Origin: Candidatus Nomurabacteria bacterium
GTDB taxonomy: Bacteria > Patescibacteriota > Patescibacteriia > Magasanikbacterales > UBA922
Length of the DNA: 64,000 nt
Assembly (NCBI GenBank): GCA_020632445.1
Contig: JACKFN010000005.1
Location: 30,786-94,785 of the forward strand
Direction of reading: 5' to 3'
Shown here: piece after piece, positions 1 to 64,000 of the stretch
Layout: each line of letters opens with the position of its first letter
How positions within the stretch are numbered: the stretch's first letter is position 1
Position numbers and translations under genes: made by a program
Notes under the pieces: generated by a model
Database searches by the model: none
Told to the model about the DNA's origin: nothing
Seen by the model: only the letters and a program-made list of their open reading frames with translations

Positions 1-912
1 TGGATTTCCAAACAAAATAAAAAGAGACAGCACCGTCGCGACAGGCAACACCGCATCAAAATCCGAAATACTCATCTCAGAACCCAAAATTAAAAAGAAA
101 ATCACTATAAAAAAATCTCGAAGGGGCTTAATTCGACTTGAAATTTCTGATTGGTACGGTGACGATCCCAAGGTAATACCCGCGACAATCGCTCCTATTT
201 CTAGTGAAAAACCAAGCGCATAAAGAGCACTTGCAAGACCAAAACACCACGCCATGGTGAAGATAAACAAAAACTCATTTGACCGTGCAATATGGTCCAA
301 GATGCGAGGAAGAACTTTCTTTGCCAGCACATACACCAATGCAATAAGGGCAAAAATCCGCACCACAAAATCTCCTACTATTCCTATCCATGATCCCCCT
401 TCAGAAAGCTGCACAAAAGCCATCATGATAAAGACCGCGATGATATCCTGAATCACCATAAGTCCAAAAACATGTCTACCATACACTGATCTCGTATCAT
501 TTTTGTCATTGAGCAGCTTAACGATAACAATGGTAGACGAAAAAGTCAGCGCAACGGCGAGATACAGGGCTGAATTGTGTTCAAAGCCCAAAAACAACAG
601 TAGCGCGTATCCAACGACTGCGGTAAAAATCACCTGAACCAGCCCAGCAATCACCGACGCCTTTCCGATTTTTTTGATATGATTAAAGTTGAGACTCAGC
701 CCCACCAAAAACAACAAAAGAATCACCCCAAACTCAGCAAATGCATCAAACAGGTGTGCATCACCATGCATTAAATCCAAAAAGAGTGGCCCCGAAATCA
801 ACCCTGCAAAAAGATACGCGACCATCAATGGCTGACGCAGCAATCGCATAACAAAAGCAATGGAGACGGTAATCCCCATAAGTATACTTACTTGTAAAAA
901 GACGTTATCCAT
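1..912 (-). CDS. Monovalent cation:proton antiporter (CPA2/KefB-NhaP-like), N-terminal part; C-terminus lies beyond the window start
   Basis: Absent from the ORF track because it is truncated. Reverse complement from the ATG at 912-910 reads MDNVFLQVSILMGITVSIAFVMRLLRQPLMVAYLFAGLISGPLFLDLMHGDAHLFDAFAEFGVI... and runs as uninterrupted hydrophobic helices to position 1. LxxxxAGLxxGP and HxxxxFxxFAEFGV motifs are typical of Na+/H+ exchanger family proteins. Confidence 0.7.
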   Translation of the reverse strand, partial: MDNVFLQVSILMGITVSIAFVMRLLRQPLMVAYLFAGLISGPLFLDLMHGDAHLFDAFAEFGVILLLFLVGLSLNFNHIKKIGKASVIAGLVQVIFTAVVGYALLLFLGFEHNSALYLAVALTFSSTIVIVKLLNDKNDTRSVYGRHVFGLMVIQDIIAVFIMMAFVQLSEGGSWIGIVGDFVVRIFALIALVYVLAKKVLPRILDHIARSNEFLFIFTMAWCFGLASALYALGFSLEIGAIVAGITLGSSPYQSEISSRIKPLRDFFIVIFFLILGSEMSISDFDAVLPVATVLSLFILFGNP

Positions 913-983
913 GATCGACAGTATACCATTTTTTCTTTGCAAGGAAAAAAGCTCACGCGACACGTGAGCTCTTCTTTTTTTTC

Positions 984-1379
984 TTACATCATTGCAGCCA
1001 CACCAAATCCGAAATACGAAAGTACAATTCCCAAAATTACACTTGTTGAGAATTCTAAAAGATACATGTTATCGAGATTTGCCTTCTTGAGTACCTCGTA
1101 GACAAGACCCGGAAACAATATGGAAAGTATTCCTTTTATAAACATCGCCCATGCCATCAGGGTTATGAGTGTCTGCCAACCTGTATCCCAAATGTTGTGT
1201 GAAAGAATAAAAAGAGTTCCCAGAAAACTCCCAAGAAGTCCCCATAAGAATACATGGCCTGGATCTTCAACAATTGACATGAAGATCCCTTTGTAATCCT
1301 CTTTGTTGAATACAAGTGCAAGTGCCACCAAGAGGAAAAAGATACCGAAAGCTTTTGCAAGCAAGATGGAAAGTTCCAT
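984..1379 (-). CDS. Hypothetical small integral membrane protein (about 4 TM helices)
   Basis: 131-aa ORF with four hydrophobic segments; no recognisable family. Confidence 0.45.
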   Translation of the reverse strand: MELSILLAKAFGIFFLLVALALVFNKEDYKGIFMSIVEDPGHVFLWGLLGSFLGTLFILSHNIWDTGWQTLITLMAWAMFIKGILSILFPGLVYEVLKKANLDNMYLLEFSTSVILGIVLSYFGFGVAAMM

Positions 1380-1549
1380 ATGACAGGCAATTTAAAAGTA
1401 AGGATGCAAATTATGCATGAAATTTCCTACAAAACCTCTTGCATGACTTGCACTTTATTCAAAAGTATAACACAGGTGTTTTTTTTATCCAACATCAAAT
1501 GACAAAAGGTTTTGACGTCATAATTTTTTCTTGCTACTATTAAAACAAA

Positions 1550-1685
1550 TCCCCATCATAGCTCGTCCGGTGCGCGTGCGATGCAACCCCGGAGAGCTCC
1601 ACCCACGCAGCAGTCAGCACGGCCAGCCTGTGTGCGACAGGTCCACCGTCCGAGGTCGTGCTGACTGCTGCGTTCCATTCAAAAA
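1550..1685. ncRNA. GC-rich structured element of unknown identity: 15-bp perfect inverted repeat (1607-1621 / 1657-1671) enclosing a nested CCUGU-GUGCG-ACAGG hairpin
   Basis: About 130 nt at roughly 65% GC inside an AT-rich intergenic region between a minus-strand membrane gene and holA. Arms GCAGCAGTCAGCACG and CGTGCTGACTGCTGC are perfectly complementary. No SRP, 6S, tmRNA or RNase P signature motif found. Confidence 0.25.
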
Positions 1686-1751
1686 AACATCTTTTGTCGA
1701 GGTGTTTTTTTGTTTGCCAAGAAATGGCAACGGTGCTACTATACCCCTACT

Positions 1752-2729
1752 ATGATCCTTTTTCTCTACGGACAAGACACGCTTCGATCCAGAAAGCGCC
1801 TGTCTGAAATGATAGCCAAGTTCAAAGAAGACCGCGACCCACAAAGTCTCAACGTGGTATCTTTGGACTGTCAAAAAGTAAAAACTGAAGACACCATATG
1901 GCAGCAAATCCTTTCGAGTCCGTTTCTGGCAGAAAAACGCATGGTTGTCCTCGAAAACCTACTCGTGAGCTCACACAAAGGGCTCCAAAAACAACTCCTT
2001 GAGAGGATCGAAGGTCAAACCTTGCCAGAATCGACGGTACTCGTCTTTTGGGAATCTACAGAAAAGTTCAAAACCAAACTCGCAAAGGAATTCTTTGCAC
2101 GACTGCTCAAAGAAAAATTTGTCCTTCACTTTGAAAATCTCGAAGGGGCAAAACTCTTGGTTTGGGTCAGTGAAATTTTTAAAGAAAATCATCTCTCTAT
2201 AGATAAAAATGCTCTAGTCTTTTTGTGTGACAATGCAGGCCCAGATCTCTGGTCGATTGAATCGGTCGCTGCCCAACTCGTCTCTTACAAACAAGACGAA
2301 GGGGTGGTTTCTTTGAAAGATGTTCAATTGTTTGTTAAAGAAACCTATGATGACAACATCTTTAACATCATTGATAACATTGTCAAAAAAAACACTTCAA
2401 ATGTTTTTTCACAAATCGCGCAAATCTATCGAAACGGCGAAACGCCCCACTATGTCCATGCTATGCTTGTAAGACAAGTCCGAATAATGCTCATGCTCAA
2501 AGATGCGCAAAAGCGAGGAGAGAATCTCTCTGATCCACGCCTGGCAAAAAAACTTTCGCTCCACCCATTTGTCGTGAAAAAAACCACCACCGTGCTACAA
2601 AACTATTCTCTCGAAAAACTTCAAGACTTGCAAAACGACCTTCTCGACATAGACACACAAACAAAAAAGGGCCAAAATGACCCTTCGCTCTTGCTTGATG
2701 TGCTGGTGACCAAACTTGCCAACCATTAG
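1752..2729 (+). CDS. holA: DNA polymerase III subunit delta
   Basis: Start taken at the internal ATG (MILFLYGQDTLRSRKRL...), matching the canonical MIYLFYGED-type HolA N-terminus. About 325 aa with the expected size and domain pattern; the upstream 14 codons of the tracked ORF overlap the GC-rich element. Confidence 0.7.
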   Translation: MILFLYGQDTLRSRKRLSEMIAKFKEDRDPQSLNVVSLDCQKVKTEDTIWQQILSSPFLAEKRMVVLENLLVSSHKGLQKQLLERIEGQTLPESTVLVFWESTEKFKTKLAKEFFARLLKEKFVLHFENLEGAKLLVWVSEIFKENHLSIDKNALVFLCDNAGPDLWSIESVAAQLVSYKQDEGVVSLKDVQLFVKETYDDNIFNIIDNIVKKNTSNVFSQIAQIYRNGETPHYVHAMLVRQVRIMLMLKDAQKRGENLSDPRLAKKLSLHPFVVKKTTTVLQNYSLEKLQDLQNDLLDIDTQTKKGQNDPSLLLDVLVTKLANH

Positions 2730-3964
2730 TTTTCAAACGGTCCAAATTCCCGCTCCATTTGTACAAGCCCTCGCTCTATCCGAAGACTGATCTCTTGCTC
2801 CAGGAGTTCTTTTTCTGCTTGCAACAAACGGATTGTTCTCTCATCTTCTGTTCTGCTCATAAGCATGTCAAGCTCACCAGACTGTCGCTTCAGATCTCGC
2901 TGAGCCACCTTTGCTGCCCACATCCTTCTTTTTTCTGCCGTTGAAACATCAGGCCGAAGCTCCTCACTATACACACGGATTCCTCCTGGTTCATTAATCT
3001 TTTCAAAAATAGCTGCCCTGTCTGCCTCGTCGGCGGCTCGTGAAAATTGTACCTGCTCCCTAGGGGCAATAACACGTGCTCCCCCGGTAACGGAAACCTG
3101 TCCTCCTGCCCTGTCACTGACACCACGAACAAGTTCCTGAACCTTTTGTAATACCGTATCCACACTCTCACTTCCCACCCCCGGCAAAACGAGCAAAAAC
3201 TCATCTCCACTTCGGCGTCCGACTGAGTCCACCCCACGTAAACCAGCCCTGAGTTTTTGAACAACCTCTTGAATAATTTGGTCCCCAACCAAGTGACCAC
3301 GCGCTGGATCATCGTTTATCTTTTTAAAACCATCAATGTCAAAAAAAACGAGAACCAGCCGCTCCCCCTCAGTTCCTTTCTGATCAAGTTTTTCTCTTTC
3401 AATATCAAAGTGGTGCTCTAACCCCTTTTTTGAAAGCCCACCAGTCAACTCGTCCTGGTATTCTTTCTGTTCAAGCTCTACTTTTTCTACTGCTGTTTGC
3501 AAAATATAAGGGCTGAGTTCCCTAACCGTTGGCCGCAAATTAGCCGTAATAGCGTCAACCTCTGATGGAGAGAATGGGGAAGATTCTTGTATGCTTCTTT
3601 CAATATTCCCTGCGAGCGAGTTAAGCGTAGTTTCATCTATCAAGTGGCTCACAACTTCATGTGCTGGTCGATCGGTGGTGTCGCTTAAAATGCTCTCTCG
3701 TATATCATCAAGCACGTTTTTGCTCAATCCAACTTGTTGTGCTTCTTGACGCTCAACCCCTTCAACCAACTTGGAAATCAGGACTCTTTTCACCAAAGAA
3801 CGTTGTATTTCTTCCGCCTCAGCGATAATAGCGTTACGTTTTTCATCGTCAAAAGCGAGTTTCTCAATAAGCTGCCGAGGAAACGGCTCACAGAGCATTT
3901 CAATAATTCCCTCTACTCGCTCACTCTCCCGTTGCGGTGGTCTGTCCATTATTCTTTCTACCAT
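2726..3964 (-). CDS. GGDEF-domain protein (diguanylate cyclase-like) with a degenerate RSGDEF motif
   Basis: C-terminal half holds LVLVFFDIDGFKKINDD...GDQII...RSGDEFLLVLPG, a GGDEF domain in which the first Gly of GG(D/E)EF is Ser. N-terminal half is a coiled-coil/charged region. Stop codon overlaps the holA stop by 4 nt (convergent). Confidence 0.6.
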   Translation of the reverse strand: MVERIMDRPPQRESERVEGIIEMLCEPFPRQLIEKLAFDDEKRNAIIAEAEEIQRSLVKRVLISKLVEGVERQEAQQVGLSKNVLDDIRESILSDTTDRPAHEVVSHLIDETTLNSLAGNIERSIQESSPFSPSEVDAITANLRPTVRELSPYILQTAVEKVELEQKEYQDELTGGLSKKGLEHHFDIEREKLDQKGTEGERLVLVFFDIDGFKKINDDPARGHLVGDQIIQEVVQKLRAGLRGVDSVGRRSGDEFLLVLPGVGSESVDTVLQKVQELVRGVSDRAGGQVSVTGGARVIAPREQVQFSRAADEADRAAIFEKINEPGGIRVYSEELRPDVSTAEKRRMWAAKVAQRDLKRQSGELDMLMSRTEDERTIRLLQAEKELLEQEISLRIERGLVQMEREFGPFEN

Positions 3965-4018
3965 AAAATATTTAATGAATAAAAAATCCCGAAGTTATCG
4001 GGATTTAGTATACGCAGT

Positions 4019-4288
4019 TTATTTCTTCTTTGCAACTGTGTTCACTTTTGCCATGAGGCGTGAAAACTTTCTTGATGCCGTGTTCTTTTTGAGAACTCCT
4101 TTTTTTGCCGCCTTATCAAGCTTCTTTTGAGCAGTCTTGAGAAGATCAGCCACATCCTTTTGTCCAGCATCCATTGCCTTATTTACTTCCTTGAGGGCGG
4201 TTTTGTATGCTTTTTTGACAACTAAGTTTTCTTCAGCACGCTTCTTTGCCTGACGAAGTGCTTTTTTTGCGTTTTTTAAATTTGGCAT
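4019..4288 (-). CDS. rpsT: 30S ribosomal protein S20
   Basis: MPNLKNAKKALRQAKKRAEEN... basic, Ala/Lys-rich 89-aa protein matching the S20 N-terminal signature (M-x-N-x-KSA-KK). ATG at 4288-4286; the track ORF begins 2 codons upstream at a TTG. Confidence 0.85.
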   Translation of the reverse strand: MPNLKNAKKALRQAKKRAEENLVVKKAYKTALKEVNKAMDAGQKDVADLLKTAQKKLDKAAKKGVLKKNTASRKFSRLMAKVNTVAKKK

Positions 4289-4700
4289 AACCAATGGTTA
4301 AAAATACTATTGGCGTGAGAGTGGCGTTATTATATCTAAGCTTAGCCACATTGTCAAGCCCCTACTTAGAATCTCTTCTTGGCAGAAGGTGATACCCCTC
4401 CGGCCTTCACGCCCTTCTTCTCGGTGAAAATCACACAGATAACACCGAGCAGGGCCATCAGGCCCCAAAAAAAGCCATGAATAATCGATAAACTCACTGG
4501 GTCATGAGCTTTCCCCCGTGGCCAGTAACGACGTAATATAGCATCGTTTTATTGATAGTTTTTCCCTAAAAATCGAATTTTTCTGTAAAAAAAGCAAATT
4601 TTATCCACATATCCACTTTTTTATACACAGTTTTGGCTAAATATTGAACTTTCCTAACAAAAAAACACTCAAATGAGTGTTTTTGAAAGTTCTTTCCCCC

Positions 4701-5825
4701 CTATTGCCGTATAGGCATAACAAGGTACAAATAATCTTCTTTCCCCTTTCCGCGCATCATACAAGGCGCATCATGAGAATTCATCAAAAATTCCATTTCT
4801 TCACTATCAAGATTTGCCAATCCATCGAGGACGTATCTAAAGTTGAGCAAAATGGCGTTTTCCTCTCCGGCCACTTGCGCTTCCACTTGTGAAGAGTGCT
4901 CACCGGTTTGGCTGCTCATTGAAGCCACCATAACTGCAGACTCAGAAGGACTGAGCGTAAAATTCACTCCGTTTATACCCGTGCTGCTAAACAAACTGGC
5001 CGCTTTGATTTTCTTATGAAACGCATCCACACTCACAATCGCATGTGTTTTAAACTCTGTGGGGATTATTTGTGCATAATCTGGATAACTCCCAGATACC
5101 AGCCGACTCGTTATCTCAAAACTTTCATACCGTACCCCAATCTGATTGTCACTCACCCACATTCGCACTTGTGTTTCCTTTCCAGAATTTTTCACGCTTG
5201 AAAGGAGCCTTGCAACTTCCATTACTGTTTTGATTGGCAAAATACATTGGCGCACATCACTCCCCTGTGCCACCGAAACTTTCTTTTCCGCAAGACGGTA
5301 TGAATCAGTCGCAGCCATTACGAGTCCTTCATACCTGTCGGTAAAAAATCCACAGTACACCCCAGAAAGCTCTGGTCGAATGTCATTTTTGGCGGCGGCA
5401 ATTCCCACTCGTGTTAGGGCATCTGCAAATACGTCTACTAAAATGGTATATACAGAACCTTCTTCTGCTTCTGGAATAATTGGATAATCCTCTGAAGGGC
5501 TTCCCTTAATTTTGGTTGATGAGTCATTACAAGAAACCACCAATTCATTTTCCTCAACGGATATTTCAATTTGTTCATCAGATATGAGTGAAACAAAATC
5601 GTAAAGCGTTTTTGCCGGCACGGTAAATTTTCCCGCTATTTCCACCTTGGCACGCAGACTGCACTTTACCACCATTTCAAGATTGGTACTCACAAACTCT
5701 ACTCTAGATTCTGTTGCGTCAATCAAAACATTACTCAGTATTGGAAGATTGGACTGTTTACCAGCAAGTGGGGCAACTAAATTAAGTGCTCCTACAAGAT
5801 TTTCTTTCGTACAAACAAATTTCAT
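4701..5825 (-). CDS. dnaN: DNA polymerase III subunit beta (sliding clamp)
   Basis: 374 aa, MKFVCTKENLVGALNLVAPLAGKQSNLPILSNVLIDATESRVEFVSTNLEM..., three-domain clamp pattern; sits immediately downstream of dnaA as in most bacteria. Confidence 0.95.
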   Translation of the reverse strand: MKFVCTKENLVGALNLVAPLAGKQSNLPILSNVLIDATESRVEFVSTNLEMVVKCSLRAKVEIAGKFTVPAKTLYDFVSLISDEQIEISVEENELVVSCNDSSTKIKGSPSEDYPIIPEAEEGSVYTILVDVFADALTRVGIAAAKNDIRPELSGVYCGFFTDRYEGLVMAATDSYRLAEKKVSVAQGSDVRQCILPIKTVMEVARLLSSVKNSGKETQVRMWVSDNQIGVRYESFEITSRLVSGSYPDYAQIIPTEFKTHAIVSVDAFHKKIKAASLFSSTGINGVNFTLSPSESAVMVASMSSQTGEHSSQVEAQVAGEENAILLNFRYVLDGLANLDSEEMEFLMNSHDAPCMMRGKGKEDYLYLVMPIRQ

Positions 5826-6127
5826 ATGACTTCCTTCTTGAGGTGTTTATAACCCGTGAGGGTTTGTATTCTTTTTCTAAAAAAATATTAGTATTAGTAA
5901 TAGGCGTTGTGGACAGTGGGGATAACTTGAAATTTCTTGCTTATTTGAGAGCAAAAAAGCGTTTTTCCACATGCGTATAATGCGTGTGTGGAAACTCTCC
6001 CAACTGTGAACAATTTTTCTTCTCCATTTTTTCTTGTGGATAGGTATCGTCTTCCTACACAAGAAATCCCAATCTTTTATACACACCTATGCCCAGCTTT
6101 ATCCACGATAATGGGGATAAATTCAGA
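5826..6127. promoter_or_regulatory. Candidate oriC: dnaA-dnaN intergenic region with at least 6 DnaA-box-like 9-mers plus an AT-rich unwinding stretch
   Basis: Boxes within 1 mismatch of TTATCCACA or its complement: TGTGGACAG (5907-5915), TTTTCCACA (5964), TGTGGAAAC (5990), TGTGGATAG (6037), TTATCCACG (6099), GGGGATAAA (6113). AT-rich run TCTTTTTCTAAAAAAATATTAGTATTAGTAATA at 5869-5903. Confidence 0.6.
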
Positions 6128-7498
6128 CTATCCGTACAGCTTCTGTCGTATTAATTCAATTTCCTGCTTGAGGTTTGGGTCTTCTTTTACGTTCTTTCGG
6201 ATTTTTGTGTCGGCATGCATTGCCGTGGTGTGGTCTCGGCCGCCCAGCTCTTGTCCAATAGCCGGAAAGGACATCCCAAGCTCTTCTCTCATCATATACA
6301 TAATGACCTGACGAGGGTGCGCGAGTCGTTTTTCACGACTTTTTCCAACCACTTCGTCAACTGAAATGTCATAAAATCCTGTAATGAGCGAAACCAGCTC
6401 TTTGGGTGTTTTTTTCCTGTTCGCGGTTTGTTCCTGGAAGCTTTCGAGGATGGGGCGTACGGTTTCCGGGGTAGGTGTGAGGTTTTTGAGCTGGTGAAAA
6501 GCAATGACTTTGTTGAGTGCACCTTCGAGCTCACGAATGTTGCTTTGAATCGTTGTAGCAATGAGCTGGAGGAGTTCCTGTCTTATGGGGAATCGTTTTT
6601 CTTGCGCTTTGGATTCAAGAATGGCAACCCTTGTTTCTAAGTCAGGTGCCATGATATCGGCAATCATTCCCCACTCAAACCGACTACGGAGCCTGTCTTC
6701 AAGTGAAGGAATGGCTTTTGGTGGGCGATCACTGGTAAGGACCACCTGTTTTCCTTGTTGGTGGAGTTCGTTGAATGTATGAAAAAACTCTTCTTGGGTT
6801 TGTTCCTTTCCTCCAATGAATTGAATGTCGTCAATAAGCAGGAGATCGACGGTTCGGTACCGTTCTTTAAATTCACTTACCCGACCCTCTTTTACGGTAG
6901 CCACAAACTCATTGGTAAATTTTTCTGAGCTCACATAGAGAATTTTTGCCTGCGGGTTGTCAACGAGCATCTTGTGAGCAATGGCCTGGATAAGGTGCGT
7001 TTTTCCAAGTCCTACATCTCCATATATAAAGAGTGGATTGTATGCCTCACCAGGCCTGTTGGCAACGGCTTGCGCAGCGGCGTGCGCGAGTTCGTTTCCT
7101 TTTCCAACAATAAAAGTTTCAAAGGTGTATTTTGGGTTGAGCCCAAATGCGGACATCAGCGTTTTTGTTGGTTTTGAAAAGATAGGCTCTTCGAGCGTCG
7201 AAACCGTTTGCGTCGTTTGTGGGTGGCACTCCATTTCTTCGATGTGCTTGACGTTTTCTACTTTGTATTCTACTCGTTTAACGGGTTTTTGGGTGATGCG
7301 TTCGAGTGTCTTGGTGATATCTGAATGATATTTTTTCTCGAGCCAGCTTTTGGTAAATGCATTTGGAACACAAATGACAACATGGCCATCTTGAAAGTGG
7401 CCTATTCCCGTGTTTCGAAACCAGGTCGTAAAGTTGGCCTTTGAGAGTTTGAGCTCAAAATCGGCCAGAACGGCCTGCCATATTTCGTAATTTGTCAT
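6128..7498 (-). CDS. dnaA: Chromosomal replication initiator protein DnaA
   Basis: Start set at the internal ATG (MTNYEIWQAVL...). AAA+ Walker A GDVGLGKTHL, sensor/box motifs and the C-terminal DNA-binding domain (LAHPRQVIMYMMREELGMSFPAIGQELGGRDHTTAMHA) are present. The track ORF extends 198 codons upstream through GC-rich DNA without DnaA similarity. Confidence 0.95.
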   Translation of the reverse strand: MTNYEIWQAVLADFELKLSKANFTTWFRNTGIGHFQDGHVVICVPNAFTKSWLEKKYHSDITKTLERITQKPVKRVEYKVENVKHIEEMECHPQTTQTVSTLEEPIFSKPTKTLMSAFGLNPKYTFETFIVGKGNELAHAAAQAVANRPGEAYNPLFIYGDVGLGKTHLIQAIAHKMLVDNPQAKILYVSSEKFTNEFVATVKEGRVSEFKERYRTVDLLLIDDIQFIGGKEQTQEEFFHTFNELHQQGKQVVLTSDRPPKAIPSLEDRLRSRFEWGMIADIMAPDLETRVAILESKAQEKRFPIRQELLQLIATTIQSNIRELEGALNKVIAFHQLKNLTPTPETVRPILESFQEQTANRKKTPKELVSLITGFYDISVDEVVGKSREKRLAHPRQVIMYMMREELGMSFPAIGQELGGRDHTTAMHADTKIRKNVKEDPNLKQEIELIRQKLYG

Positions 7499-7599
7499 AG
7501 TGGGGAAAATTAGGGAAAACAGAGGAAACTTCCCTCTGTAAGTGCATTGTAACATAATTATACACAAGAAAAAAACGCTGAGTATAGCGAAATGTGTAA

Positions 7600-7642
7600 C
7601 ACCTGTGGATAGACTGTGGATAATGTGGATAACTTTGAAAAC
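7600..7642. promoter_or_regulatory. Three tandem DnaA boxes upstream of dnaA (autoregulation/origin-associated)
   Basis: CCTGTGGATAGACTGTGGATAATGTGGATAAC holds TGTGGATAG plus two perfect TGTGGATAA (complement of TTATCCACA) about 105 bp upstream of the dnaA start. Confidence 0.7.
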
Positions 7643-8000
7643 AAAGAAAAACTTTCTTGGCTGAGGGTTGCAAAATTTTGGACTTTTTTGTAAGATGCAC
7701 TGGTCTGGATTCATTTCCCCCAGACGAGCGAGGAACCCATGGCTGGAAAAGGAACAGGGGGCGTGAAGTCCCGTGGTGGGCACCGGACCCGTGCGGCCAA
7801 GCGTCGGTCGCAGCGCAAGCTGAAGGCGCGACGGCGGGGCGAGACCACTCCGGATGCGCCGAGGCCTTCGACGACGCGCAGGTGCTGGTTGTGCGGTCAC
7901 AGGTCGCCCAAGAATCTTCCTCGGTGCGAGAGCTGCAAGACGTTCTTGGGCGCTGCGGTGTAGTTCACTGCAAAGTTTCAACACTCCCACACCACCATAT

Positions 8001-8062
8001 CCCACCTTCAAAATACCAAAAAACACCAACGCTATGGTGTTTTTTGGTATTTTGAAGGTGGG
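8001..8062. repeat. Perfect 28-bp inverted repeat with a 6-nt loop (CCCACCTTCAAAATACCAAAAAACACCA-acgcta-TGGTGTTTTTTGGTATTTTGAAGGTGGG)
   Basis: Read directly; arms are exact reverse complements. The right arm ends in TTGAAGGTGGG, an 11-mer that recurs at 37869 and 40800. Confidence 0.9.
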
Positions 8063-8064
8063 AA

Positions 8065-8538
8065 TTAATAGGCGACAAAGCCGCAGCGACACATGTGATG
8101 CATTGCTGCATCAATGTCAGTCCCCCGCATGGTGTTGGTACGCCTGCAGGTGGCGAGCGGGCACTGCCAACGCCTGGGTGGTAGCTTGCGCAGTGGGTGG
8201 TGAATTCGGCATCTGGCGCAGTAGAAGCATGCGGGCTGGTTTATTTTTCCGCAGCTTGGACAGTGCCAGTTCTGACTGAACTTAATGTGGATGGGTACGA
8301 CTTCCGCTGAACGGAAGATTTCTGGAGGTACAGGCCTGGTTACAGTGCAGCCGTTTCCTTGGCACACTTCGTTTTCCGATCTGTTGAACCACGACCTTCC
8401 GATATGGCAGTGGCTGCAGCTGCAAATCCAGTGCTTTCCGTCGGTGGTCCAGTAAGTGTGCTCAGTGCACAGATGATCATCTGCTCTTGGTACCATGGTG
8501 CGCCACTTCCCGGTTGGTGTTTCTTGTATTGTAGGCAT
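8065..8538 (-). CDS. Hypothetical Cys/His/Trp-rich protein (possible zinc-binding) encoded in the GC-rich island
   Basis: 157 aa from the internal ATG (MPTIQETPTGKWRT...). Multiple CxxC/CxC pairs (WICSCSHCH, HCPSCG, CFYCARC). The TAA stop is immediately followed by CCCACCTTCAA. Frame choice is uncertain because GC-rich DNA keeps other frames open. Confidence 0.3.
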   Translation of the reverse strand: MPTIQETPTGKWRTMVPRADDHLCTEHTYWTTDGKHWICSCSHCHIGRSWFNRSENEVCQGNGCTVTRPVPPEIFRSAEVVPIHIKFSQNWHCPSCGKINQPACFYCARCRIHHPLRKLPPRRWQCPLATCRRTNTMRGTDIDAAMHHMCRCGFVAY

Positions 8539-8589
8539 TTTGAGGAGTTTGTCAATGTGCTTCTTGAGGAGTTTTTGTCTCTGCGAGTG

Positions 8590-8635
8590 GAAACAAAAAA
8601 TCAGTGTATCTGCACTGATTTTTTTTGTTTTGGGT
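8590..8635. terminator. Bidirectional intrinsic terminator hairpin
   Basis: AAACAAAAAATCAGTG-tatc-tgCACTGATTTTTTTTGTTTT: 12-bp stem flanked by A and T runs on either side. Confidence 0.55.
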
Positions 8636-8642
8636 ATGCGAG

Positions 8643-9440
8643 CTACGACCACCCCTCAAGTTTTTCTGCAAAGTGAAAAAGACCGTCAAACATGGCACAC
8701 ATAAATGCTACAATTCCACTGTGTCTAAGCGTGATAACCATAGAAGTTTCTGGTAGGAGAAAGGAAATGCGGTCGCCGTAAATCAAAGCGAGTTCGTTGA
8801 TTGGGATAATAGATTCGGGGAGTGTGCGCAAATCCCAAATGCGTTTTTCAAAGGTGCGGTTCACCTCAGGTGACTGCAAAAATTTTTGTTTTGGTACGGC
8901 AAGAGATTCTTTTGTGAAGATTCCATGTGTGATAATCTCCCTTTTTACTACACGGTCAAAGAAGATGTTCCATTGGTTTGGTGTGAGAAGATCGAGCTCG
9001 TCAATAAGCCCCTTTTTGCCCTCGAGGACACGAAACATAGAGCCCTTTGGAAGCAGAGAGATTTTTTCGTATACTGAAAAGTACCCTTTTTTTGACTCAA
9101 CTACCTCAAATTCGGGTCGTTCACTGGTGACCTTTTGAAGTGACTCAAGTTCCGGTACAAGCAACTTAAGGTCGAGGGTCAGTTTGGTGAGATCTGTTGC
9201 CAGCTGTGCGGGCGGCTTAGCGTTAAAGTGCTGAATTTTTCCTCGCGGAGACTGAAAGAGGAGACCCTTTTCCTGCAGGTTTTTGATGTGAAAATAAGCT
9301 GCAGTTCTGGTCATTTTTACTTCTTTTGCAATTTCAGAGGTGCTGGGATTTTCCAGTGAGAGCACCGCCAGGTAGATGTCGACTTCCTGTTTGGAAAGAG
9401 AAAAGTGTTTGAGGACAGAGTAGATATTGGAGATTTCCAT
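8643..9440 (-). CDS. TrmB-like winged-helix transcriptional regulator (paralogue 1 of 7)
   Basis: Start at the internal ATG (MEISNIYSVLKHFSLSKQEVDIYLAVLSLENPSTSEIAKEVKMTRTAAYFHIKNLQEKGLL), an N-terminal TrmB-type HTH, plus a roughly 150-aa C-terminal domain ending in the family-shared hydrophobic-x-x-LW motif (FHFAEKLEGW). Confidence 0.6.
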   Translation of the reverse strand: MEISNIYSVLKHFSLSKQEVDIYLAVLSLENPSTSEIAKEVKMTRTAAYFHIKNLQEKGLLFQSPRGKIQHFNAKPPAQLATDLTKLTLDLKLLVPELESLQKVTSERPEFEVVESKKGYFSVYEKISLLPKGSMFRVLEGKKGLIDELDLLTPNQWNIFFDRVVKREIITHGIFTKESLAVPKQKFLQSPEVNRTFEKRIWDLRTLPESIIPINELALIYGDRISFLLPETSMVITLRHSGIVAFMCAMFDGLFHFAEKLEGWS

Positions 9441-9568
9441 AGGTTTCTTTTTTACCGAGTGTATCACAACAAGTGGTTTTGTCAAATATTTTTTTCACCA
9501 CAAAGTGTTGACATAATACATAAAAAAGGGTAAAGTTACTTGAATTGTTAAATATAATTTTCAATTGC

Positions 9569-10645
9569 ATGAAAAAAGCAATCTATGCGCTGTGTGCTGT
9601 GGCGCTCATCACCCTTGCCGGGTGTGGAAAAGCAGAACAATCGTCCATGGCTGAGCAAGGACCAATAAAAATTGGTTTTATCGCACCAATATCCGGTGAC
9701 CTTGCCAGCCTTGGAAGTGACGCCTTGGTATCAGCACAGATCGCGGTCGATGAGGTCAACCAAGCTGGTGGGGTGGATGGAAGACCTATCGAGCTCGTTG
9801 TAGAAGATGGAAAATGTAGTGCCAAAGATGCACCACAGGCGGCTAGCAAGTTGATGAATGTGGACAATGTGCAGGTAATTATGGCCATGTGTTCACCAGA
9901 AGTGGTTGCCTCGTCTGGAATGGCAAATCAGCAAAAGCGAGTACTTATTTCGTCGTGTGCCTCGGCTCCAAACGTAACGGATGCAGGAGACTATGTTTTT
10001 CGTACGTATCCTTCGGATAGTTTCCAAGGGAAGTTTGCAGCGCAGCACGCGTATAATACACTTGGAAAACGTAAAGCCGCGATTTTGTCTGTTCAAAATG
10101 ACTGGGGAGTTGGACTTCGTGATGTGTTTGCTCAGACGTTTGAAGCGCTTGGAGGTGACGTTGTGGTCATCCAGGAGCATACGCAAGATTCTCGAGATAT
10201 GCGTTCTCAGATTTCCAAGATAAAAGAGGCAAATCCAGACATCATCTATTTTCCATCATTTACAGAGCCGAGTTTGGTTGGACTTAAACAAATCAGGGAT
10301 TTGGAAGTAGATGTGGAAATACTTGGTGGTGATGCATGGAGCGATGCAAAACTCCAAGAGAGTTCATATGCTCAAGGGGCACAATATGTACAACCTCTTT
10401 CAAACTACAGTGAGTCGTGGAAGGAAAAAATGTTGGCGCGAGGTGCTGGTGCAACTGTTTGCGCTCCGTCAGCCTACGACAATGTAAAAATCATTGCCGA
10501 TATAATTGGAAGTGTTGGCGAAGATGGTGAAAAAATCAAAAATGCGCTTTATGATGTCAAAGGATATGCCGGCGTGGCAGGAGATATTACCTTTGATGAG
10601 AATGGGGATATTACCCAGGCTCAGTATGAGGTGGTAGAACTCTAA
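9569..10645 (+). CDS. LivJ/LivK-family (type I periplasmic binding protein) substrate-binding lipoprotein, probably amino-acid binding; no cognate permease or ATPase adjacent
   Basis: MKKAIYALCAVALITLAGCG lipobox signal, then IKIGFIAPISGDLASLGSDALVSAQIAVDEVNQAGGVDGRPIELVVEDGKC..., the hallmark N-terminal lobe of branched-chain amino-acid binding proteins. Confidence 0.75.
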   Translation: MKKAIYALCAVALITLAGCGKAEQSSMAEQGPIKIGFIAPISGDLASLGSDALVSAQIAVDEVNQAGGVDGRPIELVVEDGKCSAKDAPQAASKLMNVDNVQVIMAMCSPEVVASSGMANQQKRVLISSCASAPNVTDAGDYVFRTYPSDSFQGKFAAQHAYNTLGKRKAAILSVQNDWGVGLRDVFAQTFEALGGDVVVIQEHTQDSRDMRSQISKIKEANPDIIYFPSFTEPSLVGLKQIRDLEVDVEILGGDAWSDAKLQESSYAQGAQYVQPLSNYSESWKEKMLARGAGATVCAPSAYDNVKIIADIIGSVGEDGEKIKNALYDVKGYAGVAGDITFDENGDITQAQYEVVEL

Positions 10646-10696
10646 CGGTTTTATCGAAATACAAAAAAGAAAAACCCGCACGATTGTGCGGGTTTT

Positions 10697-11443
10697 TTAC
10701 GTTGGTACATCATCAGGCTCAGGTAGCAAATCCCAAAGCATTTCAAACGTTGCGCGAAAAACATCTACCATTGCCGGGATCTGGATGACCACAGCGAGCG
10801 AGGAAAGCTTTGGACTGACCACCATCACTTTATCATCATAGATATCCATGGTTGATTTAAAGGTATAGCCTTCGGGCGTGTATTTCCATGTTCGACAAAA
10901 GCTTGGATCCGTTGGGTTATTGTATTTTGAATCAATACTTAAGATGAGTTTGGTGTGTACTTTCTTTTGCCCGCGGCGTTTTCGAAATTCTACAAACCAA
11001 TCCGTATCAAGTTGTTCCCAATAAACGGCACTCCCTATATCGTAGTATGTTTTGCCTGCGTATTCATCAAGAATGTTTTCATAAAATCTTTTGAGCTCTG
11101 CGAGCGTCTCTATGTATTGCAGCCCAAAGGGGGTTTGCGAGGATCCTTGAAGAGACTGGAGCATTGGCACGATGCTCTCAAAAGCTTCAATCTTTTTTTC
11201 TTGTTGACGTATGACATTTGCGGGTTTTTGCGGATAAAAGAGTTTTACATTGTTTTTGAAATACGTGGTAGCAAATCCTTTTTGAGAAAGTGACTTGAGG
11301 ATTGGGTAGACGGTCGTGCGTTTTACGCCCATGCTGCTGGCCACTTTGCTGGCAGGGGCCCCACCCAAAGAAAGTAGAGTAAGGTAGGCATCTACCTCCC
11401 CGTCAGAAAGACCAAGTTTTTTGATAATGTCGTGGTTTTTCAT
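10697..11443 (-). CDS. TrmB-like winged-helix transcriptional regulator (paralogue 2)
   Basis: MKNHDIIKKLGLSDGEVDAYLTLLSLGGAPASKVASSMGVKRTTVYPILKSLSQKGF...; C-terminus FRATFEMLWDLL. Confidence 0.6.
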   Translation of the reverse strand: MKNHDIIKKLGLSDGEVDAYLTLLSLGGAPASKVASSMGVKRTTVYPILKSLSQKGFATTYFKNNVKLFYPQKPANVIRQQEKKIEAFESIVPMLQSLQGSSQTPFGLQYIETLAELKRFYENILDEYAGKTYYDIGSAVYWEQLDTDWFVEFRKRRGQKKVHTKLILSIDSKYNNPTDPSFCRTWKYTPEGYTFKSTMDIYDDKVMVVSPKLSSLAVVIQIPAMVDVFRATFEMLWDLLPEPDDVPT

Positions 11444-11598
11444 AGATATTCACAGCATACTGTCAAAAAAATACAACAGCAAACACGCTCTAACAAAAAC
11501 ATATCTAAACATTAACAAAAAGTCAACAGGCTGTGACGCAAACCATAGACACAAAAGCATCAGTGAGTATAATAAGCGGTAATTTTTAGAAACATTTT

Positions 11599-12729
11599 AT
11601 GAAAAGGTATATTCTTTTTCCCGCCCTGCTGCTCGCGTTTGCCGTGTGTTTTTCTGGTTGTGACAAGCCGGCTGTACCAGAGACATCTGAAAGCATTCGG
11701 ATTGGATTTATTGGGCCGATCACCGGTCCTGCAGCCAAGTATGGGGCCGATAAGGCAGCGCTTTTGGCACTTGAAGAGATTAATGCCGCTGGCGGAGTTA
11801 ATGGGCAAAAGCTTGAGTTTATCATGGAAGATGGAAGGTGTGAGGCCAAGGATGCACTCGATGCGATAAACAAACTTATCAATGTTGACAACGTTCAAGT
11901 GGTGCTTGGTGGACACTGCAGTCCTGAGACCGTTGCCATTGCCCCGGTAGCAGAGCAAAACCAGGTACTTTTACTGGCGTCTCTTTCATCGAACCCAGAC
12001 ATTCGCACCATGGGTGATTATGTGTTTCGAACCACGGCAGAAAGTGTGGCACGAGTTCCAAACACTACGCAAGAAATGAGAGAGACCTATAACATTGAGA
12101 AGCTTGCGATTTTGAGTGAGGAGACCAGCTACGCTCGGCCAATCGCCGATGGCATTGCCAAAGGATTTGAAGCCCGCGGTGGAAGTGTGGTGGCTTTTGA
12201 GTCCATCCTCCCAGAAGACAAGGATTTTCGATCACAGCTTCTCAAAGTGAAACAAGAAAATCCAGATGCGATTTATATATCCACCCAAGCACCAGACAAA
12301 GCGATTCTCATCTTACAGCAGATGCAGGAGCTTGGAATGGAAATGCAGATTTTTGGAAACGAAAGTGTTGGAAGCATTCCACTTATTGAGGAGCTTGGAG
12401 AAAGCGCAAATGGAATCCTTTTTGATTCAGCTTTGTATGATAAAACCCAACCAGAGGTGGCGCAGTTTATTGAAAAGTATCAAAGTCGATATGGAAGTGA
12501 GCCACCATACGGGCTTTTGACCGCTGAGTCCTATGATGCCGTATATATCATAGCCCAGGCTATAGACGAGGTTGGCACAGATCCAGAGAAGGTGAGAGAT
12601 TATCTTTATTCCGTTAAGGAGTATCACGGCGCATCTGGAACCTTTGGTTTTGATGAAAACGGTGATGTGAAAAGGAGATTTATTCTCAGTGAGATTCGTG
12701 ACGGTCGGATAGTACAATTGGCTGATTAA
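11599..12729 (+). CDS. LivJ-family substrate-binding lipoprotein (orphan)
   Basis: MKRYILFPALLLAFAVCFSGCD lipobox; IRIGFIGPITGPAAKYGADKAALLALEEINAAGGVNGQKLEFIMEDGRCEAKD... Paralogous to 9569..10645. Confidence 0.75.
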   Translation: MKRYILFPALLLAFAVCFSGCDKPAVPETSESIRIGFIGPITGPAAKYGADKAALLALEEINAAGGVNGQKLEFIMEDGRCEAKDALDAINKLINVDNVQVVLGGHCSPETVAIAPVAEQNQVLLLASLSSNPDIRTMGDYVFRTTAESVARVPNTTQEMRETYNIEKLAILSEETSYARPIADGIAKGFEARGGSVVAFESILPEDKDFRSQLLKVKQENPDAIYISTQAPDKAILILQQMQELGMEMQIFGNESVGSIPLIEELGESANGILFDSALYDKTQPEVAQFIEKYQSRYGSEPPYGLLTAESYDAVYIIAQAIDEVGTDPEKVRDYLYSVKEYHGASGTFGFDENGDVKRRFILSEIRDGRIVQLAD

Positions 12730-12766
12730 AAGAACTCCCGGGTATCCGGGAGTTCTTTTGTAAACA

Positions 12767-15700
12767 TTATTCGGTCACTGTGGCGCGAACCGTATCACTG
12801 TCGTGGACAAAATTTGCTTTGGTCGTAACCCGCGCTTTGAGCTCCCAGGTTCCAAGATCTGGTCCTCCGCTCCAACTAAACAGGATTCTTCCACCAAAGA
12901 GCGTGTCAAAGTTGGTGATTTCACCAAAGATCGTTTCTTCGCCATCTTTTTCTCCAATGATTTCTACTTTTTGAAGTTCATCAAGTTTGTAATGACGTAG
13001 ATACAATACCCGAGGGAAGGCTTTTCGTGACACAGTAAAGGCATTTTCTTCAAAATACACACTTGGGGGTTCTGGTGGAACGCTCAGAGTAAATGGAATC
13101 TCTTGTTCGAGGCGGTTTCCGATGTCATCTTCGACATAAATTTTAAGGGTATGGTTTCCAGGCTCAACCCCTTGAAGTTCGCGACTCAGGTTGAATGGGT
13201 GTGAAGAAACATATCCGAGGAATATCCCATCAAGCTCATATCCAACCTGTTTGACCCCTCGAGGTGCAGAAACGCGTATATCGGTTTGAAGGTGACGAGA
13301 AAATAGCGTTGAGCTTGGTGAAGGGAAAACAACATTCATTTCAGGGATCAACTCCAAAGAATATTCATTGTCGAATTCTTCTGGTGGCTCTTCGAAACTG
13401 ATTTCCCAATTGGGGTCTTCTTCTCGTTTTCTTTTAATCCAGTCCTCGATAGCGGCTTCCCAGACAGAATATTGTGGATCGAGGCTTGGAACTTCTGGTG
13501 CTGGTCCACGAGGATCATTTTTGTCTACATAGTGAAGAATAGAGTGGCGACGAACATAGCTTCGTTCCACCACCAAGTTTTCTGGTGTAGAACTTGCTGC
13601 ACGTTTTCCCGTGACCTTGTTAATCTTGACAGTGATTCCTCCACTGTCAGTCCCAAGAAGAGCAGCTTTGTCGGTTTTGACTTCAGGCATCTGCGGAAAG
13701 TTTTCTACTGGGGCATCTTTGAGTGCTTCTTTCATAAATCGGTTCCAAATTGGCGCGGCAACGCGCGAACCTCCAAAACCCCTGTTCATCGCGGTATTGT
13801 CGGTATTTCCGGCCCATACTCCTGCTACGAGTTGCGGAGTGTATCCAATAGTCCAGGCATCAACATAGCTGTTGGTGGTACCAGTTTTGGCAGCGACGGG
13901 TCTGCCAGGAAGAGTCAGGATTCCTCCTGATCCAAAAGCATATGCACGGGCTCCGTCATTGGAAAGAACATTGGAGATGGTGTCTGCGGTTTCTTTTTCA
14001 ATAACCCTTTCGCGTTTTTCTTCTTTCCACTCCTTGAGCACTTGTCCAGAAGGATCTTCCACCCGCAGCACAGAAACTGGTGGTGTTTTGAGTCCTCCGC
14101 TAGCAAAGACTGAGTAGGCAGCGACATGATCAATGAGTCTTACCTCTCCTCCACCAAGTACCAGGGAAAGCCCATAGTCACCATGCGAGAGTGTGGAGTA
14201 CCCAAGGCGTTCCGCAAATTCAGTACTTTCTTTTGCTCCCACCAGGTACATAGTTTTTACCGCAGGAATATTGAGAGAACCTTGCAGTGCTTTTTGCATT
14301 GTTACGGGACCATGCTCTTTGAGATCATAGTTGAGCGGTTGGTATTTTTGCCCGCTTGCAGCGCCAAAGTTGGTCACAACATCATACAATACGGTTCCAG
14401 GAGTGTATCCTTTTTCAAAAGCAGCGGTATAGATAATTGGTTTGAAAGATGAGCCGGGTTGCCTGCGTCCAAGAGTGGCAACATTAAATTGACCAGAGAT
14501 TTCTGAGTCAAAATAATCACGTGACCCGACCATGGCAAGAATTTGGCCTGTCTTGGGATCCATGGCAACCAGCGCGGTATTGTCAGCGCCAGCTTCTTCA
14601 AAGGTTTTTTCACTTTCTTCTTTTACGGCAATCTCGGCGGCTTCTTGCTTGTCATAATCAAGGGTGGTAATAACTTCAAGTCCTCCTGTTTCTACCAGGC
14701 TCTCTCCAAACTCATTTACGAGCTGCTCTTTGACATAGAGGACAAAATGCGGCGCCTGTATGTTGTCGAGTTTTTGCTTGAGTTCGAGATCTTGCGACTG
14801 TGCGTCGTTTTTTTCTTGTTCAGTAATAAATCCTTCTTCATGCATTCTTCGAAGAACAAAGTTTCGTCTTTCTTTGAGAAGTTCTGGATCGTTGAGGTAC
14901 CGGGTGGGTTGCTTTGGGATACCTGCAAGCGTTGCTGATTCAGCAAGCGAAAGGTCAGCCACGGATTTTCCAAAGTAACTTTGCGCTGCAGACTCTACTC
15001 CGTAATTGGTCGAGCCATAAGGAATTTCATTGAAGTAAATTTGGAGAATTTGATCTTTGGTGTATTTTTGCTCGAGTCGAACGGCAAGAATAAACTCTTT
15101 GAGTTTTCTGGTGATGGTTCTTTCATTGGTTAAGATGGCATTTTTGACGAGTTGCTGTGTGAGGGTTGATGCTCCCCCACCAACACGTCCACGACCAAGT
15201 ATTCCGTACACAATAGAACGAGCGATGCTCAGTGGGCGAATTCCCTTATGTTCATAAAATGCGGTGTCCTCAGTGGCAACAAGTCCATGAATCAGGTCTT
15301 GAGGAATCTCATCAAGTTCAACCAGAGTGCGCCTTTGTTCGGAAAAAATTTCATAAAGAAGGTGCTCTCCAGTTCGGTCGTAAATTTTGGTACTTTGTGC
15401 AATCTCTCTTTCTGTCAGTTTGTTTGGGTCTGGTAGATCGCGACTTACCCAGAGTCCAAAGATGACTAGCATCAAAAATCCCAGTGCACCAAGGCCGATA
15501 ATGCCGGTGAAGAGCCTTCTTCGAATCTCCCTTCGACCCTCTTTGTCTTTTTTTTTGTATCCACGAAAAAATAGACGAAAAATCCAGGCAATAAGCCGAA
15601 AAGGGAGAGAAATGAGGAACAAAAGAATTCCCAACCAGCTTCTTTGTTTTTTGGGACTTTCGAGGGATTTTTCGGCAAAATTATGTGTGTTTTGCCTTAT

Positions 15701-15781
15701 TTTAGGCTTTTTTGGCGGTTTTTGGGGCTTATTTGGACCGTTTTGTCCAATATACCCATACGACCGACTATTGTCTGACAT
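12767..15781 (-). CDS. mrcA: Class A penicillin-binding protein (PBP1A; transglycosylase + transpeptidase) with a C-terminal Ig-like/beta-sandwich extension
   Basis: N-terminal TM anchor; GT51 motifs (EDTAFYEHKGI, GASTLTQQLVKN, RKLKEFILA); transpeptidase SxxK (GSSFKP), SxN and KTGT (AAKTGTT); about 250 extra C-terminal residues. Confidence 0.9.
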   Translation of the reverse strand: MSDNSRSYGYIGQNGPNKPQKPPKKPKIRQNTHNFAEKSLESPKKQRSWLGILLFLISLPFRLIAWIFRLFFRGYKKKDKEGRREIRRRLFTGIIGLGALGFLMLVIFGLWVSRDLPDPNKLTEREIAQSTKIYDRTGEHLLYEIFSEQRRTLVELDEIPQDLIHGLVATEDTAFYEHKGIRPLSIARSIVYGILGRGRVGGGASTLTQQLVKNAILTNERTITRKLKEFILAVRLEQKYTKDQILQIYFNEIPYGSTNYGVESAAQSYFGKSVADLSLAESATLAGIPKQPTRYLNDPELLKERRNFVLRRMHEEGFITEQEKNDAQSQDLELKQKLDNIQAPHFVLYVKEQLVNEFGESLVETGGLEVITTLDYDKQEAAEIAVKEESEKTFEEAGADNTALVAMDPKTGQILAMVGSRDYFDSEISGQFNVATLGRRQPGSSFKPIIYTAAFEKGYTPGTVLYDVVTNFGAASGQKYQPLNYDLKEHGPVTMQKALQGSLNIPAVKTMYLVGAKESTEFAERLGYSTLSHGDYGLSLVLGGGEVRLIDHVAAYSVFASGGLKTPPVSVLRVEDPSGQVLKEWKEEKRERVIEKETADTISNVLSNDGARAYAFGSGGILTLPGRPVAAKTGTTNSYVDAWTIGYTPQLVAGVWAGNTDNTAMNRGFGGSRVAAPIWNRFMKEALKDAPVENFPQMPEVKTDKAALLGTDSGGITVKINKVTGKRAASSTPENLVVERSYVRRHSILHYVDKNDPRGPAPEVPSLDPQYSVWEAAIEDWIKRKREEDPNWEISFEEPPEEFDNEYSLELIPEMNVVFPSPSSTLFSRHLQTDIRVSAPRGVKQVGYELDGIFLGYVSSHPFNLSRELQGVEPGNHTLKIYVEDDIGNRLEQEIPFTLSVPPEPPSVYFEENAFTVSRKAFPRVLYLRHYKLDELQKVEIIGEKDGEETIFGEITNFDTLFGGRILFSWSGGPDLGTWELKARVTTKANFVHDSDTVRATVTE

Positions 15782-15852
15782 ATTGTGCTTTGTTTAGCGA
15801 AAAAATTGACTATTGTTTCTATCAACATGGTTATTGTATCACAGGTAAGGTC

Positions 15853-15885
15853 TTGACAAAAGAGCAAAAATATGATATAGTATGC
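15853..15885 (+). promoter_or_regulatory. Near-consensus sigma-70 promoter (TTGACA-17 bp-TATAGT) upstream of the 3D-domain gene
   Basis: TTGACAaaagagcaaaaatatgaTATAGT read directly; leaves a roughly 120-nt leader before the 16007 start. Confidence 0.4.
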
Positions 15886-16006
15886 CGTCAATGACCCGAA
15901 GCATAGCCTAGGGTCTTTTCATTTAGAGCGGTTCTTGCTATACTACTGCTCGTCGCTTTTCTGGGACGTTTGTCAGTATAACGTCTCGAGAAGCAATATA
16001 TAACAT

Positions 16007-16519
16007 ATGAAATTTGTAAAAGCAAACCTTGCCCACGTGTATAAGCAGCTTGCTACGGTTATCATGGGAGCCATTGTCATTGCGACGGTTGGTGTTCCAA
16101 GTATGGTAGCTTCGGAGTATGTGGCAAGTGCCTCTGACTATACCCTTGGCTCTGATGAGGAGCCTCCAAATAGCTTCCCGGTATCAGAAAACCGGGAACC
16201 AAGATATACACAATGGGTGACTGTTACCGCATATTCACTTGAAGCAGCGCAGACAGACTCAACTCCATGTATCCCTGCAAATGGTGAAGACCTTTGTAAG
16301 ATGCGTGAAAAGCAAGGATACCATAACACAATTGCAGCGAACTTTCTTCGGTTCAACACCAATGTTCGTCTTCCAGAACTTTTTGGAGACAAGGTATTTA
16401 TTGCTCGTGATCGTATGAACGCAAGATATAACGGTACGAACCGTATCGACGTAGTGATGGACACCAGAGAAGAAGCGATTGCCTTTGGTGTAAAACACGT
16501 GAAGATGGAAGTCTTCTAA
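16007..16519 (+). CDS. 3D-domain (MltA-like) cell-wall-associated protein
   Basis: N-terminal TM/signal; C-terminal VTAYSLEAAQTDSTPCIPANGEDL...IAANFLRF...ARDRMNARYNGTNRIDVVMDT matches the 3D-domain pattern (TAY..., conserved Asp residues, IDV). Confidence 0.5.
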   Translation: MKFVKANLAHVYKQLATVIMGAIVIATVGVPSMVASEYVASASDYTLGSDEEPPNSFPVSENREPRYTQWVTVTAYSLEAAQTDSTPCIPANGEDLCKMREKQGYHNTIAANFLRFNTNVRLPELFGDKVFIARDRMNARYNGTNRIDVVMDTREEAIAFGVKHVKMEVF

Positions 16520-16543
16520 GAGAATAGAAAAGATATCCTCGGG

Positions 16544-17302
16544 TTACTCACTCGAGGATTTTTTATTTTTGGATGGAGTACTGGATTTCCAAAGAAACGC
16601 AAAGATGTGTTTGAAGGCGTTTGCGATAGTGTTGTTTTTTATGAGGATGCCCGAAGGGTTTTTCGGGTCAAATGCAAAGATCGCGAGTTTATCATCGTAT
16701 ACATTTATTTCAATCCCCAAATCTTTAAAGAGATCAATAAATTTCATTTCGCGCAGCAAAGCACTTGCCTGAGAAATATCTTTTTTTCCAATGGCACTCT
16801 CTGGAAGAAGACTTTTGACTTTGACACCTTTTTCGATTCTCTTTTTGAAGTAATTGTTTCGCAAGAATTCATCCCCCACTACCTTGTAAGCCTGCTCATA
16901 GTCGGTTAGGGCGTAAATAGTTTTTTCTTTGTTATCTCTCCAGGTGTCGTCATAAAGATTCATAACCCCATCGAGTCCTTCGTAGTATTTTATTTCAGAT
17001 AGCAGTGTTTGAGGGCGTCTTGGCTGCGTGTGGGTCCATTCAATAAATGCCTTCGTTTCTTGTATGGTTTGGTCTTGTTTGCGCTTGGCCCAGGAGGAGA
17101 GTTCTTGGTGTGAGAGTGCTTTGTACACGGTGTGTCCCTCTATTTGTATTTTGCTCACGAGGCCTCTTGAAAGTAATTTTTCAAGTATTGGGTACAGTGA
17201 TGTGCGATTGATGAGAATGATTTTTGAAAGGTCGGAAACAGAAGAGGGACCATTTTGTAGTAGGCCGGAAAGAGTTTTTTTTTCTTTTTCGCTGAGAAGC
17301 AT
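16544..17302 (-). CDS. TrmB-like winged-helix transcriptional regulator (paralogue 3, solo)
   Basis: MLLSEKEKKTLSGLLQNGPSSVSDLSKIILINRTSLYPILEKLLSRGLV...; C-terminal FKHIFAFLWK. Confidence 0.55.
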   Translation of the reverse strand: MLLSEKEKKTLSGLLQNGPSSVSDLSKIILINRTSLYPILEKLLSRGLVSKIQIEGHTVYKALSHQELSSWAKRKQDQTIQETKAFIEWTHTQPRRPQTLLSEIKYYEGLDGVMNLYDDTWRDNKEKTIYALTDYEQAYKVVGDEFLRNNYFKKRIEKGVKVKSLLPESAIGKKDISQASALLREMKFIDLFKDLGIEINVYDDKLAIFAFDPKNPSGILIKNNTIANAFKHIFAFLWKSSTPSKNKKSSSE

Positions 17303-17404
17303 AATATTCTGAGTGTACCAATGTTGTAAAATTGTGTCAACACTTTGACAATTGTGACCGTGGGAAATATATTAAAAGCAGATAATTCATATATTTGTCA
17401 TCTT

Positions 17405-17785
17405 ATGAAAAACAAAATTCAAGAGATTCTTGCAGGGCTTCAAAAGATTCAGTTTGAAGTCGTTGGGCCATTTTTGGTTGCAGATTTCAGCCAAAGTCAT
17501 CCAGAGACGTTTGATCGTATCGCGGTTGGTACACATGGCATGGAGAAAGTGGGGGTCGGTGAACAAACCGAGGGACACACCCACGGTTTTCTCTCCGTAT
17601 ATAAGTCGAAGAAGCTTAGCATAGTGGCGTATGGGCGAAAGTATCTTCTCCCTGAAAAGGCCCTCACCATTGTGCCACCGGGGGTGGATCACAGTTGGGT
17701 TCCAAACGACGGAAGTGGTGAGGTTGGGTCCTCCGACAACCAGCATGAAAAGCAAGTGATTGTTCGTCAGTCAGCCGTTGCGTAG
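17405..17785 (+). CDS. Cupin-domain protein
   Basis: Start at the internal ATG (MKNKIQEIL...). Two-motif cupin signature G(x)5HxH...E (GEQTEGHTHGF) and PPGVDHSWVPNDG. Confidence 0.45.
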   Translation: MKNKIQEILAGLQKIQFEVVGPFLVADFSQSHPETFDRIAVGTHGMEKVGVGEQTEGHTHGFLSVYKSKKLSIVAYGRKYLLPEKALTIVPPGVDHSWVPNDGSGEVGSSDNQHEKQVIVRQSAVA

Positions 17786-17845
17786 GCTGCGAGTCGTGCA
17801 ACAAAAAATCCGGGATGTATAGTCCCGGATTTTTGTGAGGTTTTG

Positions 17846-19432
17846 TTATTGGTTTTTCTTCGTCTGTCCTGGAGGAACTTTTCCACTGTTTCCCCGAATA
17901 GAGATGTCGGTACCCAGGTTGATTTCAGCTTCGACTTCTGCTTCTGTTTCAGCGTCGTCATCATTTTCTTCTTCATTCTCCGCTTGGTCGTCTATATCAG
18001 ATTCGTCTGTTTGATTATTTTCCTCTTGTTCATCCCCATGTTCGTTACTTGATGAGTCGTCTGCATCGGTTTGTGACTGATCGTCTTCATTTTGCTCTGA
18101 ATCGTCGTTGCTGCTTGAATCATCGGTTTGATCTTCTGTGGATGTTGAGGTGTCTGATGTATTTTCCTCACTCTCTTCTGAATTTTGCTCGTCTGATTCT
18201 TCTTGGTCCTCGTCAGCACTTTGCTTTTCTCCGTTGTTTTGCTTGGCAAAGTGCTTGGCGTTATTTTTTAGTGCATGAAAGGCTTTTTCGAGGCCTTTTG
18301 CCTTGTTTCCATTCCCTTTTTCAAGTGATTCGTCAATTTGGTTTGCCTTTTTTTCGAGTCGAGAGAACAGTTTCTCAGCATCTCCCTCATCAACACCGCT
18401 TTGCAAAAGTTGTTCTTTGAATACCGATAGGTTCAACTGGATTTCTGTTTGGTTTACTTCTTCCTCTTCTTCATTGGCGTCTTCATCGGTTTCCTCCTCT
18501 GCTGCTTCATTATTGTCTTCGTTTGTTTGGTCCTCAGTTGATGTACTGGTTTCGTCTGTAGAAGAATCGTCAGTTTGTTGATCAGTTGATGTTGTGGTTT
18601 CGTCACTGCTATTCTTTGCAGCAAGAGCAAGTTGGACTTCCGAATACAACTGAGCAATCTGAGCTTGACCATCTGCAATTTCATCTAGCGCTAGGGCAAC
18701 AGCTTCGATGTTTCCCTCGCTGGCATCAACGCCGAGGATTGCGGCGACTTGCACAAGTCCTTCGATCTGTTGTGATTGCGCTTCGATAATGAGCGAAAGT
18801 GCGAGTTCGAGTTCGGCGCTCATGTTTTCATCCTCCATTTCTTCTGCTGCCTGCTCAGCCTGCTCCATTTCGTCCATCATATCTTCAACCGTTTCGGAAA
18901 GATCATCAGATGCTTCCTCTTCGTCCTCTCCGACATCTTCCATTTGATCTTCTGTGGATGTGGTGGTTACTTCAACCTCTGTTTCTGTTTCCACATCGAC
19001 ATCGACCTCAGTTTCTGACTCAGTAGTCGTGCTGGTGTCTTCTGCTGCATGGGCCACATCGATTCCAAGAAATGAGAGAACCTCTGAGAGATCTTTGTTT
19101 TGCTCTTTGGCAAGAACTTTTGCCTCGGCAAGGCGTCGCATAGCGAGGTCTGTGTGGACTTGTACTTTTTCGTAGTGTGAGTTCGCCATTTTCACACGGA
19201 CAGATTCTACTGAACGTTTGAGTCCATAGAGCGAATCTCCGTGGGTAACGTTTGGTGATGCGTAGGCATAGCCGGTGAGTCCCACAAGAGCAAAGAGCAC
19301 TACCACCAAGGACATGGCAAGATTTTTAAATAACATAGTATGTGTGTTAGATGATTGAAATTGTGAAAAGGTGAGCTGCTTGTAAAATTTTAGCACGGCT
19401 CGTCTTCTCATTTTGAATTTTGGTAAGTTCAT
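17846..19432 (-). CDS. Putative anti-sigma factor / membrane-anchored protein with a hyper-acidic low-complexity ectodomain
   Basis: 4-nt ATGA overlap with the upstream ECF sigma gene. One TM helix (MSLVVVLFALVGLTGYAYA), a roughly 60-aa structured juxtamembrane segment, then about 400 aa of D/E/S/T-rich sequence. Confidence 0.5.
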   Translation of the reverse strand: MNLPKFKMRRRAVLKFYKQLTFSQFQSSNTHTMLFKNLAMSLVVVLFALVGLTGYAYASPNVTHGDSLYGLKRSVESVRVKMANSHYEKVQVHTDLAMRRLAEAKVLAKEQNKDLSEVLSFLGIDVAHAAEDTSTTTESETEVDVDVETETEVEVTTTSTEDQMEDVGEDEEEASDDLSETVEDMMDEMEQAEQAAEEMEDENMSAELELALSLIIEAQSQQIEGLVQVAAILGVDASEGNIEAVALALDEIADGQAQIAQLYSEVQLALAAKNSSDETTTSTDQQTDDSSTDETSTSTEDQTNEDNNEAAEEETDEDANEEEEEVNQTEIQLNLSVFKEQLLQSGVDEGDAEKLFSRLEKKANQIDESLEKGNGNKAKGLEKAFHALKNNAKHFAKQNNGEKQSADEDQEESDEQNSEESEENTSDTSTSTEDQTDDSSSNDDSEQNEDDQSQTDADDSSSNEHGDEQEENNQTDESDIDDQAENEEENDDDAETEAEVEAEINLGTDISIRGNSGKVPPGQTKKNQ

Positions 19433-19929
19433 ATGTTTGTTGATTGGGTTGCTAGGGCTTTGAGATTGCCAATAGCTCGTGAGAGAGCCGTTCGTATTGC
19501 GCCTTCACTTTTTCCCAGAAGGCCACTTATTTCTTTGAATGAAAGTTCGTCGACATGCCTGAGGAGTATCAAGTGCCTCTGGTTGTCAGGCATCCGCTCA
19601 AGAAGAATAAAAAGCCGCTCGGTTTCTAACTGTATATCGGTAAGGGACTCCAGGTTCTGCTGGTCGGGTACGTTTTCGATTTGCTCGAGTGAAACGAACC
19701 TACCTTGCTTTCTGTAGTGGCTGACAAGCGTGTTATGAGCAATGGCATAGATCCAAGACTGAAAGGCAGATCCCTCTTTGAAGCTGTCTCGGGCGTCAAA
19801 AGCTTTAAGAAAGACGTCTGATGTCAGGTCTTCTGCCACTGGGGTGTCAAAATTCACCCGGTACAGAAAGTAGGTATAAATTTTGTCACGATACTTTTTG
19901 TATTGCTTCAAAAAGGTGATGGTATGCAT
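19429..19929 (-). CDS. ECF-type RNA polymerase sigma factor (sigma-70 regions 2 and 4)
   Basis: 166 aa; region 2 (DLTSDVFLKAF...FQSWIYAIAHNTLVSHYRK) and region 4 HTH (LSFKEISGLLGKSEGAIRTALSRA). Confidence 0.85.
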   Translation of the reverse strand: MHTITFLKQYKKYRDKIYTYFLYRVNFDTPVAEDLTSDVFLKAFDARDSFKEGSAFQSWIYAIAHNTLVSHYRKQGRFVSLEQIENVPDQQNLESLTDIQLETERLFILLERMPDNQRHLILLRHVDELSFKEISGLLGKSEGAIRTALSRAIGNLKALATQSTNI

Positions 19930-19990
19930 ACGATTATTTCCTTTCTACCCTATTATACGCGAAAAGGATTGTTTTGTTACAAGAGAATAA

Positions 19991-20016
19991 AAAACCACCG
20001 TTTTTGGTGGTTTTTT
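19991..20016. terminator. Hairpin plus T-tract immediately 3' of tRNA-Cys
   Basis: AAAACCACCGtttttGGTGGTTTTTTT. Confidence 0.5.
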
Positions 20017-20092
<76 letters not shown>

Positions 20093-20313
20093 TGATGGTG
20101 CAAGCATAGTAACACGGAAAGAGGTTTTTTTCAAGGGAGTGGATAGAGAACAGATTCAGCCGCTTTTCCACTTCATAGAGGGGAACATACCAATGTCATT
20201 TAGAACTGCCTGAAAATTTATCCATAACGCTATTTAGGTGTGGGGTGACTTTCACAAATATATGATGGACTTCATTAGATTTCAACCTCATCTTATGATA
20301 TCATAGACCCACT

Positions 20314-22986
20314 ATGGCAAACAGACGATTTGTTATTGTTGATGGAAACGCTCTCATTCACCGTGCCTACCACGCAATCCCCCCTTTGAATACCAAAGAT
20401 GGACTGAGTGTGAATGCGGTCTACGGCTTTACTTCCATCCTCCTCAAAATTCTTTCAGATCTTAAGCCGAGTCACATAGCGGTGAGTTTTGATGTGGCTG
20501 GTGCAACCTTTCGTGATGAAATTTATGAGGAGTATAAGGCCACCAGAGTGAAGGCTGACGATGATTTATATGATCAAATCCCTCTCTGTTATGAGGTGGT
20601 GGAGGCCCTCGATATTCCCATTTTTACCAAAGAAGGGTATGAGGCGGATGACGTGATCGGAACACTGGTGACGAAGTTTGAGACAAAGGATGCGGGTCTC
20701 GAATCAGTGATTGTTACCGGTGATAAGGACATGCTGCAATTGGTCGATGATCAGACCAAGGTATACATGCTACGCAAAGGTATGTCTGACTTTATGCTTT
20801 ATGATGAGGCTGCAGTAAAAGAACAGTTTGGTTTCCCTCCCAAGATGATTATCGACTACAAGGCACTCATGGGTGATAGTAGCGACAACATTCCAGGAGT
20901 CAAAGGTGTTGGAAAAAAGACTGCAGAGCAGCTTTTGGTAGAAGTTGGAGATCTTTCGACCATTTATGATCTGCTGAAAAAAGAAAAGCTCGATGCAAAG
21001 CCTGCGGTTTTAAAAAAACTGGAAGTTGGAGAGGGTGATGCCTGGATGAGTTATGAGCTTGCTACCATTATTACCGATGTAAAGGGACTCAATTTTACGC
21101 TCAAAGATGCTTTGATAGGTGAGTTTAATAGAGACAAGGTGCTCGAAGTGTTTTCACGTTTTGAGTTTGTTTCACTTATGAAGCGTTTGCCGGGTAATAA
21201 CTCAAACACGCAAACGTTTGAACATACAAACAGTGTTATATTGGTAGAAAGTACTGGCTTTGGGAAGGTATTTGAGAAAATTGCCGGCGAAAAAATACTC
21301 TATATAAAAGAAGTACTAAGCAGCGACGACGTCATGAAAGCCAAGCTGCAAGGCTTGGTGATACAGGCAAAAGATGCGGTGTATTTTTTTGAGATGGTCA
21401 AATTGACAGATGGTCAAATTGATGAATTGTTTGAACTGTTTCGAGGTGGGAAGCAAACACTTGTAGGGCATGATGTGAAAAAACTTCTAAAAATTTTGCT
21501 TCGAAATGGTGTTGAGTTGAAGTGTAAACTTTTCGATATTATGGTTGCAAGTTACCTGATCAACTCATCGACACGTGCGCATGACATGCCGTCACTGGTT
21601 CTCAAAGAGTTTGGCAGTGAGCTCAAAGAAAAAAAGAGTCAGCAAGGAAATTTGTTTGGGGTTGACGCAAGCTTTGTCACCCAGGAAGTTTCATATTTTC
21701 AAAAACTGCACACCACTTACCTGGATAGACTTCAAGAAGACAATAATTTAGAACTTTTTGAGAACATGGAGATGGCGCTTATACCGGTTTTGGCGACTAT
21801 GGAAGTGACGGGTATTAGTGTAGACACCAAAAAACTTTCGAGGCTTTCGGTAAGTACCACCAAAAAAATCGAGAAGCTTGTAGGTGCCATACACAAAGCC
21901 GCCGGAGAGGAGTTTAATGTTGCATCTTCGGTGCAGTTGCGTGATATTTTGTTTGAAAAATTAGGGCTTTCTACGGAGGGTATAAAAAAGGGAAAGACCG
22001 GATACTCAACGGCAGCCAGTGAACTTGAAAAGTTGCGCGATGAGCACGAGATCATTCCGTTGATCGAGGAATTTCGAGAACTGGAGAAGCTACGTAACAC
22101 CTATATTGATGTTTTGCCGACACTCGTAAGTAAAGAAACCGGGAGAATCCATACACACTTCAATCAAGCGGTGGCGAGTACAGGAAGACTTTCGAGCGCT
22201 GATCCAAATTTGCAAAACATTCCGATTCGAACTGATGCCGGCCGAGAAATTCGTAAATGTTTTGTGTCTGAAAAAGGAAAAATACTTGTGGCAGCTGATT
22301 ATTCGCAGATTGAACTTCGGGTGGTTGCCTCACTTGCCAAGGATAAGGCCATGATAGAAATTTTTGAAAATGGGGAAGACATTCATACTGCAACCGCGGC
22401 AGCTATCAATGGGGTAAAGTCGAAAGACGTTACCAAAGAAATGCGTCGCGCTGCAAAGGCCATTAACTTTGGGATTCTGTATGGTATGGGAGCGTTTGGA
22501 ATGGCTGTGCGAACCGGTATTCCACAGTGGCAGGCCAAAGAATTCATTGATGAATATTTCAAAGCATTTGCTGGTGTCAAAAAGTATATGGACAGAACGC
22601 TTGAGATTGCCAAAAAAGATGGATATGTTGAGACGCTTTTTGGAAGACGTCGCTACATTCCTGAGCTCTCTTCTGGGAACGTGCAGATTCGAAATGCTGG
22701 TGAGCGTATGGCGATCAATATGCCTGTTCAGGGAACGGCTGCCGACATTATGAAAGAGGCCATGATAGCGGTTGACTCAGAAATGAAAAGTCATAAATCT
22801 AAGGTTATACGAGAAAATACCAAGATGTTGCTTCAGGTACATGACGAATTAGTTTTAGAAACTCCAGAGGGGACTGAACAGGAAGTCGCCAAAATGGTTA
22901 AAGCAATTATGCAGGGGGTCGTAAAGCTTGGAGTTCCTGTGGTGGTAGACGTGGAAGTGGGGACGAGTTGGGGTGAGATGAAATAA
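20314..22986 (+). CDS. polA: DNA polymerase I (5'-3' exonuclease + 3'-5' exo-like domain + polymerase)
   Basis: 890 aa; N-terminal FEN-like domain (VIVDGNALIHRAYHA), polymerase motifs A (DYSQIELR), B (RRAAKAINFGILYGM) and C (VHDELVLE). Confidence 0.95.
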   Translation: MANRRFVIVDGNALIHRAYHAIPPLNTKDGLSVNAVYGFTSILLKILSDLKPSHIAVSFDVAGATFRDEIYEEYKATRVKADDDLYDQIPLCYEVVEALDIPIFTKEGYEADDVIGTLVTKFETKDAGLESVIVTGDKDMLQLVDDQTKVYMLRKGMSDFMLYDEAAVKEQFGFPPKMIIDYKALMGDSSDNIPGVKGVGKKTAEQLLVEVGDLSTIYDLLKKEKLDAKPAVLKKLEVGEGDAWMSYELATIITDVKGLNFTLKDALIGEFNRDKVLEVFSRFEFVSLMKRLPGNNSNTQTFEHTNSVILVESTGFGKVFEKIAGEKILYIKEVLSSDDVMKAKLQGLVIQAKDAVYFFEMVKLTDGQIDELFELFRGGKQTLVGHDVKKLLKILLRNGVELKCKLFDIMVASYLINSSTRAHDMPSLVLKEFGSELKEKKSQQGNLFGVDASFVTQEVSYFQKLHTTYLDRLQEDNNLELFENMEMALIPVLATMEVTGISVDTKKLSRLSVSTTKKIEKLVGAIHKAAGEEFNVASSVQLRDILFEKLGLSTEGIKKGKTGYSTAASELEKLRDEHEIIPLIEEFRELEKLRNTYIDVLPTLVSKETGRIHTHFNQAVASTGRLSSADPNLQNIPIRTDAGREIRKCFVSEKGKILVAADYSQIELRVVASLAKDKAMIEIFENGEDIHTATAAAINGVKSKDVTKEMRRAAKAINFGILYGMGAFGMAVRTGIPQWQAKEFIDEYFKAFAGVKKYMDRTLEIAKKDGYVETLFGRRRYIPELSSGNVQIRNAGERMAINMPVQGTAADIMKEAMIAVDSEMKSHKSKVIRENTKMLLQVHDELVLETPEGTEQEVAKMVKAIMQGVVKLGVPVVVDVEVGTSWGEMK

Positions 22987-23005
22987 ACAAATGTAGTAGA
23001 AACAA

Positions 23006-23034
23006 AAAATTCCATGTTTCCATGGAATTTTTTT
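23006..23034. terminator. Bidirectional terminator between polA and the DoxX gene
   Basis: AAAAAATTCCATGtttCCATGGAATTTTTTT perfect hairpin with flanking A/T runs. Confidence 0.6.
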
Positions 23035-23050
23035 ATCTCTTATTACGGTA

Positions 23051-23503
23051 TTACTTCGACTTGCAATTTCCACCACAACACTCCCCCTTTTTCTCACCCT
23101 TTCCACAGATGCAGCCACAATCCCGCAGTGCCCATTTTCCTCCACCATTTGAAATAAGTGGCAAAAGTGCTGCAATAAAGACGAGCACCATTTCTGATCC
23201 ACCCGGACCCATGATGCCATTTTTGAGGTGTACAAACAAAAGAGCACCAAGCATGATGATTCCAAGAATAAGCGCTGCTGTTGCTGTGTAGGCTCCGAGA
23301 ATCAATGCGATACCACCAAGGAGCTCGAGAACACCAACCAGTGGTCCGATGATCTTTGGCAAAAAGATACCCATGTTGTCAAACATGGTTTGGGTTGCAC
23401 TGATATCAGAAAGTTTTCCGTATCCATGCATAACAAAGAGCACACCGATAATCAGGCGCGCAATAAACAGGGATGTCCCTGAACAACTACATTTTCCCTT
23501 CAT
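23051..23503 (-). CDS. DoxX-family membrane protein with a Cys-rich C-terminal tail
   Basis: Four TM helices with the DoxX-type N-terminus (LIIGVLFVMHGYGKL); C-terminal DCGCICGKGEKKGECCGGNCKSK. Confidence 0.65.
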   Translation of the reverse strand: MKGKCSCSGTSLFIARLIIGVLFVMHGYGKLSDISATQTMFDNMGIFLPKIIGPLVGVLELLGGIALILGAYTATAALILGIIMLGALLFVHLKNGIMGPGGSEMVLVFIAALLPLISNGGGKWALRDCGCICGKGEKKGECCGGNCKSK

Positions 23504-23678
23504 AGTGAAGTAGATTAAAAAGAATAAGGAAGCGCATAGCCGCGCTTTGTTATCGGTAGTATAGAGGGAAAAAAGAGTTTAGGCAATATGTGAACCAGTT
23601 TCCACACTCTTGAGTTTACAAGACAACTCCTTGTGATATACTTGTTTTCATCAACCCCTTCGAAGCTAACAATTTTGT

Positions 23679-26600
23679 ATGCACATAAGGAGGGTTTTTT
23701 TTATTTTATCGCTCTGTTCCATTATCGTCGGGATAAATGTGGTGGAGGCAGACTTTGATCAACCTGTTTCGCACATCGTAATCAGTGAGGTTTCACTTGC
23801 TGGTGAAAGCTCAACCAAGGATGAGTTTGTAGAGCTCTTTAACCCAACATCGCAGGATGTAAATCTTACAGGGTATCGACTTGCAAAGTACACGGCAAGC
23901 AAAACGCTCGAAGATGACTCGCAGACTCTTGCGATGCTCGATAATCTTTTCATTCCGTCGCATGGGTTTTTGCTTATTGCACATCAGGAATATGTTTATC
24001 GTAACAGCAGCACCGCGGAATTTGTTGCCCCCGATATTGTTTATGGTGGCAATGTTGATGTTTCGATTTCAAACAACAACGCTATAGTGCTTCAAAATTC
24101 GACCGGAGTTATTGATGTTGTTGGATTCGGATCAGCGAGCACTTTTGAATCATCGGTAGTGTCAAATCCTTCTAAAGGAAAAAGTCTAGAAAGAAATCCC
24201 GGTGGACTCCTTGGTCATGGGACAGATACAGATAATAATTACGAAGACTTCTTTGTAGCAGAGCGCAGCCCAAAAAATGCACATAGCGACCGGATAAAAA
24301 GAAGTGAAAATGCCAAACCGTCGGTTGTGCTCGCGGTTTCTCAGACACAGGTTGATGTTGGTGAAGAAGTTATTTTTGATGTATCGCAAAGCTCCGATCC
24401 AGAGGGAGATTCGCTTATCTTTTCATTTGACTTTGCAGACGGAGAGTTTGTGAGCACCACGACCGATCAGTTAGTACATAGTTATAGTATACCTGGCGAA
24501 TATTTGGTGGAAGTGCGCGTACAAGATAGTTATGAAAACATATCAGAACAAACTGTACTCATAACCGTGATTGCGACAGTTGTGGACATGCCCCCGCCCT
24601 TGGGGTTAAAGGTAATTATTAATGAAGTACTTGCCAATCCTCATGATGGCGTGGAATGGGTAGAACTGTACAATCCAAATTCCGTGGCCGTTGGCATTGA
24701 TGGATGGACGCTTCATGACAATGCGCGTACCAGTAATCTGTTTGGTGCGATAGCACCGAAAGGTTTTATGATTGTAAGCAGCACAAGCCGGCTGAATAAC
24801 TCTGGAGATAAGATTTTGTTGAAGGATATTGAAAATAAGACAGTCGATGCAATGTATTATGGCAGTTATACCGATCAGGGACGCTCAAGCACGCAGCACA
24901 ACGCAATCATACCAGGAGTCGATGAAGCGTTGATTCGTTTTCCTGACGGACAAGATTCTGACAATGACCTGAATGATTTTTTGCTTACAAGCCTGTCGAC
25001 ACCTTGGCAAAAAAATGAATTGGTGCCGATAGTAATTTCCGAATCAGAGGTTTCCCAAAAAGATGAGAGTAGTATTTTTTCACCCCCTTCTTTCACGTCC
25101 AGCGAACCCAAAAGATTTGCTATAGGCAGTATGCTTATCAGCGAGCTTGTGTCAGACCCAACAGATGGAGAGGATGAATTTGTGGAGCTCTATAATGCAT
25201 CGAATGAAGTAATCGATTTGTCTGGATGGTTTATCCAGGATGGTTCTACACGAAAAACATTGCTTGAAGACAGAAAGGTCGAACCGGGTAAGTATTACGT
25301 TCTGGCAAGCCCGAGGGGAAACCTCAATAATGGTGGAGACCTGGTGAAACTTTATGACAAAGATGGACAAGTGATTGATCAGTTGGCTTACGGCGACTTT
25401 GATGACGGAAATATTGCTGATAATGCACCAGTGGCTGTAGACCCATATAGTCTCATTCGTAAACAGAAGGGTTTTGATACTGATAACGATGCTCGTGATT
25501 TTGTGGTGACACAAAAGGTTACACGTGAGAGGGAGAATGTTTTTGCACAAGTAAGAGAAGAAGAGCAAAAAACAGTGGAAACAAAATCATCAGAAGCACC
25601 ATCGGTGAGGCAGGTATCAGCTGATCGTGTAGTTCGCATTCATGCCATTTTTCCCAATCCAATCGGAGATGATAGTACCGGGGAATACATTGAGATTGTT
25701 AATCTTGAGCAAACACCAGTTGATATTTCTGGATGGAGAATTTCTGACGCTACGGCGAAGCAATATATTATTGATGTTTTGACCCTGGCGCCAAGCAGTA
25801 CCCATCGGTTTGAAAGAAGTGTAACCGGGATAGCGCTCAATAATTCTGGAAGCGAACAGGTAAAGCTCATGCTTCCAAACGGTGCCATCGTGCAGCGTCT
25901 TGAGTATGCGGGCAGTGTTTCAGAGGGGGCGGTTTTTGTTCGACAAAGCGATGGGACATATGTATGGGAAGGAGGAGAGGCACATGCCAGAGAGGCTTTT
26001 GAAGAAGTGGAAGAGGTTGAGTCAGATGATGATTTATTCGCTGATAGCAATGCTGTTATGGGTCGAGAATATGTCCAAGATGGTGCGGTTGGTGGATATC
26101 TCGGTGCGAATATTCTGGATGTCGTAATTTCTGAAATTTTTCCAAACCCATCTGGGAGCGATGAGGCGGAGTTTATTGAGCTTTACAATCCCACAGAAGA
26201 TGATATTGATATGTCTGGAGTTTTTCTTGACGATGGAGCTTTGGGCTCTCGTCCATTTGTGGTTCCTGTGGGTAGTATTCTTTTGCCTGGACAGTATATG
26301 GTTTTTCCTCGATCAGTCACCGGTCTTGTGCTTAATAACACAGCGGATAGTTTGCGCATCCTTGACCAGGACAAAAATGAGATGCTGGCAATAAGTTATC
26401 ACAATTCCCCAGAAGGAAGTTCATATATTGAAAATGGCGATGGTCAGTATGTTTGGACAACCACTGTTACACCGGGAGAGGAAAATGTATTTACGACTCA
26501 AAAAACGGTGGCTACCAAAATAACGCAGTCAATTGTGATGCCACAAAGCCTCTCTCTTGCGCAAATACGTGACTCTGATACAGGGGACCTTGTCTCTTTT

Positions 26601-27257
26601 CCTGGATATGTCTCAGTTCTTCCTGGAATTTTGGGATCACAGATTTTTTATGTGCAAGACCGTGAGGCAGGAATACAGATATATATGCATAGTAAGGAAT
26701 TCCCTGAGCTTTCATATGGTGACTTTGTGTCAATAAATGGTGAAGTTTCTGTGGTCGGTGGTCAAAAACGAATTAAGGTAAAACAGCCAGAAAACATTCG
26801 TGTTCTGTCAAAAAATGATCAAGAGATTTTGTCGGAATTTGTGGTTGATCGTGAACTTTCACAGATCGATGAAACACTCCATGCTAGGCTTGCGCAGGTC
26901 CATGGTGAGATCACAGAGCTCAGGGGGTCTCAGATGTATATTGACGACGGGAGTGAAGAATTTTTGGTGTATTTCAAAAAAGGAACAGGAATAACACGAA
27001 GTATGTTTTCGCTGGGGCAAAACGTTCGAGTGAATGGAATTGTTGAAAACACACTTACCGGAATGCGTATATTGCCGCGGTCTGTTGATGACGTCATGGT
27101 TTTACCGGCCTTTGGAGAGGTTACGAAAGCCACATCTGCTGTTCAGGAGGAGTTATTGGTACCCCTCAAAAAAGAAAAGAGCCAAGTTCCCTACGGGTTC
27201 TTGGCCTTTTGTGTCGTGGTTGGTGCAATTGTCATTAAAGTTGTGCGCAGTCAGTAA
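23679..27257 (+). CDS. Large secreted/anchored protein (1192 aa) with about five lamin-tail-domain (LTD) repeats, a PKD-like domain and a C-terminal OB-like region plus TM anchor
   Basis: Signal peptide MHIRRVFFILSLCSIIVGINVVEA. Repeated LTD signatures (VISEVSLAG...FVELFNPTSQDVNLTGYRL; VIINEVLANPHDGVEWVELYNPNSVAVGIDGWTL; LISELVSDPTDGEDEFVELYNASNEVIDLSGWFI; IFPNPIGDDSTGEYIEIVNLEQTPVDISGWRI; VISEIFPNPSGSDEAEFIELYNPTEDDIDMSGVFL). PKD-like VLAVSQTQVDVGEEVIFDVSQSSDPEGDSL. C-terminal hydrophobic segment FLAFCVVVGAIVIKVV. Confidence 0.7.
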   Translation: MHIRRVFFILSLCSIIVGINVVEADFDQPVSHIVISEVSLAGESSTKDEFVELFNPTSQDVNLTGYRLAKYTASKTLEDDSQTLAMLDNLFIPSHGFLLIAHQEYVYRNSSTAEFVAPDIVYGGNVDVSISNNNAIVLQNSTGVIDVVGFGSASTFESSVVSNPSKGKSLERNPGGLLGHGTDTDNNYEDFFVAERSPKNAHSDRIKRSENAKPSVVLAVSQTQVDVGEEVIFDVSQSSDPEGDSLIFSFDFADGEFVSTTTDQLVHSYSIPGEYLVEVRVQDSYENISEQTVLITVIATVVDMPPPLGLKVIINEVLANPHDGVEWVELYNPNSVAVGIDGWTLHDNARTSNLFGAIAPKGFMIVSSTSRLNNSGDKILLKDIENKTVDAMYYGSYTDQGRSSTQHNAIIPGVDEALIRFPDGQDSDNDLNDFLLTSLSTPWQKNELVPIVISESEVSQKDESSIFSPPSFTSSEPKRFAIGSMLISELVSDPTDGEDEFVELYNASNEVIDLSGWFIQDGSTRKTLLEDRKVEPGKYYVLASPRGNLNNGGDLVKLYDKDGQVIDQLAYGDFDDGNIADNAPVAVDPYSLIRKQKGFDTDNDARDFVVTQKVTRERENVFAQVREEEQKTVETKSSEAPSVRQVSADRVVRIHAIFPNPIGDDSTGEYIEIVNLEQTPVDISGWRISDATAKQYIIDVLTLAPSSTHRFERSVTGIALNNSGSEQVKLMLPNGAIVQRLEYAGSVSEGAVFVRQSDGTYVWEGGEAHAREAFEEVEEVESDDDLFADSNAVMGREYVQDGAVGGYLGANILDVVISEIFPNPSGSDEAEFIELYNPTEDDIDMSGVFLDDGALGSRPFVVPVGSILLPGQYMVFPRSVTGLVLNNTADSLRILDQDKNEMLAISYHNSPEGSSYIENGDGQYVWTTTVTPGEENVFTTQKTVATKITQSIVMPQSLSLAQIRDSDTGDLVSFPGYVSVLPGILGSQIFYVQDREAGIQIYMHSKEFPELSYGDFVSINGEVSVVGGQKRIKVKQPENIRVLSKNDQEILSEFVVDRELSQIDETLHARLAQVHGEITELRGSQMYIDDGSEEFLVYFKKGTGITRSMFSLGQNVRVNGIVENTLTGMRILPRSVDDVMVLPAFGEVTKATSAVQEELLVPLKKEKSQVPYGFLAFCVVVGAIVIKVVRSQ

Positions 27258-27264
27258 GAATAAT

Positions 27265-28752
27265 TTACCTGATGTATTGGAGCGGGTTTACACGTGTTCC
27301 ATTGACCCGAACTTCAAAGTGAAGATGTGGCCCGGTAGATCGTCCTGTTGATCCGAGTATACCCACAACCTGTCCTTGTGCGACCTCTTGCCCAACCTCA
27401 ACGAGGCGTTGTGAGTTGTGTGCATAGAGCGTGTGAACTCCATTTCCGTGATCAATGATAACATAGTTACCATATCCCCCATTCCAACCATCTTGTGATT
27501 TGATCACCACACCTGCTTTTGCCGCGTAGTTGCTTATTCCTGATGGACCAGCGATATCAAGACCGGTGTGTCGCCAACCAAAGTATTGTGTAATGGTTTT
27601 TGCGTCAGTTGGCCAGATATAACCTTGTCCCGCAGGGGTGTTAACGCTTGGTCGAGGAGCGGCAATAGAGCTTACTTTCTGTGCTACATTTGATGGGGCC
27701 GGTTTACTTGGTGCTTGGACAATAACCGGTGCGGTTCCTCCCGGGATGACGAGCTTTTGGCCAATTTGGAGACTTCTTCCTCCGTCGGTGATGTCGTTGT
27801 AGTCAAGAATTTCAGCAGCATCAGCATCGTATCGACGAGCGATCGTGTTGATAGTATCTCCGCTGCCAACAGTGTGAACAACACCGTCCACAGGCGGAAT
27901 AGTGAGTTTATCACCTGGGCGAATATATGACCTTGCAGTGAGGTTATTCGCGGCAAGTATAGTTGAAAGACTTACATTGTATTGCTCAGAAATTTTTCCA
28001 AGTACATCCCCAGGCTTAACAACATAGATGATATTATCCTTTCTTTTTCCTGATGCCGGTGTAGGTATTTCTGGTGTGATCGCTTCTGGTGATGGTGAGT
28101 TTGGTTGTTGCGCACCAGGCATAATGGTTGGTTTGGTAATGGCCGAACCATCTTCTGAAACCCCAAAGTACTCTTGATCTGTGGCAGGTGCACCCAGGTC
28201 CGTGCCAGAGAATCCCTCGGTCACAGCGCCTTCCTTCCAAGAGCGTGAATCTTTTGGGATGAGTAAGGCAAAATCGGTTCTTAGATCGTCTTCGATAGAA
28301 AAATCTTGCTCACCCGGTCCAAGCAAAGAATAGAGTTTGGTGTCGCGCCCCACAACATCAGCGCGCTGAAAAGAGTAGAGCTTGCTGTGTGGGAAACTCA
28401 CCCCAATAGCAATTAAAAAGAAAAGAATTTGTAGGACTCCCCTTCTACCCAAAAAATCGATCAAAGCATTTTGTGATATTCGTCTCCGGTTGTAATTTCG
28501 TTTAAATCTCAGAACCCACTGGTGAAGCTTGTATCCAACAGTGTTGTTATAGCCGTCTGCGGTTTTGTAAAAAAAAGAAACGCACTTGAAGAAGAGCCAA
28601 ACCAGAGCGCGCTTTGCGTAGATGAGGCTGCGCAAAATGAGCAGCCATGATTTGTAGACGTATTTTTTCATAAGGAAAGAGGTCCAAAAACCCAAAGCTT
28701 CCAGAGTCCCAAAACGTACAATTAGTATAGCAGGTTTTCCCAAAAAAATCAA
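27265..28752 (-). CDS. LysM-domain M23-family peptidoglycan endopeptidase
   Basis: N-terminal TM; two LysM repeats (YVVKPGDVLGKISEQYNVSLSTILAANNL; HTVGSGDTINTIARRYDADAAEILDYNDI); C-terminal M23 with HxxxD and HxH (YGNYVIIDHGNGVHTLYAH...GSTGRSTGPHLHFEV). The true start may be the internal ATG at 28671 (MKKYVYKSW). Confidence 0.85.
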   Translation of the reverse strand: MIFLGKPAILIVRFGTLEALGFWTSFLMKKYVYKSWLLILRSLIYAKRALVWLFFKCVSFFYKTADGYNNTVGYKLHQWVLRFKRNYNRRRISQNALIDFLGRRGVLQILFFLIAIGVSFPHSKLYSFQRADVVGRDTKLYSLLGPGEQDFSIEDDLRTDFALLIPKDSRSWKEGAVTEGFSGTDLGAPATDQEYFGVSEDGSAITKPTIMPGAQQPNSPSPEAITPEIPTPASGKRKDNIIYVVKPGDVLGKISEQYNVSLSTILAANNLTARSYIRPGDKLTIPPVDGVVHTVGSGDTINTIARRYDADAAEILDYNDITDGGRSLQIGQKLVIPGGTAPVIVQAPSKPAPSNVAQKVSSIAAPRPSVNTPAGQGYIWPTDAKTITQYFGWRHTGLDIAGPSGISNYAAKAGVVIKSQDGWNGGYGNYVIIDHGNGVHTLYAHNSQRLVEVGQEVAQGQVVGILGSTGRSTGPHLHFEVRVNGTRVNPLQYIR

Positions 28753-28884
28753 GGGTTTTCCTTATTTTTTTTCCTAAAATAAGTCAAATAATCGACCAAG
28801 GAAGGCATCTGAGAAAACGGGGAGGTGGTTGACTTTTTTCATGATATTCGCTACACTTCCAGCATTGTCTTTGATTATTTGATT

Positions 28885-30237
28885 ATGTCATACGAAGTAA
28901 AAAAACAGGGTGGCTCACAGGTTCAGATTACGGTTACCGTAAAGCCTGATGAGTATGCACAAGATATGAAGACCGCAGCGCAGCGAATCTCTCAAAATGC
29001 CAATATCAAGGGTTTTCGTAAAGGAAAGGCACCATATGATGTTGTGGTTCGAGAGTTTGGTGAAATGGGGATTTTGCAAGAGGCACTCCAAAGTATTCTT
29101 AGGCACAGTTATCATACGGCAGTGGTAAAGGAAAATCTTGATATTATTGGGACACCGGATATTAAAGTCGAGAAGATGGCACCAGGAAATGATTTGGTGT
29201 ACGTTGCAACCGTTGCACTTTTGCCAGAGGTGAAGCTTGCAGATGTGAGCAAGATTAAGGTCAAAAAGGAAGTTCGCACGGTAGAAGACAAAGAAATTGA
29301 TGAAACGCTCGATGCGCTTCGTGGTATGCAAGCCGAGGAAATCAAAAAAGATGGAAAGGCAACTGATCAGGATAAACTTGTTATCGACATGAACATGTTT
29401 CATGAAAAGGTTCCTGTCGAAGGCGGCCAATCAAAAGATTATCAAGTGTATCTTTCAGAAAAGCATTACATTCCCGGGTTTAATGAAAAACTTATTGGTG
29501 CAAAGGCCGGGGATGATCTCACCTTTACTTTGGAATTTCCAAAAGAACATTACCAAAAGCACCTTGCAGGGAGAAAAATCGATTTTGAAGTGAAGGTAAA
29601 AGAAGTATTTGAGCGGAAGCTTCCAGAACTTAATGAAGAATTTGCAAAAAAGCTTGGACAAAAGAGCGTAAAAGAGCTCAAAGAGCTTTTGATGAAGAAT
29701 AAACAAGCAGAAGAAGAGCAAAAAGCAGAGCAAAAGGTGGAAATAGAAATGCTTGATGCTATGATTGAAAAATCATCCTTTGAAGATATCCCGGAAGTTT
29801 TGATCAACCACGAGAAAGAAAAAATGTTTAATGAACTCCGTCGTGATTTGGAAAAACATGGGGTTACCCTTGAGCAGTATTTGATGGACATCAAGAAAAA
29901 AGAAGATGAGCTTTTGAAGGATTTTACTGAGCAGGCAACCAAGCGTGCCAAGGCCGCCCTCATTTCTCGTGAGATTGCAAAAGAGCACAAGATCACCGCT
30001 GATGAGAGTGAGATTGAAGAAGAACTCAAAAAGGTACGTGATATGTACAAGGATCATCCACAGTGGGCCGAGTACAAAGAGCATTTTGATCGCATAGAAG
30101 TCAAAGAGACTATTGCAACCACGATTCAAAACAGAAAAGTAATTGCATGGCTTAAGAGTCAGGTGCTTGGGGAGGTCAAGACGGACCAAAAGAAAGAGAA
30201 AAGCACAGCAGGAAAAAAGGAGACAAAGAAAAAGTAA
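28885..30237 (+). CDS. tig: Trigger factor
   Basis: Start at the internal ATG (MSYEVKKQGGSQVQITVTVKPDEY...). N-terminal ribosome-binding domain with GFRKGKAP, a PPIase-like central domain and a C-terminal arm. Confidence 0.9.
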   Translation: MSYEVKKQGGSQVQITVTVKPDEYAQDMKTAAQRISQNANIKGFRKGKAPYDVVVREFGEMGILQEALQSILRHSYHTAVVKENLDIIGTPDIKVEKMAPGNDLVYVATVALLPEVKLADVSKIKVKKEVRTVEDKEIDETLDALRGMQAEEIKKDGKATDQDKLVIDMNMFHEKVPVEGGQSKDYQVYLSEKHYIPGFNEKLIGAKAGDDLTFTLEFPKEHYQKHLAGRKIDFEVKVKEVFERKLPELNEEFAKKLGQKSVKELKELLMKNKQAEEEQKAEQKVEIEMLDAMIEKSSFEDIPEVLINHEKEKMFNELRRDLEKHGVTLEQYLMDIKKKEDELLKDFTEQATKRAKAALISREIAKEHKITADESEIEEELKKVRDMYKDHPQWAEYKEHFDRIEVKETIATTIQNRKVIAWLKSQVLGEVKTDQKKEKSTAGKKETKKK

Positions 30238-30239
30238 GA

Positions 30240-30270
30240 GAGAACCCGTGTAAACGGGTTTTCTTATCCG
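30240..30270 (+). terminator. Intrinsic terminator after tig
   Basis: AACCCGTgtaaACGGGTTttcttat. Confidence 0.5.
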
Positions 30271-30276
30271 TGTCAT

Positions 30277-30504
30277 ATGAAACTTGCGATAAAAGTCATC
30301 CCACGTGCCAAGGAGAATAAAATAGAAGGAACACTCGAGTCTGGCAGCCTTCGTGTTCGGCTCACCGCAGCGCCAACAGATGGACAGGCCAACGAACAAT
30401 TGATAAAACTGGTCAGTAAACATTTCAAAATTGCAAAATCCTGTATACGTATTGTGCGTGGTCACACGGGCAGAGACAAAGTTATTGAAATTTCTCAGGA
30501 GTGA
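30277..30504 (+). CDS. DUF167/YggU-family protein
   Basis: 75 aa; MKLAIKVIPRAKENKIEG...LRVRLTAAPTDGQANEQLIKLVSKHFKIAKSCIRIVRGHTGRDKVIEI matches the UPF0235 pattern (KV.P.AK.N.I.....L.V...AP..DG.AN..LI..L....V.......G..SR.K.V.I). Confidence 0.7.
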   Translation: MKLAIKVIPRAKENKIEGTLESGSLRVRLTAAPTDGQANEQLIKLVSKHFKIAKSCIRIVRGHTGRDKVIEISQE

Positions 30505-30583
30505 AATCCAAAACAAAAAACTTCCATTCAAGGAAGTTTTTTGTTTTCCGGATTGACAAAGGATTTTTTTTGATGAATAATAA

Positions 30584-31006
30584 TTGCGTCCGAGGGAAAA
30601 CATCATCCGCCGGCAATCATGGGGAGAGGTTGCTGCAAACCTCAGGAGGAGCCGAGTGGATATCCGTGAATGGTTGGTAGTGTTGATGGCTGCGGCCACA
30701 ACGTTTTTGGTCGCCGGTGGAGATTACTACTGGCGTCGAGATCGAAAGGTCATGGCCGCGCTATACAGCGCATTGGGAGTGTTCGCGTCAGCTGTCGTTG
30801 GGATCGGGCAAGCTCGAAACCAGGGACTGCAGATCCTGCCAATGTACATCCTCTTTTTCGCACTGGACATGTTTGTCTTCCTTGCGTTCTGGCGTCGCAT
30901 TGCGCACCGTCATTTCGCATGGATGGAAGCGTGCCGGTGGGGACACCGTAATCACACCCCTCTCGCCTCGGGCGCCCATCTCTCTGGTACCGGACCTGCT
31001 GCCTAA
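30584..31006 (+). CDS. Hypothetical 3-TM membrane protein encoded in a GC-rich island
   Basis: 140-aa ORF with three clear hydrophobic helices (LVVLMAAATTFLVAGG, VMAALYSALGVFASAVVGIG, ILPMYILFFALDMFVFLAFW); about 60% GC against an AT-rich background. Downstream TCCTCCCCACCCTTACTCC overlaps the yidD 3' end. Confidence 0.35.
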   Translation: MRPRENIIRRQSWGEVAANLRRSRVDIREWLVVLMAAATTFLVAGGDYYWRRDRKVMAALYSALGVFASAVVGIGQARNQGLQILPMYILFFALDMFVFLAFWRRIAHRHFAWMEACRWGHRNHTPLASGAHLSGTGPAA

Positions 31007-31029
31007 ATCCTAGCGGCAGGCCGGACAAC

Positions 31030-31269
31030 TCATGCAACGTCCTCCCCACCCTTACTCCATGGATTACAACGCAGTATTCTCCAGATCGTCTTGAGTGAGC
31101 CAATAAAGGCTCCATTTTTTTTTATGGATTCGATTGCGTATTGGCTACAGGTTGGATGAAATTTGCAGTATCCTTGTGGGAAGAACCGTCTCACCCAGCT
31201 ATGATCTGGTGAAAGGGTTTTTTGATAGACTATGATACAGCCGATCAAAAATTTTTGTAGGATATTCAT
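31030..31269 (-). CDS. yidD: Membrane protein insertion efficiency factor YidD
   Basis: 79 aa with the conserved CKFHPTCSQYAIESIKKNG and RILRCNPWSKGG motifs; directly downstream of rnpA. Confidence 0.85.
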   Translation of the reverse strand: MNILQKFLIGCIIVYQKTLSPDHSWVRRFFPQGYCKFHPTCSQYAIESIKKNGAFIGSLKTIWRILRCNPWSKGGEDVA

Positions 31270-31281
31270 AGCACGGATTTA

Positions 31282-31659
31282 CTACCTCAAAACTCGTGCA
31301 CGCGAAAGAGCACTTTTAATGCTTTTTTCAATCGCGGCATAATCAGACTCAAGTATTTCTTTCTTTGCCATAACAGCAATGAGGTATCCAGATTGTAAGA
31401 TATCTTTTTTAAGCATGAGGCGCACCACCTCACGCATCTGTCGCTTCTTTCTATTTCTCTCGACTGCTTTTTTGCTTACTTTCACACTGACCACAAAACC
31501 AATTAAAAGCGTATCACGGGTATATGCACGTCTTGGATATTTTTCAGGATCAATTTTCCAAACCTTGAGGGTTATGCACTGATCACCAATAAACCTGCCC
31601 TCATCAAAAAGGATCTGAAAATCTTTCATGTGTTTGAGACGGTTCTCTTTGGGAATCAT
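31282..31659 (-). CDS. rnpA: Ribonuclease P protein component
   Basis: 125 aa, basic, located between rpmH and yidD (the conserved rpmH-rnpA-yidD order); RNR-like basic motif KKAVERNRKKRQMRE. Confidence 0.85.
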   Translation of the reverse strand: MIPKENRLKHMKDFQILFDEGRFIGDQCITLKVWKIDPEKYPRRAYTRDTLLIGFVVSVKVSKKAVERNRKKRQMREVVRLMLKKDILQSGYLIAVMAKKEILESDYAAIEKSIKSALSRARVLR

Positions 31660-31690
31660 ATATGAGGATTATAGCATAAATGCTGTAAAC

Positions 31691-31719
31691 AAAAGAACTT
31701 CGCATGACGAAGTTCTTTT
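31691..31719 (-). terminator. Hairpin plus T-run between rpmH and rnpA (attenuator-type partial terminator)
   Basis: AAAAGAACTTCGcatgaCGAAGTTCTTTTT; 9-bp stem with A/T flanks. Confidence 0.5.
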
Positions 31720-31726
31720 TGAGAGT

Positions 31727-31903
31727 TTATCTGGTTTTTCGTGTGCGCTTTCCTGTCTTTTCGTCACTTACGGTAAGTTTGTGGCGTCCTTTTACACGTC
31801 GGCGCTTGAGTACGGCGCGTCCGTCTTTAGAAGACATTCTGGCACGAAACCCATGAGTTTTTGCTCTCTTACGCTTTTTTGGTTGATACGTTCTCTTTGG
31901 CAT
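31727..31903 (-). CDS. rpmH: 50S ribosomal protein L34
   Basis: Missing from the ORF track (below 60 aa). Reverse complement translates to [58 protein letters not shown]; matches the L34 consensus MKRTFQPS..KR.R.HGFRARM.T..GR.VL..RR.KGR..LTV. Confidence 0.8.
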
Positions 31904-31976
31904 AGAATTGCTGTTTTCCGCCTTTGGCGGATAGAATTTTCAAGTGCTCCAATAATACCTTAATTTCCCTTTTCTG

Positions 31977-32429
31977 TCAAGGCTTGGCTCTTTTTTCCTG
32001 TTGTAGTCCAAGAAAGATGAAAAATGCCCCGAAGGTAATGAGAATGTCGGCAATGTTGATAACAGAGGTAAAAAAGAGAAAGTAATCGGTGGTAAAGCCA
32101 AAAAGTATACGGTCGGCAAAGTTCGAGATGGCTCCTGAGACGACCCAAAACACTCCCAAAGTGGTCATAAAATTCGGATTGCTCAGCCCACGAAAGAACA
32201 CAAACAGAAACAAGAGAATAAAGGGAGTTAAGAGAAGGATGAGATAGGGCGGAAAGGGAAGACTAAAGGCTATACCGGTATTTTCGAAGTATTTCCACCC
32301 AAGCATTTCGTGAAATGTGGTCCAGGAAAATGCTTGGTTGGCTCGCGCCCAGTGTTTGAGGAATTGGTCAAGAGCAATAAAAAAACCGCCTAAAAGCGCA
32401 TAGCGAATTGGGCGGCTTAGATTTTTCAT
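31977..32429 (-). CDS. lspA: Lipoprotein signal peptidase (signal peptidase II)
   Basis: 150 aa, 4 TM; conserved ENTGIAFSL and ISNFADRI (catalytic Asp motifs). Confidence 0.85.
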   Translation of the reverse strand: MKNLSRPIRYALLGGFFIALDQFLKHWARANQAFSWTTFHEMLGWKYFENTGIAFSLPFPPYLILLLTPFILLFLFVFFRGLSNPNFMTTLGVFWVVSGAISNFADRILFGFTTDYFLFFTSVINIADILITFGAFFIFLGLQQEKRAKP

Positions 32430-32432
32430 AGA

Positions 32433-32801
32433 TTAAGCTTCTCCTGTGACTACTTTTTTGGCCTCTGCTGTGGTGCTTGATGTTGGTCTTGCACGTAGGC
32501 GCTCTTCTGAAATTTTCTCTCCGGTAAACTTACAGATACCATAAGTCCCGTCTGCCATACGTTTGAGTGCAGATTCAACATCCCGGAGTGATTTTTCGAG
32601 TCTGTCGACGAGCTGTCTATTGACCTCATCATCAGTTACTTCGTGAGCATTTTCTTCTTCAGAATCGCCGTATTCTACATGGTCGTGGATACGAGAAAGC
32701 TCATCTTCGAGTTTTTTCTGTTCGTTACTCAGAGCCTCAGACATTTCGTCGAGAAAGGCCTGGTCAAACAAGTCTTTTGTCTTCGCCATATGTTTTATCA
32801 T
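32433..32801 (-). CDS. DksA/TraR-family regulator-like protein (zinc-finger region degenerate, one Cys)
   Basis: Coiled-coil N-terminal region plus C-terminal MADGTYGICKFTGEKISEERLRARP resembling the DksA C4 finger region; may start at the internal ATG at 32789. Confidence 0.5.
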   Translation of the reverse strand: MIKHMAKTKDLFDQAFLDEMSEALSNEQKKLEDELSRIHDHVEYGDSEEENAHEVTDDEVNRQLVDRLEKSLRDVESALKRMADGTYGICKFTGEKISEERLRARPTSSTTAEAKKVVTGEA

Positions 32802-32884
32802 TATGCCAGTAGTATATCAGATATGGTGTGAAAATCAAGGCTCATGCCTTGCCTACTCTGGGTATAATTTTTTCAAATATAAAA

Positions 32885-33300
32885 GGCCCTGACGCCTTGG
32901 GTATAGAATTTGTGCGCGGGCCTTAGAAGCATCCGCCGGTGCCAGCTACCAACTGTCTGGTCGCATAAACGCTCAAACAGTTAGTAACCGGCAATCCATG
33001 CGGATTGCGGTTAATACATCTTCACCGCCTGCAGTGGTGTTGAAGCTCGACGACACGGGATAAACACGTGACGCATGATTGAGCAGCACCGACTCGGATC
33101 CTTTTTCCGCTCTTTTGGGGCGAGCTACCTATTTTCGCTTTTGTTTTTATTTTTGAGTCCTTCGGAATGCACATAGTGCACTCTGGGGCTTGTCCTACGA
33201 AGGGGTAAAAGAAGGATCCAAGGTAACTCAGGCAGACATAAGATGTAGACCTGTCCTCAGGAGAGCTCCTGGGTCAAGGTCTTGTAAAGATCAGATCAGC
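32885..33300 (-). ncRNA. Candidate structured non-coding RNA (about 410 nt, GC-rich) of unassigned family, ending in an intrinsic terminator on the minus strand
   Basis: About 415 bp at roughly 55% GC with no credible ORF. Local hairpins include CCGGCAATCC-atgc-GGATTGCGG. On the minus strand the 3' end GGCCCGCGCacaaattctatacccaaGGCGTCAGGGCC is followed by UUUU. No GGAAAGUCC (RNase P P4), tRNA-like T-arm/ACCA (tmRNA) or SRP domain-IV motif found. Confidence 0.35.
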
Positions 33301-33387
33301 ATTTGTTTGATCTTGCATATACTATACCATAAAAAACCGAAAAAGTCAATAGTGCCCATTTTTTCTCTTAAATTAGGAGCTTTTTGC

Positions 33388-33525
33388 TGTGGATAATACA
33401 TTCTGTTTGTATACACTAGTCTATACAAACAGAATTATTGATGGTTTTCTGGAAAATGTTATCCACAATTTATGGTGTTTTTCCACAGACTTATCCACAT
33501 CTTGTGGAAAATCAGTGGAAATGTG
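33388..33525. promoter_or_regulatory. Ectopic DnaA-box cluster (at least 7 boxes in about 140 bp)
   Basis: TGTGGATAA (33388), TTATCCACA (33449), TTTTCCACA (33480), TTATCCACA (33491), TGTGGAAAA (33503), AGTGGAAAT (33514), TGTGGAAAA (33522); bracketed by two copies of the P1 palindrome. Confidence 0.6.
33401..33434. repeat. P1 palindrome copy 1 (TTCTGTTTGTATACACTAGTCTATACAAACAGAA)
   Basis: 34-bp near-perfect palindrome, one central mismatch. Confidence 0.9.
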
Positions 33526-33536
33526 GAAAATTGACC

Positions 33537-33563
33537 CTGTTTGTATAGACTAGTGTATACAAA
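33537..33563. repeat. P1 palindrome copy 2 (CTGTTTGTATAGACTAGTGTATACAAA)
   Basis: Read directly. Confidence 0.9.
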
Positions 33564-33603
33564 TGGGGTATTATGGGGGAGTCATAGCAATGGAGGGCAA
33601 GAT

Positions 33604-33954
33604 ATGGCAGTCGTCCCAACATACTGGGTGTTGGAGGATGAGGTTCTCACGTTTATTTACTGCCTCATACCAGGGCATGATATGGGGTACGGGAGTCTGG
33701 GGCATCGCCTGGTCGTGGTGAAGGTCTTATACGAGCTCTACCTCGATCAGAGTGATCAGGTCGAGAACGTTAGGTTTTCGAGCACAGATGGTCTGCTAGC
33801 GGCTTTGTCGTGGCTTGTGGCAGACGGACACGTTGAGAAATTTGAGATTGAGCATGTCTGCGACTGGGTGTTCGGTTGTTTCTATGAAACTAACTTGGAG
33901 GACTCACCTCAGTCTCGAGGACCAGCGGTCCCTCGTACTTTTTTCCTTTTCTAA
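33604..33954 (+). CDS. Hypothetical protein (116 aa), moderately GC-rich
   Basis: GGAGGG Shine-Dalgarno 6 nt upstream of the ATG at 33604 (MAVVPTYWVLEDEV...). The TAA stop is followed by CTTTCTCCCACCTCCCTAATC. The track ORF starts inside the P1 repeat. Confidence 0.35.
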   Translation: MAVVPTYWVLEDEVLTFIYCLIPGHDMGYGSLGHRLVVVKVLYELYLDQSDQVENVRFSSTDGLLAALSWLVADGHVEKFEIEHVCDWVFGCFYETNLEDSPQSRGPAVPRTFFLF

Positions 33955-33969
33955 CTTTCTCCCACCTCC

Positions 33970-35493
33970 CTAATCAGTTTTTTGCCTGAATTGAAGCGCT
34001 TCAGATATATGCGTCGACGAGATATTGAGATCTGAAGACAAGTCAGCAATGGTTCTGGCGACCTTCAAGATTCGATGGAAGCTTCTGGCTGAAAGGTTAT
34101 ACATATGCATTGCTTGGCGTAGGAGGGCCTCACTGGATTTATCAATTTGGCAATACTCACGGATGTGGGTATTTTTCATTTCACTATTAGCACTAATACC
34201 TGCATGAGCAAAGCGTTTGGTTTGTATTTCTCGTGCCTCTTCGACTCGCTCGCGTATACTTTTGGACGATTCGGCAAGACCAGGTTGTGTGAGCTTTGAA
34301 AATGCAACTTTTGGGACCTCTATGTGCAGGTCAATTCTATCGAGCAGTGGTCCACTTATTTTCTTTTGATAGTTTTGTATTTGACGAGGGCTGCATATAC
34401 AGGATTTGTCAGGATCAGTAGCATAACCACAAGGGCAAGGGTTCTGGCTGGCAATGAGCGTAAAGCTGGCCGGAAATGTAAGAGTTCCCTGAGCTCTTGA
34501 TATGGTGACTATGCCGTCTTCAAGCGGTCCACGAAGTGTTTCAAGAACCCCTCTTGGAAATTCCGGAAATTCATCCAGAAAGAGGATACCTTTGTGAGCC
34601 AGAGAAATTTCTCCGGGGGAAGGGTATTGTCCACCACCAACGAGGGCGACATGTGAAGCGCTGTGGTGTGGGCTGCGAAATGGACGTTTTGTGATGAGTG
34701 GTGTTTGCTTTGTCAGTAGCCCTGCAACTGAGTAAATTTTTGTAACCTCGATAGCTTCTTGCGGTGTAAGTTTGGGGAGTATGCTTGGGAGTGTTCTTGA
34801 AAGGAGTGTTTTTCCAGACCCCGGTGGTCCGTTTAGCAGCACATTGTGTCCACCACTCGCTGCAATTTCGAGCGCACGTTTGCTCATGGTTTGTCCTCTT
34901 ATGTGCGCCATATCGAGGGGGTATTCTTCCTTTTCAAAAAAAGATTGTGGGTCGATATTCGGTATAGTGCGAATGGGGAGGCTACCATGGAGATGCTTGA
35001 GCATTTGCCCAAAAGAGCGCACCGGGTAGATTTCAATACCACCTATGATGGCAGCTTCTTTGGCATTCATCTCAGGGAGAAAGATTTTTTTGAACCCGTT
35101 TTCTTTGGCATAGATCGCAAGCGGAAGGACGCCTTTGACTGGACGAAGCTCACCACTGAGTGCTAGTTCACCAACAAAAAGAGCGTCATCAAGACGCACG
35201 TTTTGTATATTTTTGTCGGCAATGTAGAGCCCAAGTGCAATGGGAAGGTCAAAAGAACTTCCTTCCTTTCGTGTATCCGCCGGTGCGAGATTTACGACAA
35301 TGCCTTTGCCGTGTGGATATTGCAATCCGGTATTTTTCCATGCGGTACGAATTCTTTCTTTAGCCTCCTTGACGGCTGTGTCCCCAAGTCCGACGAGAAT
35401 AAAGCCGGGCCAGCTCGGTGATACATCGACTTCAATATCAATGGGTTTGCAATCCAAACCAAGCGCAGCAGCGCTGCAAAGTGAAAAAAACAT
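33970..35493 (-). CDS. comM: YifB/ComM-family Mg-chelatase-like AAA+ ATPase
   Basis: 507 aa; N-terminal Lon-protease-like domain, Walker A GPPGSGKT, Walker B ILFLDEFPEF, C-terminal ChlI-like domain. Confidence 0.85.
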   Translation of the reverse strand: MFFSLCSAAALGLDCKPIDIEVDVSPSWPGFILVGLGDTAVKEAKERIRTAWKNTGLQYPHGKGIVVNLAPADTRKEGSSFDLPIALGLYIADKNIQNVRLDDALFVGELALSGELRPVKGVLPLAIYAKENGFKKIFLPEMNAKEAAIIGGIEIYPVRSFGQMLKHLHGSLPIRTIPNIDPQSFFEKEEYPLDMAHIRGQTMSKRALEIAASGGHNVLLNGPPGSGKTLLSRTLPSILPKLTPQEAIEVTKIYSVAGLLTKQTPLITKRPFRSPHHSASHVALVGGGQYPSPGEISLAHKGILFLDEFPEFPRGVLETLRGPLEDGIVTISRAQGTLTFPASFTLIASQNPCPCGYATDPDKSCICSPRQIQNYQKKISGPLLDRIDLHIEVPKVAFSKLTQPGLAESSKSIRERVEEAREIQTKRFAHAGISANSEMKNTHIREYCQIDKSSEALLRQAMHMYNLSARSFHRILKVARTIADLSSDLNISSTHISEALQFRQKTD

Positions 35494-35594
35494 AATCCCT
35501 CCTTTAAATGTAATACAGGAAGTAAATCACGTTTTGTTTTTTCCTGCAAGAGGAAAAGGTAACGGTTTGTTGATAGGAGGTTTTTTGTTTAATT

Positions 35595-36596
35595 TTATTG
35601 TGGTTGAAAACTGGTGTGTAGTGATTTTTTAAGGGCATTTAAAATTGGCAGAGAGAATATTTTAGGTAGTGAAAAAATAGGGAGTACCTTCATCGAGGTA
35701 ATTTCATTTCCAAATTGTTTGTAGATCTCTTCGGTGATAAGTGTAACATCTTCATTTTTTTCTACATCAATGCCAAGTTCAAAGTCCCATTCTCCTACAC
35801 CTTGTAGAAAATGAACGACATTTGGGTGTTTTTCTGAGAATGATTGTAATTTTTTTCGCATGGTTTTGTCTGATGTATTGCAAAGGAGAAAGAGTTCATA
35901 CATTTGTGTTCCTCCTTTTACATGATCATAAGCATAAATATTGCCTGCGATAACTTTATTTGCTTCGAGTTTTTTTATTCTCTTTTTGATAGTGGATGGT
36001 GGCTGTTGAAGTAGCTTTGAAATGTCGTATGAAGAAAGTCCTCCATTTTTTTCAAGAGCGTAGGCAATCCTTAAATCAAGATCATCATGAGGGACGTGTG
36101 TACGTGTTTCAAATATGGTAGGTTTCATTAGAGGAACATTTGGAGAAAAAAATTTTCGTGTGTATAAAGTAACAAACAGTCGTACGTGAATGCTTTTGTG
36201 CAAAAAGACGTTGCCAAATTCTTCACTAACGTTGTCCATCATGTCAGTAACGTCAATGACGCTTTTTGCGCGGAATGCGAGTGCATATTGGTATTCTCCC
36301 CCAAGCTCAATTACCCAAGGAACATCTTGAGAGTCTAAAAAACGGTCAAGGATTTTTTTGCGTGTTGCACTATCTGGTGTTTGCAAGGAAAAGTAAACAC
36401 CGTACTCTGTGTAGCCAAAGGGACACAGGTTTACGAGCGCAACTTGATGGATAATTCCAGACTGCTTGAGTTTGCTCAAGGTATAAGTAATGTTGTGGCT
36501 TTTATAACCTGTCTGTTTTGCAAGTTCACGCACTGACATTTTCGCATTCATCATACTGTACGCGAGTACTTTTTTCTCTTTTGCACTGAGTTTCAT
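35595..36596 (-). CDS. Transcriptional regulator with two winged-helix (Lrp/AsnC- or MarR-like) domains
   Basis: Two HTH-like segments (LSAKEKKVLAYSMMNAKMSVRELAKQTGYKSHNITYTLSKLKQSGII; LDLRIAYALEKNGGLSSYDISKLLQQPPSTIKKRIKKLEANKVIAG); divergent from an SBP lipoprotein gene. Confidence 0.5.
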   Translation of the reverse strand: MKLSAKEKKVLAYSMMNAKMSVRELAKQTGYKSHNITYTLSKLKQSGIIHQVALVNLCPFGYTEYGVYFSLQTPDSATRKKILDRFLDSQDVPWVIELGGEYQYALAFRAKSVIDVTDMMDNVSEEFGNVFLHKSIHVRLFVTLYTRKFFSPNVPLMKPTIFETRTHVPHDDLDLRIAYALEKNGGLSSYDISKLLQQPPSTIKKRIKKLEANKVIAGNIYAYDHVKGGTQMYELFLLCNTSDKTMRKKLQSFSEKHPNVVHFLQGVGEWDFELGIDVEKNEDVTLITEEIYKQFGNEITSMKVLPIFSLPKIFSLPILNALKKSLHTSFQPQ

Positions 36597-36687
36597 ATTT
36601 TGGTTACTTAATTCGTATAATTATAGCTAAAGTTATAAAAAATTGCAATTTTTTATCAATAAGGTATATATTTTACTATATTCATTA

Positions 36688-37833
36688 ATGCAAAATATGA
36701 GGCTAAGATTGATAATTTTGTCCATTGCAGTATTGGCTTTTGTAGGGTGTGGGCAGTCACGTACTGGTGAGATACCGGTAGAGAGTATTTCTGTGGGCGG
36801 TGTATTTGCGCTTACCGGGTTGGGTGCGGCTATTGGTGAGCAGGAGTATATGGGTGCCCAGCTTGCTGTGGAAGAGGTAAATACGGCTGGTGGAATAGAT
36901 GGTAAGCAAGTAAAGTTTGTTGTCGAGGATGTGTCGCTCGACAAGCTTTCTTCCGGACCCAGTGCTGTTCAAAAGCTTGTGAATGTTGATAATGTTGTAG
37001 GAATAGTGGGGCCTACCTGGGACGAGCCTGCTGCGCAAATTCTTCCTATTATTGAAGAAGCGCGTATTCCCATCCTTATGCCAGATCAGACTGTGGATGT
37101 AGAATCTTTGCAGTCATTTTCGTTTGCCTTTTCTACGTGGTATGACAATCGTGTTGGAGTCCGTGAGCTTTTGCGGTATGCTCAGAGTCATGATTTAAAG
37201 CGAATTGCGATCGTGCGATCTGTGGCTGGAGGATTTTGGCAATTTACCAGGGATGAATTTGTGATGCGCGCACCCGAATTTGGTGTGGAAGTGGTAGAGG
37301 ATATAGATGTGGGGAACCCACTTGAACTTGATTTTCGCACCGTTCTCATAAAGGTAAAGGAAAAAAGACCAGATGCAATTTTTGCAGTCGTCACCGATTA
37401 TAATGAATGTGCTTTTCTTAAGCAGATGAAGGAACTGGGAATAAATGTTCCACTTTTGTCAACGGAATCTTCTGGGACGGCAGCAGCACTTGGACAGTGT
37501 CCAGACTTAATGGAAAATGTATTTTTCAGTACGCCGCATAAGACCCATCTCTATAAAGATTTTGCACAAAGGTTCAAAGCAAAGTTTGAACATGAGCCAC
37601 AGTTTCCGTCAGTGGCAACTTCATATGATGCTATGAAAATTTTGCTTTCGGTAATAGAAGAAACAGGCTCAACTGATGGCAAAGTGCTGCGTGAAGGGCT
37701 CAAACAGCTCGATGAATATCAGGGAGTGAGTTTTGAGAGTATATATTTTGATGAAATGGGATTTGTGAAAACTCCAGAAGATGCTTTTGAAATGATGACG
37801 GTTCGTGAAGGTGCGTTTGTGAGCGTTCCGTGA
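36688..37833 (+). CDS. LivJ-family substrate-binding lipoprotein (orphan)
   Basis: Start at the internal ATG (MQNMRLRLIILSIAVLAFVGCGQ lipobox); GGVFALTGLGAAIGEQEYMGAQLAVEEVNTAGGIDGKQVKFVVEDV..., a type I PBP fold. Confidence 0.7.
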   Translation: MQNMRLRLIILSIAVLAFVGCGQSRTGEIPVESISVGGVFALTGLGAAIGEQEYMGAQLAVEEVNTAGGIDGKQVKFVVEDVSLDKLSSGPSAVQKLVNVDNVVGIVGPTWDEPAAQILPIIEEARIPILMPDQTVDVESLQSFSFAFSTWYDNRVGVRELLRYAQSHDLKRIAIVRSVAGGFWQFTRDEFVMRAPEFGVEVVEDIDVGNPLELDFRTVLIKVKEKRPDAIFAVVTDYNECAFLKQMKELGINVPLLSTESSGTAAALGQCPDLMENVFFSTPHKTHLYKDFAQRFKAKFEHEPQFPSVATSYDAMKILLSVIEETGSTDGKVLREGLKQLDEYQGVSFESIYFDEMGFVKTPEDAFEMMTVREGAFVSVP

Positions 37834-37842
37834 TAATGCTTT

Positions 37843-37868
37843 TAAACAAAAAAACGGATCTAATCCAT
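37843..37868. terminator. A/T-flanked hairpin terminator directly followed by TTGAAGGTGGGG
   Basis: AAACAAAAAAACGGATCTAATCCATTTTTTTGTTT. Confidence 0.45.
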
Positions 37869-37899
37869 TTTTTTGTTTGGTTGAAGGTGGGGTTCAGGA

Positions 37900-38520
37900 T
37901 CACGCGTACTTAGGTCGATCGCGCAATCTCCGATTCGGTCGGTCATAGTACCACAAAACGACATTGGCGGAAACGAGCAAGCTGTAGGTGGGGTTGACCC
38001 ACATGAACACCGGGTCCTCCCGCCAGAAGAAGTAGAAGGTCCACACGAGTGCACTGATCAGATAGATGATCTGCAGTCGGACATCGACCCTTCCCCTGCC
38101 CTTGAGCCACATCTCGCGAGTTTGTAAATAGGCCGCAAAGATGATCAACGCCATGATGGCTGAAAAGGTCTCACGCTTGTGCACGGTGCTGTACATGAAT
38201 GTCGTTGCCAGCGTACTTAGAGCGACTATTATCCAGTCACGTCTGAGCCACTTCTTGTATTTCCAGAGGCCGACAAGTACGGGGAGTTGGCTGACTACGA
38301 GCACTCCACCGTTGTACAGGATCATCTCCTCCCAGCCACGCCAAACGCCGTAGTCGATCTGCGCTATCGATGCAGCGAGGTAGTAGACAAACCAGGATAC
38401 GGATACCGCTTCAGCACTTTGAGACCTAAAGATCTTGTACGCCTGGAGCGCTGACCCTACGGCTTGCGCGATGGTGAAGATGACGATCCCGACACCGACG
38501 AGCATGAGTTGGTTGAACAT
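37900..38520 (-). CDS. Membrane protein with tandem LAB_N-like (lipid-A-disaccharide-synthase N-terminal-like) repeats, encoded in a GC-rich island
   Basis: 206 aa, about 6 TM; the second repeat holds LQTREMWLKGRGRVDV...FYFFWREDPVFMWVNP, resembling the LAB_N consensus (R..QW..SEK...S..P..FW...RxDPVF). About 58% GC. Stop TAA followed 17 nt later by AACCCCACCTTCAACC. Confidence 0.4.
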   Translation of the reverse strand: MFNQLMLVGVGIVIFTIAQAVGSALQAYKIFRSQSAEAVSVSWFVYYLAASIAQIDYGVWRGWEEMILYNGGVLVVSQLPVLVGLWKYKKWLRRDWIIVALSTLATTFMYSTVHKRETFSAIMALIIFAAYLQTREMWLKGRGRVDVRLQIIYLISALVWTFYFFWREDPVFMWVNPTYSLLVSANVVLWYYDRPNRRLRDRPKYA

Positions 38521-38621
38521 GCTGACCTCCTCGTGTTTAACTCAACCTATCACACAACCACAAAATTGTAAATACTAGGAACCAAAAAACACCTTTCGGT
38601 GTTTTTTGACTACTTGATTGA

Positions 38622-39722
38622 TTATTGAATTGATACGGGTTTTCCACCCACCACCTTAATTTTCTGGAAATCCTTGGTAAACCCACCCTTTCCATCCGAG
38701 AGAAGTTTTCCTGATACTCCATCCCAAGTAGTGATTTCGTTTAAATACTTTGCCAAAGTATCGCTGTTTGTCGAATCGGTTACCTCGATCGCCTCCGCGA
38801 GCATCATCATCGCATCGTATGCAGAATCTGCTCCAATATCGATAGGTTCATTATAGGTTGACTCAAAGCGCTTTCGAAAATCATCAGTTGGCGTCAGCGA
38901 TGTAAGATACGTGAGTCCATCAAACGCACCTTGCGCTGCATCAATCATTTTTTGATCCATGGTAATCGAATACATGGGGAGTTCAATCCTAAACTCGCGC
39001 AGTTTTTGTGCATATAGCACACCGAGATTGTAGTTTCCATTGGTGAATACCACTGCGTCGAGTGATGCATCATTTTTTATTTTGGTGATGTCAGTGAGGA
39101 CGTCCTTCGTTTCAACTCCTGGTTCAGTCAAAAATCCTACTGCGCCACCAAGTTGCTCGAAGCGACTTTTGAAGGCCTGGGTTTGCGCTGTAACCCAGAC
39201 TTGCTGTGCAGCAAGCAGTGCAACATTTCTTTTTCCAGCAGCATAGACCACATCAGCGAGTTTGGCAGAAAGAAATGCATCATGTGGCCAAGTGTTGAAG
39301 AAGTATTCGCTGCTTTCATTGAAGTCGGCAAGACCAAGTGATGGCGAAATGAAGATAGTTTTATCTTGTTTTGCAGGCTCGGACATGGCAAGGCCGGTGT
39401 TAGACCACGTCCCACCAACTATCATGTTAATTTCGTCAATTTTTGTCAGTTTATTGTAGGCTGAAACTGCGGTTTTGGCATCTCCTTTGGAATCTTCATA
39501 AATAACATCTAGTTTTTTTCCATCAATTCCTGTTTTGTTTATGTCTTTGAGGGCAAGCTCGATACCTTTTTGCGTGGCGGTCCCCCAGGCGGCGCCTTCA
39601 CCAGAGAGGATGAGGACACTTCCTATTTTGATGGTTTTGTCTGTTTCTGTTTTCGGAGTTTTGGCTGCACAACCTGACACGAGAAGCGCAACAATAATCA
39701 ATGCGAAAGTGATTTTTTTCAT
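38622..39722 (-). CDS. LivJ-family substrate-binding lipoprotein (orphan)
   Basis: MKKITFALIIVALLVSGCAAK lipobox; IKIGSVLILSGEGAAWGTATQKGIELALKDINKTGIDGKKLDVIYEDSKGD... Confidence 0.75.
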   Translation of the reverse strand: MKKITFALIIVALLVSGCAAKTPKTETDKTIKIGSVLILSGEGAAWGTATQKGIELALKDINKTGIDGKKLDVIYEDSKGDAKTAVSAYNKLTKIDEINMIVGGTWSNTGLAMSEPAKQDKTIFISPSLGLADFNESSEYFFNTWPHDAFLSAKLADVVYAAGKRNVALLAAQQVWVTAQTQAFKSRFEQLGGAVGFLTEPGVETKDVLTDITKIKNDASLDAVVFTNGNYNLGVLYAQKLREFRIELPMYSITMDQKMIDAAQGAFDGLTYLTSLTPTDDFRKRFESTYNEPIDIGADSAYDAMMMLAEAIEVTDSTNSDTLAKYLNEITTWDGVSGKLLSDGKGGFTKDFQKIKVVGGKPVSIQ

Positions 39723-39987
39723 AGAGTTATGAGAGTAAATAAAATGGAGCCCAGAAGGGCTCCGTGCAAGTCACTCTCAAAATCTAAAGGCGAATAAAGA
39801 TTGTGAGAAGTGTCTTGCAAGCAACACTCCTGTTTCGCCTTTAAAAGTTGTTATCTTTGACATGGTATTATATGCGAAAAAGAGACAAATGTCAATAATG
39901 TCATAACAATATAGATACAAATTTATTTAAAGATAAACAAAAAAATGCTGTTGACAATACATCAACAACATGCTATGGTGTACATAT

Positions 39988-40749
39988 ATGATACAAGAAA
40001 CGCTCAAGCATCTGGGTCTTACTGAAAAGGAAATTCAGATATACCTTGCAATTTTGCAGCATGGTCAGATTGGTGCCACGCAGATTGCCAAGTACACTCA
40101 GATAAATCGAACCACGGTATATAGTGTGGCAAAAGAGCTTCTTCGAAAGAACTTGATTGCTGAGGACCTCGCGTCACCTGTTGCAAAATTTGTGGCACTC
40201 CACCCATCTACGATTGAGTCGCAGATAAAACGAGAGGAAGAAAAATTGCATGACAAAAAACGTTGGGCCATGAAGGCTGTTCGTGAGCTTAACACCTTCA
40301 CTCAGAGCACAAAGTATTCTGTGCCACGCATTGTGTTTGTGGAAGAGGAAGATGTAGAAGCGCATTTGTATAAGCAGGCAGATGTTTGGAACAAAAGTAT
40401 TCTCGACAACAATACAATGTATTGGGGATTCCAGGATCGGCATTTTGTCAAGCACTATGAGCATTGGATAGACGACTATTGGGCAAAGTTTCCCTCATCT
40501 AAACAAGTTTCTTTGAGATTGGTGAGCGACGAGGAAGCCGAAAGACTCAAAGGGAAAAAGTACCCAAGGCGTCAGATTAAATTTTGGGAAAAGGCAAAAG
40601 ACTTTACGGCAACAACCTGGGTCATGGGAGATTACGTAACGATGATCGTTACGGAGAAGCGACCTCATTATTTGGTGGAAATATATGATGTGACACTTGC
40701 ACATAATCTGCGTGAAGTGTTCAAGGGATTGTGGGAAGAGATTGATTGA
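39988..40749 (+). CDS. TrmB-like winged-helix transcriptional regulator (paralogue 4)
   Basis: Start at the internal ATG (MIQETLKHLGLTEKEIQIYLAILQHGQIGATQIAKYTQINRTTVYSVAKELLRKNLI); C-terminal FKGLWEEID; promoter-like TTGACA-17-TATGGT upstream. Confidence 0.6.
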   Translation: MIQETLKHLGLTEKEIQIYLAILQHGQIGATQIAKYTQINRTTVYSVAKELLRKNLIAEDLASPVAKFVALHPSTIESQIKREEEKLHDKKRWAMKAVRELNTFTQSTKYSVPRIVFVEEEDVEAHLYKQADVWNKSILDNNTMYWGFQDRHFVKHYEHWIDDYWAKFPSSKQVSLRLVSDEEAERLKGKKYPRRQIKFWEKAKDFTATTWVMGDYVTMIVTEKRPHYLVEIYDVTLAHNLREVFKGLWEEID

Positions 40750-40767
40750 AATTTCCAAGAAAAAAAC

Positions 40768-40792
40768 TGCCATAGCGGCAGTTTTCTTGTGT
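40768..40792 (+). terminator. Intrinsic terminator after the TrmB-like gene, followed by TTGAAGGTGGGGG
   Basis: AAAAAAACTGCCatagcGGCAGTTTTCTTG. Confidence 0.55.
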
Positions 40793-40812
40793 TTGAAGAT
40801 TGAAGGTGGGGG

Positions 40813-41043
40813 TTAGGATTCCTCGTGTGGTGCTACCAGTGCCAGCAGAGACCTGCGAGCGAGACGACGTGCGGCACTCTTGCAGCCGGGCTGCGAGCAG
40901 CAGCGGATGGTCGCGCTGTAGCCGGGATGCTCCGGATCGTGGGCGTTGATGACCAGGGTCGAGGGATTACCACAGCCTCGTCGGCCAAGGCAGTCATCCT
41001 TGATGACCCATGAGGGTTTTTCGTCCACATGCGTTTCAATCAT
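40813..41043 (-). CDS. Small Cys-rich protein (76 aa), GC-rich, apparently co-transcribed with the upstream HAD hydrolase gene
   Basis: ATG at 41043 preceded by a strong SD (caAGGAGAccccgATG) lying inside the HAD gene's last codons. MIETHVDEKPSWVIKDDCLGRRGCGNPSTLVINAHDPEHPGYSATIRCCSQPGCKSAARRLARR... with five Cys. Stop TAA embedded in GGTTAGG and followed by CCCCCACCTTCAATC. Confidence 0.45.
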   Translation of the reverse strand: MIETHVDEKPSWVIKDDCLGRRGCGNPSTLVINAHDPEHPGYSATIRCCSQPGCKSAARRLARRSLLALVAPHEES

Positions 41044-41093
41044 CGGGGTCTCCTTGCTATGTGTTTGTATCCTACCTTGCGTAGGCGTGGTTG

Positions 41094-41693
41094 TCAATCT
41101 TCAAGAAGTCTCGAGAGGTCGCTTTGAAAGTCTGTAAGATTTTGAAAATGGTGTGCTTGCATGCCGATGCTCGCTGCTGCAGCGGCAGCTTTTTCATCGT
41201 CATCGGTCATAAAAATTTCTTCGGGTTTGAGTTGCAATGTCTTTGTAATATTTTTGTATACTTTCGGATCAGGTTTGCGAAGTTTTGTTTCTGCGCTACA
41301 AAAAATTTCATCAAAGAGCATATTCAGCTTGTATTTTTCTTTGAGAAAGTTCCATCGGTGGATTTCGTTGTTGGTACAAAGTACGCAGAGAAGGTTTCTT
41401 TCTTTGAGCATTTCAATAAGTTTGAGTACTTGGTCGTCAATGCTTCCATCATCAAACCAATAGTGTAAAAGCTCATCAAGCGTACCTGGAAAGTTCCACT
41501 CAGGAAGTCTTCTCGTGAGCACTTCTTTCATGTCTTTGATACCTGCTTGGCAGTCGGCAAATTCCATTTGAAAAAATTCGAGGACTTTTTCTTCGTTGAC
41601 GTTTGGGTAGTCTTTGAGTAATCGAGTGGTCATCAAAGGTGTGGTTTCATGATAGAGGACTCCGTCGAAGTCAAAGGATACGGCTTTAATCAT
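41094..41693 (-). CDS. HAD-superfamily hydrolase
   Basis: Start at the internal ATG (MIKAVSFDFDGVLYHE...), the DxDG motif I, with LCVLCTNN (motif II) and a C-terminal Asp-rich motif; about 200 aa. Confidence 0.75.
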   Translation of the reverse strand: MIKAVSFDFDGVLYHETTPLMTTRLLKDYPNVNEEKVLEFFQMEFADCQAGIKDMKEVLTRRLPEWNFPGTLDELLHYWFDDGSIDDQVLKLIEMLKERNLLCVLCTNNEIHRWNFLKEKYKLNMLFDEIFCSAETKLRKPDPKVYKNITKTLQLKPEEIFMTDDDEKAAAAAASIGMQAHHFQNLTDFQSDLSRLLED

Positions 41694-41796
41694 AAGGCTT
41701 ACTTTGTGAAATTTGATACGGGGAGTACTTTCAGTGACCGTTTCAACGGATGTCGTGGTCATTGAAAGTACTCCCTGTATCAAATGAGGTAATGCA

Positions 41797-42180
41797 TTAT
41801 ATGTCAAAGTAACATTGTCCGTCTGGGCTTTCGTGTCTGGTAATCATTTCTTGATACTCTGGCTTATAGAGCTGGGTAATAGTAAATTTTCCGGCGGTCA
41901 TATGCGTATCTTTGTTTTTCCCGGTAATGGTTTGTTCGAGAATAAGGACATGACCCCAATAAAGCCACTTGCCATCAATGTTGTGTACGAGGAAACAGCG
42001 TGTGGGTGCGTGATGATAGACGCGCGCACTTGGCTTGGAATGAAACGAAAAAACTTTACCTTCTACTTCGGAAATGTTTATGGGATTTTGCGTATGTTTT
42101 TTTCGATTCAGAATACTTGCTGGAAATCCTTGCTCTGTAGTAATCTGAAGCGTATCGTTAAGTTCAATAAAACTTCCCAT
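41797..42180 (-). CDS. Hypothetical protein (127 aa)
   Basis: ORF with plausible codon usage immediately downstream of the MazG-like gene; no family recognised. Confidence 0.4.
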   Translation of the reverse strand: MGSFIELNDTLQITTEQGFPASILNRKKHTQNPINISEVEGKVFSFHSKPSARVYHHAPTRCFLVHNIDGKWLYWGHVLILEQTITGKNKDTHMTAGKFTITQLYKPEYQEMITRHESPDGQCYFDI

Positions 42181-42187
42181 AGAGCTG

Positions 42188-42523
42188 TTATTTTAATTTC
42201 TCATTATTGGCGTGACGTTCGGCGTCGCGCTTGGTTTTCTTTTCCAGATTTTTTGCAAGTGCCTCGCTGAGATCAACGCCGGTTTGGTTGGCAAGACAAA
42301 TCAGCACAAAGAGCACATCTGCCATTTCATCGGAGAGGTCGTATTGCTCGTCACTTTTTTTGAAGCTTTGGTCACCGTAGGTGCGTGTAATGATTCGTGA
42401 CATCTCTCCTACTTCTTCCATCAGCTGACCGAGGTTGGTTAGCTCAGAAAAGTATCGCACACCAATCGTATTGATCCAATCATCAACGTCTTTTTGGGCT
42501 TGTTTGAGGGTAAGGTCTTTCAT
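42188..42523 (-). CDS. MazG-like nucleotide pyrophosphohydrolase
   Basis: 111 aa; EEVGEMSRIITRTYGDQSFKKSDEQYDLSDEMADVLFVLICLANQTGVDLSEA matches the all-alpha NTP-PPase EExxE/D...ELGD-like metal-binding helix pattern. Confidence 0.65.
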   Translation of the reverse strand: MKDLTLKQAQKDVDDWINTIGVRYFSELTNLGQLMEEVGEMSRIITRTYGDQSFKKSDEQYDLSDEMADVLFVLICLANQTGVDLSEALAKNLEKKTKRDAERHANNEKLK

Positions 42524-42639
42524 AATGTAGTTTCTTTTAGCTTAACATATATCTTGACAGGGAGGAAATCGCATGATACGATGCCGTGTCATAGCAGCTT
42601 ACCCGGTGGTCGGGACAGCGCTGTGCATGCTTGGGAGCA

Positions 42640-43042
42640 AAAAATGAGGCGTTGTGAGCAGAAATTCAGTGTACCCACAACGGTAGGCGTCCACGCCTAT
42701 CATCTGGTGGTCACTGCGCAGGTCGCTCGGGTGATTGGTGAGTGTGGACTGCGCACCTTGGTAGTGGCGAACTGTGCTAGGGGTGACCAGTTTGAGGCCA
42801 GGATTCTCGTTGGTGAGGTGGGATGGAGCCGCGTTGTAAGGGTTAGGGAAGCAAGTGTCCAAGACGAGGATCCAATCATAGAGATGCTTCACTTACACAC
42901 TCGGAATTTGGGTGTGGCTTCGTCTGAGGGGCGTGTCGTCCATGAGTTTCGGCTGTCTGAGTTGATCAGTGGCGGACTCGAGGTGATCAGAGATCGGCTC
43001 CAATGGAGGCAGCACAAGAGCAGATTGCTCAGCAGATGTTGA
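42640..43042 (+). CDS. Hypothetical protein (134 aa) in a GC-rich island, preceded by a 22-codon leader ORF (42573..42641) with ATGA stop/start overlap
   Basis: GGGAGGAA SD 6 nt before the ATG at 42573 (MIRCRVIAAYPVVGTALCMLGSKK); its TGA overlaps the ATG of MRRCEQKFSVPTTVGVHAYHLVV... Downstream ATCCCACCTCCATCGAC, then a strong terminator. Confidence 0.35.
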
Positions 43043-43116
43043 GTCCAAACGAGCATGATCATCACAACTGGCCACACACCGCAGTTTATCCCACCTCCAT
43101 CGACTCACCACCGTCG

Positions 43117-43160
43117 AAAAAAACAAACCGCTTTTATGTAAGAGCGGTTTGTTTTATTTT
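43117..43160. terminator. Strong bidirectional intrinsic terminator
   Basis: AAAAAAACAAACCGCTtttatgtaagAGCGGTTTGTTTTATTTT (12-bp stem). Confidence 0.6.
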
Positions 43161-43654
43161 ATCCACTTTTTTATCTCCTTGAAAATGCTGTCATCAAATT
43201 CGTCTGGCAGCGATTTCAATATCCACCGAGCATTACGCTTACAATATTCTCGTTGTTCTTCATTTTTCTGATTGGTGTACCACACAAAGCTATCCAAAAT
43301 ATCTGCGGCTTTGACAATGAGTGTATCTTGACCATAGGCTATACATCAATAAATCATATCACGAATTTTTTCTTCTTTATTTTCTATGGAATTATCCTTG
43401 CTATTGGCTTTTGCTATTTGCAAAATATCCTTTCCAAATTCTTTTTCCAAACGCCCTTCATTCACCCGAGACCATTCCAAACAGTCATGCAGAAATCCTG
43501 CTACTATAATTTTTTCATTATACCCATGATTGTACAAATATGTTCCTACACGAATGTCATGAAACAAAGCCGGTTTGCGACTCCCCTGCTTTGCAACCGG
43601 AAAATGTTTGGTAAGAAAGTGAATCGCCTTTTCTGCGGAAATGTTGGTTTGCAC
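43154..43654 (-). pseudogene. HD-domain phosphohydrolase interrupted by an in-frame TGA (codon at 43346-43348); the ORF resumes in frame for 63 more codons
   Basis: Upstream part (102 aa) carries the H...HD motifs (LFHDIRVG...FLHDCLE). Straight after the TGA the same frame reads CIAYGQDTLIVKAADILDSFVWYTNQKNEEQREYCKRNARWILKSLPDEFDDSIFKEIKKWIK before a TAA at 43156-43154. Confidence 0.5.
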
Positions 43655-43661
43655 AGTAATA

Positions 43662-43919
43662 TCATTGCCTTTTGAGTGCCTCGATATTCATGAGAAGATT
43701 TTCGTGCTGTTCTTTTATGGTCGCACCCGTTGCGTCTATGCCATTGTTATACACACTTTTCCCTATCTCATCAAGAAAAAAATCGAGGAGTTGCTCTGCG
43801 GCAATAACACCAATTTCTTCATCACGCTCCTCGGCAAAAAAAGAAATAATCTTGTCTATGGCGCCTCTGCGCTGCTCTTGGTTTAAGCCATCGAAGTTTG
43901 TTTTGGTCATATGTTGCAT
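43662..43919 (-). CDS. Small acidic protein, DUF2164-like
   Basis: 85 aa, MQHMTKTNFDGLNQEQRRGAIDKIISFFAEERDEEIGVIAAEQLLDFFLDEIG... Confidence 0.45.
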   Translation of the reverse strand: MQHMTKTNFDGLNQEQRRGAIDKIISFFAEERDEEIGVIAAEQLLDFFLDEIGKSVYNNGIDATGATIKEQHENLLMNIEALKRQ

Positions 43920-43922
43920 GCA

Positions 43923-45062
43923 CTATTCTACCTTCGTAGGTCCATCAATTTGCATTGGTTCCACTTCCCTATCGCCATCAGTAATTTTAACAACATCTTT
44001 ATCAATTTTTCCAAGTTCTTTGTACGCGGCATTGTAATGATTCACCGTTGTGCCCATGCTGCTTCCAAGTTTTTGCATGTAACTGTCAAATGCTTTGATA
44101 TGTTTATGAAGTTTTTCAACATTGGCGCGAATGCTCATCGCACTTTCCTCTATCTTCATGGCGCGCAGTCCTTGCAGCACTGTTTGGAGGTATGCGGCAA
44201 AGGTTGTTGGAGAAACAATGACAACTTTTTTGTCATTAAGTGCATAATCAATCAGGCTTCGCGTATTAACTTTAACACTTCCAACTTCGTTTACAAGTAA
44301 ATCATAATAGATTCCCTCTGCCGGAATGTACATAAAGGCAAACTCAAGCGTTCCTTTGTTTGGTTTGATGTACTTGGCGGTTTCATCAATTCTCTTTTTC
44401 AAATCATTCTTAAATTCCTTTTCAAGTTGCTCGCGTCGCTCCTTGTTTTCTTCTTTGACAATACGATTGTAGTTATCAAGTGAGAACTTTGCGTCAACTG
44501 GGATGATTCCATCTTTGGTAAAGATCGCAGCGTCAACGGTTTCACCATCATCAAATTGGTGTTGCAATTTGAATGCCGTTGGCGGCAGCATATTTTCCAA
44601 AATAAGTTGTAGACCAGCTTCGCCAAGCTCCCCCCTTTGTTTTTGGTGCGTGAGAACGCGTTCGAGGTTGGTAAGTTGCTCAGAAAAGCCAATTACTTGT
44701 TTGTTTGTTTTGTCGAGATTAGTAAGCTTTTCAGTAATATCAGCAATCATTTTTTGACTCTGACCAGTAATACCTTGAATCATTTTGGTGTTATGCCCAA
44801 ACTGCTCTGTAAGGGTTTCGTGCATGTGGCGTTGTGAACGTGAGAGCTCTTGGGTGGTCTGAGATATTTTTTGGTCCAGGAGCTTTGACAGGTCCTGAAC
44901 ACCTCTTGACTGCTCCTGTATTTGATTTTGGAGCATAATAAAAAGGTTTGAATCTTCATTTTTGGGCTTTTGGAGTTCTTTGAGTTTGCGATACATCAGA
45001 AGTAACAAAGTGATCATTGCGCCTAAAATAAGGAGAAAAATGGCAATTGTGAATGTGTTCAT
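43923..45062 (-). CDS. rmuC: DNA recombination protein RmuC
   Basis: 379 aa; N-terminal TM, long coiled coil, C-terminal RmuC nuclease-like domain (LPPTAFKLQHQFDDGETVDAAIFTKDGIIPVDAKF...FAFMYIPAEGIYYD). Confidence 0.8.
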   Translation of the reverse strand: MNTFTIAIFLLILGAMITLLLLMYRKLKELQKPKNEDSNLFIMLQNQIQEQSRGVQDLSKLLDQKISQTTQELSRSQRHMHETLTEQFGHNTKMIQGITGQSQKMIADITEKLTNLDKTNKQVIGFSEQLTNLERVLTHQKQRGELGEAGLQLILENMLPPTAFKLQHQFDDGETVDAAIFTKDGIIPVDAKFSLDNYNRIVKEENKERREQLEKEFKNDLKKRIDETAKYIKPNKGTLEFAFMYIPAEGIYYDLLVNEVGSVKVNTRSLIDYALNDKKVVIVSPTTFAAYLQTVLQGLRAMKIEESAMSIRANVEKLHKHIKAFDSYMQKLGSSMGTTVNHYNAAYKELGKIDKDVVKITDGDREVEPMQIDGPTKVE

Positions 45063-45097
45063 ATGTGGATATCCTGTGAAAAAGTTGTGGTTTTTTA

Positions 45098-45129
45098 TCT
45101 GTTTGTATACACTAGTGTATACAAACAGA
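45098..45129. repeat. P1 palindrome copy 3 (TCTGTTTGTATACACTAGTGTATACAAACAGA, perfect 32-mer)
   Basis: Read directly; a DnaA-box-like TGTGGATAT lies 26 bp upstream (45064). Confidence 0.9.
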
Positions 45130-45279
45130 ATGTCTTTTTATGCACAGCCCTTGAAAATCCTCCTTTTTTTGTTACAATGGGGTTGTGACAAAGACAAGTA
45201 TACCAGATACTGAGGTGACGTGTATAGTTTTTTGCTTTTAGATATTGTACGACACTATTTTTCTGCTATATATAAACAA

Positions 45280-45351
45280 GACCCTGTAGTTCAATGGATA
45301 GAACAAGGCACTCCTAACGCCTAGATCCAAGTTCGATTCTTGGTGGGGTCA
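45280..45351 (+). tRNA. tRNA-Arg (anticodon CCU)
   Basis: GACCCTGTAGTTCAATGGATAGAACAAGGCACTCCTAACGCCTAGATCCAAGTTCGATTCTTGGTGGGGTCA: 7-bp acceptor stem, D-arm GTTC/GAAC, anticodon loop CU-CCU-AA, T-arm CCAAG-TTCGATT-CTTGG. Confidence 0.8.
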
Positions 45352-45413
45352 CATTTTGCGCATTTGGCAATTTCGAATGCTCGTCTCACGCACTACCCTC
45401 CTTTTGTTTGCTT

Positions 45414-45854
45414 ATGGAATTTGCCCTTCGCTCTGCAACAATTGATGATAAAGAATTTCTCTATCAGCTGAATAAATCAACCATGAGTTCCCATGTTGAG
45501 AGAATTTGGGGTTCTTGGGATGATGCATGGCAAAGAGATAACTTTGATAAGAAGTTCACTCTCGAGGGTTATGACGTCATTGATGTAGATGGTCGTAATG
45601 CAGGTGCTCTATGGGTTTCACGTGAAACATCTCAAATAAAGGTAGAAAGGCTGCATATCCTCTCTGAATTTCAGGGGCGTGGTATAGGAACGCGTATTCT
45701 TAGAAATCTCATAAGAGAGGCTAGTGATCAGTCAAGGGAGATCGTTTTAAGCGTTTTAAGAACAAATACTCGTGCAAAATCATTGTATGAGCGTCTTGGC
45801 TTTGAGGAGATTGGTAATGACGGGAATAAGTTTCACATGAAACATTTTGTTTAA
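45414..45854 (+). CDS. GNAT-family N-acetyltransferase
   Basis: About 147 aa; acetyl-CoA binding motif QGRGIGTRILRNLIREA and C-terminal LYERLGFEE. The last codons overlap a P2-type palindrome (GTTTCACATGAAACAT). Confidence 0.7.
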   Translation: MEFALRSATIDDKEFLYQLNKSTMSSHVERIWGSWDDAWQRDNFDKKFTLEGYDVIDVDGRNAGALWVSRETSQIKVERLHILSEFQGRGIGTRILRNLIREASDQSREIVLSVLRTNTRAKSLYERLGFEEIGNDGNKFHMKHFV

Positions 45855-45863
45855 AGGAAGTAG

Positions 45864-45889
45864 GTTTGTATACACTAGTGTATACAAAC
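45864..45889. repeat. P1 palindrome copy 4 (GTTTGTATACACTAGTGTATACAAAC)
   Basis: Read directly. Confidence 0.9.
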
Positions 45890-46096
45890 TGACAAAAAAA
45901 CACCTCTTAGGGTGTTTTTTAATTTGCAGCTGGGGCTCTAGTGCTAGTATGCGAAACCGTTGATCCTCCAGAGTTCTACATCTCGACATATGCGCTGTAC
46001 TCAAATTCCCTATCTAGGCACTATGTGGGTTGTTGATTACTCCAAAGGGGATCTGTTTGCGATTAGCATCAATTATGCGGTTTTTTTGAATTGGGC

Positions 46097-46110
46097 GTTT
46101 CACGTGAAAC
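46097..46110. repeat. P2 palindrome (GTTTCACGTGAAAC) copy; other copies at 45830..45845 (CACATG variant) and 46268..46283
   Basis: Read directly; 14-16-bp perfect palindrome around a CACGTG core. Confidence 0.85.
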
Positions 46111-46235
46111 ATTGCATAGAAAAGTGCTTTAGGTGCATAGATTGTACTATATGGGGAAAGTGGAGTGCAAATGCCCTGCCAAAAAGGAATCTGCAGAGGT
46201 GTTTGTCTGTGTGGATAACCTACAAAGAATGACGT

Positions 46236-46260
46236 GTTTGTATACACTAGTGTATACAAA
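46236..46260. repeat. P1 palindrome copy 5 (GTTTGTATACACTAGTGTATACAAA); perfect DnaA box TGTGGATAA at 46210..46218 just upstream
   Basis: Read directly. Confidence 0.9.
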
Positions 46261-46267
46261 TAGACTA

Positions 46268-46283
46268 TGTTTCACGTGAAACA
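46268..46283. repeat. P2 palindrome copy (TGTTTCACGTGAAACA) abutting the stop codon of the TrmB-like gene
   Basis: Read directly. Confidence 0.85.
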
Positions 46284-47033
46284 TTAATCTATTTTCGGCA
46301 TAACACGGGTTGTCTGCCATAGCACACTAAAGAGATTTTTTTGTGTCTGAGAGTAATCGGTGGATTCTATAATAAGGGCAAACCCCTCACGCTTTGTACT
46401 GAGTACAACTACTTTGTTGTCATAAAGATATGTTGAGGTAGGAAAGATCATCTCAGCTGGTGCAAAGTGAACCGTGCGCAGCTCCTTGTCACTCGAGGCC
46501 CAGTCCTGGTCAATATCTTTGTCCTGGGAGCGTATGACATCAAGATGAATACCTAGGGATATTCGCTGCTGGATATGCTCATCCATAAAGGATTTTCCAA
46601 CGGTCTTGTAAAGATCCTCCATGGAAAGAATGGCACAAAGTTTTCTATTTTTGACGGTAAGTATATCGTTGAAAACAGATTGCATGCCATCTTGTCCCTC
46701 AAATATTCTTGTCCTAGGCTTGGTACCATTTGGGTTATAGAGTGCCATGAGATCTGGCAATGATTCATCAAGCTTTCTTTGCTTGCGACGAAGAAGGGAT
46801 TGAAGCATGTTCGGATTTTCTGCTGTATATATGCGAGTTCTGCCTTGCAAGACATAACTAACCACACCTATACTGCACAGTTGTTGAAGGATCTCATGTG
46901 TGGTGGTTCTGGGAAGCTGCGCATGATTGGCAACATCCTGTGCAGAGCCTGATCCAATCTCAAGAGTCGCAATAAAGACTTTTGCCTTTGATTTGTCGAT
47001 CCCAAATTCGCTCAATGCAGAGTAAATTGACAT
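46284..47033 (-). CDS. TrmB-like winged-helix transcriptional regulator (paralogue 5, solo)
   Basis: MSIYSALSEFGIDKSKAKVFIATLEIGSGSAQDVANHAQLPRTTTHEILQQLCSIGVV...; C-terminal LFSVLWQTT. Confidence 0.6.
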   Translation of the reverse strand: MSIYSALSEFGIDKSKAKVFIATLEIGSGSAQDVANHAQLPRTTTHEILQQLCSIGVVSYVLQGRTRIYTAENPNMLQSLLRRKQRKLDESLPDLMALYNPNGTKPRTRIFEGQDGMQSVFNDILTVKNRKLCAILSMEDLYKTVGKSFMDEHIQQRISLGIHLDVIRSQDKDIDQDWASSDKELRTVHFAPAEMIFPTSTYLYDNKVVVLSTKREGFALIIESTDYSQTQKNLFSVLWQTTRVMPKID

Positions 47034-47166
47034 ATTCGTCGAAAAAAAATGACAATGGATAAACTATACAAAATGATTTAAAATATGTCAAATTTTCTTG
47101 ATTGCAAGATGGAGAATCTGAGTTTAATACGTGTATTATTGACAAAATAGATATTTTGTACTATGT

Positions 47167-47904
47167 TTGTACCATATGTTAGACACGATGATAACAGAAC
47201 TCTGTATTGAGTTGGCAAATCACCGGAGTATGAAGCCTCTCAAGTCCAGAAATGCTCAACCAGACGAGTTTCTATGCTTCGTCTGTGAAAGAGTTGATAG
47301 TGCTAGAGTGTTTCTCGACTTACTTAAAAAGATGATTCATGTTTGCCAAGGTGATCAAGATCTCCTACTTCGAAAGGCAATAGAAGAAAACCTCCATGAT
47401 GAGCGTGGGGTTGGAAAAGGAAAAAGTGCCTCACATGATAAGTGGCGGGAGGATTACTTAGAAGGTATCCAAAAGCTTCACCATGAACGTGTATGCTGCT
47501 GCGACCATACTTGCCACTTTGTGTACAAGCAGGTATTTCGTGATGCTGTCATGAGGGGAGACAAAGGAGAAATGCTTGGGGTTTTGCTCTATCTTGAGCG
47601 AGTAATCCCCATCGAATTTGCATTTATTAGAAGCTATCAGGATAAGGTATTTTGCGGAATTTTCGTGTATTCCCAGATAGATACTCATCAACAACGTGCA
47701 ATCAAGAGAAAGCTTCGGCGGTATCTGGATGATCATATCGTTCACGATGCTGTAGATCACTACCCAAAACTCCTGCAGGCAATCCAGTTAAGTGGCAGTG
47801 ACTTATCCATGCAGGAGAAAATAGCATATGGCGCCAAGATCATCCATCGTGCAAAGTTGCTCAGCTACGAAACACATTTTCGCAAAAGAAAAACAGGCGT
47901 TTAA
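47167..47904 (+). CDS. Heme-oxygenase-like fold protein (TenA/PqqC/CADD-type iron-containing redox enzyme family), tentative
   Basis: 245 aa with spaced E/H/D ligand-like motifs (EENLHDERG...HDKWREDYLEGI...HDAVDH), all-alpha composition. Confidence 0.35.
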   Translation: MYHMLDTMITELCIELANHRSMKPLKSRNAQPDEFLCFVCERVDSARVFLDLLKKMIHVCQGDQDLLLRKAIEENLHDERGVGKGKSASHDKWREDYLEGIQKLHHERVCCCDHTCHFVYKQVFRDAVMRGDKGEMLGVLLYLERVIPIEFAFIRSYQDKVFCGIFVYSQIDTHQQRAIKRKLRRYLDDHIVHDAVDHYPKLLQAIQLSGSDLSMQEKIAYGAKIIHRAKLLSYETHFRKRKTGV

Positions 47905-47925
47905 CCTGTTTTTTGGTATCAAACA
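47895..47925. terminator. Bidirectional terminator
   Basis: AAAAACAGGcgtttaaCCTGTTTTTTGG. Confidence 0.5.
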
Positions 47926-47988
47926 ACGTTTTCTATCCTGCATGCAAGACACAAATGGAGGTTTGACGGGTGGGGCGTCGCGGTAGGG

Positions 47989-48645
47989 TTAGGCAACCAC
48001 GCTGGAGCGGTGGTCAAGGGCCTCGGCGATCGCAGCAAGGGGCATGGTGAATTCTCGATCACCTTTTTGGAACATAACCTCGCCCCTGCGCAGCAGGTTG
48101 CGGACGGTGCTCTGCGTGATGTGCAGTACGCCGATGAGGTGACACATCTCGATGCCGTAACGTCGGATGACCAGGTAGGCCGCGAGTTGGCGGATGAGGG
48201 CGTATCGGCCTCTCGTGTGAGCGACGATGTCGCCGATATCACAATCGAAGACGATGCAGACCAGGTGGAGGATCTCACGAGCGCCAGCTTCTCCATGAAG
48301 GGACGAATCCCTTAACTGGATCCGAGGGGCCAGACTCCTAAAGGAAAGCCCGTGACGATGCATCATGGAGCGCACGCGGGACCGCAGTGTGGTGCTGGAC
48401 ACGCGTGTATCGAACTGTGCGGAAGTCAAGGACACGAGCTCACCGATGGTGTCGATCCCGTCACAAACCAGCCGACCTCTTCGCCAGATGCTGCAGAGTT
48501 CTTCGGCGTCGTCCATTGACAGACCAACGAGTTCTTCACACAGGAAGGTGTCTCCGGAAATACCCGACATGGCAGCTGCTCCGCAGATGATTGTGGTCAC
48601 TATCGGACAGAGTAAAGGAATTCTCGTCAAATGTAAAGCAGGCAT
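47989..48645 (-). CDS. GC-rich island protein with a C-terminal DnaA-domain-IV-like helix-turn-helix
   Basis: C-terminal RGRYALIRQLAAYLVIRRYGIEMCHLIGVLHITQSTVRNLLRRG aligns with the DnaA DNA-binding domain (compare this genome's own DnaA, [35 protein letters not shown]). The likely start is an internal ATG at 48570, which has a GGAGCAG SD. Stop TAA followed by CCCTACCGCGACGCCCCACCCGTCAAACC, then a terminator. Other frames in this about 64% GC stretch are also open. Confidence 0.4.
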   Translation of the reverse strand: MPALHLTRIPLLCPIVTTIICGAAAMSGISGDTFLCEELVGLSMDDAEELCSIWRRGRLVCDGIDTIGELVSLTSAQFDTRVSSTTLRSRVRSMMHRHGLSFRSLAPRIQLRDSSLHGEAGAREILHLVCIVFDCDIGDIVAHTRGRYALIRQLAAYLVIRRYGIEMCHLIGVLHITQSTVRNLLRRGEVMFQKGDREFTMPLAAIAEALDHRSSVVA

Positions 48646-48721
48646 GCTTTCAAGAGAAGCCGTTTCCTGTTTTTTGGTGTATGCTTCCTTTGTTTTGTGT
48701 GATATACTTTACAGGTAAAAT

Positions 48722-49396
48722 GTGTGTATGAAGAGCCGTTTTTTCTTGTGTATCAGTTTTTTTATTCTTTGTTGGCTTGCATGGCCAATTTCCTCGGATG
48801 CCTCCATGACAGGGGGGAGTTTTGAAATATATGCGGATGGCTTTTCCATGAATGACGCATCAAGCTCTACCGGAGGACTTCTGTCTCTTGAATCTACGGT
48901 AGGTGACTCATTTGCAACCACGACCGTGGGAGGTGCAATTACTTTACGTGGAGGATTTCAAGCAATGGAGAGAGGGATCCTGCGTCTTTCGCTCAGCAGT
49001 ACAACATTAGATTTTGGAACACTGTCAACAGGATCGATTACAACGAGTACACTTGTCGTTACGGTTTCGACGGATTCTGAAACTGGATATTCGCTTATGT
49101 TGAAAGAAGATGGAAATCTTCGTTCAGGAGTACACGACATCAATGATGTTGCCGATGGTTCTGTAACCGCCGGTCAAGAGGAATATGGTGTGTCGGTAAC
49201 AAGTACTGATCGAGCGGGTACGCTTCCTGCTGGTGATAGGCCGATCATTGCGGCAGGGACCACTATCGCGCAGTCATCGGGACAAGTTACGGATAGACAA
49301 ACAACGCTTACCTTTCGGGCTGCCATTGATGCCAATGTAAGAGGAGGGCTTACCTATTCTCATCAGGTAACTCTTCGAGCAACGGTAAATCCTTAG
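48722..49396 (+). CDS. Secreted beta-rich surface protein (WxL-/pilin-like?), first gene of the giant-surface-protein cluster
   Basis: Signal peptide; Ser/Thr/Gly-rich beta-strand-like sequence; no TM anchor. Confidence 0.35.
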   Translation: MCMKSRFFLCISFFILCWLAWPISSDASMTGGSFEIYADGFSMNDASSSTGGLLSLESTVGDSFATTTVGGAITLRGGFQAMERGILRLSLSSTTLDFGTLSTGSITTSTLVVTVSTDSETGYSLMLKEDGNLRSGVHDINDVADGSVTAGQEEYGVSVTSTDRAGTLPAGDRPIIAAGTTIAQSSGQVTDRQTTLTFRAAIDANVRGGLTYSHQVTLRATVNP

Positions 49397-49404
49397 GAAG
49401 TAAC

Positions 49405-50283
49405 ATGTCAAAAGAAACACGACAACATATGAAATATCTTCTCTATTTTGTTGTAGTGTTATTTTGTGTGTACGCCCCACAATCAGTGAAAGCTTTTTCT
49501 ATTTCTCCACTCCGTCAGACGGTTACAGCTGATCCTGGTACTATCACTCGGGTCCAGCTAGAAGTCTCGAATGATTATGCACAGAGTATCGATATTGAAC
49601 CTTCTATAGACGCTTTTACCGTAAACCCACAGACAGATGAAATGCTCTATGGTGTATCGAGTATTGCCAGAGATTGGATACAGCCAAAGCAAAATACGAT
49701 AGAAGTCCCTGCAGGGCAAAGCAGGATTTTTGATTTTGATATTCGGGTCCCTGCAGACGCCGAACCAGGAGCGCATTATTTGATGCTTGTTGCTACACAT
49801 AAGGTTGGTTCTCAGGTTCAAGGTGAACTCGGTTCACTTCTCTTTTTTTATGTTGCCGGACAAATAAATGAAATGTTGAACGTGGAGACGTTTGCACCAT
49901 TGAAAAATGTGTATTGGGGTGGTAAGCCAGAAGTAAGTTTACAGTTTCGTAATAATGGAACGATTCATTTAGTTCCACAAGGAACACTCCAAATAAAAAC
50001 ACGACGCGGTGAGCATCAAACATTTGTCATGAACCCGGAAAACAAAAAACTTCTTCCACACGTTCGTTGGGAAGAAGATTACTTGATTGAGAATTTAAGT
50101 TTTTCAGATATCGGAAAGGTTTATGCGCAACTTACATTGCAGTATGGTTTTGGCGGACATACGATAATTCGAAATGTTTCTTTCTACTATCTCCCTTGGG
50201 GTCTTGTTGTTGGTATTCTTGGGGCACTCATATTTGGTGTGCTTCTTTTGAGAATTGTTTTGATTAAACGCCATGCGAAATAA
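49405..50283 (+). CDS. DUF916-like cell-surface protein with a C-terminal TM anchor
   Basis: Signal peptide MSKETRQHMKYLLYFVVVLFCVYAPQSVKA; FSISPLRQTV... start of the mature domain; C-terminal TM WGLVVGILGALIFGVLLLRIVLIKRHAK. Architecture resembles the DUF916/DUF3324 proteins of Firmicutes Csc clusters. Confidence 0.4.
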   Translation: MSKETRQHMKYLLYFVVVLFCVYAPQSVKAFSISPLRQTVTADPGTITRVQLEVSNDYAQSIDIEPSIDAFTVNPQTDEMLYGVSSIARDWIQPKQNTIEVPAGQSRIFDFDIRVPADAEPGAHYLMLVATHKVGSQVQGELGSLLFFYVAGQINEMLNVETFAPLKNVYWGGKPEVSLQFRNNGTIHLVPQGTLQIKTRRGEHQTFVMNPENKKLLPHVRWEEDYLIENLSFSDIGKVYAQLTLQYGFGGHTIIRNVSFYYLPWGLVVGILGALIFGVLLLRIVLIKRHAK

Positions 50284-53200
50284 GCTATTATTTTTGTCTG
50301 GTTTTTTACTCTCATTTGCGTGGAGTGCTTTTTGGGTTGGTAATGTTCTTGCTGATGTGAGTAGTACCAGCGCAACATTGCAGGCAACCGTGGCTGCGGT
50401 ATGTGGAAATGGTGTTGTAGAAGGCGCAGAAGGATGTGATGATGGGAACACCAATTCAGGGGATGGGTGTTCAAATGTATGTGCTGTAGAGGGTGTGGGT
50501 GGACCTGGTGTTAACCCTGGAGGTGGCGGAGGAGGTGGAAATGGAGGCGGTGATGTCACCAAGCCAACTATTGATAATATTGTTGTTGACAGGACACATC
50601 ATAGCGCTACGGTTTCTTGGACCACTACGGATGATACCAGTGTGGCCAGTTGTAGCTTTGCATATGGCATCGATGAAAGTTACGGTAGTAGCGCAGATGT
50701 TGTTTTGGCCGAGGGGACATATTCTGTAAGCTTGGAAAATTTGCAAGCAAACAAAAAATACTTTTACAGGATTCGCTGTCTGGATCCTTCTGCTAACCAG
50801 GGCCAGGTAAATGCAGACTTTACCACCAAAAATGCACCGGTGGATGATGATGAGGATCCGGTTATTTCAGATGTTGAAACATCTATTGGAAAACGTTCTG
50901 TGCATGTATCGTGGATAGCTACGGATGACTCGAGAATAGATGAATGCGTCTTTGTTTATGATGATGACAATGCGCAAGAGCCATATGACAGCAACAATGG
51001 GGTGCTTGATCTTGCGGGTGACGCTTATCGCGCAGAGATAAATGGACTCGTTCCAAATACACAGTATTTTTACAAGATAACTTGTAGTGATTTGGCTCAA
51101 AAGACGGTTGTCCACCTTGGATTTTTTGTTACTGACGCCGACAATGTTCCCCCTCCAGATGTTGAGGTCATACAACCCACACCAGGAGATAAAAGTATAG
51201 AAGTAGAATGGGTGTTTGCTGCCGATGTGATTGATGACTTTGGGTCATTTATGATTAGGCGAAAAATTGGAGGTCGACCGCTTACGCCTGATAATGGCCA
51301 ACTGGTAGCTCAGATTCCAAATGTGGGAACATCCCGACTGGTAGATAATGGTTTAATAAACGGCCAAGAATACTACTATACGATTTTTGTTTTTGACACA
51401 TCGGGGAATGCAAGTAATGGTAAGTCAACTTCAGCCATACCAAATGGTGCGTTGCCTGAGCAAGAGGTGTGTGACAATGGAATTGATGATGATTTTGATG
51501 GTGCTATTGATTGTGATGATAATGTTTGTGCCGCTGATGCAGCCTGTGTGGATCCGGCTGACGGAGGGGATCAGGGAGACGGCGGAGATCAAGGGGACGG
51601 CGACCCAGGGGATCAAGGAAACGGTGGAGATCAGGGTAACCAAGGAGATGGTGGAAACAATGATGGCGGAGACGATCAAGGTGGTGATGTTGGTCCTGCT
51701 GGTGGTGGACCAGGTGGCCAAGGAGGAGCGGTACCAGATGGAGGTGGCCCAGGTGGAGGAGGGCTTCCAATTGTTCCAGAAATTTGTAACAACGAAGTTG
51801 ATGACGATGGTGATGAAAAAGTTGATTGTCAGGATATAGATTGCGCACTTGCTCTTGAGTGTTTTGAGCAACTTGTTGAGGTAAAGTGTGATGATGGACT
51901 CGACAATGATCATGACGGTTTGAAGGATCAAGAAGATCCAGACTGCGTTGTTCAACAAGAAATTAAAGATGCCAAAGAAAAAGGAGCACAGGATGGTGAT
52001 GTTGGTGAGGGTAAAATCCCTCAAGGGGCTCCTGTTTATTGGCTTAGTCAGAGGCAGCTTCGTGCTCCGGTTATTAAAGGAAGAGTTTCCGCTTTGCAAA
52101 ACACTCAGATTACCATTGGGATTGATAGCCTACAAATAGAAAAAGAAGTTCGTTTAATGGCTTTGGTGCTTGGCGGGACGAACTATGTTTTTGATAAAGA
52201 ACTTGACGGTTGGTACTATGCAGACTTTTTTATTTCCCGTGTTGGTGTTTATGAAGCGCAAATTGTTGTTTCGTATGAAGATGGAGATGCTCAGCAAATT
52301 CCTATTCAAATTGCTATTGTACCACCTGGAGTTATCGCTGAAAGTGGAACCGGGCGGCCACTCTCGGGTGTAAAAGTAACACTTCTTCACGAAGATAAAA
52401 CGTCGTGGAATGGTTTTGTCCTTGGACAACAGAATCCTTTTATCACTAAGGAGACAGGGATGTACGCCTTTTTGGTGCAACCAGGAAAGTATCGAATGCG
52501 GATAGAAAAAGATGGGTACAACACGTATCAGACATTGGTGTTTACCGTGGAGGGGAATGTAATTAACAAGTCATATGAGCTCATTGCCAAGGCTCCTTCG
52601 CTTTTAGAAGGGGTAGACGCAGATGCACCTGTTTTGGAAAACGTCCAAAAACTTGCTTCAAACCTTGGGAAGCAGGTTGTCGAAAAGACAAAGGTCGTTG
52701 GTCAAAAAGCGCAAGCAGTAAAAGAAAAAGTAGATGAGATCGCCGATGATGAAGAAGTCGAAAAGGTTACCAAGACGGTGGTGGCACCAACTGCCGTGGG
52801 TGTTGCCGCGGCTGCCGTTGTTCCATCACTGTGGAGTACTTTTATTCCACTTTTGCGCTTTCTCTTTTTGCAGCCGTTTTTGCTCTTTGGGAGAAAGCGA
52901 AGACAAGAATGGGGAACCGTGTACAATAGTTTGACCAAGCTACCACTTGACCTTGCCATTGTCCGTCTCGTCGATACTGCCACCAAGCGAGTCATACAGT
53001 CGCGTGTTACCGACGCACAAGGAAGATATCTTTTTATCACCAAGCCTGGGAAATATCTTCTTGAAGTGACTAAGCAAGGATTTACCTTTCCATCAAATAT
53101 TCTCAAGAGCGTTCGGTCTGATGGAAAGATGTTGGATATTTATCATGGTGAAGATGTTGAGGTTATTGAAGAGGGAACCACCATTACTCCAAATATCCCG

Positions 53201-53962
53201 GTAGATCCTGTGGGAATCCACAAGACCCCGGCACGAGTGAAAAGAGATAAAATTCTCCGTTCAGCCCAGCATCTCGTATCCATGCTTGGTATATTTTCGA
53301 CGGTCGCAGCCCTCTATATCACTCCGACCTGGTATATTGGGGTCTTTTTGGCGATCCATGTGTTCTTTTATGCCGGATTTTTGAAATATGTAAAGCCGAA
53401 AAAGCCAAAAGGATGGGGTATTGTGTATGATTTGCATTCACGAAGGCCGGTGAAAGATGCCGTTATTCGTTTGTTCACGAAGGAATACAACAAGCTGGTA
53501 TCGACTCAGGTGACAGACAAACAGGGAAGGTACGCGTTTTTGGTTGGGCCAAGCAACTACTATTTCACGGTTGAACATGAAGGGTATAATGAAAGTAAAA
53601 GTAAAGAATACAACTTAACTCAGGCAAAAAAAGATCTTTCTCTTATCAAGGAAAATGTGGGCATTGTCCGCTTTGGGTTTGAAGACAAACCGGCACGAGT
53701 AAGGAGAAAAAGAAAGTGGTGGGAGAAAATATTGGGAATAAAGCCAAAACATTACCAAAAACATACACGTCGCGTCGCCATGGACGGTCCAAGGAGGAGG
53801 TTTCACCGTACGTGGTGGCAAAAAATACTCGGAATAAAGCCAAAAAGACCGACTATTGATCATGTACATCCTAGTGAGGGTCAGCTCAATGCAGTGCACC
53901 GTAGATATCATAGGAAGCGAAAATGGTGGGAGAAAATTTTGGGAATAAAGCCCAAGAAATAA
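50273..53962 (+). CDS. Giant multidomain surface protein (1229 aa): Cys-rich repeats, FN3-like domains, a Gly/Asp-rich low-complexity segment, three carboxypeptidase-regulatory-like (prealbumin-fold) domains, TM segments and a C-terminal triple WWEKILGIKPK repeat
   Basis: Signal peptide; CGNGVVEGAEGCDDGNTNSGDGCSNVC repeat; FN3-like TKPTIDNIVVDRTHHSATVSWTT...; GDQGDGGDQGDG low complexity; CarbopepD_reg-like GVKVTLLHEDKTSWNG...GMYAFLVQPGKYRMRIEKDGYNTYQ and two further copies; C-terminal KWWEKILGIKPK x3 (53701..53962). Confidence 0.7.
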   Translation: MRNKLLFLSGFLLSFAWSAFWVGNVLADVSSTSATLQATVAAVCGNGVVEGAEGCDDGNTNSGDGCSNVCAVEGVGGPGVNPGGGGGGGNGGGDVTKPTIDNIVVDRTHHSATVSWTTTDDTSVASCSFAYGIDESYGSSADVVLAEGTYSVSLENLQANKKYFYRIRCLDPSANQGQVNADFTTKNAPVDDDEDPVISDVETSIGKRSVHVSWIATDDSRIDECVFVYDDDNAQEPYDSNNGVLDLAGDAYRAEINGLVPNTQYFYKITCSDLAQKTVVHLGFFVTDADNVPPPDVEVIQPTPGDKSIEVEWVFAADVIDDFGSFMIRRKIGGRPLTPDNGQLVAQIPNVGTSRLVDNGLINGQEYYYTIFVFDTSGNASNGKSTSAIPNGALPEQEVCDNGIDDDFDGAIDCDDNVCAADAACVDPADGGDQGDGGDQGDGDPGDQGNGGDQGNQGDGGNNDGGDDQGGDVGPAGGGPGGQGGAVPDGGGPGGGGLPIVPEICNNEVDDDGDEKVDCQDIDCALALECFEQLVEVKCDDGLDNDHDGLKDQEDPDCVVQQEIKDAKEKGAQDGDVGEGKIPQGAPVYWLSQRQLRAPVIKGRVSALQNTQITIGIDSLQIEKEVRLMALVLGGTNYVFDKELDGWYYADFFISRVGVYEAQIVVSYEDGDAQQIPIQIAIVPPGVIAESGTGRPLSGVKVTLLHEDKTSWNGFVLGQQNPFITKETGMYAFLVQPGKYRMRIEKDGYNTYQTLVFTVEGNVINKSYELIAKAPSLLEGVDADAPVLENVQKLASNLGKQVVEKTKVVGQKAQAVKEKVDEIADDEEVEKVTKTVVAPTAVGVAAAAVVPSLWSTFIPLLRFLFLQPFLLFGRKRRQEWGTVYNSLTKLPLDLAIVRLVDTATKRVIQSRVTDAQGRYLFITKPGKYLLEVTKQGFTFPSNILKSVRSDGKMLDIYHGEDVEVIEEGTTITPNIPVDPVGIHKTPARVKRDKILRSAQHLVSMLGIFSTVAALYITPTWYIGVFLAIHVFFYAGFLKYVKPKKPKGWGIVYDLHSRRPVKDAVIRLFTKEYNKLVSTQVTDKQGRYAFLVGPSNYYFTVEHEGYNESKSKEYNLTQAKKDLSLIKENVGIVRFGFEDKPARVRRKRKWWEKILGIKPKHYQKHTRRVAMDGPRRRFHRTWWQKILGIKPKRPTIDHVHPSEGQLNAVHRRYHRKRKWWEKILGIKPKK

Positions 53963-54091
53963 GGTTAGCCAGCGCTGACCTTTTTTTGTCCACAAGATGG
54001 GGCGATTGAACAAAGACAAAAAGGTTTTTTTTTGGTAAAATAAAAGAAGGATTGTCACTTGTCGTGCAATTCTCATCATCTGAAATTTAAA

Positions 54092-57000
54092 ATGTTGCGC
54101 ACACCAAAGAAAACAATTCAGGAGGGTGTGTTATTGAGGTTTAAAAACGAGATCCTAACCGTCGTTATGGGAACCATTGTTGTGGTTACCCTTGTTTTGT
54201 TTGGTATTTTTGCCATGGCTGAAAATGTAGTGGGTGCGGCACCTCCAGCCATTATCACCTATCAAGGAAAACTGCTCAAAAGTGGTGCGGCCGTTACCAC
54301 GACACAACAAATGGGATTTATGGTCTATAGTGCGTCAACCGGTGGGTCGCTTTTGTATACAGCATCGGGGACACCAACAGTAACTTCGACGATTAACGTG
54401 CCCGTATCACAAGGAATTTTTTCTGTGAGCCTTGGTAATACCGGAACCAATAGTATCCCAGCAAGTATTTTTGCCACCAATACCGCACTTTATTTGCAGG
54501 TGTGGGTAAATGATGGTGGAACATACACCAAACTCACTCCTCGTAAGAGGTTGACGGCATCGCCATTTGCCATGAACAGTCAGTATCTTCTTGGGTATTC
54601 ACCTGCCGTTTCATCGACAAGTCAATATATACCGGTCTCAGATAGTAATGGAAACTTTGCCTTTCGTGGCGACCCACAGTCAACAGGAGTTGCCGGAGGA
54701 ACACTATATATCAATCCAGGGACAGCAGGCGCGAATGAAACACTGTTTGGAATAGCGCTCAATGGAAGTGAGCGTTTTCGTGTAGATGAAGATGGAGATA
54801 CGTGGATTGAAGGGGGATTGGTAGTAAGCACTACGCTCCAAGCTGCAACAACAACATTAGCAGAGCTTTCTGTTACAAACGGGATTACGCTAGGTGGCGT
54901 ACGAAGAACCACTTGGCCATCTGGTGGAGGTGGTGGTTCAAGCCTCTGGGCGAGCAGTACCGGAAGAGTTTATCCTGCAACCTTGACAGATGTTGTACTC
55001 GTTGGAAAAAATTCAACATCATCAGCGAGTACGGTTTTTGAAGTAAGTGGGTCTTCACTTTTTGAGGGAAATGTTTCTCTGAGTTCTGGTTCAACGCTCA
55101 CACTTGCGGGATCATTGACGCAAACTGGAATTTCAAGTTTTGCCACAACAACGTTTAACGGAGATCTTTCTGTGCTCAGTGACTTGAACGTTGGCTCAGG
55201 CAAACTCGTTTACGTTACAAGCACCGGATTTGTTGGGGTGAACACGTCAACACCAGGCGCGCAGTTTGCGGTTGACGGAAACGGATATTTCAAGGGAACA
55301 TATGATATAACTGCAGATTTGCGTATTCTCGATAATTTGTATGTTGGATCCCGATCAGAGGCAATTACTTCATCGACGTTTGCTCTTGATGGGGATGACG
55401 CATACATTCATGATTTGCTTGGTGTTGGTGATAGCATTTTTGTGGAAAATGCTTTGCACATTGGTACAAGTTCGCTGCATCTTACAGGAAATACTGGAGG
55501 TGCAGGTGGACTCATCCGTATGGATGGAGGGCCATTAGTTATTGACTCCGCCGGAGCGCTTAGCCTGAATACCAACAAAAATCAACAAATCTATACGGGA
55601 TCAGGAAACTTTGGTATCAACACAACCTCACCGGCGTATAATTTGAGTGTCGAGGGACAGGCCTATGTGAGTGCTACAGCCACTGCCAAGGATCTTGTGG
55701 TCAGTGATTCACTCACTCTTGGTGGTGTCAGACGGACGTCATGGCCTGGTGGAGTGGAAACCACTACAAATAACGATTTTTCTGGACTCAATACGTTCAG
55801 TGCAACGACAACATTTACTTCTACGACATTTTCTGGAAAGGCCACCATAAACAATTTGCTCAACGTGACAGGAAAAACATTCAACCCAAGACCTGCAGGT
55901 TCATATACCAACACCACGCTTTTTGATGATGTGGACAAGATTGTTGTAAAGAATAACATTGCGTATATTGGTTCTGCGACAGGTACCCTGTCACTTGTTG
56001 ATGTCAGTAATCCAAACAGCCCCGCACTCCTTGGTTCATATACGTCAACTACACTTGCGCCATTTGGTGGTGAGATGAATTTGCAGGTAGGTGGTCAGTA
56101 TGCCTACTTTGGTTCATCCAATGCATTCCATATCATTGATATATCAAAGCCAAAGTCTCCTACGTTTGTAGGTCAGATATTGAATTTTGGATTTCCTACT
56201 GGTTTGAGTGGTTCTACTGCACTTTCTGGAAGTGTTTTGTATGGTGCAAACGGCGTTGGTGGTGCAATGCCGGAATATATAGATATCACACGTGCGCATG
56301 AGCCAAGGAAGTATTCTCCAGCAGGAGCAAGCTCACTTGATCAGGGACGTGCCACTTTTGTATCGGGTCGATACGTGTATGTGCTTGGAAGCACGCCAAA
56401 TTTGGTTATCTTTGACTACAGTGATAAAACGCATCCTGTACAAGTTGGAATTGCCACATCGACAAGCTTTAGTAACATAAGTTTTACTGCGGAAAACGGT
56501 GATTTGTTTGTCGATGGTCGGTATGCTTATGTCACAGCACCTACATCGGGCTTTGGTGGTGGTGGTGATGCACTTACCATTGTGGATGTTGGTAATCCGG
56601 CTTCGCCAAGCGTTGTCGCTACATTACCTTCTACAACGAGCGCCTTGATGGATGATCCTACTTCAGTTGTTGCTGTCGGAGATTTGGTGTATATCACAAG
56701 TGAATCACAGAATTCCCTTGCCATTGTCGACGTTTCAACAAAAGCAAGTCCAACAGTGGTCGGGTCTATTACTGACTCTGGTGCTACGCTTTTACGTGGT
56801 GCCAAGTCGGTCGATGTTTCCGGAAATTATGCGTATGTGGTATCTCGGACCGACAAGTCGTTGCAGGTCATTGATATATCCGGGATCAAAGTCAATAATG
56901 CACAAATTGGTTCAGCACGTATAGAGCGAATTCAGGTATCCGGAAAATCATATTTTGATGAAGACATTGATATCGGTGGGGGACTCAGTGTTGGTGCTAA

Positions 57001-60000
57001 CGGGCTTCTGCTCAGAGGAGATTTAAATATTATTGGAAACGGTTCAATAAGTACTTCGACGATAAGTACGGGAACTATTCGTTTTGCGGGTGCGGCAAAT
57101 TTTAGAAGCGACATCACTTCGGGGAGTGCAGCATTTACCTTTAATCCTGGTGCAAATCTCGATACAGCCGTATTTAGGATACTGAATTCTTCGGGTTCGG
57201 AATTGTTTTACATGACCAAGGATGGATATTTGGGTATTGGAACCTCTACTCCATCCAAAAAATTAGAGGTGAGTGGAGATGCATACGTCAAGGACAACTT
57301 GTATGTCGGAAGGGGCACGGAGGCCATTACTTCATCGACATTTGCTCTTGATGGCGATGATGCATACATTCATGATCTTCTTGGTGTTGGTGATAGCATA
57401 TTTGTGGAAAATGCTTTGCATATTGGAACAAGTTCATTGCACCTTACCGGGGATACGGGTGCTACCACGGGTGGACTTATTCGTATGGATGGAGCTGGGC
57501 TTACGATTGATGCCGAGGGAACACTGAGTCTCAATACCCAAAGTGGGAATGGTATTAGCTTTGGTGGAAATGTCACCTCTGATTTGAGTGTTCGTGGTAA
57601 GGTGGGCTCTCCGGTAAACGTTGGAACCATTGATTTGTCATTTGGAAATACTGTAGAGGTTGTTGATGGCTATGCCTATGTTACTCTTATCGATGGTGGT
57701 TTCTCTATTATCGATGTTGGGAACCCGGCAACACCAACAACAACAGCAACCATTGATCCGGTTTCAAATTCTTATGACATCAGCGTATCGGGAAATTATG
57801 CATTTGTTTCGCATAACAATGGAGGATCTGACGGGATATCGGTTATTGACATTACAGATAAGTCCAATCCGTTTTCAGTAAAAAATTATCGGTTTTCTGC
57901 GCTGGCAGTAGAATCAGTTATTTCGGGAAATTATCTCTATGTAGCTGCCTCAACACAATTGAGTGTCATTGATATTTCAAATCCCCTTGAACCTGTTACG
58001 GTAGGTTCATGGTCTGGTGACTCTGTAGTTGGAATTGAAGTACAGGGAAGCTATGTGTATGTGAATGGTGGTACAGAAATTCATGTCATCGATGTATCTG
58101 AGCCTACAAGTCCCGTTCAGGTGGCTACATTCAACACGGCTCAGAGTATAAATGACATGATACTTGAAGACGGGTATATATATACAAGTGGTGGTAGTCC
58201 TGAAGGTGTTCGAATTTTTCGCGTCGGAGATAATGGAAATATACGACTGATTGGATCTCTGACATCAGGGCTTACCGATCTTCGAAAGATGGCAATATCA
58301 GGAGATTATCTTTATGCATCTGATTTTACTGATGGACTTGTCGTGATAGATATTAGCGATAAAACAGCACCGGTGGAAGTGGTTACCACGAATCCTGGAT
58401 CTTCTGGTGCACTTGATGTCGAGGCCGTTGGAAATTATGTGTACCTCGCTACCAAGGCAGATGGATTCCGTATTTTAGATGTCACAGCCATCCGTTCGGC
58501 CAATGCTCACATCGGTTCGCTTCGCACTGGTAGGCTGTATGTAGACAATCAGGCATTTTTTAGCCAGCCTGTGCATATCAATAGCGGACTGCATGTTGGC
58601 AATGATGGGCTGATGCTTTCCGGTGATTTTGCGATGTTTTCTAATTCTACATCGACGTCAGCCACTACAACCATGCGTTTTGGAGATACGGTGCGTTTCT
58701 TATCGACGGTGACGAGCTCTGATGATTATGCCTTTATTTTTGACACTCAGAATCGCTTGACCATCAATACTACGACATACATCATGTCCATTCGTAACAA
58801 TGGAGATCCGCTTTTCTCCATAGATACTCGTGGGGATGTCTACGCATCGGGTACATATCACGGAGAGGCCATTAATGTTAGCACCTCAGGACAGCCTGGA
58901 GACCTTGCCGAAAAAGTAGATATTGCCATAAATGAATCTGTTGAGCCTGGTGATGTTATCGTTGTTGATCATGAGGCGAATGATCGTTATAGAAAGAGTG
59001 TACAGCCATACCAAACAGGGGTAGCAGGTGTTATTGCTACCAATCCGACCATTGTCATCGGAAGCGGAAAGACAGAGAATCAAGCTAAGCTTACTATGGT
59101 TGGTCGTGTACCCGTAAAAGTAAGTGACGAAAATGGTGCGATCCAACGTGGAGACCTACTTGTTACCGGTTCTAAACCTGGGTATGCAATGAGATTTGAT
59201 CCATATCATGATACTGGCGCTCAAGCTGTCGGCGTCGTTGGTGTCGCACTTGAACCACTTCCTGTTAACGAAGGAAAAGTCATGGCGCTTATTCGTGGTG
59301 GATACATTAATAATCGGACCAAGACGCTTAGCGAAATTCAGCAAGATCTCTTATCATTGGCACAGTATGAAGGAATTCCGATTGGAACGAGTGTTCAGGA
59401 TTTAAGTATTAACATCAATTCAGAAGGGGGAATAGACAATCAGTTAGTAAATCAGGATTTGGGTGGTAGCTACATTATCAATGTAGCCGGATTGCTCGGA
59501 AAAGATGGAGCTTGGGAGGTGGATGATAATGGAAGATTTATTACGAAGGTTGCTACTTCGGCGGGTACTAAGGAGCTCTATGCTATTCAATCAGGGAATA
59601 CAGAATATGTGTTTTCGGGTACAGGACAGCTAGAGTCAGGAAGTGCGCGCGTAGATTTTGGTGAGGTTACTCAGGAGCTTATTGATGGTAATAAGCCTAT
59701 GAAGGTAAGTGTTACACTCACGTCCGAGGCAAACGGAATTTTTGTGGAGTCAAAGAATGCCACTGGATTTACGGTCAAGGAATTACAAAATGGAAGCAGT
59801 AGTGCAACCTTTGATTGGGTTGTAATAGCCCAAAGAAAGGTAATAGATAGCGATAATACTCATTCTGATGAGGGTGTTCAGGAGGCGCAGCAAGAGCGAC
59901 TAGAAGAGCAACCAGAAGAGCAACCAGAAGAGCAACAACCAGAGGTAGTGGAGGAAGAAGTTGGAGAAAGTGAAGAAAATGAAATCGTGGAGGATCCAAA

Positions 60001-60313
60001 CCCATTGACAGACGAATCGCCTGAACAGGATTTGGAAGAAGTGCCCCCGGAAGAAGTCCAAGAAGACAGCGAATTGGCTGAAGATGCCGACCCAGTGTCA
60101 GATGAGCCAACCGGGTCACAGGAGTCAGAATCAGAAGGAGCATCGGAAGAAGAGGTCTCAATTGATGAGGCTTCCCCACAAGAAGAGACGGTCCCTGAAG
60201 TCGCTGCGGAGCCAGAACCGGATCCTGTTGTTGAAGAGGTAATCGATCCAGATCCAGAGCCTGTCCCTGAAGAGGTGGTCGACCAGCCTTCTGAATCGAC
60301 AGAAGAAAACTAA
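54092..60313 (+). CDS. Giant surface protein (about 2070 aa): N-terminal membrane anchor, two tandem modules each comprising a fibre-like stalk plus a 7-bladed LVIVD-type beta-propeller, a C-terminal globular domain and an acidic Pro/Glu-rich tail
   Basis: Start uncertain (TTG at 54059 in the track; first ATG at 54092). Fourteen repeats of the form YAYV..(8-12 aa)..IIDVSNPxxP (for example AYIGSATGTLSLVDVSNPNSPALLGSY, YAYVTLIDGGFSIIDVGNPATPTTTATI). Stalk segments are about 90% identical at DNA level (about 55330..55560 and 57295..57530). C-terminal tail is EEQPEEQPEEQQPE... Confidence 0.75.
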   Translation: MLRTPKKTIQEGVLLRFKNEILTVVMGTIVVVTLVLFGIFAMAENVVGAAPPAIITYQGKLLKSGAAVTTTQQMGFMVYSASTGGSLLYTASGTPTVTSTINVPVSQGIFSVSLGNTGTNSIPASIFATNTALYLQVWVNDGGTYTKLTPRKRLTASPFAMNSQYLLGYSPAVSSTSQYIPVSDSNGNFAFRGDPQSTGVAGGTLYINPGTAGANETLFGIALNGSERFRVDEDGDTWIEGGLVVSTTLQAATTTLAELSVTNGITLGGVRRTTWPSGGGGGSSLWASSTGRVYPATLTDVVLVGKNSTSSASTVFEVSGSSLFEGNVSLSSGSTLTLAGSLTQTGISSFATTTFNGDLSVLSDLNVGSGKLVYVTSTGFVGVNTSTPGAQFAVDGNGYFKGTYDITADLRILDNLYVGSRSEAITSSTFALDGDDAYIHDLLGVGDSIFVENALHIGTSSLHLTGNTGGAGGLIRMDGGPLVIDSAGALSLNTNKNQQIYTGSGNFGINTTSPAYNLSVEGQAYVSATATAKDLVVSDSLTLGGVRRTSWPGGVETTTNNDFSGLNTFSATTTFTSTTFSGKATINNLLNVTGKTFNPRPAGSYTNTTLFDDVDKIVVKNNIAYIGSATGTLSLVDVSNPNSPALLGSYTSTTLAPFGGEMNLQVGGQYAYFGSSNAFHIIDISKPKSPTFVGQILNFGFPTGLSGSTALSGSVLYGANGVGGAMPEYIDITRAHEPRKYSPAGASSLDQGRATFVSGRYVYVLGSTPNLVIFDYSDKTHPVQVGIATSTSFSNISFTAENGDLFVDGRYAYVTAPTSGFGGGGDALTIVDVGNPASPSVVATLPSTTSALMDDPTSVVAVGDLVYITSESQNSLAIVDVSTKASPTVVGSITDSGATLLRGAKSVDVSGNYAYVVSRTDKSLQVIDISGIKVNNAQIGSARIERIQVSGKSYFDEDIDIGGGLSVGANGLLLRGDLNIIGNGSISTSTISTGTIRFAGAANFRSDITSGSAAFTFNPGANLDTAVFRILNSSGSELFYMTKDGYLGIGTSTPSKKLEVSGDAYVKDNLYVGRGTEAITSSTFALDGDDAYIHDLLGVGDSIFVENALHIGTSSLHLTGDTGATTGGLIRMDGAGLTIDAEGTLSLNTQSGNGISFGGNVTSDLSVRGKVGSPVNVGTIDLSFGNTVEVVDGYAYVTLIDGGFSIIDVGNPATPTTTATIDPVSNSYDISVSGNYAFVSHNNGGSDGISVIDITDKSNPFSVKNYRFSALAVESVISGNYLYVAASTQLSVIDISNPLEPVTVGSWSGDSVVGIEVQGSYVYVNGGTEIHVIDVSEPTSPVQVATFNTAQSINDMILEDGYIYTSGGSPEGVRIFRVGDNGNIRLIGSLTSGLTDLRKMAISGDYLYASDFTDGLVVIDISDKTAPVEVVTTNPGSSGALDVEAVGNYVYLATKADGFRILDVTAIRSANAHIGSLRTGRLYVDNQAFFSQPVHINSGLHVGNDGLMLSGDFAMFSNSTSTSATTTMRFGDTVRFLSTVTSSDDYAFIFDTQNRLTINTTTYIMSIRNNGDPLFSIDTRGDVYASGTYHGEAINVSTSGQPGDLAEKVDIAINESVEPGDVIVVDHEANDRYRKSVQPYQTGVAGVIATNPTIVIGSGKTENQAKLTMVGRVPVKVSDENGAIQRGDLLVTGSKPGYAMRFDPYHDTGAQAVGVVGVALEPLPVNEGKVMALIRGGYINNRTKTLSEIQQDLLSLAQYEGIPIGTSVQDLSININSEGGIDNQLVNQDLGGSYIINVAGLLGKDGAWEVDDNGRFITKVATSAGTKELYAIQSGNTEYVFSGTGQLESGSARVDFGEVTQELIDGNKPMKVSVTLTSEANGIFVESKNATGFTVKELQNGSSSATFDWVVIAQRKVIDSDNTHSDEGVQEAQQERLEEQPEEQPEEQQPEVVEEEVGESEENEIVEDPNPLTDESPEQDLEEVPPEEVQEDSELAEDADPVSDEPTGSQESESEGASEEEVSIDEASPQEETVPEVAAEPEPDPVVEEVIDPDPEPVPEEVVDQPSESTEEN

Positions 60314-60337
60314 CCAAAGTAACTCTAATACCTGACT

Positions 60338-60649
60338 ATGACGTACATTGACTACATTAGTCCATTTGTGTGGCACACTGGAATGATACTTGAGTTCATA
60401 GGAATTTTTATTGTGGCTATTTCTGCATTTACCGTGCTTGTGCGGGTATGTCAAAAAGGGTATACACAGCAAACCATTCGAGCCGAATTCGCGCAAAGAA
60501 TAATTTTTGGGTTGGAATTTGTGATTGCCGCTGACATCTTGCTTGCATCAGTTGCCAGTGACCTCATGCAGGTTAGCCGTCTTGGTGGAATAGTGCTAAT
60601 CAGGGTAGTTCTGGGCTATGCACTGCGTAAGGAGGCCGGGATAAAATAA
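60338..60649 (+). CDS. Small membrane protein, DUF1622-like
   Basis: 103 aa, 2-3 TM, conserved-looking GLEFVIAADILLA segment; a terminator hairpin (ATCAAGCcctaaGCTTGATTTTTTG) follows at about 60652..60690. Confidence 0.45.
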   Translation: MTYIDYISPFVWHTGMILEFIGIFIVAISAFTVLVRVCQKGYTQQTIRAEFAQRIIFGLEFVIAADILLASVASDLMQVSRLGGIVLIRVVLGYALRKEAGIK

Positions 60650-60723
60650 AATGAAAAATCAAGCTTAGGGCTTGATTTTTTGTTTGCTTTTCTTTATAAT
60701 CATCCCCACAGTATAGTATAAAA

Positions 60724-60797
60724 GGGCCTGTAACTCAGCTGGCTAGAGTGTCGCCATGGCATGGCGGAAGTCAGGGGTTCAAATCCCCTCAGGTCCA
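60724..60797 (+). tRNA. tRNA-Ala (anticodon GGC) with the G3:U70 identity pair
   Basis: GGGCCTGTAACTCAGCTGGCTAGAGTGTCGCCATGGCATGGCGGAAGTCAGGGGTTCAAATCCCCTCAGGTCCA: acceptor GGGCCTG/CAGGTCC with G3-U70 wobble, anticodon loop AU-GGC-AU, T-arm AGGGG-TTCAAAT-CCCCT; CCA not encoded. A hairpin terminator follows at about 60815..60850. Confidence 0.85.
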
Positions 60798-61100
60798 CAC
60801 TTCGGTATTAGAGGCGTTTTCGATATGATCGAGAACGCTTTTTTTAGTCGGCGGAAGTTTGACCTTCGAGCTGGGCAACATACCAAAAAGCTGTATTAAA
60901 TGCCCTACTCAACAAAAAAACCATTAACTTAGGCAAAAAACAGGGTTTTGTACGCCCTCTCCTGTCTTGATAATGGCATTGACAAAATGCAACTCATTTG
61001 ATAAGGTTTAATGTTCATTGAGACCTGTTTTTGACTCGTGTGCAGGAACAGTTCGTATCTGCGAATTGTACCGGCTCACGAACAATAAGCGGGGCTTTCG

Positions 61101-62201
61101 ATGAAGAAGCTTACCTATCGGATAGTACAGTTTTGGTCTTTCTTCCAGGAGCACGTGTACGGTCGTAGCGAGGAGGTCTCGCTCCAGATCAATCCGAGTG
61201 TGCTTTCTCGGGAGATGAGAGGCTACCACGCACAGGCGCTCTGGCACAGCCACATCTCACTGCTGTTCGTATACGTCTCGACGTTACTCGTGTGGTGTGC
61301 TTGGGAAGCAATCAATTCCCAAACAGTTCTTAACGGTGTTGGAACAGGTATATGGGATTGGGAGTCGGTGCTCAGTGGCGTGATTCTCTACCTGATGCTG
61401 GTTTTTCTCTTCGCAGTTCCATTGTGTGGATCGAGCTGGCTTCGACGTGATAACACGGTGCGATTCACGCGCGGATTCATGACTGATGAAGTCAAGGATC
61501 TACTTGAGAGGTATAGGTGGTTTTATTTCGACGACAAAGTCACCTATCGCATGGTCTTCACGAACCGCAATCCCATCTTCTTCCTGCGAATCCTCGAACG
61601 GTTTCCCTGTCAGTGCGACTGGAGCAAGCCCGTACGCAAGGACCTTCTTACATGGCTGATCATCTGTGTCCTTGAGCCATTGCTTTTCCAGCAGATTTAC
61701 CTGCGGGTCATCTGGCCTTACTTGATCAATCCATTTCAGTTGGCCTTTCTGTCGTACGACGAAGCAGCCAAAACAGCAGACCTCAAAGAGGGCGAACGTG
61801 TGCTCGTCCTCGGTGCGGGTGCTGTTCCCCACCACATTCGCTGGAAGCGTCGGCTGAGTGCTCGTGGTTGGATCGTGGCACTCGACGATAACCCCTACGT
61901 GCTTCGAGACTCACGAAGGATTGAAGCGCTTATCGAGTGGCTACGCGGACTGCTGCGTCTCCAACGTCGAGAAGTCACTAAGTACGTGCGGGCTGACAAC
62001 CTTACCCTACCATTCCCTGATGCAAGCTTCGACGCGGTCATTGCGATTCGTTGCTATGTCATAAACGTCGATGAAGCGAAACGTGTACTCAAGCCGGGTG
62101 GTCGACTTGTCGTTATCTGTTGTGGCGAGGTACGAGGCAAGGACCTGCACCATCAAGCCGGACTCCAGGTAACCTATGATGGGTTTGTCCTCACCATTTG
62201 A
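61101..62201 (+). CDS. Membrane-anchored class I SAM-dependent methyltransferase, in a GC-rich island adjacent to tRNA-Ala
   Basis: N-terminal about 200 aa with several TM helices; C-terminal Rossmann MTase motifs VLVLGAGAVP (motif I), DAVIAIRC, LKPGGRLVV. About 55-60% GC. Stop TGA followed by TCCACCAACCCACCATCACAACC. Confidence 0.55.
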   Translation: MKKLTYRIVQFWSFFQEHVYGRSEEVSLQINPSVLSREMRGYHAQALWHSHISLLFVYVSTLLVWCAWEAINSQTVLNGVGTGIWDWESVLSGVILYLMLVFLFAVPLCGSSWLRRDNTVRFTRGFMTDEVKDLLERYRWFYFDDKVTYRMVFTNRNPIFFLRILERFPCQCDWSKPVRKDLLTWLIICVLEPLLFQQIYLRVIWPYLINPFQLAFLSYDEAAKTADLKEGERVLVLGAGAVPHHIRWKRRLSARGWIVALDDNPYVLRDSRRIEALIEWLRGLLRLQRREVTKYVRADNLTLPFPDASFDAVIAIRCYVINVDEAKRVLKPGGRLVVICCGEVRGKDLHHQAGLQVTYDGFVLTI

Positions 62202-62459
62202 TTACACCGCATGAATTCCACCAACCCACCATCACAACCCTAGTACACCAATCCGTTGGTGCCCTTGGTGTTGTTTCAATCACATCTCGTTCACGTTCTT
62301 TTTATCATAGTCCCAATAGAGCTGAGGGTCGTGCGTCTTTTCGATTTTATATTGAGTACTCTTCTTTGTCAGAGATTGCATCGCATCCCTTTGGTCTCAG
62401 CAGAGTAAACAAAAAAAGCCACTGCGAGTGGCTTTTTTTGGTATTTGCCGAGGGTGTGC

Positions 62460-63032
62460 TCAGGCAGGGTCAACTGACCGATTGGGTGAGAGAAGGATGA
62501 TGGCGAGGGTGGTGAACTCCGTTATGGAGAAGGAGATTGGCTGCCCAGCGTTGGCAAGGTCCCACGTGGGGACAGCAAGGAGTTGGATGAGGCAGCTCAG
62601 GCTAAACATTGACCACCCCCACTTACTTTCATACTCGGGGCGCTGGTAGGCAGAGAACATTGTGGGTATTCCACCAGCAACCATGGCTACCAGGAACATC
62701 ATCAGCGCAATGTCCCCTTTATCCAGTACGAGCCAGATGCCTGCGCCGATTGAGGCGACAGCCATGCTGGCGATATCGATCCAAGACCATCCTGGCCTGC
62801 CGTGCTTGATCGACAGCAACAGAACGACCGAAGCGCCGGTGACGACTCCGGCCATCATCCAGTTCATACTGCCATTGTCGATCATAGACCCGATGACCAG
62901 GAAGTCCAGGATGACCCATACGATCCAACTCGCTCGGACGGGGCGCGCGCCTTCCTTGAGAATAGCGCGAATGTAGGGGGCAAAGCCCAGAAGAAACACG
63001 ATGCCCGAAGCCATGGAGAGGTATTCTTTCAC
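62460..63032 (-). CDS. Hypothetical polytopic membrane protein (GC-rich island)
   Basis: 190 aa, 5-6 hydrophobic helices; followed on the minus strand by terminator AAAAAAAGCCACTcgcAGTGGCTTTTTTT. Confidence 0.4.
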   Translation of the reverse strand: MKEYLSMASGIVFLLGFAPYIRAILKEGARPVRASWIVWVILDFLVIGSMIDNGSMNWMMAGVVTGASVVLLLSIKHGRPGWSWIDIASMAVASIGAGIWLVLDKGDIALMMFLVAMVAGGIPTMFSAYQRPEYESKWGWSMFSLSCLIQLLAVPTWDLANAGQPISFSITEFTTLAIILLSPNRSVDPA

Positions 63033-63074
63033 GTCTGCGTCTCCGTGTGGTAGGTTCGAGCTATCTTAGCACAA

Positions 63075-63100
63075 AAAACACCGGATGTCAACCGGTGTAT
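63075..63100. terminator. Bidirectional terminator at the distal edge of the tRNA-Ala-adjacent island
   Basis: AAAAAACACCGGatgtcaaCCGGTGTAT. Confidence 0.5.
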
Positions 63101-63116
63101 GCAAAGAAAAAATTTT

Positions 63117-63956
63117 TCACTTTATTTTATGAAAATGCCTGAGTAGCTTTCCTTTGAGACGCTTTGCCTTTTTTTCATTTCGCGATATCACGAGTCGTAT
63201 TTTTCCACGACTCTTCAGTATGGCATTGAACGTTTCGGGAGTGTGCTTGTCGAATTTTTTTTGTTTCAAATAAAATGTATGGATGCATTTGGATATATGG
63301 GTATCAATGTACACCTCAATGAGGAAATCATCCAGAATATTTAAATAGTAATTTTCTTTTTCAAACTGCGGGTACTCAAGCATGTGGTACTGTGACATTT
63401 CATTGTCAAAAAATTTCTTTGCATATGCATCCAGTGGTGTTTTGTATCCTACTGTTACAAAGTATTGTCGTCCCATCTGCGTTACGTTGTCTCGCAGAGC
63501 AATTTCGTTTTGCGGATGTGCAATGAAAAACCACGCATGGGGATTATAGGCAATAAATGGTTCACTCGGCGAAATGCTGGAAAGGAGGATCGTTATGGCA
63601 TGGTTCCAAAAAACATCAGTGGCAATAGCGTCTTTGAAGTGATATGAGATCTTCTCTTTATCTGAGAGTCCGAGAAAGCTTCCTGGTTGACTGTGTTGAT
63701 GTAGGTAGGTTTGCTTGGCGTGCGAAAAGTAATTCTCCATTTCCTGTATCCAACTTGCGTTGAGAGATACTTTTCCTTTTTCTACAACAACCATTTGAGC
63801 AGCGCGCAGTTTGCGAATAGCATAATAGACACCTTGCTTTGTGAGATTGGCGTTTCGTCTTTGGAGAAGTGCTATTAAGTCCAGGATTATCATGGGTTTG
63901 TCCTGCAGGCTTGCGAGCACGTCGTCTTCGATGGTTTTTCGAGTTCCAAATTGCAT
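63117..63956 (-). CDS. Winged-helix regulator of the same general architecture as the TrmB-like family (paralogue 7, divergent)
   Basis: N-terminal wHTH (ILDLIALLQRRNANLTKQGVYYAIRKLRAAQMVVVEKG) plus a roughly 180-aa C-terminal domain; weaker similarity than the other six copies. Confidence 0.45.
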   Translation of the reverse strand: MQFGTRKTIEDDVLASLQDKPMIILDLIALLQRRNANLTKQGVYYAIRKLRAAQMVVVEKGKVSLNASWIQEMENYFSHAKQTYLHQHSQPGSFLGLSDKEKISYHFKDAIATDVFWNHAITILLSSISPSEPFIAYNPHAWFFIAHPQNEIALRDNVTQMGRQYFVTVGYKTPLDAYAKKFFDNEMSQYHMLEYPQFEKENYYLNILDDFLIEVYIDTHISKCIHTFYLKQKKFDKHTPETFNAILKSRGKIRLVISRNEKKAKRLKGKLLRHFHKIK

Positions 63957-64000
63957 AGAGGCTTATGCATACTATACATAAATAGTGATCATTAGTAAAG

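Follow-up and report, generated by a model that had tools for sequence, protein, structure and literature searches.

What is encoded between a DksA-like gene (32433-32789 or 32801, minus strand) and a cluster of DnaA boxes in this Candidatus Nomurabacteria contig, in an interval with few ORFs? The window, that is, the whole stretch of 64,000 nucleotides that was analysed, had received an initial annotation in which this interval was read as a large structured RNA on the minus strand, of unassigned family and with its own terminator. Our data agree with this reading in their transcription signals, conservation, compensatory changes and lack of a match in Rfam. Judged from sequence comparison, 33314-32881 (minus strand) probably encodes a large structured ncRNA of Magasanikbacteria-like CPR/Patescibacteria that had not been catalogued before. 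The general marks of a structured ncRNA gene are found together here: a predicted promoter and terminator, no conserved ORF, compensatory changes and conservation across species.

The minus-strand terminator noted before proved to be real. A simple terminator scan returned AAGGCGTCAGGGCCTT+TTATATTT at 32898-32883 on the minus strand, which forms the inner portion of a conserved, longer 3′ hairpin (32881-32924) that carries a U-tail, and a T-run stands at the terminator position in 64 of 79 related loci. The matching promoter had been missed. Its −10 is kept across the alignment of the window family (A1, 4 sequences), and an equivalent promoter of at least 10/12 is found in 63 of the 79 related loci, 41 of these 63 with TTGACA. 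Promoter (33349-33321) and 3′ terminator together suggest a unit from about 33314 to 32881 (434 nt), close to the limits of 32885-33300 first given, and the two signals bracket the conserved body exactly. A GC content far above the surroundings had also been put forward. This was overstated, as GC is 0.507 in the RNA interval versus 0.441 in the window and 0.435-0.457 in the 2-kb flanks, and the contrast is mainly with the adjacent DnaA-box region (0.346); the argument from GC is thus weak, although the structured RNA that it was taken to indicate was the right conclusion. Coordinates of all features are collected in Table 1.

Table 1. Features of the RNA gene and its neighbourhood (positions in the window; helix numbers are those of alignment A1).
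Feature	Position	Strand	Remarks
ncRNA primary transcript, predicted, ~434 nt	33314 to 32881	minus	5′ end from promoter, 3′ end from U-tail
Sigma-70-type promoter, predicted	33321-33349	minus	promoter scan, 10/12 match, near-consensus
−35 element TTGACT	33349-33344	minus	17-nt spacer to −10
Extended −10 element TGgTATAGT	hexamer 33326-33321	minus	TG present
5′ hairpin AGAUCA/UGAUCU, then 5′ motif GAUCUUUACAAG	33281-33313	minus	helix 1
Hairpin P2	33248-33281	minus	always present, sequence variable; helix 2
Long-range helix P1, 5′ strand ACAUCUUAUGUCUGCCUG	33229-33246	minus	pairs with 33016-33031; helix 3
Helix PA, 5′ strand CUUGGAUCCUUCUUUU	33207-33222	minus	pairs with 33093-33108; helix 4
A-rich single strand CAAAAAUAAAAACAAAAGCGAAAAUAG	33129-33155	minus	unpaired in all folds
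Small hairpin GCUCGCCCCAAAAGAGC within domain A	33109-33125	minus	helix 6
Helix PA, 3′ strand GGAAAAAGGAUCCGAG	33093-33108	minus	helix 4
Arm PB, GGUG-CU-GCUC ... GAGC-UUCAA-CACC	33036-33090	minus	hand-aligned members
Long-range helix P1, 3′ strand CAGGCGGUGAAGAUGU	33016-33031	minus	family consensus GCGGUAGAAGGG
Domain P3, closing helix GCAAUCCGC/GGCGGAUGC	32929-33008	minus	helices 8-10
3′ terminator domain AAGGCCCGCGC-[18-nt A/U-rich loop]-GCGUCAGGGCCUUUU	32881-32924	minus	helices 11-12
Conserved control region	33350-33567		upstream of RNA promoter
Motif CTCCTAATTTAAGAG	33365-33379		control region
DnaA box (predicted)	33388-33396		control region
First palindrome	33403-33432		control region
DnaA boxes (predicted)	33459-33467, 33479-33487, 33491-33499, 33503-33511, 33522-33530		control region
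Second palindrome	33537-33564		control region
Separate promoter of dksA-like operon, TTGATT-16-TATACT	32811-32838	minus	downstream of RNA terminator
DksA/TraR-family gene	32433-32789	minus	invariable downstream neighbour
lspA	31977-32429		after dksA-like gene
rpmH	31727-31903		after lspA
rnpA	31282-31659		after rpmH

On the minus strand the interval folds with an MFE of −163 kcal/mol (z = −7.6, with none of 100 shuffles equally good), versus z = −4.2 for the plus strand, and the homologue in locus L012 folds at z = −9.05. From 5′ to 3′, the family architecture consists of the 5′ motif (consensus ~(G)UUCUUUACAA), hairpin P2, a three-way junction closed by P1 and containing PA and PB, domain P3 and the terminator domain. 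Helix P1 is present in 29 of 29 curated members. Arm PA displays the A-rich single strand (~AAAACAAAAACAAAAG, 16-25 nt across the family), and no other sequence block of the family is conserved as strongly. Arm PB has an inner hairpin and an asymmetric internal loop that is conserved. The closing helix of P3 surrounds a 60-nt extended hairpin (32938-32997). In the folds and in the consensus structures, the 5′ and 3′ ends of the RNA are not paired together and both fold locally, and the 5′ tail shows no complementarity to the stretch before the terminator. A P4-like pairing of AAGGAUCCG with CGGAUGCUU, seen by eye, was dropped because it competes with the better-supported PA and is not kept in relatives.

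Homologues occupy the same position on the same strand, directly upstream of dksA-lspA. Full-length nhmmer matches were obtained upstream of dksA in relatives with DksA identities of 90%, 68% and 61%, and iterative nhmmer seeded from the other subfamily, a procedure that may drift on A-rich sequence, recovered 53 of 84 distinct upstream regions, the window included at E = 1e-22. Among the 31 loci missed by the profile, divergent copies are present in most, recognised by eye only, and several have the same layout with PB and P1 motifs. Scanning of the loci with the family HMM showed the RNA to be single-copy and always on the dksA strand; in the window it gives one copy (33209-32872, minus). 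Lengths in the family range from 300 to 470 nt. The covariance model R1 with default filters had no match outside its own subfamily save a weak one in L072 (E = 0.11); this model was built on the core of subfamily 2, with 120 positions and 26 pairs, and is too narrow. The case for homology between subfamilies is therefore built on profile HMMs, synteny and a common architecture. A metagenome scan with the DksA of the window as the sole protein query yielded 3 distant loci only.

Comparative alignment, proposed at the outset as a check for covariation, gave compensatory changes in two independent alignments, A1 and that of the second subfamily (A4, 11 sequences). For the 85 pairs of A1, 89.1% of cells are paired versus 38-45% in slid controls, and double changes occur at 18 pairs versus 3-8. 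For the 67 pairs of A4, the corresponding values are 93.8% versus 34-48%, and 23 pairs versus 5-11. Covarying pairs of hairpin P2 are found in A1 and are also visible in A4. In PA, GGAUCC/GGAUCC of the window is replaced by GGACUC/GAGUCC in L005, with 94.6% of cells paired. One closing pair of P3 takes all four Watson-Crick types, the counterpart of P3 in subfamily 2 (helix 6) is 97% paired, and the counterpart of the terminator domain (helix 7) shows double changes at 8 of 13 pairs. Because MAFFT across subfamilies mis-registers helices, pair counts across the family were done on hand-parsed segments; the alignments of P1 and PB come from manual work or duplex prediction and lean towards structure. 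With this reservation, P1 strands pair better with their cognate than with non-cognate partners (permutation p < 5e-5), and in 27 hand-aligned members 95% of PB cells are paired versus 75% (maximum 83%) with shuffled partners, none of 2000 shuffles being as high. Each of the middle pairs of PB occurs as 3-5 different canonical types; at the fourth outer pair, 12 members have A-U and 9 have G-C. G-U cells outnumber A-C cells by 45 to 8 and 67 to 10, which favours the minus strand, an asymmetry that is partly built in since the structures were predicted on that strand. By these alignments, the sequence is evolving so as to preserve a defined fold.

Could the interval instead be a decayed protein-coding gene, or encode one or more small proteins? 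Short ORFs do exist: with ATG, GTG or TTG as start, the longest one on the RNA strand has 50 aa (33022-33174, minus) and another has 38 aa, and the longest stop-free frame extends over 83 aa. However, every frame holds 3-8 stops, no open frame of the interval matches Pfam at E ≤ 1, indel runs relative to L001 are 1, 2, 1, 2, 1, 1 and 1 nt, and those relative to L005 are mostly not multiples of three. A 47-codon ORF of L013 was rejected as coding, as inspection by eye placed it in a different frame in L012. A coding origin is therefore extremely unlikely, and the first impression that no credible ORF is present holds. In the initial annotation the size was taken to suit tmRNA or RNase P RNA, and the RNA was read as either divergent or a different one; our searches favour a different RNA. 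Covariance models of Rfam 15 (4227 families) did not match the RNA when the window was searched at gathering score or five diverse members of the family at E ≤ 1, and at E ≤ 10 on 32700-33650 (951 nt) they gave nothing beyond miRNA and snoRNA matches at chance level; that covariance-model check, recommended beforehand, thus returned no known family. Most of the chance-level matches fell over the palindromes of the DnaA-box region. The RNaseP_bact_a/b models were negative at each of these three settings, 6S gave no Rfam match at E ≤ 10, SRP had no Rfam match and an empty domain IV motif scan inside the RNA, Rfam riboswitches did not match, and OLE, GOLLD, ROOL, HEARO, raiA and the other Rfam 15 models did not match the RNA either. 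A tmRNA is excluded by ARAGORN, which found no tmRNA and no tRNA-like domain in the window. In L050, a related CPR locus, Rfam scores a canonical tmRNA at 116.8 bits, so that the tmRNA model works in this group. The earlier failure to find motifs of RNase P, tmRNA and SRP by eye is in this way confirmed by covariance models, and the RNA is not tmRNA, SRP, 6S or any Rfam riboswitch, and very probably not RNase P. There would remain an extremely divergent housekeeping RNA missed by Rfam, among which RNase P alone has the right size. An rnpB gene would be expected to have a length of 300-470 nt, a fold of several domains, a strong promoter and an almost universal distribution in the lineage, as this one does; rnpA is present, and the gene in the window family lies 1.2 kb upstream of rpmH-rnpA. 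Moreover, Rfam found no canonical copy in the ~280 kb of CPR sequence scanned, although none is expected in so small a sample, which covers ~12 kb per related genome. Against this stand the failure of the RNaseP_bact_a/b models even at permissive thresholds and the absence of CR-I (GGAAAGUCC; also given as GAGGAAAGUCC) and CR-V (ACAGNAANNNGGCUUA) from every RNA copy in a pattern scan with up to 2 mismatches, the conserved blocks being instead the A-rich strand, GGUR...YACC and GCGGUAGAAGGG. In addition, the unpaired ends leave no RNase P-type P1, no P4-type pseudoknot was found in folds or consensus structures, and in the second subfamily the gene is no longer linked to rnpA. We consider this explanation very improbable. 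In a motif scan of ~1 Mb of loci, L080 gave a string resembling CR-V and L037, outside the RNA, one resembling SRP domain IV; by Rfam, they are not RNase P and not SRP, respectively.

Position raises two further explanations. In one, the RNA would be a cis-acting leader (riboswitch or attenuator) of dksA-lspA(-rpmH-rnpA), which would sense a ligand or protein and whose 3′ hairpin would decide on reading into dksA. In all loci examined, dksA follows directly after the RNA on the same strand, and the intrinsic terminator of the RNA ends 50-90 nt ahead of the dksA start. However, dksA has a predicted promoter of its own between terminator and start codon, and 65 of 79 loci have one of at least 9/12 in this zone. 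The terminator has a long, GC-rich stem, a tail of 4-9 U and a loop that is conserved, as in the 3′ domain of stable RNAs; and a length of 300-470 nt is far above known riboswitch size. Together with the lack of a riboswitch match in Rfam, and with no alternative antiterminator pairing noticed, this makes a leader improbable. In the other, the conserved item would be a DNA element, datA/DARS-like or a remnant sub-origin beside rpmH, and the transcript incidental. Directly next to the RNA lie the box triplet, two palindromes and an AT-rich stretch, all conserved to the same degree as the RNA, and the rpmH side of oriC bears DnaA boxes in many bacteria. Yet the boxes end upstream of the RNA promoter, with none in the 434-nt body, which is flanked exactly by promoter and terminator; substitutions in this body preserve base pairs, many of them G-U, which the opposite strand would show as A-C. 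The flip in GC skew is at dnaA/dnaN (~6 kb) and not at 33.4 kb, which places oriC 27 kb from the boxes, and on this ground these were rejected as the origin. A DNA element with an incidental transcript is accordingly a highly unlikely explanation.

A structured, stand-alone ncRNA remains the preferred reading, and its gene is always preceded by the conserved DnaA-box control region. The proximity to DnaA boxes, pointed out in the initial annotation, is conserved across the family: upstream of dksA there are 2.87 DnaA boxes per 900 nt, versus 0.27 in coding DNA of the same loci, a tenfold difference, and the order of palindrome, box triplet (spacing 12 and 20) and palindrome recurs in both subfamilies. 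The palindromes read TGTATAC...GTATACA. The vicinity of rnpA, also pointed out, holds in the window (1.2 kb) and is not a conserved feature, since rpmH-rnpA no longer lies next to the RNA gene in the second subfamily; it is the proximity of RNA and dksA that is conserved. A conserved divergent partner gene was considered and rejected, as the genes beyond the boxes belong to at least five unrelated families.

Bacterial ncRNAs above ~300 nt with conserved multi-domain folds are rare. To our knowledge, those that are understood are nearly all ribozymes or essential ribonucleoprotein cores (rRNAs, RNase P, tmRNA, group I/II introns), and the few orphans, OLE, GOLLD, ROOL and raiA, each opened a line of research. 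The raiA motif RNA of Firmicutes and Actinobacteria is a structured ncRNA that has a promoter and terminator of its own and habitually lies just upstream of the gene of a global stress or growth regulator, from which it is transcribed separately. The present RNA resembles it in being structured, in its own predicted signals and in its site before a regulator gene, but it has no Rfam match, is about twice as long, differs in architecture and phylum, and has the DnaA-box control region. OLE, GOLLD and ROOL (580-800 nt) are lineage-restricted, multi-domain RNAs that comparative genomics revealed before a function was known for any of them; OLE is active as a ribonucleoprotein, and GOLLD and ROOL are often phage-associated. 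Our RNA is likewise lineage-restricted, multi-domain and longer than 300 nt, whereas covariance models give no match and it lies in a conserved neighbourhood of core genes. It is comparable with rnpB in the size, fold, promoter strength, distribution and distance to rnpA discussed above, and is set apart from it by the missing model match and CR-I/CR-V, the unpaired ends and the unconserved rnpA linkage. 6S is an unbranched rod of ~180 nt with a central bubble and paired ends; 6S and Ms1 bind RNA polymerase and are abundant, stand-alone RNAs. By analogy, a role related to RNA polymerase is conceivable from the adjacency to dksA, which encodes an RNA-polymerase-binding factor, although this RNA is branched and two-domain, is 300-470 nt long and has no Rfam match to 6S. 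A literature search on CPR, Patescibacteria, Magasanikbacteria and Parcubacteria for ncRNA, RNase P or DnaA boxes found nothing relevant.

We suppose that the RNA would be abundant, stable and trans-acting rather than a dksA leader, and that its synthesis may respond to DnaA occupancy of the upstream boxes. At the level of a guess, and a tentative one, the RNA could serve as a ribonucleoprotein core that offers its A-rich strand and internal loops to ligands, and would tie replication status (through DnaA) to growth or transcription control (through DksA). In a wider form that we hold with similarly little confidence, it would represent a new class of large functional RNA, either ribozyme or ribonucleoprotein core, gated by DnaA by way of the conserved box triplet and acting with DksA to couple replication to growth control in CPR. 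If true, this would be the first RNA output of a replication-initiator regulon, in bacteria with an otherwise minimal regulatory repertoire. The wiring to DnaA boxes and dksA suggests in any case a testable link from replication initiation to transcription or growth control. The RNA appears conserved across a CPR lineage of phylum level that is not yet cultivable on its own, and a further class of large RNA would give a concrete handle on its poorly known physiology. Annotation pipelines meanwhile leave this large, lineage-wide gene unmarked in hundreds of MAGs.

The control region can be compared with datA and DARS of E. coli and the DBCs of B. subtilis, in that consensus DnaA boxes lie away from the origin defined by skew and their arrangement is conserved. 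We know of no datA, DARS, DBC or DnaA-regulated promoter that is coupled to a large structured RNA gene. Unlike in those elements, the boxes here are flanked by two palindromes of 22-30 bp.

Our computational analysis shows a conserved, single-copy and non-coding unit, bracketed by a predicted promoter and a terminator, in the interval that separates a DksA/TraR-family gene from a DnaA-box cluster. The near-consensus promoter (TTGACT-17-TGgTATAGT) is directed into the region, and a hairpin with a U-tail ends the unit on the minus strand, as the initial annotation had proposed; the positions of the two signals predict a primary transcript of ~434 nt. A second predicted promoter (TTGATT-16-TATACT), just downstream of the RNA, serves dksA. 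The right flank of the RNA comprises the DnaA boxes, an unannotated small ORF and a gene resembling ComM/Mg-chelatase.

Features of the RNA locus and of the dnaN region (window coordinates)
Feature	Position	Strand	Remark
dnaN	4701–5825	minus	
ORF, presumably dnaA	6128–8092	minus	by position and flanking DnaA boxes
DnaA-box clusters near dnaN	5917–6120; 7558–7632		
140-aa ORF	30584–31006		GC 0.55–0.59, highest stretch nearby
yidD, rnpA, rpmH, lspA, dksA (in order)	31030–32801	minus	left of the RNA
DksA-like protein	32433–32789	minus	
dksA promoter	32838–32811		predicted
RNA terminator	~32881	minus	hairpin and U-tail
RNA primary transcript	33314–32881	minus	predicted
RNA promoter	33349–33321	minus	predicted
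DnaA-box cluster	33350–33567		
Further motif CTCCTAATTTAAGAG	33365–33379		nearer promoter; TTTTAGCTAAAATAAGCC there in most relatives
Two near-identical 28–30-bp palindromes (cTGTTTGTATAcACTAGTcTATACAAAcag)	33403–33432; 33537–33564		flank DnaA-box triplet
117-aa ORF	33601–33954	plus	divergently oriented

DksA homologues place the host among CPR/Patescibacteria, their source names being Nomurabacteria and Magasanikbacteria. In each of the contigs whose DksA is 90%, 68% and 61% identical, a full-length match to the RNA immediately precedes dksA and shares its strand. More distant genomes (DksA 50–60% identical) have lost the rpmH–rnpA linkage and retain a gap of ~950 nt upstream of dksA–lspA, which holds a shorter RNA of ~320 nt with the same layout of strong promoter, structured body (z = −9.05) and terminator. 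Scanning by DksA alignment, with one genome per species, gave 80 loci, mostly from Magasanikbacteria MAGs. Iterative nhmmer, seeded from the short subfamily only, reached convergence with 53 of the 84 distinct upstream regions, the window RNA among them at E = 1e-22. The family HMM matched once per locus, always upstream of dksA and on its strand; its matches on the reverse strand come from the long palindromic hairpin within that RNA copy. In most loci missed by the profile, a T-run and a second promoter accompany a strong promoter ~430 nt before dksA, and those whose sequences were read by eye carry the same PB and P1 motifs (an arm and a long-range helix of the predicted fold). A covariance model built on one subfamily did not generalise to other subfamilies. 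Among the 79 full-length upstream regions, a promoter of at least 10/12 stands in the right zone in 63 (41 with TTGACA), a T-run is present in 64 and the dksA promoter in 65.

The RNA sequence is constrained to maintain a specific multi-domain fold. The minus strand folds at −163 kcal/mol (z = −7.6, plus strand z = −4.2), and about 35 members folded individually gave one common architecture: a 5′ motif, about GUUCUUUACAA; hairpin P2; helix P1 (family consensus CCCUUUUUACUGC / GCGGUAGAAAGGG, window CAUCUUAUGUCUGCCUG / CAGGCGGUGAAGAUG), which closes a three-way junction; arm PA with an unpaired A-rich strand, about AAAACAAAAACAAAAG, the best-conserved block of the family; arm PB (GGUR-n-5 bp ... 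5 bp-nnnn-YACC), whose asymmetric internal loop is conserved; a second domain, P3, in which a closing helix encloses a long hairpin; and the terminator hairpin, which has a conserved A/U-rich loop as well as an inner helix. Comparative alignment revealed compensatory pairs in both subfamilies. For the window's own subfamily (4 sequences), RNAalifold gave 85 pairs, with 89.1% of cells paired versus 38–45% with slid partners and 18 pairs changed on both sides versus 3–8; for cells paired, double-change pairs or cells, and covariation score, at most 1 of 500 shuffles attained the real value, and pair-type diversity was weaker (3/500). The short subfamily (11 sequences) gave 67 pairs, 93.8% paired versus 34–48%, and 23 double-change pairs versus 5–11. 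P1 forms in 29/29 curated members, and pairing is stronger between its cognate strands than between non-cognate ones (−15.1 versus −12.5 kcal/mol; permutation p < 5e-5). PB was parsed by hand in 27 members: 95% of its cells pair, compared with 75% (maximum 83%) when partners are shuffled. The middle pairs take 3–5 canonical types each, and at the fourth outer pair 12 members have A-U and 9 have G-C. Cross-subfamily alignments were partly hand-made. G-U cells are more frequent than A-C cells (45 versus 8 and 67 versus 10), which fits transcription of the modelled strand, although the way in which the structures were obtained partly biases this measure.

This RNA matches no known family. Rfam 15 at gathering score found three tRNAs only in the 64-kb window, and at E ≤ 10 no RNase P, tmRNA, SRP, 6S, riboswitch or large-orphan match in 951 nt around the RNA; five diverse relatives at E ≤ 1 likewise matched no known family, and ARAGORN did not find a tmRNA. 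Rfam models do work in this group, as they recognise a canonical tmRNA in a related CPR locus. The covariance-model searches thus bore out the lack of RNase P, tmRNA and SRP hallmarks noticed earlier. The RNA contains neither RNase P CR-I/CR-V nor SRP domain IV strings. A hyper-divergent RNase P RNA is very unlikely beside a new structured RNA, as every hallmark examined fails. Even less probable is a decayed pseudogene or small protein, because a coding signal was not found: as initially judged, 32881–33314 holds no credible ORF (longest ATG/GTG/TTG ORF on the RNA strand, 50 aa; 3–8 stops in every frame), and its open frames gave no Pfam match at E ≤ 1. GC content, described at first as far above the surroundings, is modestly raised (0.507 versus 0.441 in the window), and stands out chiefly against the AT-rich DnaA-box region (0.346). 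We found no prior description of the RNA in a literature search of incomplete coverage, in which absence is not proof.

Conservation could also reflect an element acting at the DNA level, which we consider highly improbable relative to a structured RNA, because substitutions keep RNA pairs and the DnaA boxes end at the promoter. A cis-acting leader of dksA is unlikely, though less so, and the second promoter speaks against it. The separate dksA promoter, the near-consensus RNA promoter and the strong terminator inside the conserved fold suggest that the RNA is probably independent, abundant and trans-acting.

The DnaA-box cluster is not a stray, and its whole arrangement is conserved in the family. 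Scored as TTATCCACA with up to 1 mismatch, boxes occur at a mean of 2.87 per 900 nt in the region upstream of dksA, compared with 0.27 in the coding DNA of these loci. At least three are present in 48 of 79 loci, and 27 carry an exact same-orientation triplet with spacing of 12 and 20 nt. The order in both subfamilies is palindrome, TGTGGATAA-n3-TGTGGAnAA-n11-TGTGGATAA, palindrome, AT-rich 60–80 bp with a further motif, and promoter. The gene on the far side of the boxes belongs to at least five unrelated families among genomes, indicating that their conserved partner is the RNA–dksA side. GC skew changes sign at ~6 kb, not at 33.4 kb, which places oriC near dnaN, 27 kb from the RNA; together with the box cluster near dnaN, this marks the RNA-side cluster as a predicted second conserved DnaA-binding site, not an origin. 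Transcription of the RNA probably responds to DnaA, and we may guess at a ribonucleoprotein core, or at a regulator through which DksA-type growth control is tied to the status of DnaA. Replication meets transcription of the RNA gene and of the rpmH operon head-on.

Several side observations concern this and related loci. The DksA-like protein keeps one of four zinc-finger cysteines (CKFT...TTAEA; family consensus CxxC...CxxC) and resembles zinc-independent DksA2-type paralogues. The canonical tmRNA (116.8 bits) lies at 2051–2440 of an Uhrbacteria contig (L050), ~3.5 kb upstream of dksA, in a locus that seems to be without the new RNA. Two RNase P/SRP look-alike strings elsewhere in the loci were false. 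On a related Magasanikbacteria contig (L013, 3457–3514 minus), a sub-threshold type III hammerhead ribozyme match (36.9 bits, gathering 48.5; E = 2e-4) lies ~1 kb upstream of that genome's RNA copy. The 140-aa ORF has no Pfam match, a 141-aa gene is called at the equivalent position in relatives, and the stretch is probably a small membrane protein, not RNA. The 117-aa ORF, also without Pfam match, is kept in the closest relatives only (L001, L005), and other genomes have unrelated genes there.

Follow-up and report, generated by a model that had tools for sequence, protein, structure and literature searches.

What does a dense group of DnaA boxes do when it lies away from the replication origin, held between two copies of a palindrome and next to an RNA of no assigned family? 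This question is raised by positions 33388-33566 of the 64,000-nucleotide stretch of DNA analysed here, which we call the window. The preliminary description had offered three answers: a site that titrates DnaA, a cluster that regulates neighbouring genes, or what is left of the origin of an integrated replicon. In the window, dnaA runs on the minus strand from 6128 to about 7490 and dnaN occupies 4701-5825; the GC-skew minimum falls near 6000, beside these two genes, which carry box clusters of their own. Since dnaA, dnaN and this minimum all sit near 6 kb, the cluster is ectopic, about 26 kb from dnaA, and the distance first given for it is borne out. Cumulative GC skew climbs smoothly across 33 kb and shows no shift at the module formed by the boxes and the palindrome (P1). 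We considered and rejected a replication origin at this place, the skew minimum being at about 6 kb at dnaA/dnaN and no initiator gene being present near 33 kb. The neighbours on the left, on the minus strand, encode trigger factor, RnpA, LspA and a DksA-like zinc-finger protein; those on the right encode a ComM/YifB ATPase and a double winged-helix protein. No rep or initiator, integrase or transposase gene was found near the module.

The boxes and the segments that they define are as follows:
33388-33396, minus strand: perfect DnaA box, TTATCCACA on the minus strand, which is TGTGGATAA on the plus strand
33459 (start), plus strand: perfect DnaA box, TTATCCACA
33479 (start), plus strand: one-mismatch DnaA box, TTTTCCACA
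33491 (start), plus strand: perfect DnaA box, TTATCCACA
33503-33511, minus strand: one-mismatch DnaA box, TTTTCCACA; the plus strand reads TGTGGAAAA
33514-33522, plus-strand sequence AGTGGAAAT: degenerate DnaA box with three mismatches
33522-33530, minus strand: one-mismatch DnaA box, TTTTCCACA; the plus strand reads TGTGGAAAA
33459-33499, minus strand: trio of co-oriented DnaA boxes, in the order TGTGGATAA (33499-33491), 3 bp, TGTGGAAAA (33487-33479), 11 bp, TGTGGATAA (33467-33459)
33503-33530, minus strand: lineage-specific insertion with the two inverted one-mismatch boxes and the degenerate box
33430-33458, unstranded: AT-rich spacer of 29 bp that separates the trio from the proximal P1 and has diverged in sequence among relatives

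These 143 bp hold three perfect, three one-mismatch and one degenerate DnaA box, where the rate over the whole window, 43 per 64 kb, would predict about 0.1 boxes. The three perfect boxes of the earlier count stand; of its four one-mismatch boxes three do, the fourth (AGTGGAAAT, 33514-33522) having three mismatches. Perfect boxes number seven in the 64-kb window against 0.52 expected from shuffles, and none of 100 shuffles reached seven, which settles in the affirmative the earlier question of whether box density exceeds background. The region 33388-33530 groups consensus boxes in non-coding DNA that is not an origin, as do DnaA-box clusters of the B. subtilis type. The perfect box at 33388-33396, which is also kept in the relative L120, follows the proximal P1 after 9 bp and precedes the -35 element of the RNA promoter by about 39 bp. 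An insertion of about 35 bp with the two inverted TTTTCCACA boxes was gained in the window and is absent from its closest relatives, L120 and L122; an inserted box forms with the first box of the trio an oppositely oriented pair with a 3-bp gap, found in the window only. Read by eye only, the spacer at 33430-33458 contains neither TAG/GAT trio repeats nor a 13-mer-like run.

The boxes stand between two P1 copies, and a predicted promoter leads away from the module on either side:
33400-33435, unstranded: putative proximal P1 operator (extended palindrome), with its core TTTGTATACACTAGTCTATACAAA at 33406-33429
33537-33566, unstranded: putative distal P1 operator (extended palindrome), with its core TTTGTATAGACTAGTGTATACAAA at 33540-33563
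33604-33954, plus strand: orf116, a small, fast-evolving gene divergent from the module, with GGAGG 6 nt before its ATG
33321-33349, minus strand: sigma-70-type promoter of the RNA, TTGACT, 17 bp, TGnTATAGT (10 of 12 matches, extended -10)
32883-33313, minus strand: structured RNA, non-coding and about 430 nt long, with an intrinsic terminator at its end (32898-32883)
32433-32801, minus strand: dksA-like gene, downstream of the RNA and the first gene of dksA-lspA-rnpA

P1 is a 24-bp near-palindrome that occurs five times in the 64-kb window against none expected. The preliminary description had two copies flanking the box cluster, and this holds: they are mirror images, exact reverse complements of each other across 27 nt, and they share one single asymmetry, the variant half-site pointing inward in each. 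They are spaced 134 bp apart and, as inverted repeats, bracket a 104-bp segment. Copies 3 to 5 start at 45102, 45865 and 46237, and four parS-like sites are interspersed among them. The -35 element and spacer of the predicted orf116 promoter (33546-33574) overlap with the distal P1. By tblastn, orf116 has homologues at the matching position and in the matching orientation in L120 (35% identity, E 8e-17) and L122 (33%, E 8e-10). No family was found for it in Pfam or NCBIfam, a search of a 5.8-billion-protein index returned orf116 itself only, and a single-sequence AlphaFold model had a pLDDT of 38 and was discarded.

On the other side of the module, the GC-rich RNA noticed earlier proved to be real, with a promoter, a terminator, a strong fold and conservation in relatives, and with no Rfam family. 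In the window its promoter lies 54 bp past the proximal P1. In an alignment of the window with L120 and L122 the -35 and -10 elements are invariant and sequence conservation of the RNA begins just downstream of the -10. The fold has a z-score of -5.9 against shuffles, and out of 120 predicted pairs, 21 have both bases replaced with pairing preserved among the same three sequences. Rfam gave no family match at the gathering threshold for the window or 18 related loci, nor in permissive scans of the RNA region; the scans returned tRNAs and noise only. ARAGORN found no tmRNA, and no signature motifs of RNase P, SRP or tmRNA were seen in the RNA by eye. A coding reading of the region was tried and rejected, as frames shift between the conserved blocks and tblastx gave no signal to L122. 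In relatives, the region downstream of the promoter is non-coding throughout and ends in a terminator, and these RNA regions align within sub-groups, with visible compensatory changes. Against the RNAs of more distant relatives, blastn and nhmmer found no homology to the window RNA; only those of L120 and L122 align. That the window-type RNA is equivalent to the RNAs of the distant relatives is inferred from its position, from the module that they have in common and from a UCUUUACAA motif found at the 5' end of both. The predicted target of the module is a structured RNA gene of about 330-430 nt that falls in no Rfam family. The dksA-like gene beyond it has a promoter-like site of its own (32838-32811).

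We next consider how widely this arrangement is kept. A scan for the exact P1 24-mer in one genome per species gave at least 118 loci. Nearly all of the listed matches belong to MAGs of Magasanikbacteria; Falkowbacteria and Kuenenbacteria contribute a few. Among these matches P1 loci are few per genome and fall into recurrent classes at orthologous places. One class (class a) has two P1 sites, separated by 102-148 bp, upstream of a dksA homologue and at a distance of 430-690 bp from it; this pair is present in 25 species-level genomes and in L120 and L122. The operon in most of these relatives is dksA-lspA-comM, and in the sublineage of the window comM lies upstream instead. Read toward dksA, class a opens with the distal P1, which a perfect TGTGGATAA follows after 0-2 bp; a 3-bp gap separates this box from a weaker one, TGTGnAnAA, and an 11-bp gap separates the weaker box from a weak one, often TGTGyAyAAC. 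After an AT-rich spacer of about 55 bp comes the proximal P1, and the relatives' promoter (TTGACA, 17 bp, TGnTATACT) stands 3-5 bp or 64-77 bp beyond it. A comparison of the locus across strains had been proposed earlier, and comparison across relatives bore fruit: the orthologous module, upstream of a non-coding transcript and then a dksA-like gene, is found in at least 28 Magasanikbacteria genomes, each a different species.

In at least 22 of 28 modules the trio has kept its order, its orientation and its gaps of 3 bp and 11 bp; in six it is weak or shifted. Total mismatches of the trio amount to 0-6 of 27, whereas in a null drawn from random 240-bp segments the mean is 13.2 and the first percentile 9. 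In the alignment of the window, L120 and L122, invariant columns fall on the cores of P1, on the boxes of the trio, on the -35 and -10 elements and on the 5' end of the RNA; the spacers have diverged. L120 has in addition a DnaA box inside the -35/spacer of its RNA promoter. P1-pair spacings in relatives cluster at 102, 114, 124, 135 and 146 bp, that is, in steps of about 11 bp. Phasing at a period of 10.5-11 bp gives R = 0.81, a value reached by none of 5,000 random sets; this is suggestive only, because the related genomes treated as independent in the calculation are not so. Taken over the relatives, the comparison shows the signature of purifying selection on a rigidly spaced combination of P1 with DnaA boxes, which stands just ahead of a near-consensus promoter.

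P1 also recurs at other promoters. In class b, P1 sites in twos or threes, at intervals of about 77-89 bp, lie between a gene for an excisionase-like HTH protein and a divergent gene for an ECF-type sigma factor. The HTH protein is about 120 aa long and matches Pfam HTH_17 and TIGR01764, both weakly. At about 40 loci P1 starts at the last base of the -10 element of the HTH_17 gene and ends 5-10 bp before the ATG. Because P1 covers the start site of its own gene, the HTH_17-like protein is the most likely candidate for a P1-binding repressor; the TrmB-like protein, whose gene also recurrently adjoins P1, would be the alternative. The HTH_17-like candidate has no match in the PDB, and its gene is absent from the window. 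We rejected P1 as a LexA/SOS operator because no lexA occurs at any P1 locus examined, tblastn finding no LexA homologue in about 120 P1 loci or in the window. The autoregulated gene beside P1 is, by its operator layout, the excisionase-like HTH gene and not lexA.

The class b arrays have no DnaA boxes beyond background (0.10 per kb). Class c and others comprise single P1 sites near rmuC, a gene for a 770-aa TPR membrane protein, a Vut_1 transporter, the TrmB-like gene and others. At these sites P1 is flanked on one side by the trio, whose strong box is 38-40 bp away and whose weak box abuts P1; a parS-like site (TGTTTCACGTGAAACA) often stands 27-93 bp from P1 on the side opposite the trio. 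Copies 3 to 5 of P1 in the window are of this class, and two composite sites there show its make-up:
45064-45125, unstranded: composite site upstream of rmuC, with a one-mismatch box at 45064-45072 (ATATCCACA), weaker boxes and P1 copy 3 (45102-45125)
46210-46283, unstranded: composite site at the 3' end of the TrmB-like gene, with a perfect box at 46210-46218, P1 copy 5 (46237-46260) and a perfect parS-like site at 46268-46283

The preliminary description had placed perfect boxes just before P1 copies 3 and 5; the one at 46210 is perfect, and the one at 45064 has one mismatch (ATATCCACA). Its suggestion that a DnaA box plus P1 may be a repeated composite unit turned out to be correct and general. 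Within 50 bp of P1, perfect boxes occur at 2.7-4.5 per kb in classes a and c and at the other sites, compared with 0.113 per kb overall, an enrichment of 25-40 times at three of four locus classes and in two fixed geometries. In about 950 kb searched, 30 of 33 matches to the trio lie within 150 bp of P1. Two of the three exceptions are modules with a degenerate P1, and the third lies in the dnaA-dnaN spacer of a relative, a position that supports the view that DnaA would read the trio architecture. Within 100 bp of P1 there are 23 parS-like sites against about 3.6 expected. The genes associated with P1 include the recombination genes rmuC and comM.

We regard it as reasonably probable that 33388-33566 is a promoter control region through which DnaA and a lineage-specific repressor would act on the RNA promoter and, in this sublineage, on orf116. 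Of the three answers put forward earlier, regulation of neighbouring genes is the one that the comparison favours, box number, order, orientation and spacing being kept in at least 22 of 28 loci. DnaA would nucleate at the perfect box and fill the weaker boxes 3 bp and 11 bp further on cooperatively, so that occupancy would track the level of active DnaA. Arrays of low-affinity boxes in E. coli oriC follow this logic of binding, with the strong box bound first and a cooperative spread to weaker ones. A dimeric lineage-specific repressor would bind the 24-bp P1 palindrome, and two P1-bound dimers on one face of the helix would touch each other with the DnaA-loaded DNA between them; the P1 spacing steps of about 11 bp would fit such a looped dimer pair. 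The strong DnaA box abuts the distal P1, and DnaA and the P1 factor must therefore touch or compete. Transcription of the RNA and of orf116 would in this way be coupled to the status of replication initiation and to a signal sensed by the P1 factor.

As to the sign of regulation, repression seems to us the likelier, given that the start site of the HTH gene and the orf116 promoter both lie under a P1; that DnaA, too, may repress is hinted at by the box that L120 carries within its promoter spacer. Control by the module probably extends to orf116 in this sublineage. Since the distal P1 lies on the orf116 promoter and the RNA promoter starts 54 bp past the proximal P1, repression of orf116 would be direct. 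The centre of the proximal P1 is about 104 bp upstream of the predicted RNA start site in the window, so direct occlusion of the window RNA promoter is impossible, and the effect there would be indirect, by way of the loop or of DnaA. Among relatives the promoter stands anywhere from 3 to 77 bp away from the proximal P1, more latitude than one would expect of a rigid mechanism. With its six to seven boxes, the module of this genome would in addition retain some DnaA close to the origin, in the manner of the B. subtilis clusters.

Such retention of DnaA could be the main role, as in the older view of datA, with the cluster delaying re-initiation by titration near the origin and the promoter effects being secondary. 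We think this unlikely, and nothing observed here requires it, though it has points in its favour: the three perfect boxes equal the number in the whole dnaA/oriC region of the window, the cluster is 26 kb from dnaA, some relatives carry the P1/box module 2-6 kb from dnaA or dnaN, and the B. subtilis clusters outside oriC are known to restrain initiation (PMC3245932). Titration, however, has no need of strict 3-bp and 11-bp gaps, of a register with P1 or of a fixed place upstream of a promoter, and relatives usually have three boxes only, two of them weak. At 3 of about 118 listed loci, dnaA or dnaN falls in the 8-kb locus, against about one expected, which is not significant. An element that alters the nucleotide state of DnaA, by ADP release as in DARS or by ATP hydrolysis as in datA, appears very improbable. 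A three-box core with one perfect box does resemble the DARS core, and the window alone has an opposite box 3 bp from a perfect one; but all three boxes of the conserved trio point the same way, the opposite box was inserted recently and is missing in L120, in L122 and in the remaining relatives, and its gap is 3 bp, not the 5 bp of DARS (PMC6868365).

The parS-like sites raise a different reading, in which P1, trio and parS form an origin-proximal hub of chromosome organisation, the P1 binder is a nucleoid or segregation factor and the links to promoters are incidental. Speaking for it are the parS-like sites 27-93 bp from P1 at the rmuC and TPR loci, the excess of such sites within 100 bp of P1 (23 against about 3.6), the four that interleave with P1 copies 3-5 and the location of every P1 of the window within 40 kb of dnaA. 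We give it a low probability, since P1 loci are few per genome and sit at recurring orthologous promoters, P1 arrays that lack both DnaA boxes and parS show a textbook autorepressor layout and the module at 33388-33566 has no parS site; for sites of the rmuC type a hub is a minority possibility. Least credible of all is a mobile element, either a MITE whose terminal inverted repeats are the P1 copies or what an integrated plasmid or phage origin has left behind. The P1 copies are indeed perfect 27-nt inverted repeats around a 104-bp segment, and the preliminary description had taken these brackets to suggest that the cluster is or was a discrete element. Only the binding sites are conserved, however, the spacers having diverged at an orthologous position in at least 28 species, and the unit is not repeated as a whole: P1 alone recurs in the window, and the module interior does not. 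The origin remnant falls on the same ground, with synteny across the class, no rep, integrase or transposase gene nearby and no disturbance of the GC skew. The proposed search for P1 and the module on viral contigs, plasmids and phages found nothing: P1 is absent from 2.9 million viral contigs, and no similarity to plasmids or phages was detected.

Promoter control by DnaA and a repressor, the reading that we prefer, can be set beside known systems. DnaA-box clusters outside origins that regulate neighbouring genes are a known kind: those of B. subtilis outside oriC do so and also restrain initiation (PMC3245932). The module resembles them in having consensus boxes that are intergenic, near the origin and beside promoters. 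It differs in that its core is three boxes with fixed 3-bp and 11-bp gaps in register with a 24-bp operator, in being conserved in a CPR class and in having a structured non-coding RNA as its main target. We found no homology in sequence or gene neighbourhood to the B. subtilis cluster loci.

DnaA acts as a transcription factor at the E. coli dnaA, nrdAB and mioC promoters. It does so, too, at P. aeruginosa gidA (PMC13438810). The module shares with such single-promoter regulation boxes that lie upstream of or overlap a sigma-70 promoter, as does the L120 box in the RNA-promoter spacer; unlike it, the module adds a pair of operators, an oriC-like array of strong and weak boxes and several promoters per genome. 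The E. coli gal repressosome has operators 113 bp apart and HU inside the loop. The likeness lies in identical palindromic operators about 11-13 helical turns apart, in phase, with sites for a third protein between them. The gal promoters, in contrast, are inside the loop and the main promoter of the module is outside, the middle protein would be DnaA, and looping at the module is deduced from phasing alone.

The E. coli datA locus has about five DnaA boxes and an essential IHF site, and promotes hydrolysis of DnaA-ATP. Its number of boxes is comparable to the six to seven of the window; relatives carry three. In the DARS core, boxes I and II are opposite with a 5-bp gap and boxes II and III are co-oriented (PMC6868365). 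E. coli DARS1 likewise has a core of three boxes with one perfect box, which would recruit DnaA to its weaker neighbours. The conserved trio differs from this core in being co-oriented; only the genome of the window adds an opposite box, and at 3 bp, which is not the DARS arrangement.

We found no description in the literature of the P1 sequence or of Magasanikbacteria together with DnaA. Likewise not found described are a three-box array locked to a 24-bp operator, its conservation in a CPR class, its recurrence at several promoters and the RNA. The genomes in which the module, P1 and the RNA were compared all come from uncultivated organisms. To our knowledge, almost nothing is known of the control of replication and gene expression in CPR/Patescibacteria, because these bacteria are not culturable. 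A broader proposal, which we hold as tentative, is that Magasanikbacteria and some neighbouring CPR lineages may have an undescribed cell-cycle regulon, in which DnaA and an excisionase-like repressor would co-assemble on the P1/trio element, sometimes with parS. If this is true, the regulon would have as conserved targets structured RNAs of a new class, about 330-430 nt long and adjacent to dksA, along with rmuC, comM and a gene for an ECF-type sigma factor; the dksA-adjacent RNA might be a regulator directed at RNA polymerase; and, in organisms not yet brought into culture, replication initiation would be tied to transcription and to the processing of DNA. An origin-type array of strong and weak DnaA boxes, of the sort that senses ATP-DnaA, would in this module have been reused with a second protein as a promoter-linked sensor. 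Confirmation would give the lineage its first DnaA regulon and its first transcription-factor operator, as well as a new RNA family. The parts are open to synthesis and to in vitro study: the 180-bp module, the cognate DnaA, the candidate 120-aa repressor and the new structured RNA.

A smaller observation concerns the gene to the right of the module. The closest relatives of the ComM protein encoded there are from Candidatus Magasanikbacteria, at 63-73% identity, and an identical comM gene occurs in one 9-kb Logan contig only.

Two or three copies of P1, the 24-bp palindrome taken as a putative operator, separate a gene for an excisionase-like helix–turn–helix (HTH) protein of about 120 amino acids from an ECF-type (BldN-like) sigma factor gene at loci L016–L114 of relatives (for example, L068 2872-3072 and L075 4894-5098). 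In each array, the HTH gene has its start site within the last P1. We conclude that this protein is likely to be the regulator of the whole P1 regulon; the window does not encode it. A TrmB-like regulator is an alternative candidate for the P1-binding protein, and its gene has P1 and a parS-like site at its 3′ end in the window, where P1 copies 3–5 are interspersed with four sites resembling TGTTTCACGTGAAACA (0–2 mismatches) and have tRNA-Arg, a GNAT gene and rmuC as neighbours:

45614-45629, parS-like site
45829-44, parS-like site
46096-46111, parS-like site
46268-46283, parS-like site
46284-47033, minus strand, TrmB-like regulator gene

The same regulator gene repeatedly adjoins P1, at L026, L037, L062, L076, L080, L088 and L117 as well as in the window. 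At rmuC/TPR loci of relatives, the distance from P1 to the parS-like site is 27–93 bp, and 23 parS-like sites lie within 100 bp of P1 in relatives, compared with about 3.6 expected.

The RNA locus comprises the following features:

32883-33313, minus strand, structured non-coding RNA, about 430 nt long (counterparts at 8146-8582 in L120 and 8186-8616 in L122)
33604-33954, plus strand, small gene orf116

Among the predicted pairs of the RNA, 21 of 120 are compensatory, and an A-rich single-stranded stretch, AAAAAUAAAAACAAAAGCGAAAAUA, is conserved; the RNA has no Rfam family. Relatives carry a structured RNA of 330–390 nt at the equivalent position, and the 5′ motif UCUUUACAA is common to both. 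In the distant-type RNA, the second hairpin (RNA position +25 to +50; for example, in L108 and L115) consists of inverted DnaA-box-like halves, TATCCAC...GTGGATA or TGTCCAC...GTGGACA. This hairpin may function as a stem in the RNA, as a DnaA operator on the downstream side, or in both ways. The divergent orf116 has no family assignment, and a structure model built from its sequence alone was too poor to use (pLDDT 38); it is a genuine gene that is evolving very fast, with a conserved YCL(I/V)PGHDxGGHR motif.

A short palindrome, TTRGCYAA (TTGGCTAA or TTAGCCAA), recurs in relatives (for example, L115, L090, L047 and L103). There it lies 25–35 bp upstream of the P1 copy nearer the RNA promoter, or just after it, and precedes strong TTGACA promoters; a comparable element, TTTAGC...TTGACA...TATAGTA, is found at window 15792-15882. 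The motif may be an UP-like element or a site for another factor.

The dnaA–dnaN spacer of one relative (L052 2098-2138) contains a DnaA-box trio with the identical 3 bp and 11 bp spacing, which suggests that an origin, too, makes use of the trio architecture.

A GC-rich stretch of the window (30580-31100) separates rnpA from a small PF1765-like gene. This stretch has no Rfam match and contains a membrane-like ORF, with overlapping ORFs also present in its other frames:

30584-31006, plus strand, membrane-like ORF of 140 amino acids

Follow-up and report, generated by a model that had tools for sequence, protein, structure and literature searches.

Is the small, cysteine-rich open reading frame (ORF) that follows a hydrolase gene in Candidatus Nomurabacteria DNA a genuine gene, and if so, does it depend on the hydrolase gene for its expression or is it a unit of its own that arrived from elsewhere? 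The question is raised by positions 40,768 to 41,693 of the 64,000-nt stretch analysed here (hereafter the window, meaning the whole stretch at its full length). An earlier inspection of the letters (the sequence-only reading) had described an ORF of 76 codons, about 60% GC and five Cys, opening at an ATG at 41043 and lying downstream of an AT-rich HAD hydrolase gene at 41094..41693, and had regarded it as a foreign small gene spliced onto the end of a host operon and translationally coupled to it. Both the ORF (GC 0.602) and the hydrolase gene (GC 0.403, in a window with a mean of 0.441) were found where they had been placed, and the features around them are as follows.

41094..41693, minus strand: HAD-IA hydrolase gene of 199 aa, the upstream neighbour (Pfam Hydrolase and HAD_2)
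41069..41097, minus strand: predicted sigma-70-type promoter, TTGACA-17-TAGGAT (promoter scan)
41049..41055, minus strand: Shine-Dalgarno sequence AAGGAGA, with a 5-nt spacer to the ATG at 41043 (read from the sequence)
40813..41043, minus strand: coding sequence of the 76-aa five-Cys protein, MIETHVDEKPSWVIKDDCLGRRGCGNPSTLVINAHDPEHPGYSATIRCCSQPGCKSAARRLARRSLLALVAPHEES (ORF listing; homologues P0009 and P0011)
40800..40812, minus strand: C-rich, G-poor tract CCCCCACCTTCAA, resembling an anti-Shine-Dalgarno sequence, directly after the stop of the 76-aa gene
40760..40785, both strands: bidirectional intrinsic terminator, AAAACTGCC-GCTAT-GGCAGTTTT plus T-run (terminator scan)
39970..40749, plus strand: TrmB-family regulator gene, the convergent neighbour (Pfam TrmB)

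Position, signals and composition of the small gene

The 76-aa ORF runs from its ATG (41043-41041) to its TAA (40815-40813), and the Cys residues of its product are at positions 18, 24, 48, 49 and 54. The HAD gene, whose product has a 100%-identical counterpart among NCBI proteins, from 'Candidatus Nomurabacteria bacterium', extends from an ATG at 41693 to a TGA at 41096-41094, and a gap of 50 nt follows before the ATG of the small ORF. The AAGGAGA motif had been placed within the last codons of the HAD gene; it is indeed present, at 41055-41049, but it starts 39 nt 3′ of the HAD stop and is thus outside that coding sequence. Given this gap and the location of the Shine-Dalgarno sequence, the proposed translational coupling to HAD has to be abandoned. 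The gap also carries the predicted promoter, consisting of a −35 hexamer TTGACA (41097-41092), a 17-nt spacer and TAGGAT (41074-41069), with the HAD stop codon itself falling inside the −35 hexamer. Matches to TTGACA-N16-18-TAnnnT occur 19 times in the window versus 2.6 ± 1.6 times in shuffled sequences (a sevenfold enrichment), mostly 5′ of genes, and because of this enrichment and placement the predicted element is taken as a real promoter.

At the other end, reading the plus strand across the TAA of the 76-aa gene gives GGTTAGG, and the stop is followed by CCCACCTTCAA (40810-40800), the core 11-mer of the tract, and by a hairpin with a T-run, so that this part of the sequence-only reading, which had spoken of a stop embedded in GGTTAGG and followed by a junction motif and a terminator, is borne out in full. 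The terminator (40785-40760) has a folding energy of −15.6 kcal/mol (z = −4.2) and is common to the 76-aa gene and the convergent TrmB-family gene; the terminator scan returned none between HAD and the 76-aa gene.

The base composition of the gene is atypical (GC1/2/3 = 0.62/0.53/0.65), and its GC3 of 0.65 compares with 0.395 ± 0.05 in ordinary genes of the window, i.e. about 4.5 binomial standard deviations higher. It had been stated that GC content jumps exactly at the junction of the two genes, which is not the case: the maximum-likelihood GC-rich segment is 40805-40991 (0.658 inside, 0.415 outside), which puts the break about 50 nt inside the ORF, and the GC content is 0.44 in the first 52 nt of the ORF and 0.54 in the spacer that precedes it. 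The picture of a foreign gene spliced onto an operon end therefore survives in its compositional half, but not in the half that would make the gene a mere appendage, since the 50-nt spacer contains a promoter of its own.

Evidence for coding and a rare protein family

A word-indexed protein search recovered the query alone, on two Logan contigs whose sequence matches that of the window at 100% identity, and the locus is assembled in the runs SRR12358675 and SRR12358676; the protein is missing from the NCBI protein sources and is seen in Logan gene calls only. Run in full against 1.84 billion representatives, HMMER added one homologue, P0009 (68 aa), and a profile search that followed added a second, P0011 (69 aa). 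The E-values were 2e-4 library-wide for HMMER, 6e-34 and 4e-7 for the profile search and 6e-13 for pairwise BLASTP. Both proteins are 37-44% identical and retain all five Cys. The three-protein alignment (A2) has 19 invariant columns, among them W12, D17, C18, C24, N26, S28-T29-L30, R47-C48-C49 and C54-K55, from which the family pattern W..K.DC-x5-8-C.N.STL...RCC-x4-CK can be written; the window ORF, P0009 and P0011 share the features by which membership was judged, namely a length of 68-76 aa, the invariant residues and a C-terminal helix. Four further HMMER matches (P0005, P0006, P0008 and P0010) are internally repetitive, with scores summed over 3-8 repeats, and were rejected as spurious; P0007 (2219 aa, six matched stretches) has the same summed-score pattern and was judged spurious on that pattern, without its sequence being read. 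Running the family profile against metagenome and viral sets added no members, tblastn against phages and plasmids returned nothing meaningful, and two further GC-rich window proteins, used as queries in viral scans, returned nothing.

When the three genes are aligned by codon, positions 1 and 2 show a nucleotide identity of 0.43-0.67 and position 3 one of 0.22-0.25 (random), and different codons are used at 14 of the 19 invariant residues. This coding-type pattern of substitution implies selection on the protein in the 76-aa frame. At the RNA level, the ORF folds no better than its shuffles (z = −0.02), and Rfam 15 gives no credible match in 40600-41200 (best E = 0.21, far under the cut-off), three tRNAs being the only gathering-score matches in the whole window. 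The comparisons thus indicate that the 76-aa ORF is protein-coding and a genuine gene, and that it belongs to a new and rare five-Cys family of which three members are known. Homology and structure prediction had been suggested as checks, and both were informative: the first yielded the two homologues just described, and the second a three-stranded sheet with a helix, predicted with moderate confidence (see below).

The chromosomal surroundings of the three members are unrelated to one another, and HAD accompanies neither homologue. One follows pilC/T2SS-F (locus L012) and has its own TTGACA-17-TATAAT promoter, an AAGGAGG and its own terminator; the other lies near folD, DUF2283 and DUF3800 (locus L013) and has no obvious Shine-Dalgarno sequence, promoter or terminator. 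The GC3 of the homologues is 0.58 and 0.24, and their flanks have an overall GC of 0.35 and 0.33. Taken with the 0.65 of the window gene, these GC3 values fit a mobile accessory gene that would be at different stages of amelioration in different genomes.

The predicted product

AlphaFold2 run on the three-sequence alignment gave a model of the window protein with a pLDDT of 75 and a pTM of 0.58, in which three strands (residues 3-10, 28-36 and 39-49) are followed by a helix (54-70), i.e. a beta-beta-beta-alpha arrangement. The same topology was obtained in an independent model of P0009 (over both models, pLDDT 75-77 and pTM 0.58-0.59). These values should be read with the very shallow alignment in mind (three members), and the Cys-bearing loop has a pLDDT of about 61. 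Within the model, two Cys are in the long loop (18 and 24), two at the end of strand 3 (48 and 49) and one at the helix N-cap (54), a placement that would suit a structural metal site.

Foldseek searches with two models against PDB and BFVD gave nothing below E = 0.05, the top matches being generic beta-beta-beta-alpha pieces (dsRBD/uS5-like domains and the N-terminus of RNase H), and a profile search of the PDB gave 0 matches. Nothing in Pfam, NCBIfam, PHROGs or PADLOC exceeded the cut-offs for the family; sub-threshold matches to BAMBI (E = 0.0026), the conotoxin precursor Toxin_8 (E = 0.16) and phrog_28452 (E = 0.005) are regarded as coincidences of motif. All three proteins are hydrophilic, with a GRAVY of −0.46 to −0.75, a maximum 15-residue Kyte-Doolittle score of at most 1.1 and a pI of 6.5-8.4, and no signal peptide, membrane segment or hydrophobic segment is seen in any of them. 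The five invariant Cys and the lack of a signal peptide make it plausible that the product binds metal, and judging by its sequence the protein is probably a cytoplasmic mini-protein that is putatively metal-binding.

A variable interval between HAD and comM

A related genome, whose HAD protein (P0003) is 70% identical, can be aligned collinearly with the window between about 49396 and 27721 (loci L007 and L008), so that the surroundings of the small gene can be compared directly. The HAD gene is kept in the relative with a terminator directly 3′ of it. More specifically, the order in the relative is HAD, a bidirectional terminator, two unrelated small genes (73 and 128 aa) and comM. The HAD-comM interval measures 5.5 kb in the window versus 0.9 kb in L007, with unrelated ORFans in each; the window version holds the 76-aa gene, the TrmB regulator (which is missing from the matching L007 interval), two solute-binding proteins, a GC-rich 206-aa membrane protein and an HTH protein. 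The interval is a variable islet. It had been proposed to check whether HAD genes of relatives lack the downstream ORF, and here the 76-aa ORF is indeed absent from the site 3′ of the 70%-identical HAD, which places it in a variable, probably horizontally acquired, gene pool. A second window-specific insertion of 1.45 kb, containing MazG, a 127-aa ORF and a GC-rich stretch, lies between HD_4 and HAD and is likewise missing from the relative.

A domain scan of neighbouring ORFs, which was not exhaustive, revealed no integrase or transposase, and neither direct repeats nor a copy of the 3′ motif, as an att-site duplication would leave, were seen at the 5′ boundary. Scanning genome contigs with the HAD protein gave only HADs of 27-30% identity from unrelated phyla.

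A C-rich tract after the stop codon

The tract that follows the 76-aa gene recurs in the window. Exact CCCACCTTCAA is present four times versus 0.023 expected, each time just 3′ of the stop of a GC-rich ORF (7739-7963, 8065-8652, 37900-38520 and 40813-41043), and looser forms (CCCACCTCC, CCCCACCC and CCACCAACCCACC) are found after the remaining GC-rich genes. If CCACC within 45 nt after the stop is counted, it is present in seven of the nine genes with a GC3 of at least 0.55 versus one of the 43 others (Fisher p = 2e-6), and of the two GC3-rich genes that lack it, one is a dnaA entry in the wrong frame. In L007, the tract follows all four higher-GC lineage-specific genes (GC3 0.43-0.85) versus none of 11. 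It is always C-rich on the coding strand and resembles the anti-Shine-Dalgarno core CACCTCC, and at 40800-40812 it is predicted to be unpaired in the minimum-free-energy fold. The motif is not retained at the 3′ ends of the L012 and L013 homologues.

One GC-elevated gene with the 3′ motif (33541-33954) has its counterpart in the relative at the corresponding locus (L007 8150-8491). The two proteins have 36% identity, and TAACTTTCTCCCACCT after this orthologous pair is identical at 16 of 16 nt. Since this gene is common to both genomes, elevated GC in the genome studied here does not always point to recent arrival. No paralogy was detected among the GC-rich membrane proteins of the window. A 167-nt repeat pair within the gene for a 2084-aa protein, considered as a candidate DGR, has mismatches at all bases and was dismissed.

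Such recurrence invites a broader proposal, which we rate as rather unlikely: that Nomurabacteria genomes contain an undescribed class of GC-rich modules, each self-contained and consisting of a single gene, that the 76-aa gene is one of them, and that the tract works as a signal instead of being a passive relic. A member of this class may consist of a perfect TTGACA-17-TAnnnT promoter, a GC-rich coding sequence and the tract (CCCACCTTCAA, CCCACCTCC or CCCACCC), usually before a terminator. The tract could then be (i) a junction left by a cassette-mobilisation mechanism, or (ii) a post-transcriptional element, such as a 3′-UTR seed pairing with Shine-Dalgarno sequences, by which accessory genes are marked or controlled.

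Weighing the explanations

The explanation that we favour, with a probability of about 0.7, is that the 76-aa gene is a self-contained accessory gene, probably acquired horizontally, which has its own predicted promoter and encodes a cytoplasmic, probably metal-binding mini-protein. Specifically, the promoter predicted over the HAD stop would drive the gene, and the unit would comprise, in order, promoter, ribosome binding site, 76-codon coding sequence, unpaired C-rich tract and the bidirectional terminator held in common with the TrmB gene. Part of its transcription may be read-through from HAD, with translation probably starting independently. The gene stands at the edge of the variable islet that separates two conserved genes, HAD and comM, its gain by horizontal transfer being the most likely origin, rather than its having been built into the HAD operon. 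In the product, a C-terminal helix that is basic and amphipathic would pack against the predicted three-stranded sheet; of the five invariant Cys, four (the two in the loop at 18 and 24, one at the end of strand 3 and one at the helix N-cap) would hold a structural metal, probably Zn2+, and the helix would bind a macromolecular partner.

The most direct competitor is a promoterless foreign cassette that was spliced onto the HAD operon at its end and depends on coupling to HAD for its translation. The shared orientation and the lack of an intervening terminator in the scan make read-through co-transcription possible, and the composition of the gene is atypical, as such a cassette would have it; however, with 50 nt from stop to start, a Shine-Dalgarno sequence well outside the HAD coding sequence, a strong promoter match of a sevenfold enriched pattern in the gap, a homologue at L012 that stands alone and no association of either homologue with HAD, we give this account a low probability. 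That the ORF arose by chance in GC-rich non-coding or degraded foreign DNA is hardly credible. GC-rich DNA has few stops, antisense frames are open here as well (overlapping ORFs of 49-68 aa are found on both strands of 40800-41137), and the protein is confined to Logan gene calls and has no family-database match, but the two homologues, from unrelated genomes of different GC, with coding-type substitutions in exactly this frame, largely refute it, and the conserved Cys and Trp, the canonical Shine-Dalgarno sequence and the ATG speak against it too.

Two further accounts concern what the locus produces. The sequence-only reading had allowed for a precursor peptide, and a RiPP or bacteriocin precursor, or a secreted disulfide-rich mini-protein with a CC-x4-C box like that of three-finger or activin-receptor domains, might be suggested by the small size and Cys content of the product, by the match of P0011 to the BAMBI N-terminal domain (18.4 bits at a cut-off of 23) and by that of the window protein to an alpha-conotoxin precursor, both of them sub-threshold. 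We consider such a product very improbable, since no maturase, protease or exporter is found in the three contexts, signal peptides and hydrophobic segments are lacking in the family, conservation extends across the whole predicted folded domain and does not follow a leader-plus-core design, and five Cys compare with 8-10 in three-finger domains. Alternatively, the locus might be mainly an RNA locus, in which the C-rich tract and the terminator form a 3′-UTR-derived regulatory RNA that pairs with Shine-Dalgarno regions, the ORF being secondary. Unpaired C-rich motifs that target Shine-Dalgarno sequences are known in the staphylococcal Rsa sRNAs, and the tract is unpaired, lies just 5′ of a stable terminator hairpin, follows GC-rich genes in both the window and the relative and is fully conserved after an orthologous gene pair whose proteins share 36% identity. 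Against this, the ORF is under protein-level selection and the motif is not kept at the 3′ ends of its homologues, and as the main account of the locus an RNA seems improbable to us, although a regulatory RNA could coexist with an accessory gene.

Significance

Considered by itself, the locus contributes one small unannotated gene and a rare five-Cys family, with three members among about 15 billion predicted proteins. This family, which has no curated family entry, solved structure or phage relative, is useful for the annotation of CPR genomes and unsurprising, and in other respects the 76-aa gene is an ordinary example of an orphan gene, probably one gained by horizontal transfer. More intriguing is the wider pattern of GC-rich accessory genes tagged by a 3′ motif resembling an anti-Shine-Dalgarno sequence; if the motif is functional, it would offer a way in, at the sequence level, to the acquisition, marking or regulation of foreign genes in ultra-small, streamlined CPR genomes.

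Comparison with known systems

The idea of a cassette, raised by the sequence-only reading, is best judged against integrons. Like an integron cassette, the 76-aa gene is a short single-ORF unit of foreign composition with a 3′ hairpin and a stop codon in a GTTAGG-like sequence. Unlike one, it has its own predicted promoter, and the GC-rich genes of the window are single and scattered among housekeeping genes, with no array. An integron attC site is an imperfect palindrome of 57-141 bp with a core site at each end, whereas the hairpin here is an ordinary terminator of 9-13 bp with a T-run. As candidate attC core sites, GTTAGGA does not conform to GTTRRRY (R′) at the final Y, and TCCTAAC does not conform to RYYYAAC (R′′) at the first R; an intI integrase domain was not found among the ORFs scanned, a set that was not exhaustive. 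In the integron sense, therefore, the cassette idea fails, but a looser form of it, GC-rich single-gene modules with a common 3′ motif, is retained.

With regard to the product, zinc-binding micro-proteins of the zinc-ribbon or treble-clef kind, such as the archaeal CPxCG-type zinc fingers, are the closest parallel: they too are cytoplasmic, hydrophilic proteins of 60-80 aa with at least four invariant Cys, some in a loop and the others at the N-terminus of a helix. The five-Cys family differs from zinc ribbons and treble clefs in having no CxxC knuckles (the spacings are C-x5/7/8-C and CC-x4-C) and no match in sequence or fold. The Cys box of three-finger, Ly6-uPAR and activin-receptor domains (CC-x4-5-CN; BAMBI, PF06211) also resembles it, in that CC-x4-C ends a beta-hairpin after two spaced Cys; however, P0011 is the only member to score against PF06211, below the cut-off, and five Cys, the absence of a signal peptide, a C-terminal helix and a bacterial cytoplasmic setting set the family apart. 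RiPP precursors of the SCIFF/ranthipeptide type differ in their surroundings, the neighbours here being HAD, TrmB and solute-binding proteins in the window, T2SS-F/PilC at the second locus and folD, DUF2283 and DUF3800 at the third.

The C-rich tract recalls the seeds of the Rsa family, which are likewise unpaired, C-rich, complementary to Shine-Dalgarno sequences and located immediately 5′ of an intrinsic terminator. The setting differs: the Rsa RNAs are sRNAs, whereas the tract described here lies in the predicted mRNA 3′ UTRs of GC-rich accessory genes.

The nearest relatives of the locus as a whole are the orphan genes in islets of Patescibacteria (CPR), a group in which individually transferred genes and islands have been reported to be common (PMC12455944). 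As in the cases described there, a single gene of atypical GC content and unknown function lies between syntenic genes, is absent from a relative and has no mobility genes among the neighbours scanned (PMC12455944). What distinguishes the 76-aa gene from these islet orphans is that it comes with a complete, native-type predicted promoter, a terminator and a recurrent 3′ motif.

C-rich tracts downstream of GC3-rich genes

Within 45 nt past the stop codon, a CCACC tract follows seven of the nine window genes with a GC3 of at least 0.55, compared with only 1 of 43 others (Fisher test, p = 2e-6), and in the relative whose locus (L007) is collinear with part of the window it follows 4/4 higher-GC genes and 0/11 others. 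The tracts are C-rich, G-poor and anti-SD-like, with four exact copies of CCCACCTTCAA among those of the GC3-rich genes. The genes that carry them are mostly lineage-specific, and most are also associated with a perfect TTGACA -35 element and a 17-nt spacer.

Genes with a downstream C-rich tract
7739-7963, +, GC3-rich gene
8065-8652, -, GC3-rich gene
30584-31006, +, GC3-rich gene
37900-38520, -, GC3-rich gene
40813-41043, -, GC3-rich gene (76-aa gene)
47989-48645, -, GC3-rich gene
61101-62201, +, GC3-rich gene
62460-63032, -, GC3-rich gene
L007 930-1109, 5744-5965, 6105-6491 and 8150-8491, higher-GC genes of the relative

TAACTTTCTCCCACCT is identical at 16/16 nt between the window (33952-33969) and L007 (8135-8152), and takes in the 15-nt spacer that separates comM from a convergent gene; this gene evolves fast, with a protein identity of only 36% between the two. 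Conservation is far lower in the coding DNA that flanks it, which suggests that selection acts on the motif itself.

Annotation of the GC-rich genes

In the protein collection, the adjacent HAD hydrolase comes from NCBI/nr, but the sole entries for the 76-aa product are Logan gene calls; the GenBank record thus appears to lack an annotation for the small gene. Two convergent ORFs at 7676-8282, both GC-rich and Cys-rich, lie beside dnaA (6128 to about 7500): one encodes a 74-aa protein that has CxxC-x10-CxxC and a basic N-terminus, the other a 195-aa protein with several CxxC pairs. Both use one perfect 29-bp palindromic terminator (8000-8063) with the motif on each of its two arms. Gene callers merge dnaA with antisense sequence from this region and so predict a product of 632-654 aa.

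The insertion upstream of the HAD gene

Directly upstream of the HAD start codon, an inverted repeat of 29 bp (41711-41785; 93% complementary, 17-nt loop) lies at the edge of a 1.45-kb insertion between HAD and HD_4, two genes that adjoin each other without it in the relative.

Content of the insertion
41797-42180, 127-aa ORF
42188-42523, MazG
42550-43160, GC-rich stretch (GC 0.55)
42554-42582, +, TTGACA-17-TACGAT ahead of the GC-rich stretch

The GC-rich stretch ends in CCCACCTCC and a terminator near 43120-43160. No convincing ORF was found in it and it has no match in Rfam; a pseudogene is one possible reading, an uncharacterised RNA another.

Regulators, operators and other repeated stretches

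The 24-nt palindrome TTTGTATACACTAGTGTATACAAA has five intergenic copies in the window (33406, 33537, 45102, 45865 and 46236) and a related copy upstream of a 113-aa gene in the relative (L007, about 8540), and resembles an operator site to which a dimeric regulator would bind. The 64 kb also hold five TrmB-family paralogues of ~250 aa each, three of which adjoin or stand near GC-rich genes.

TrmB-family regulators
8643-9485
10697-11443
16544-17302
39970-40749
46284-47033

Intergenic 33095-33352 matches L007 8723-8977 at 76-92% in every reading frame (tblastx), and since conservation extends to all frames this suggests a putative non-coding RNA or regulatory region; Rfam gave no credible match. 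Inside the 2084-aa gene, a 167-nt direct repeat (55331-55497 and 57293-57459; 84% identity) is not a DGR template/variable pair, because mismatches hit all four bases, and is instead an internal domain repeat.
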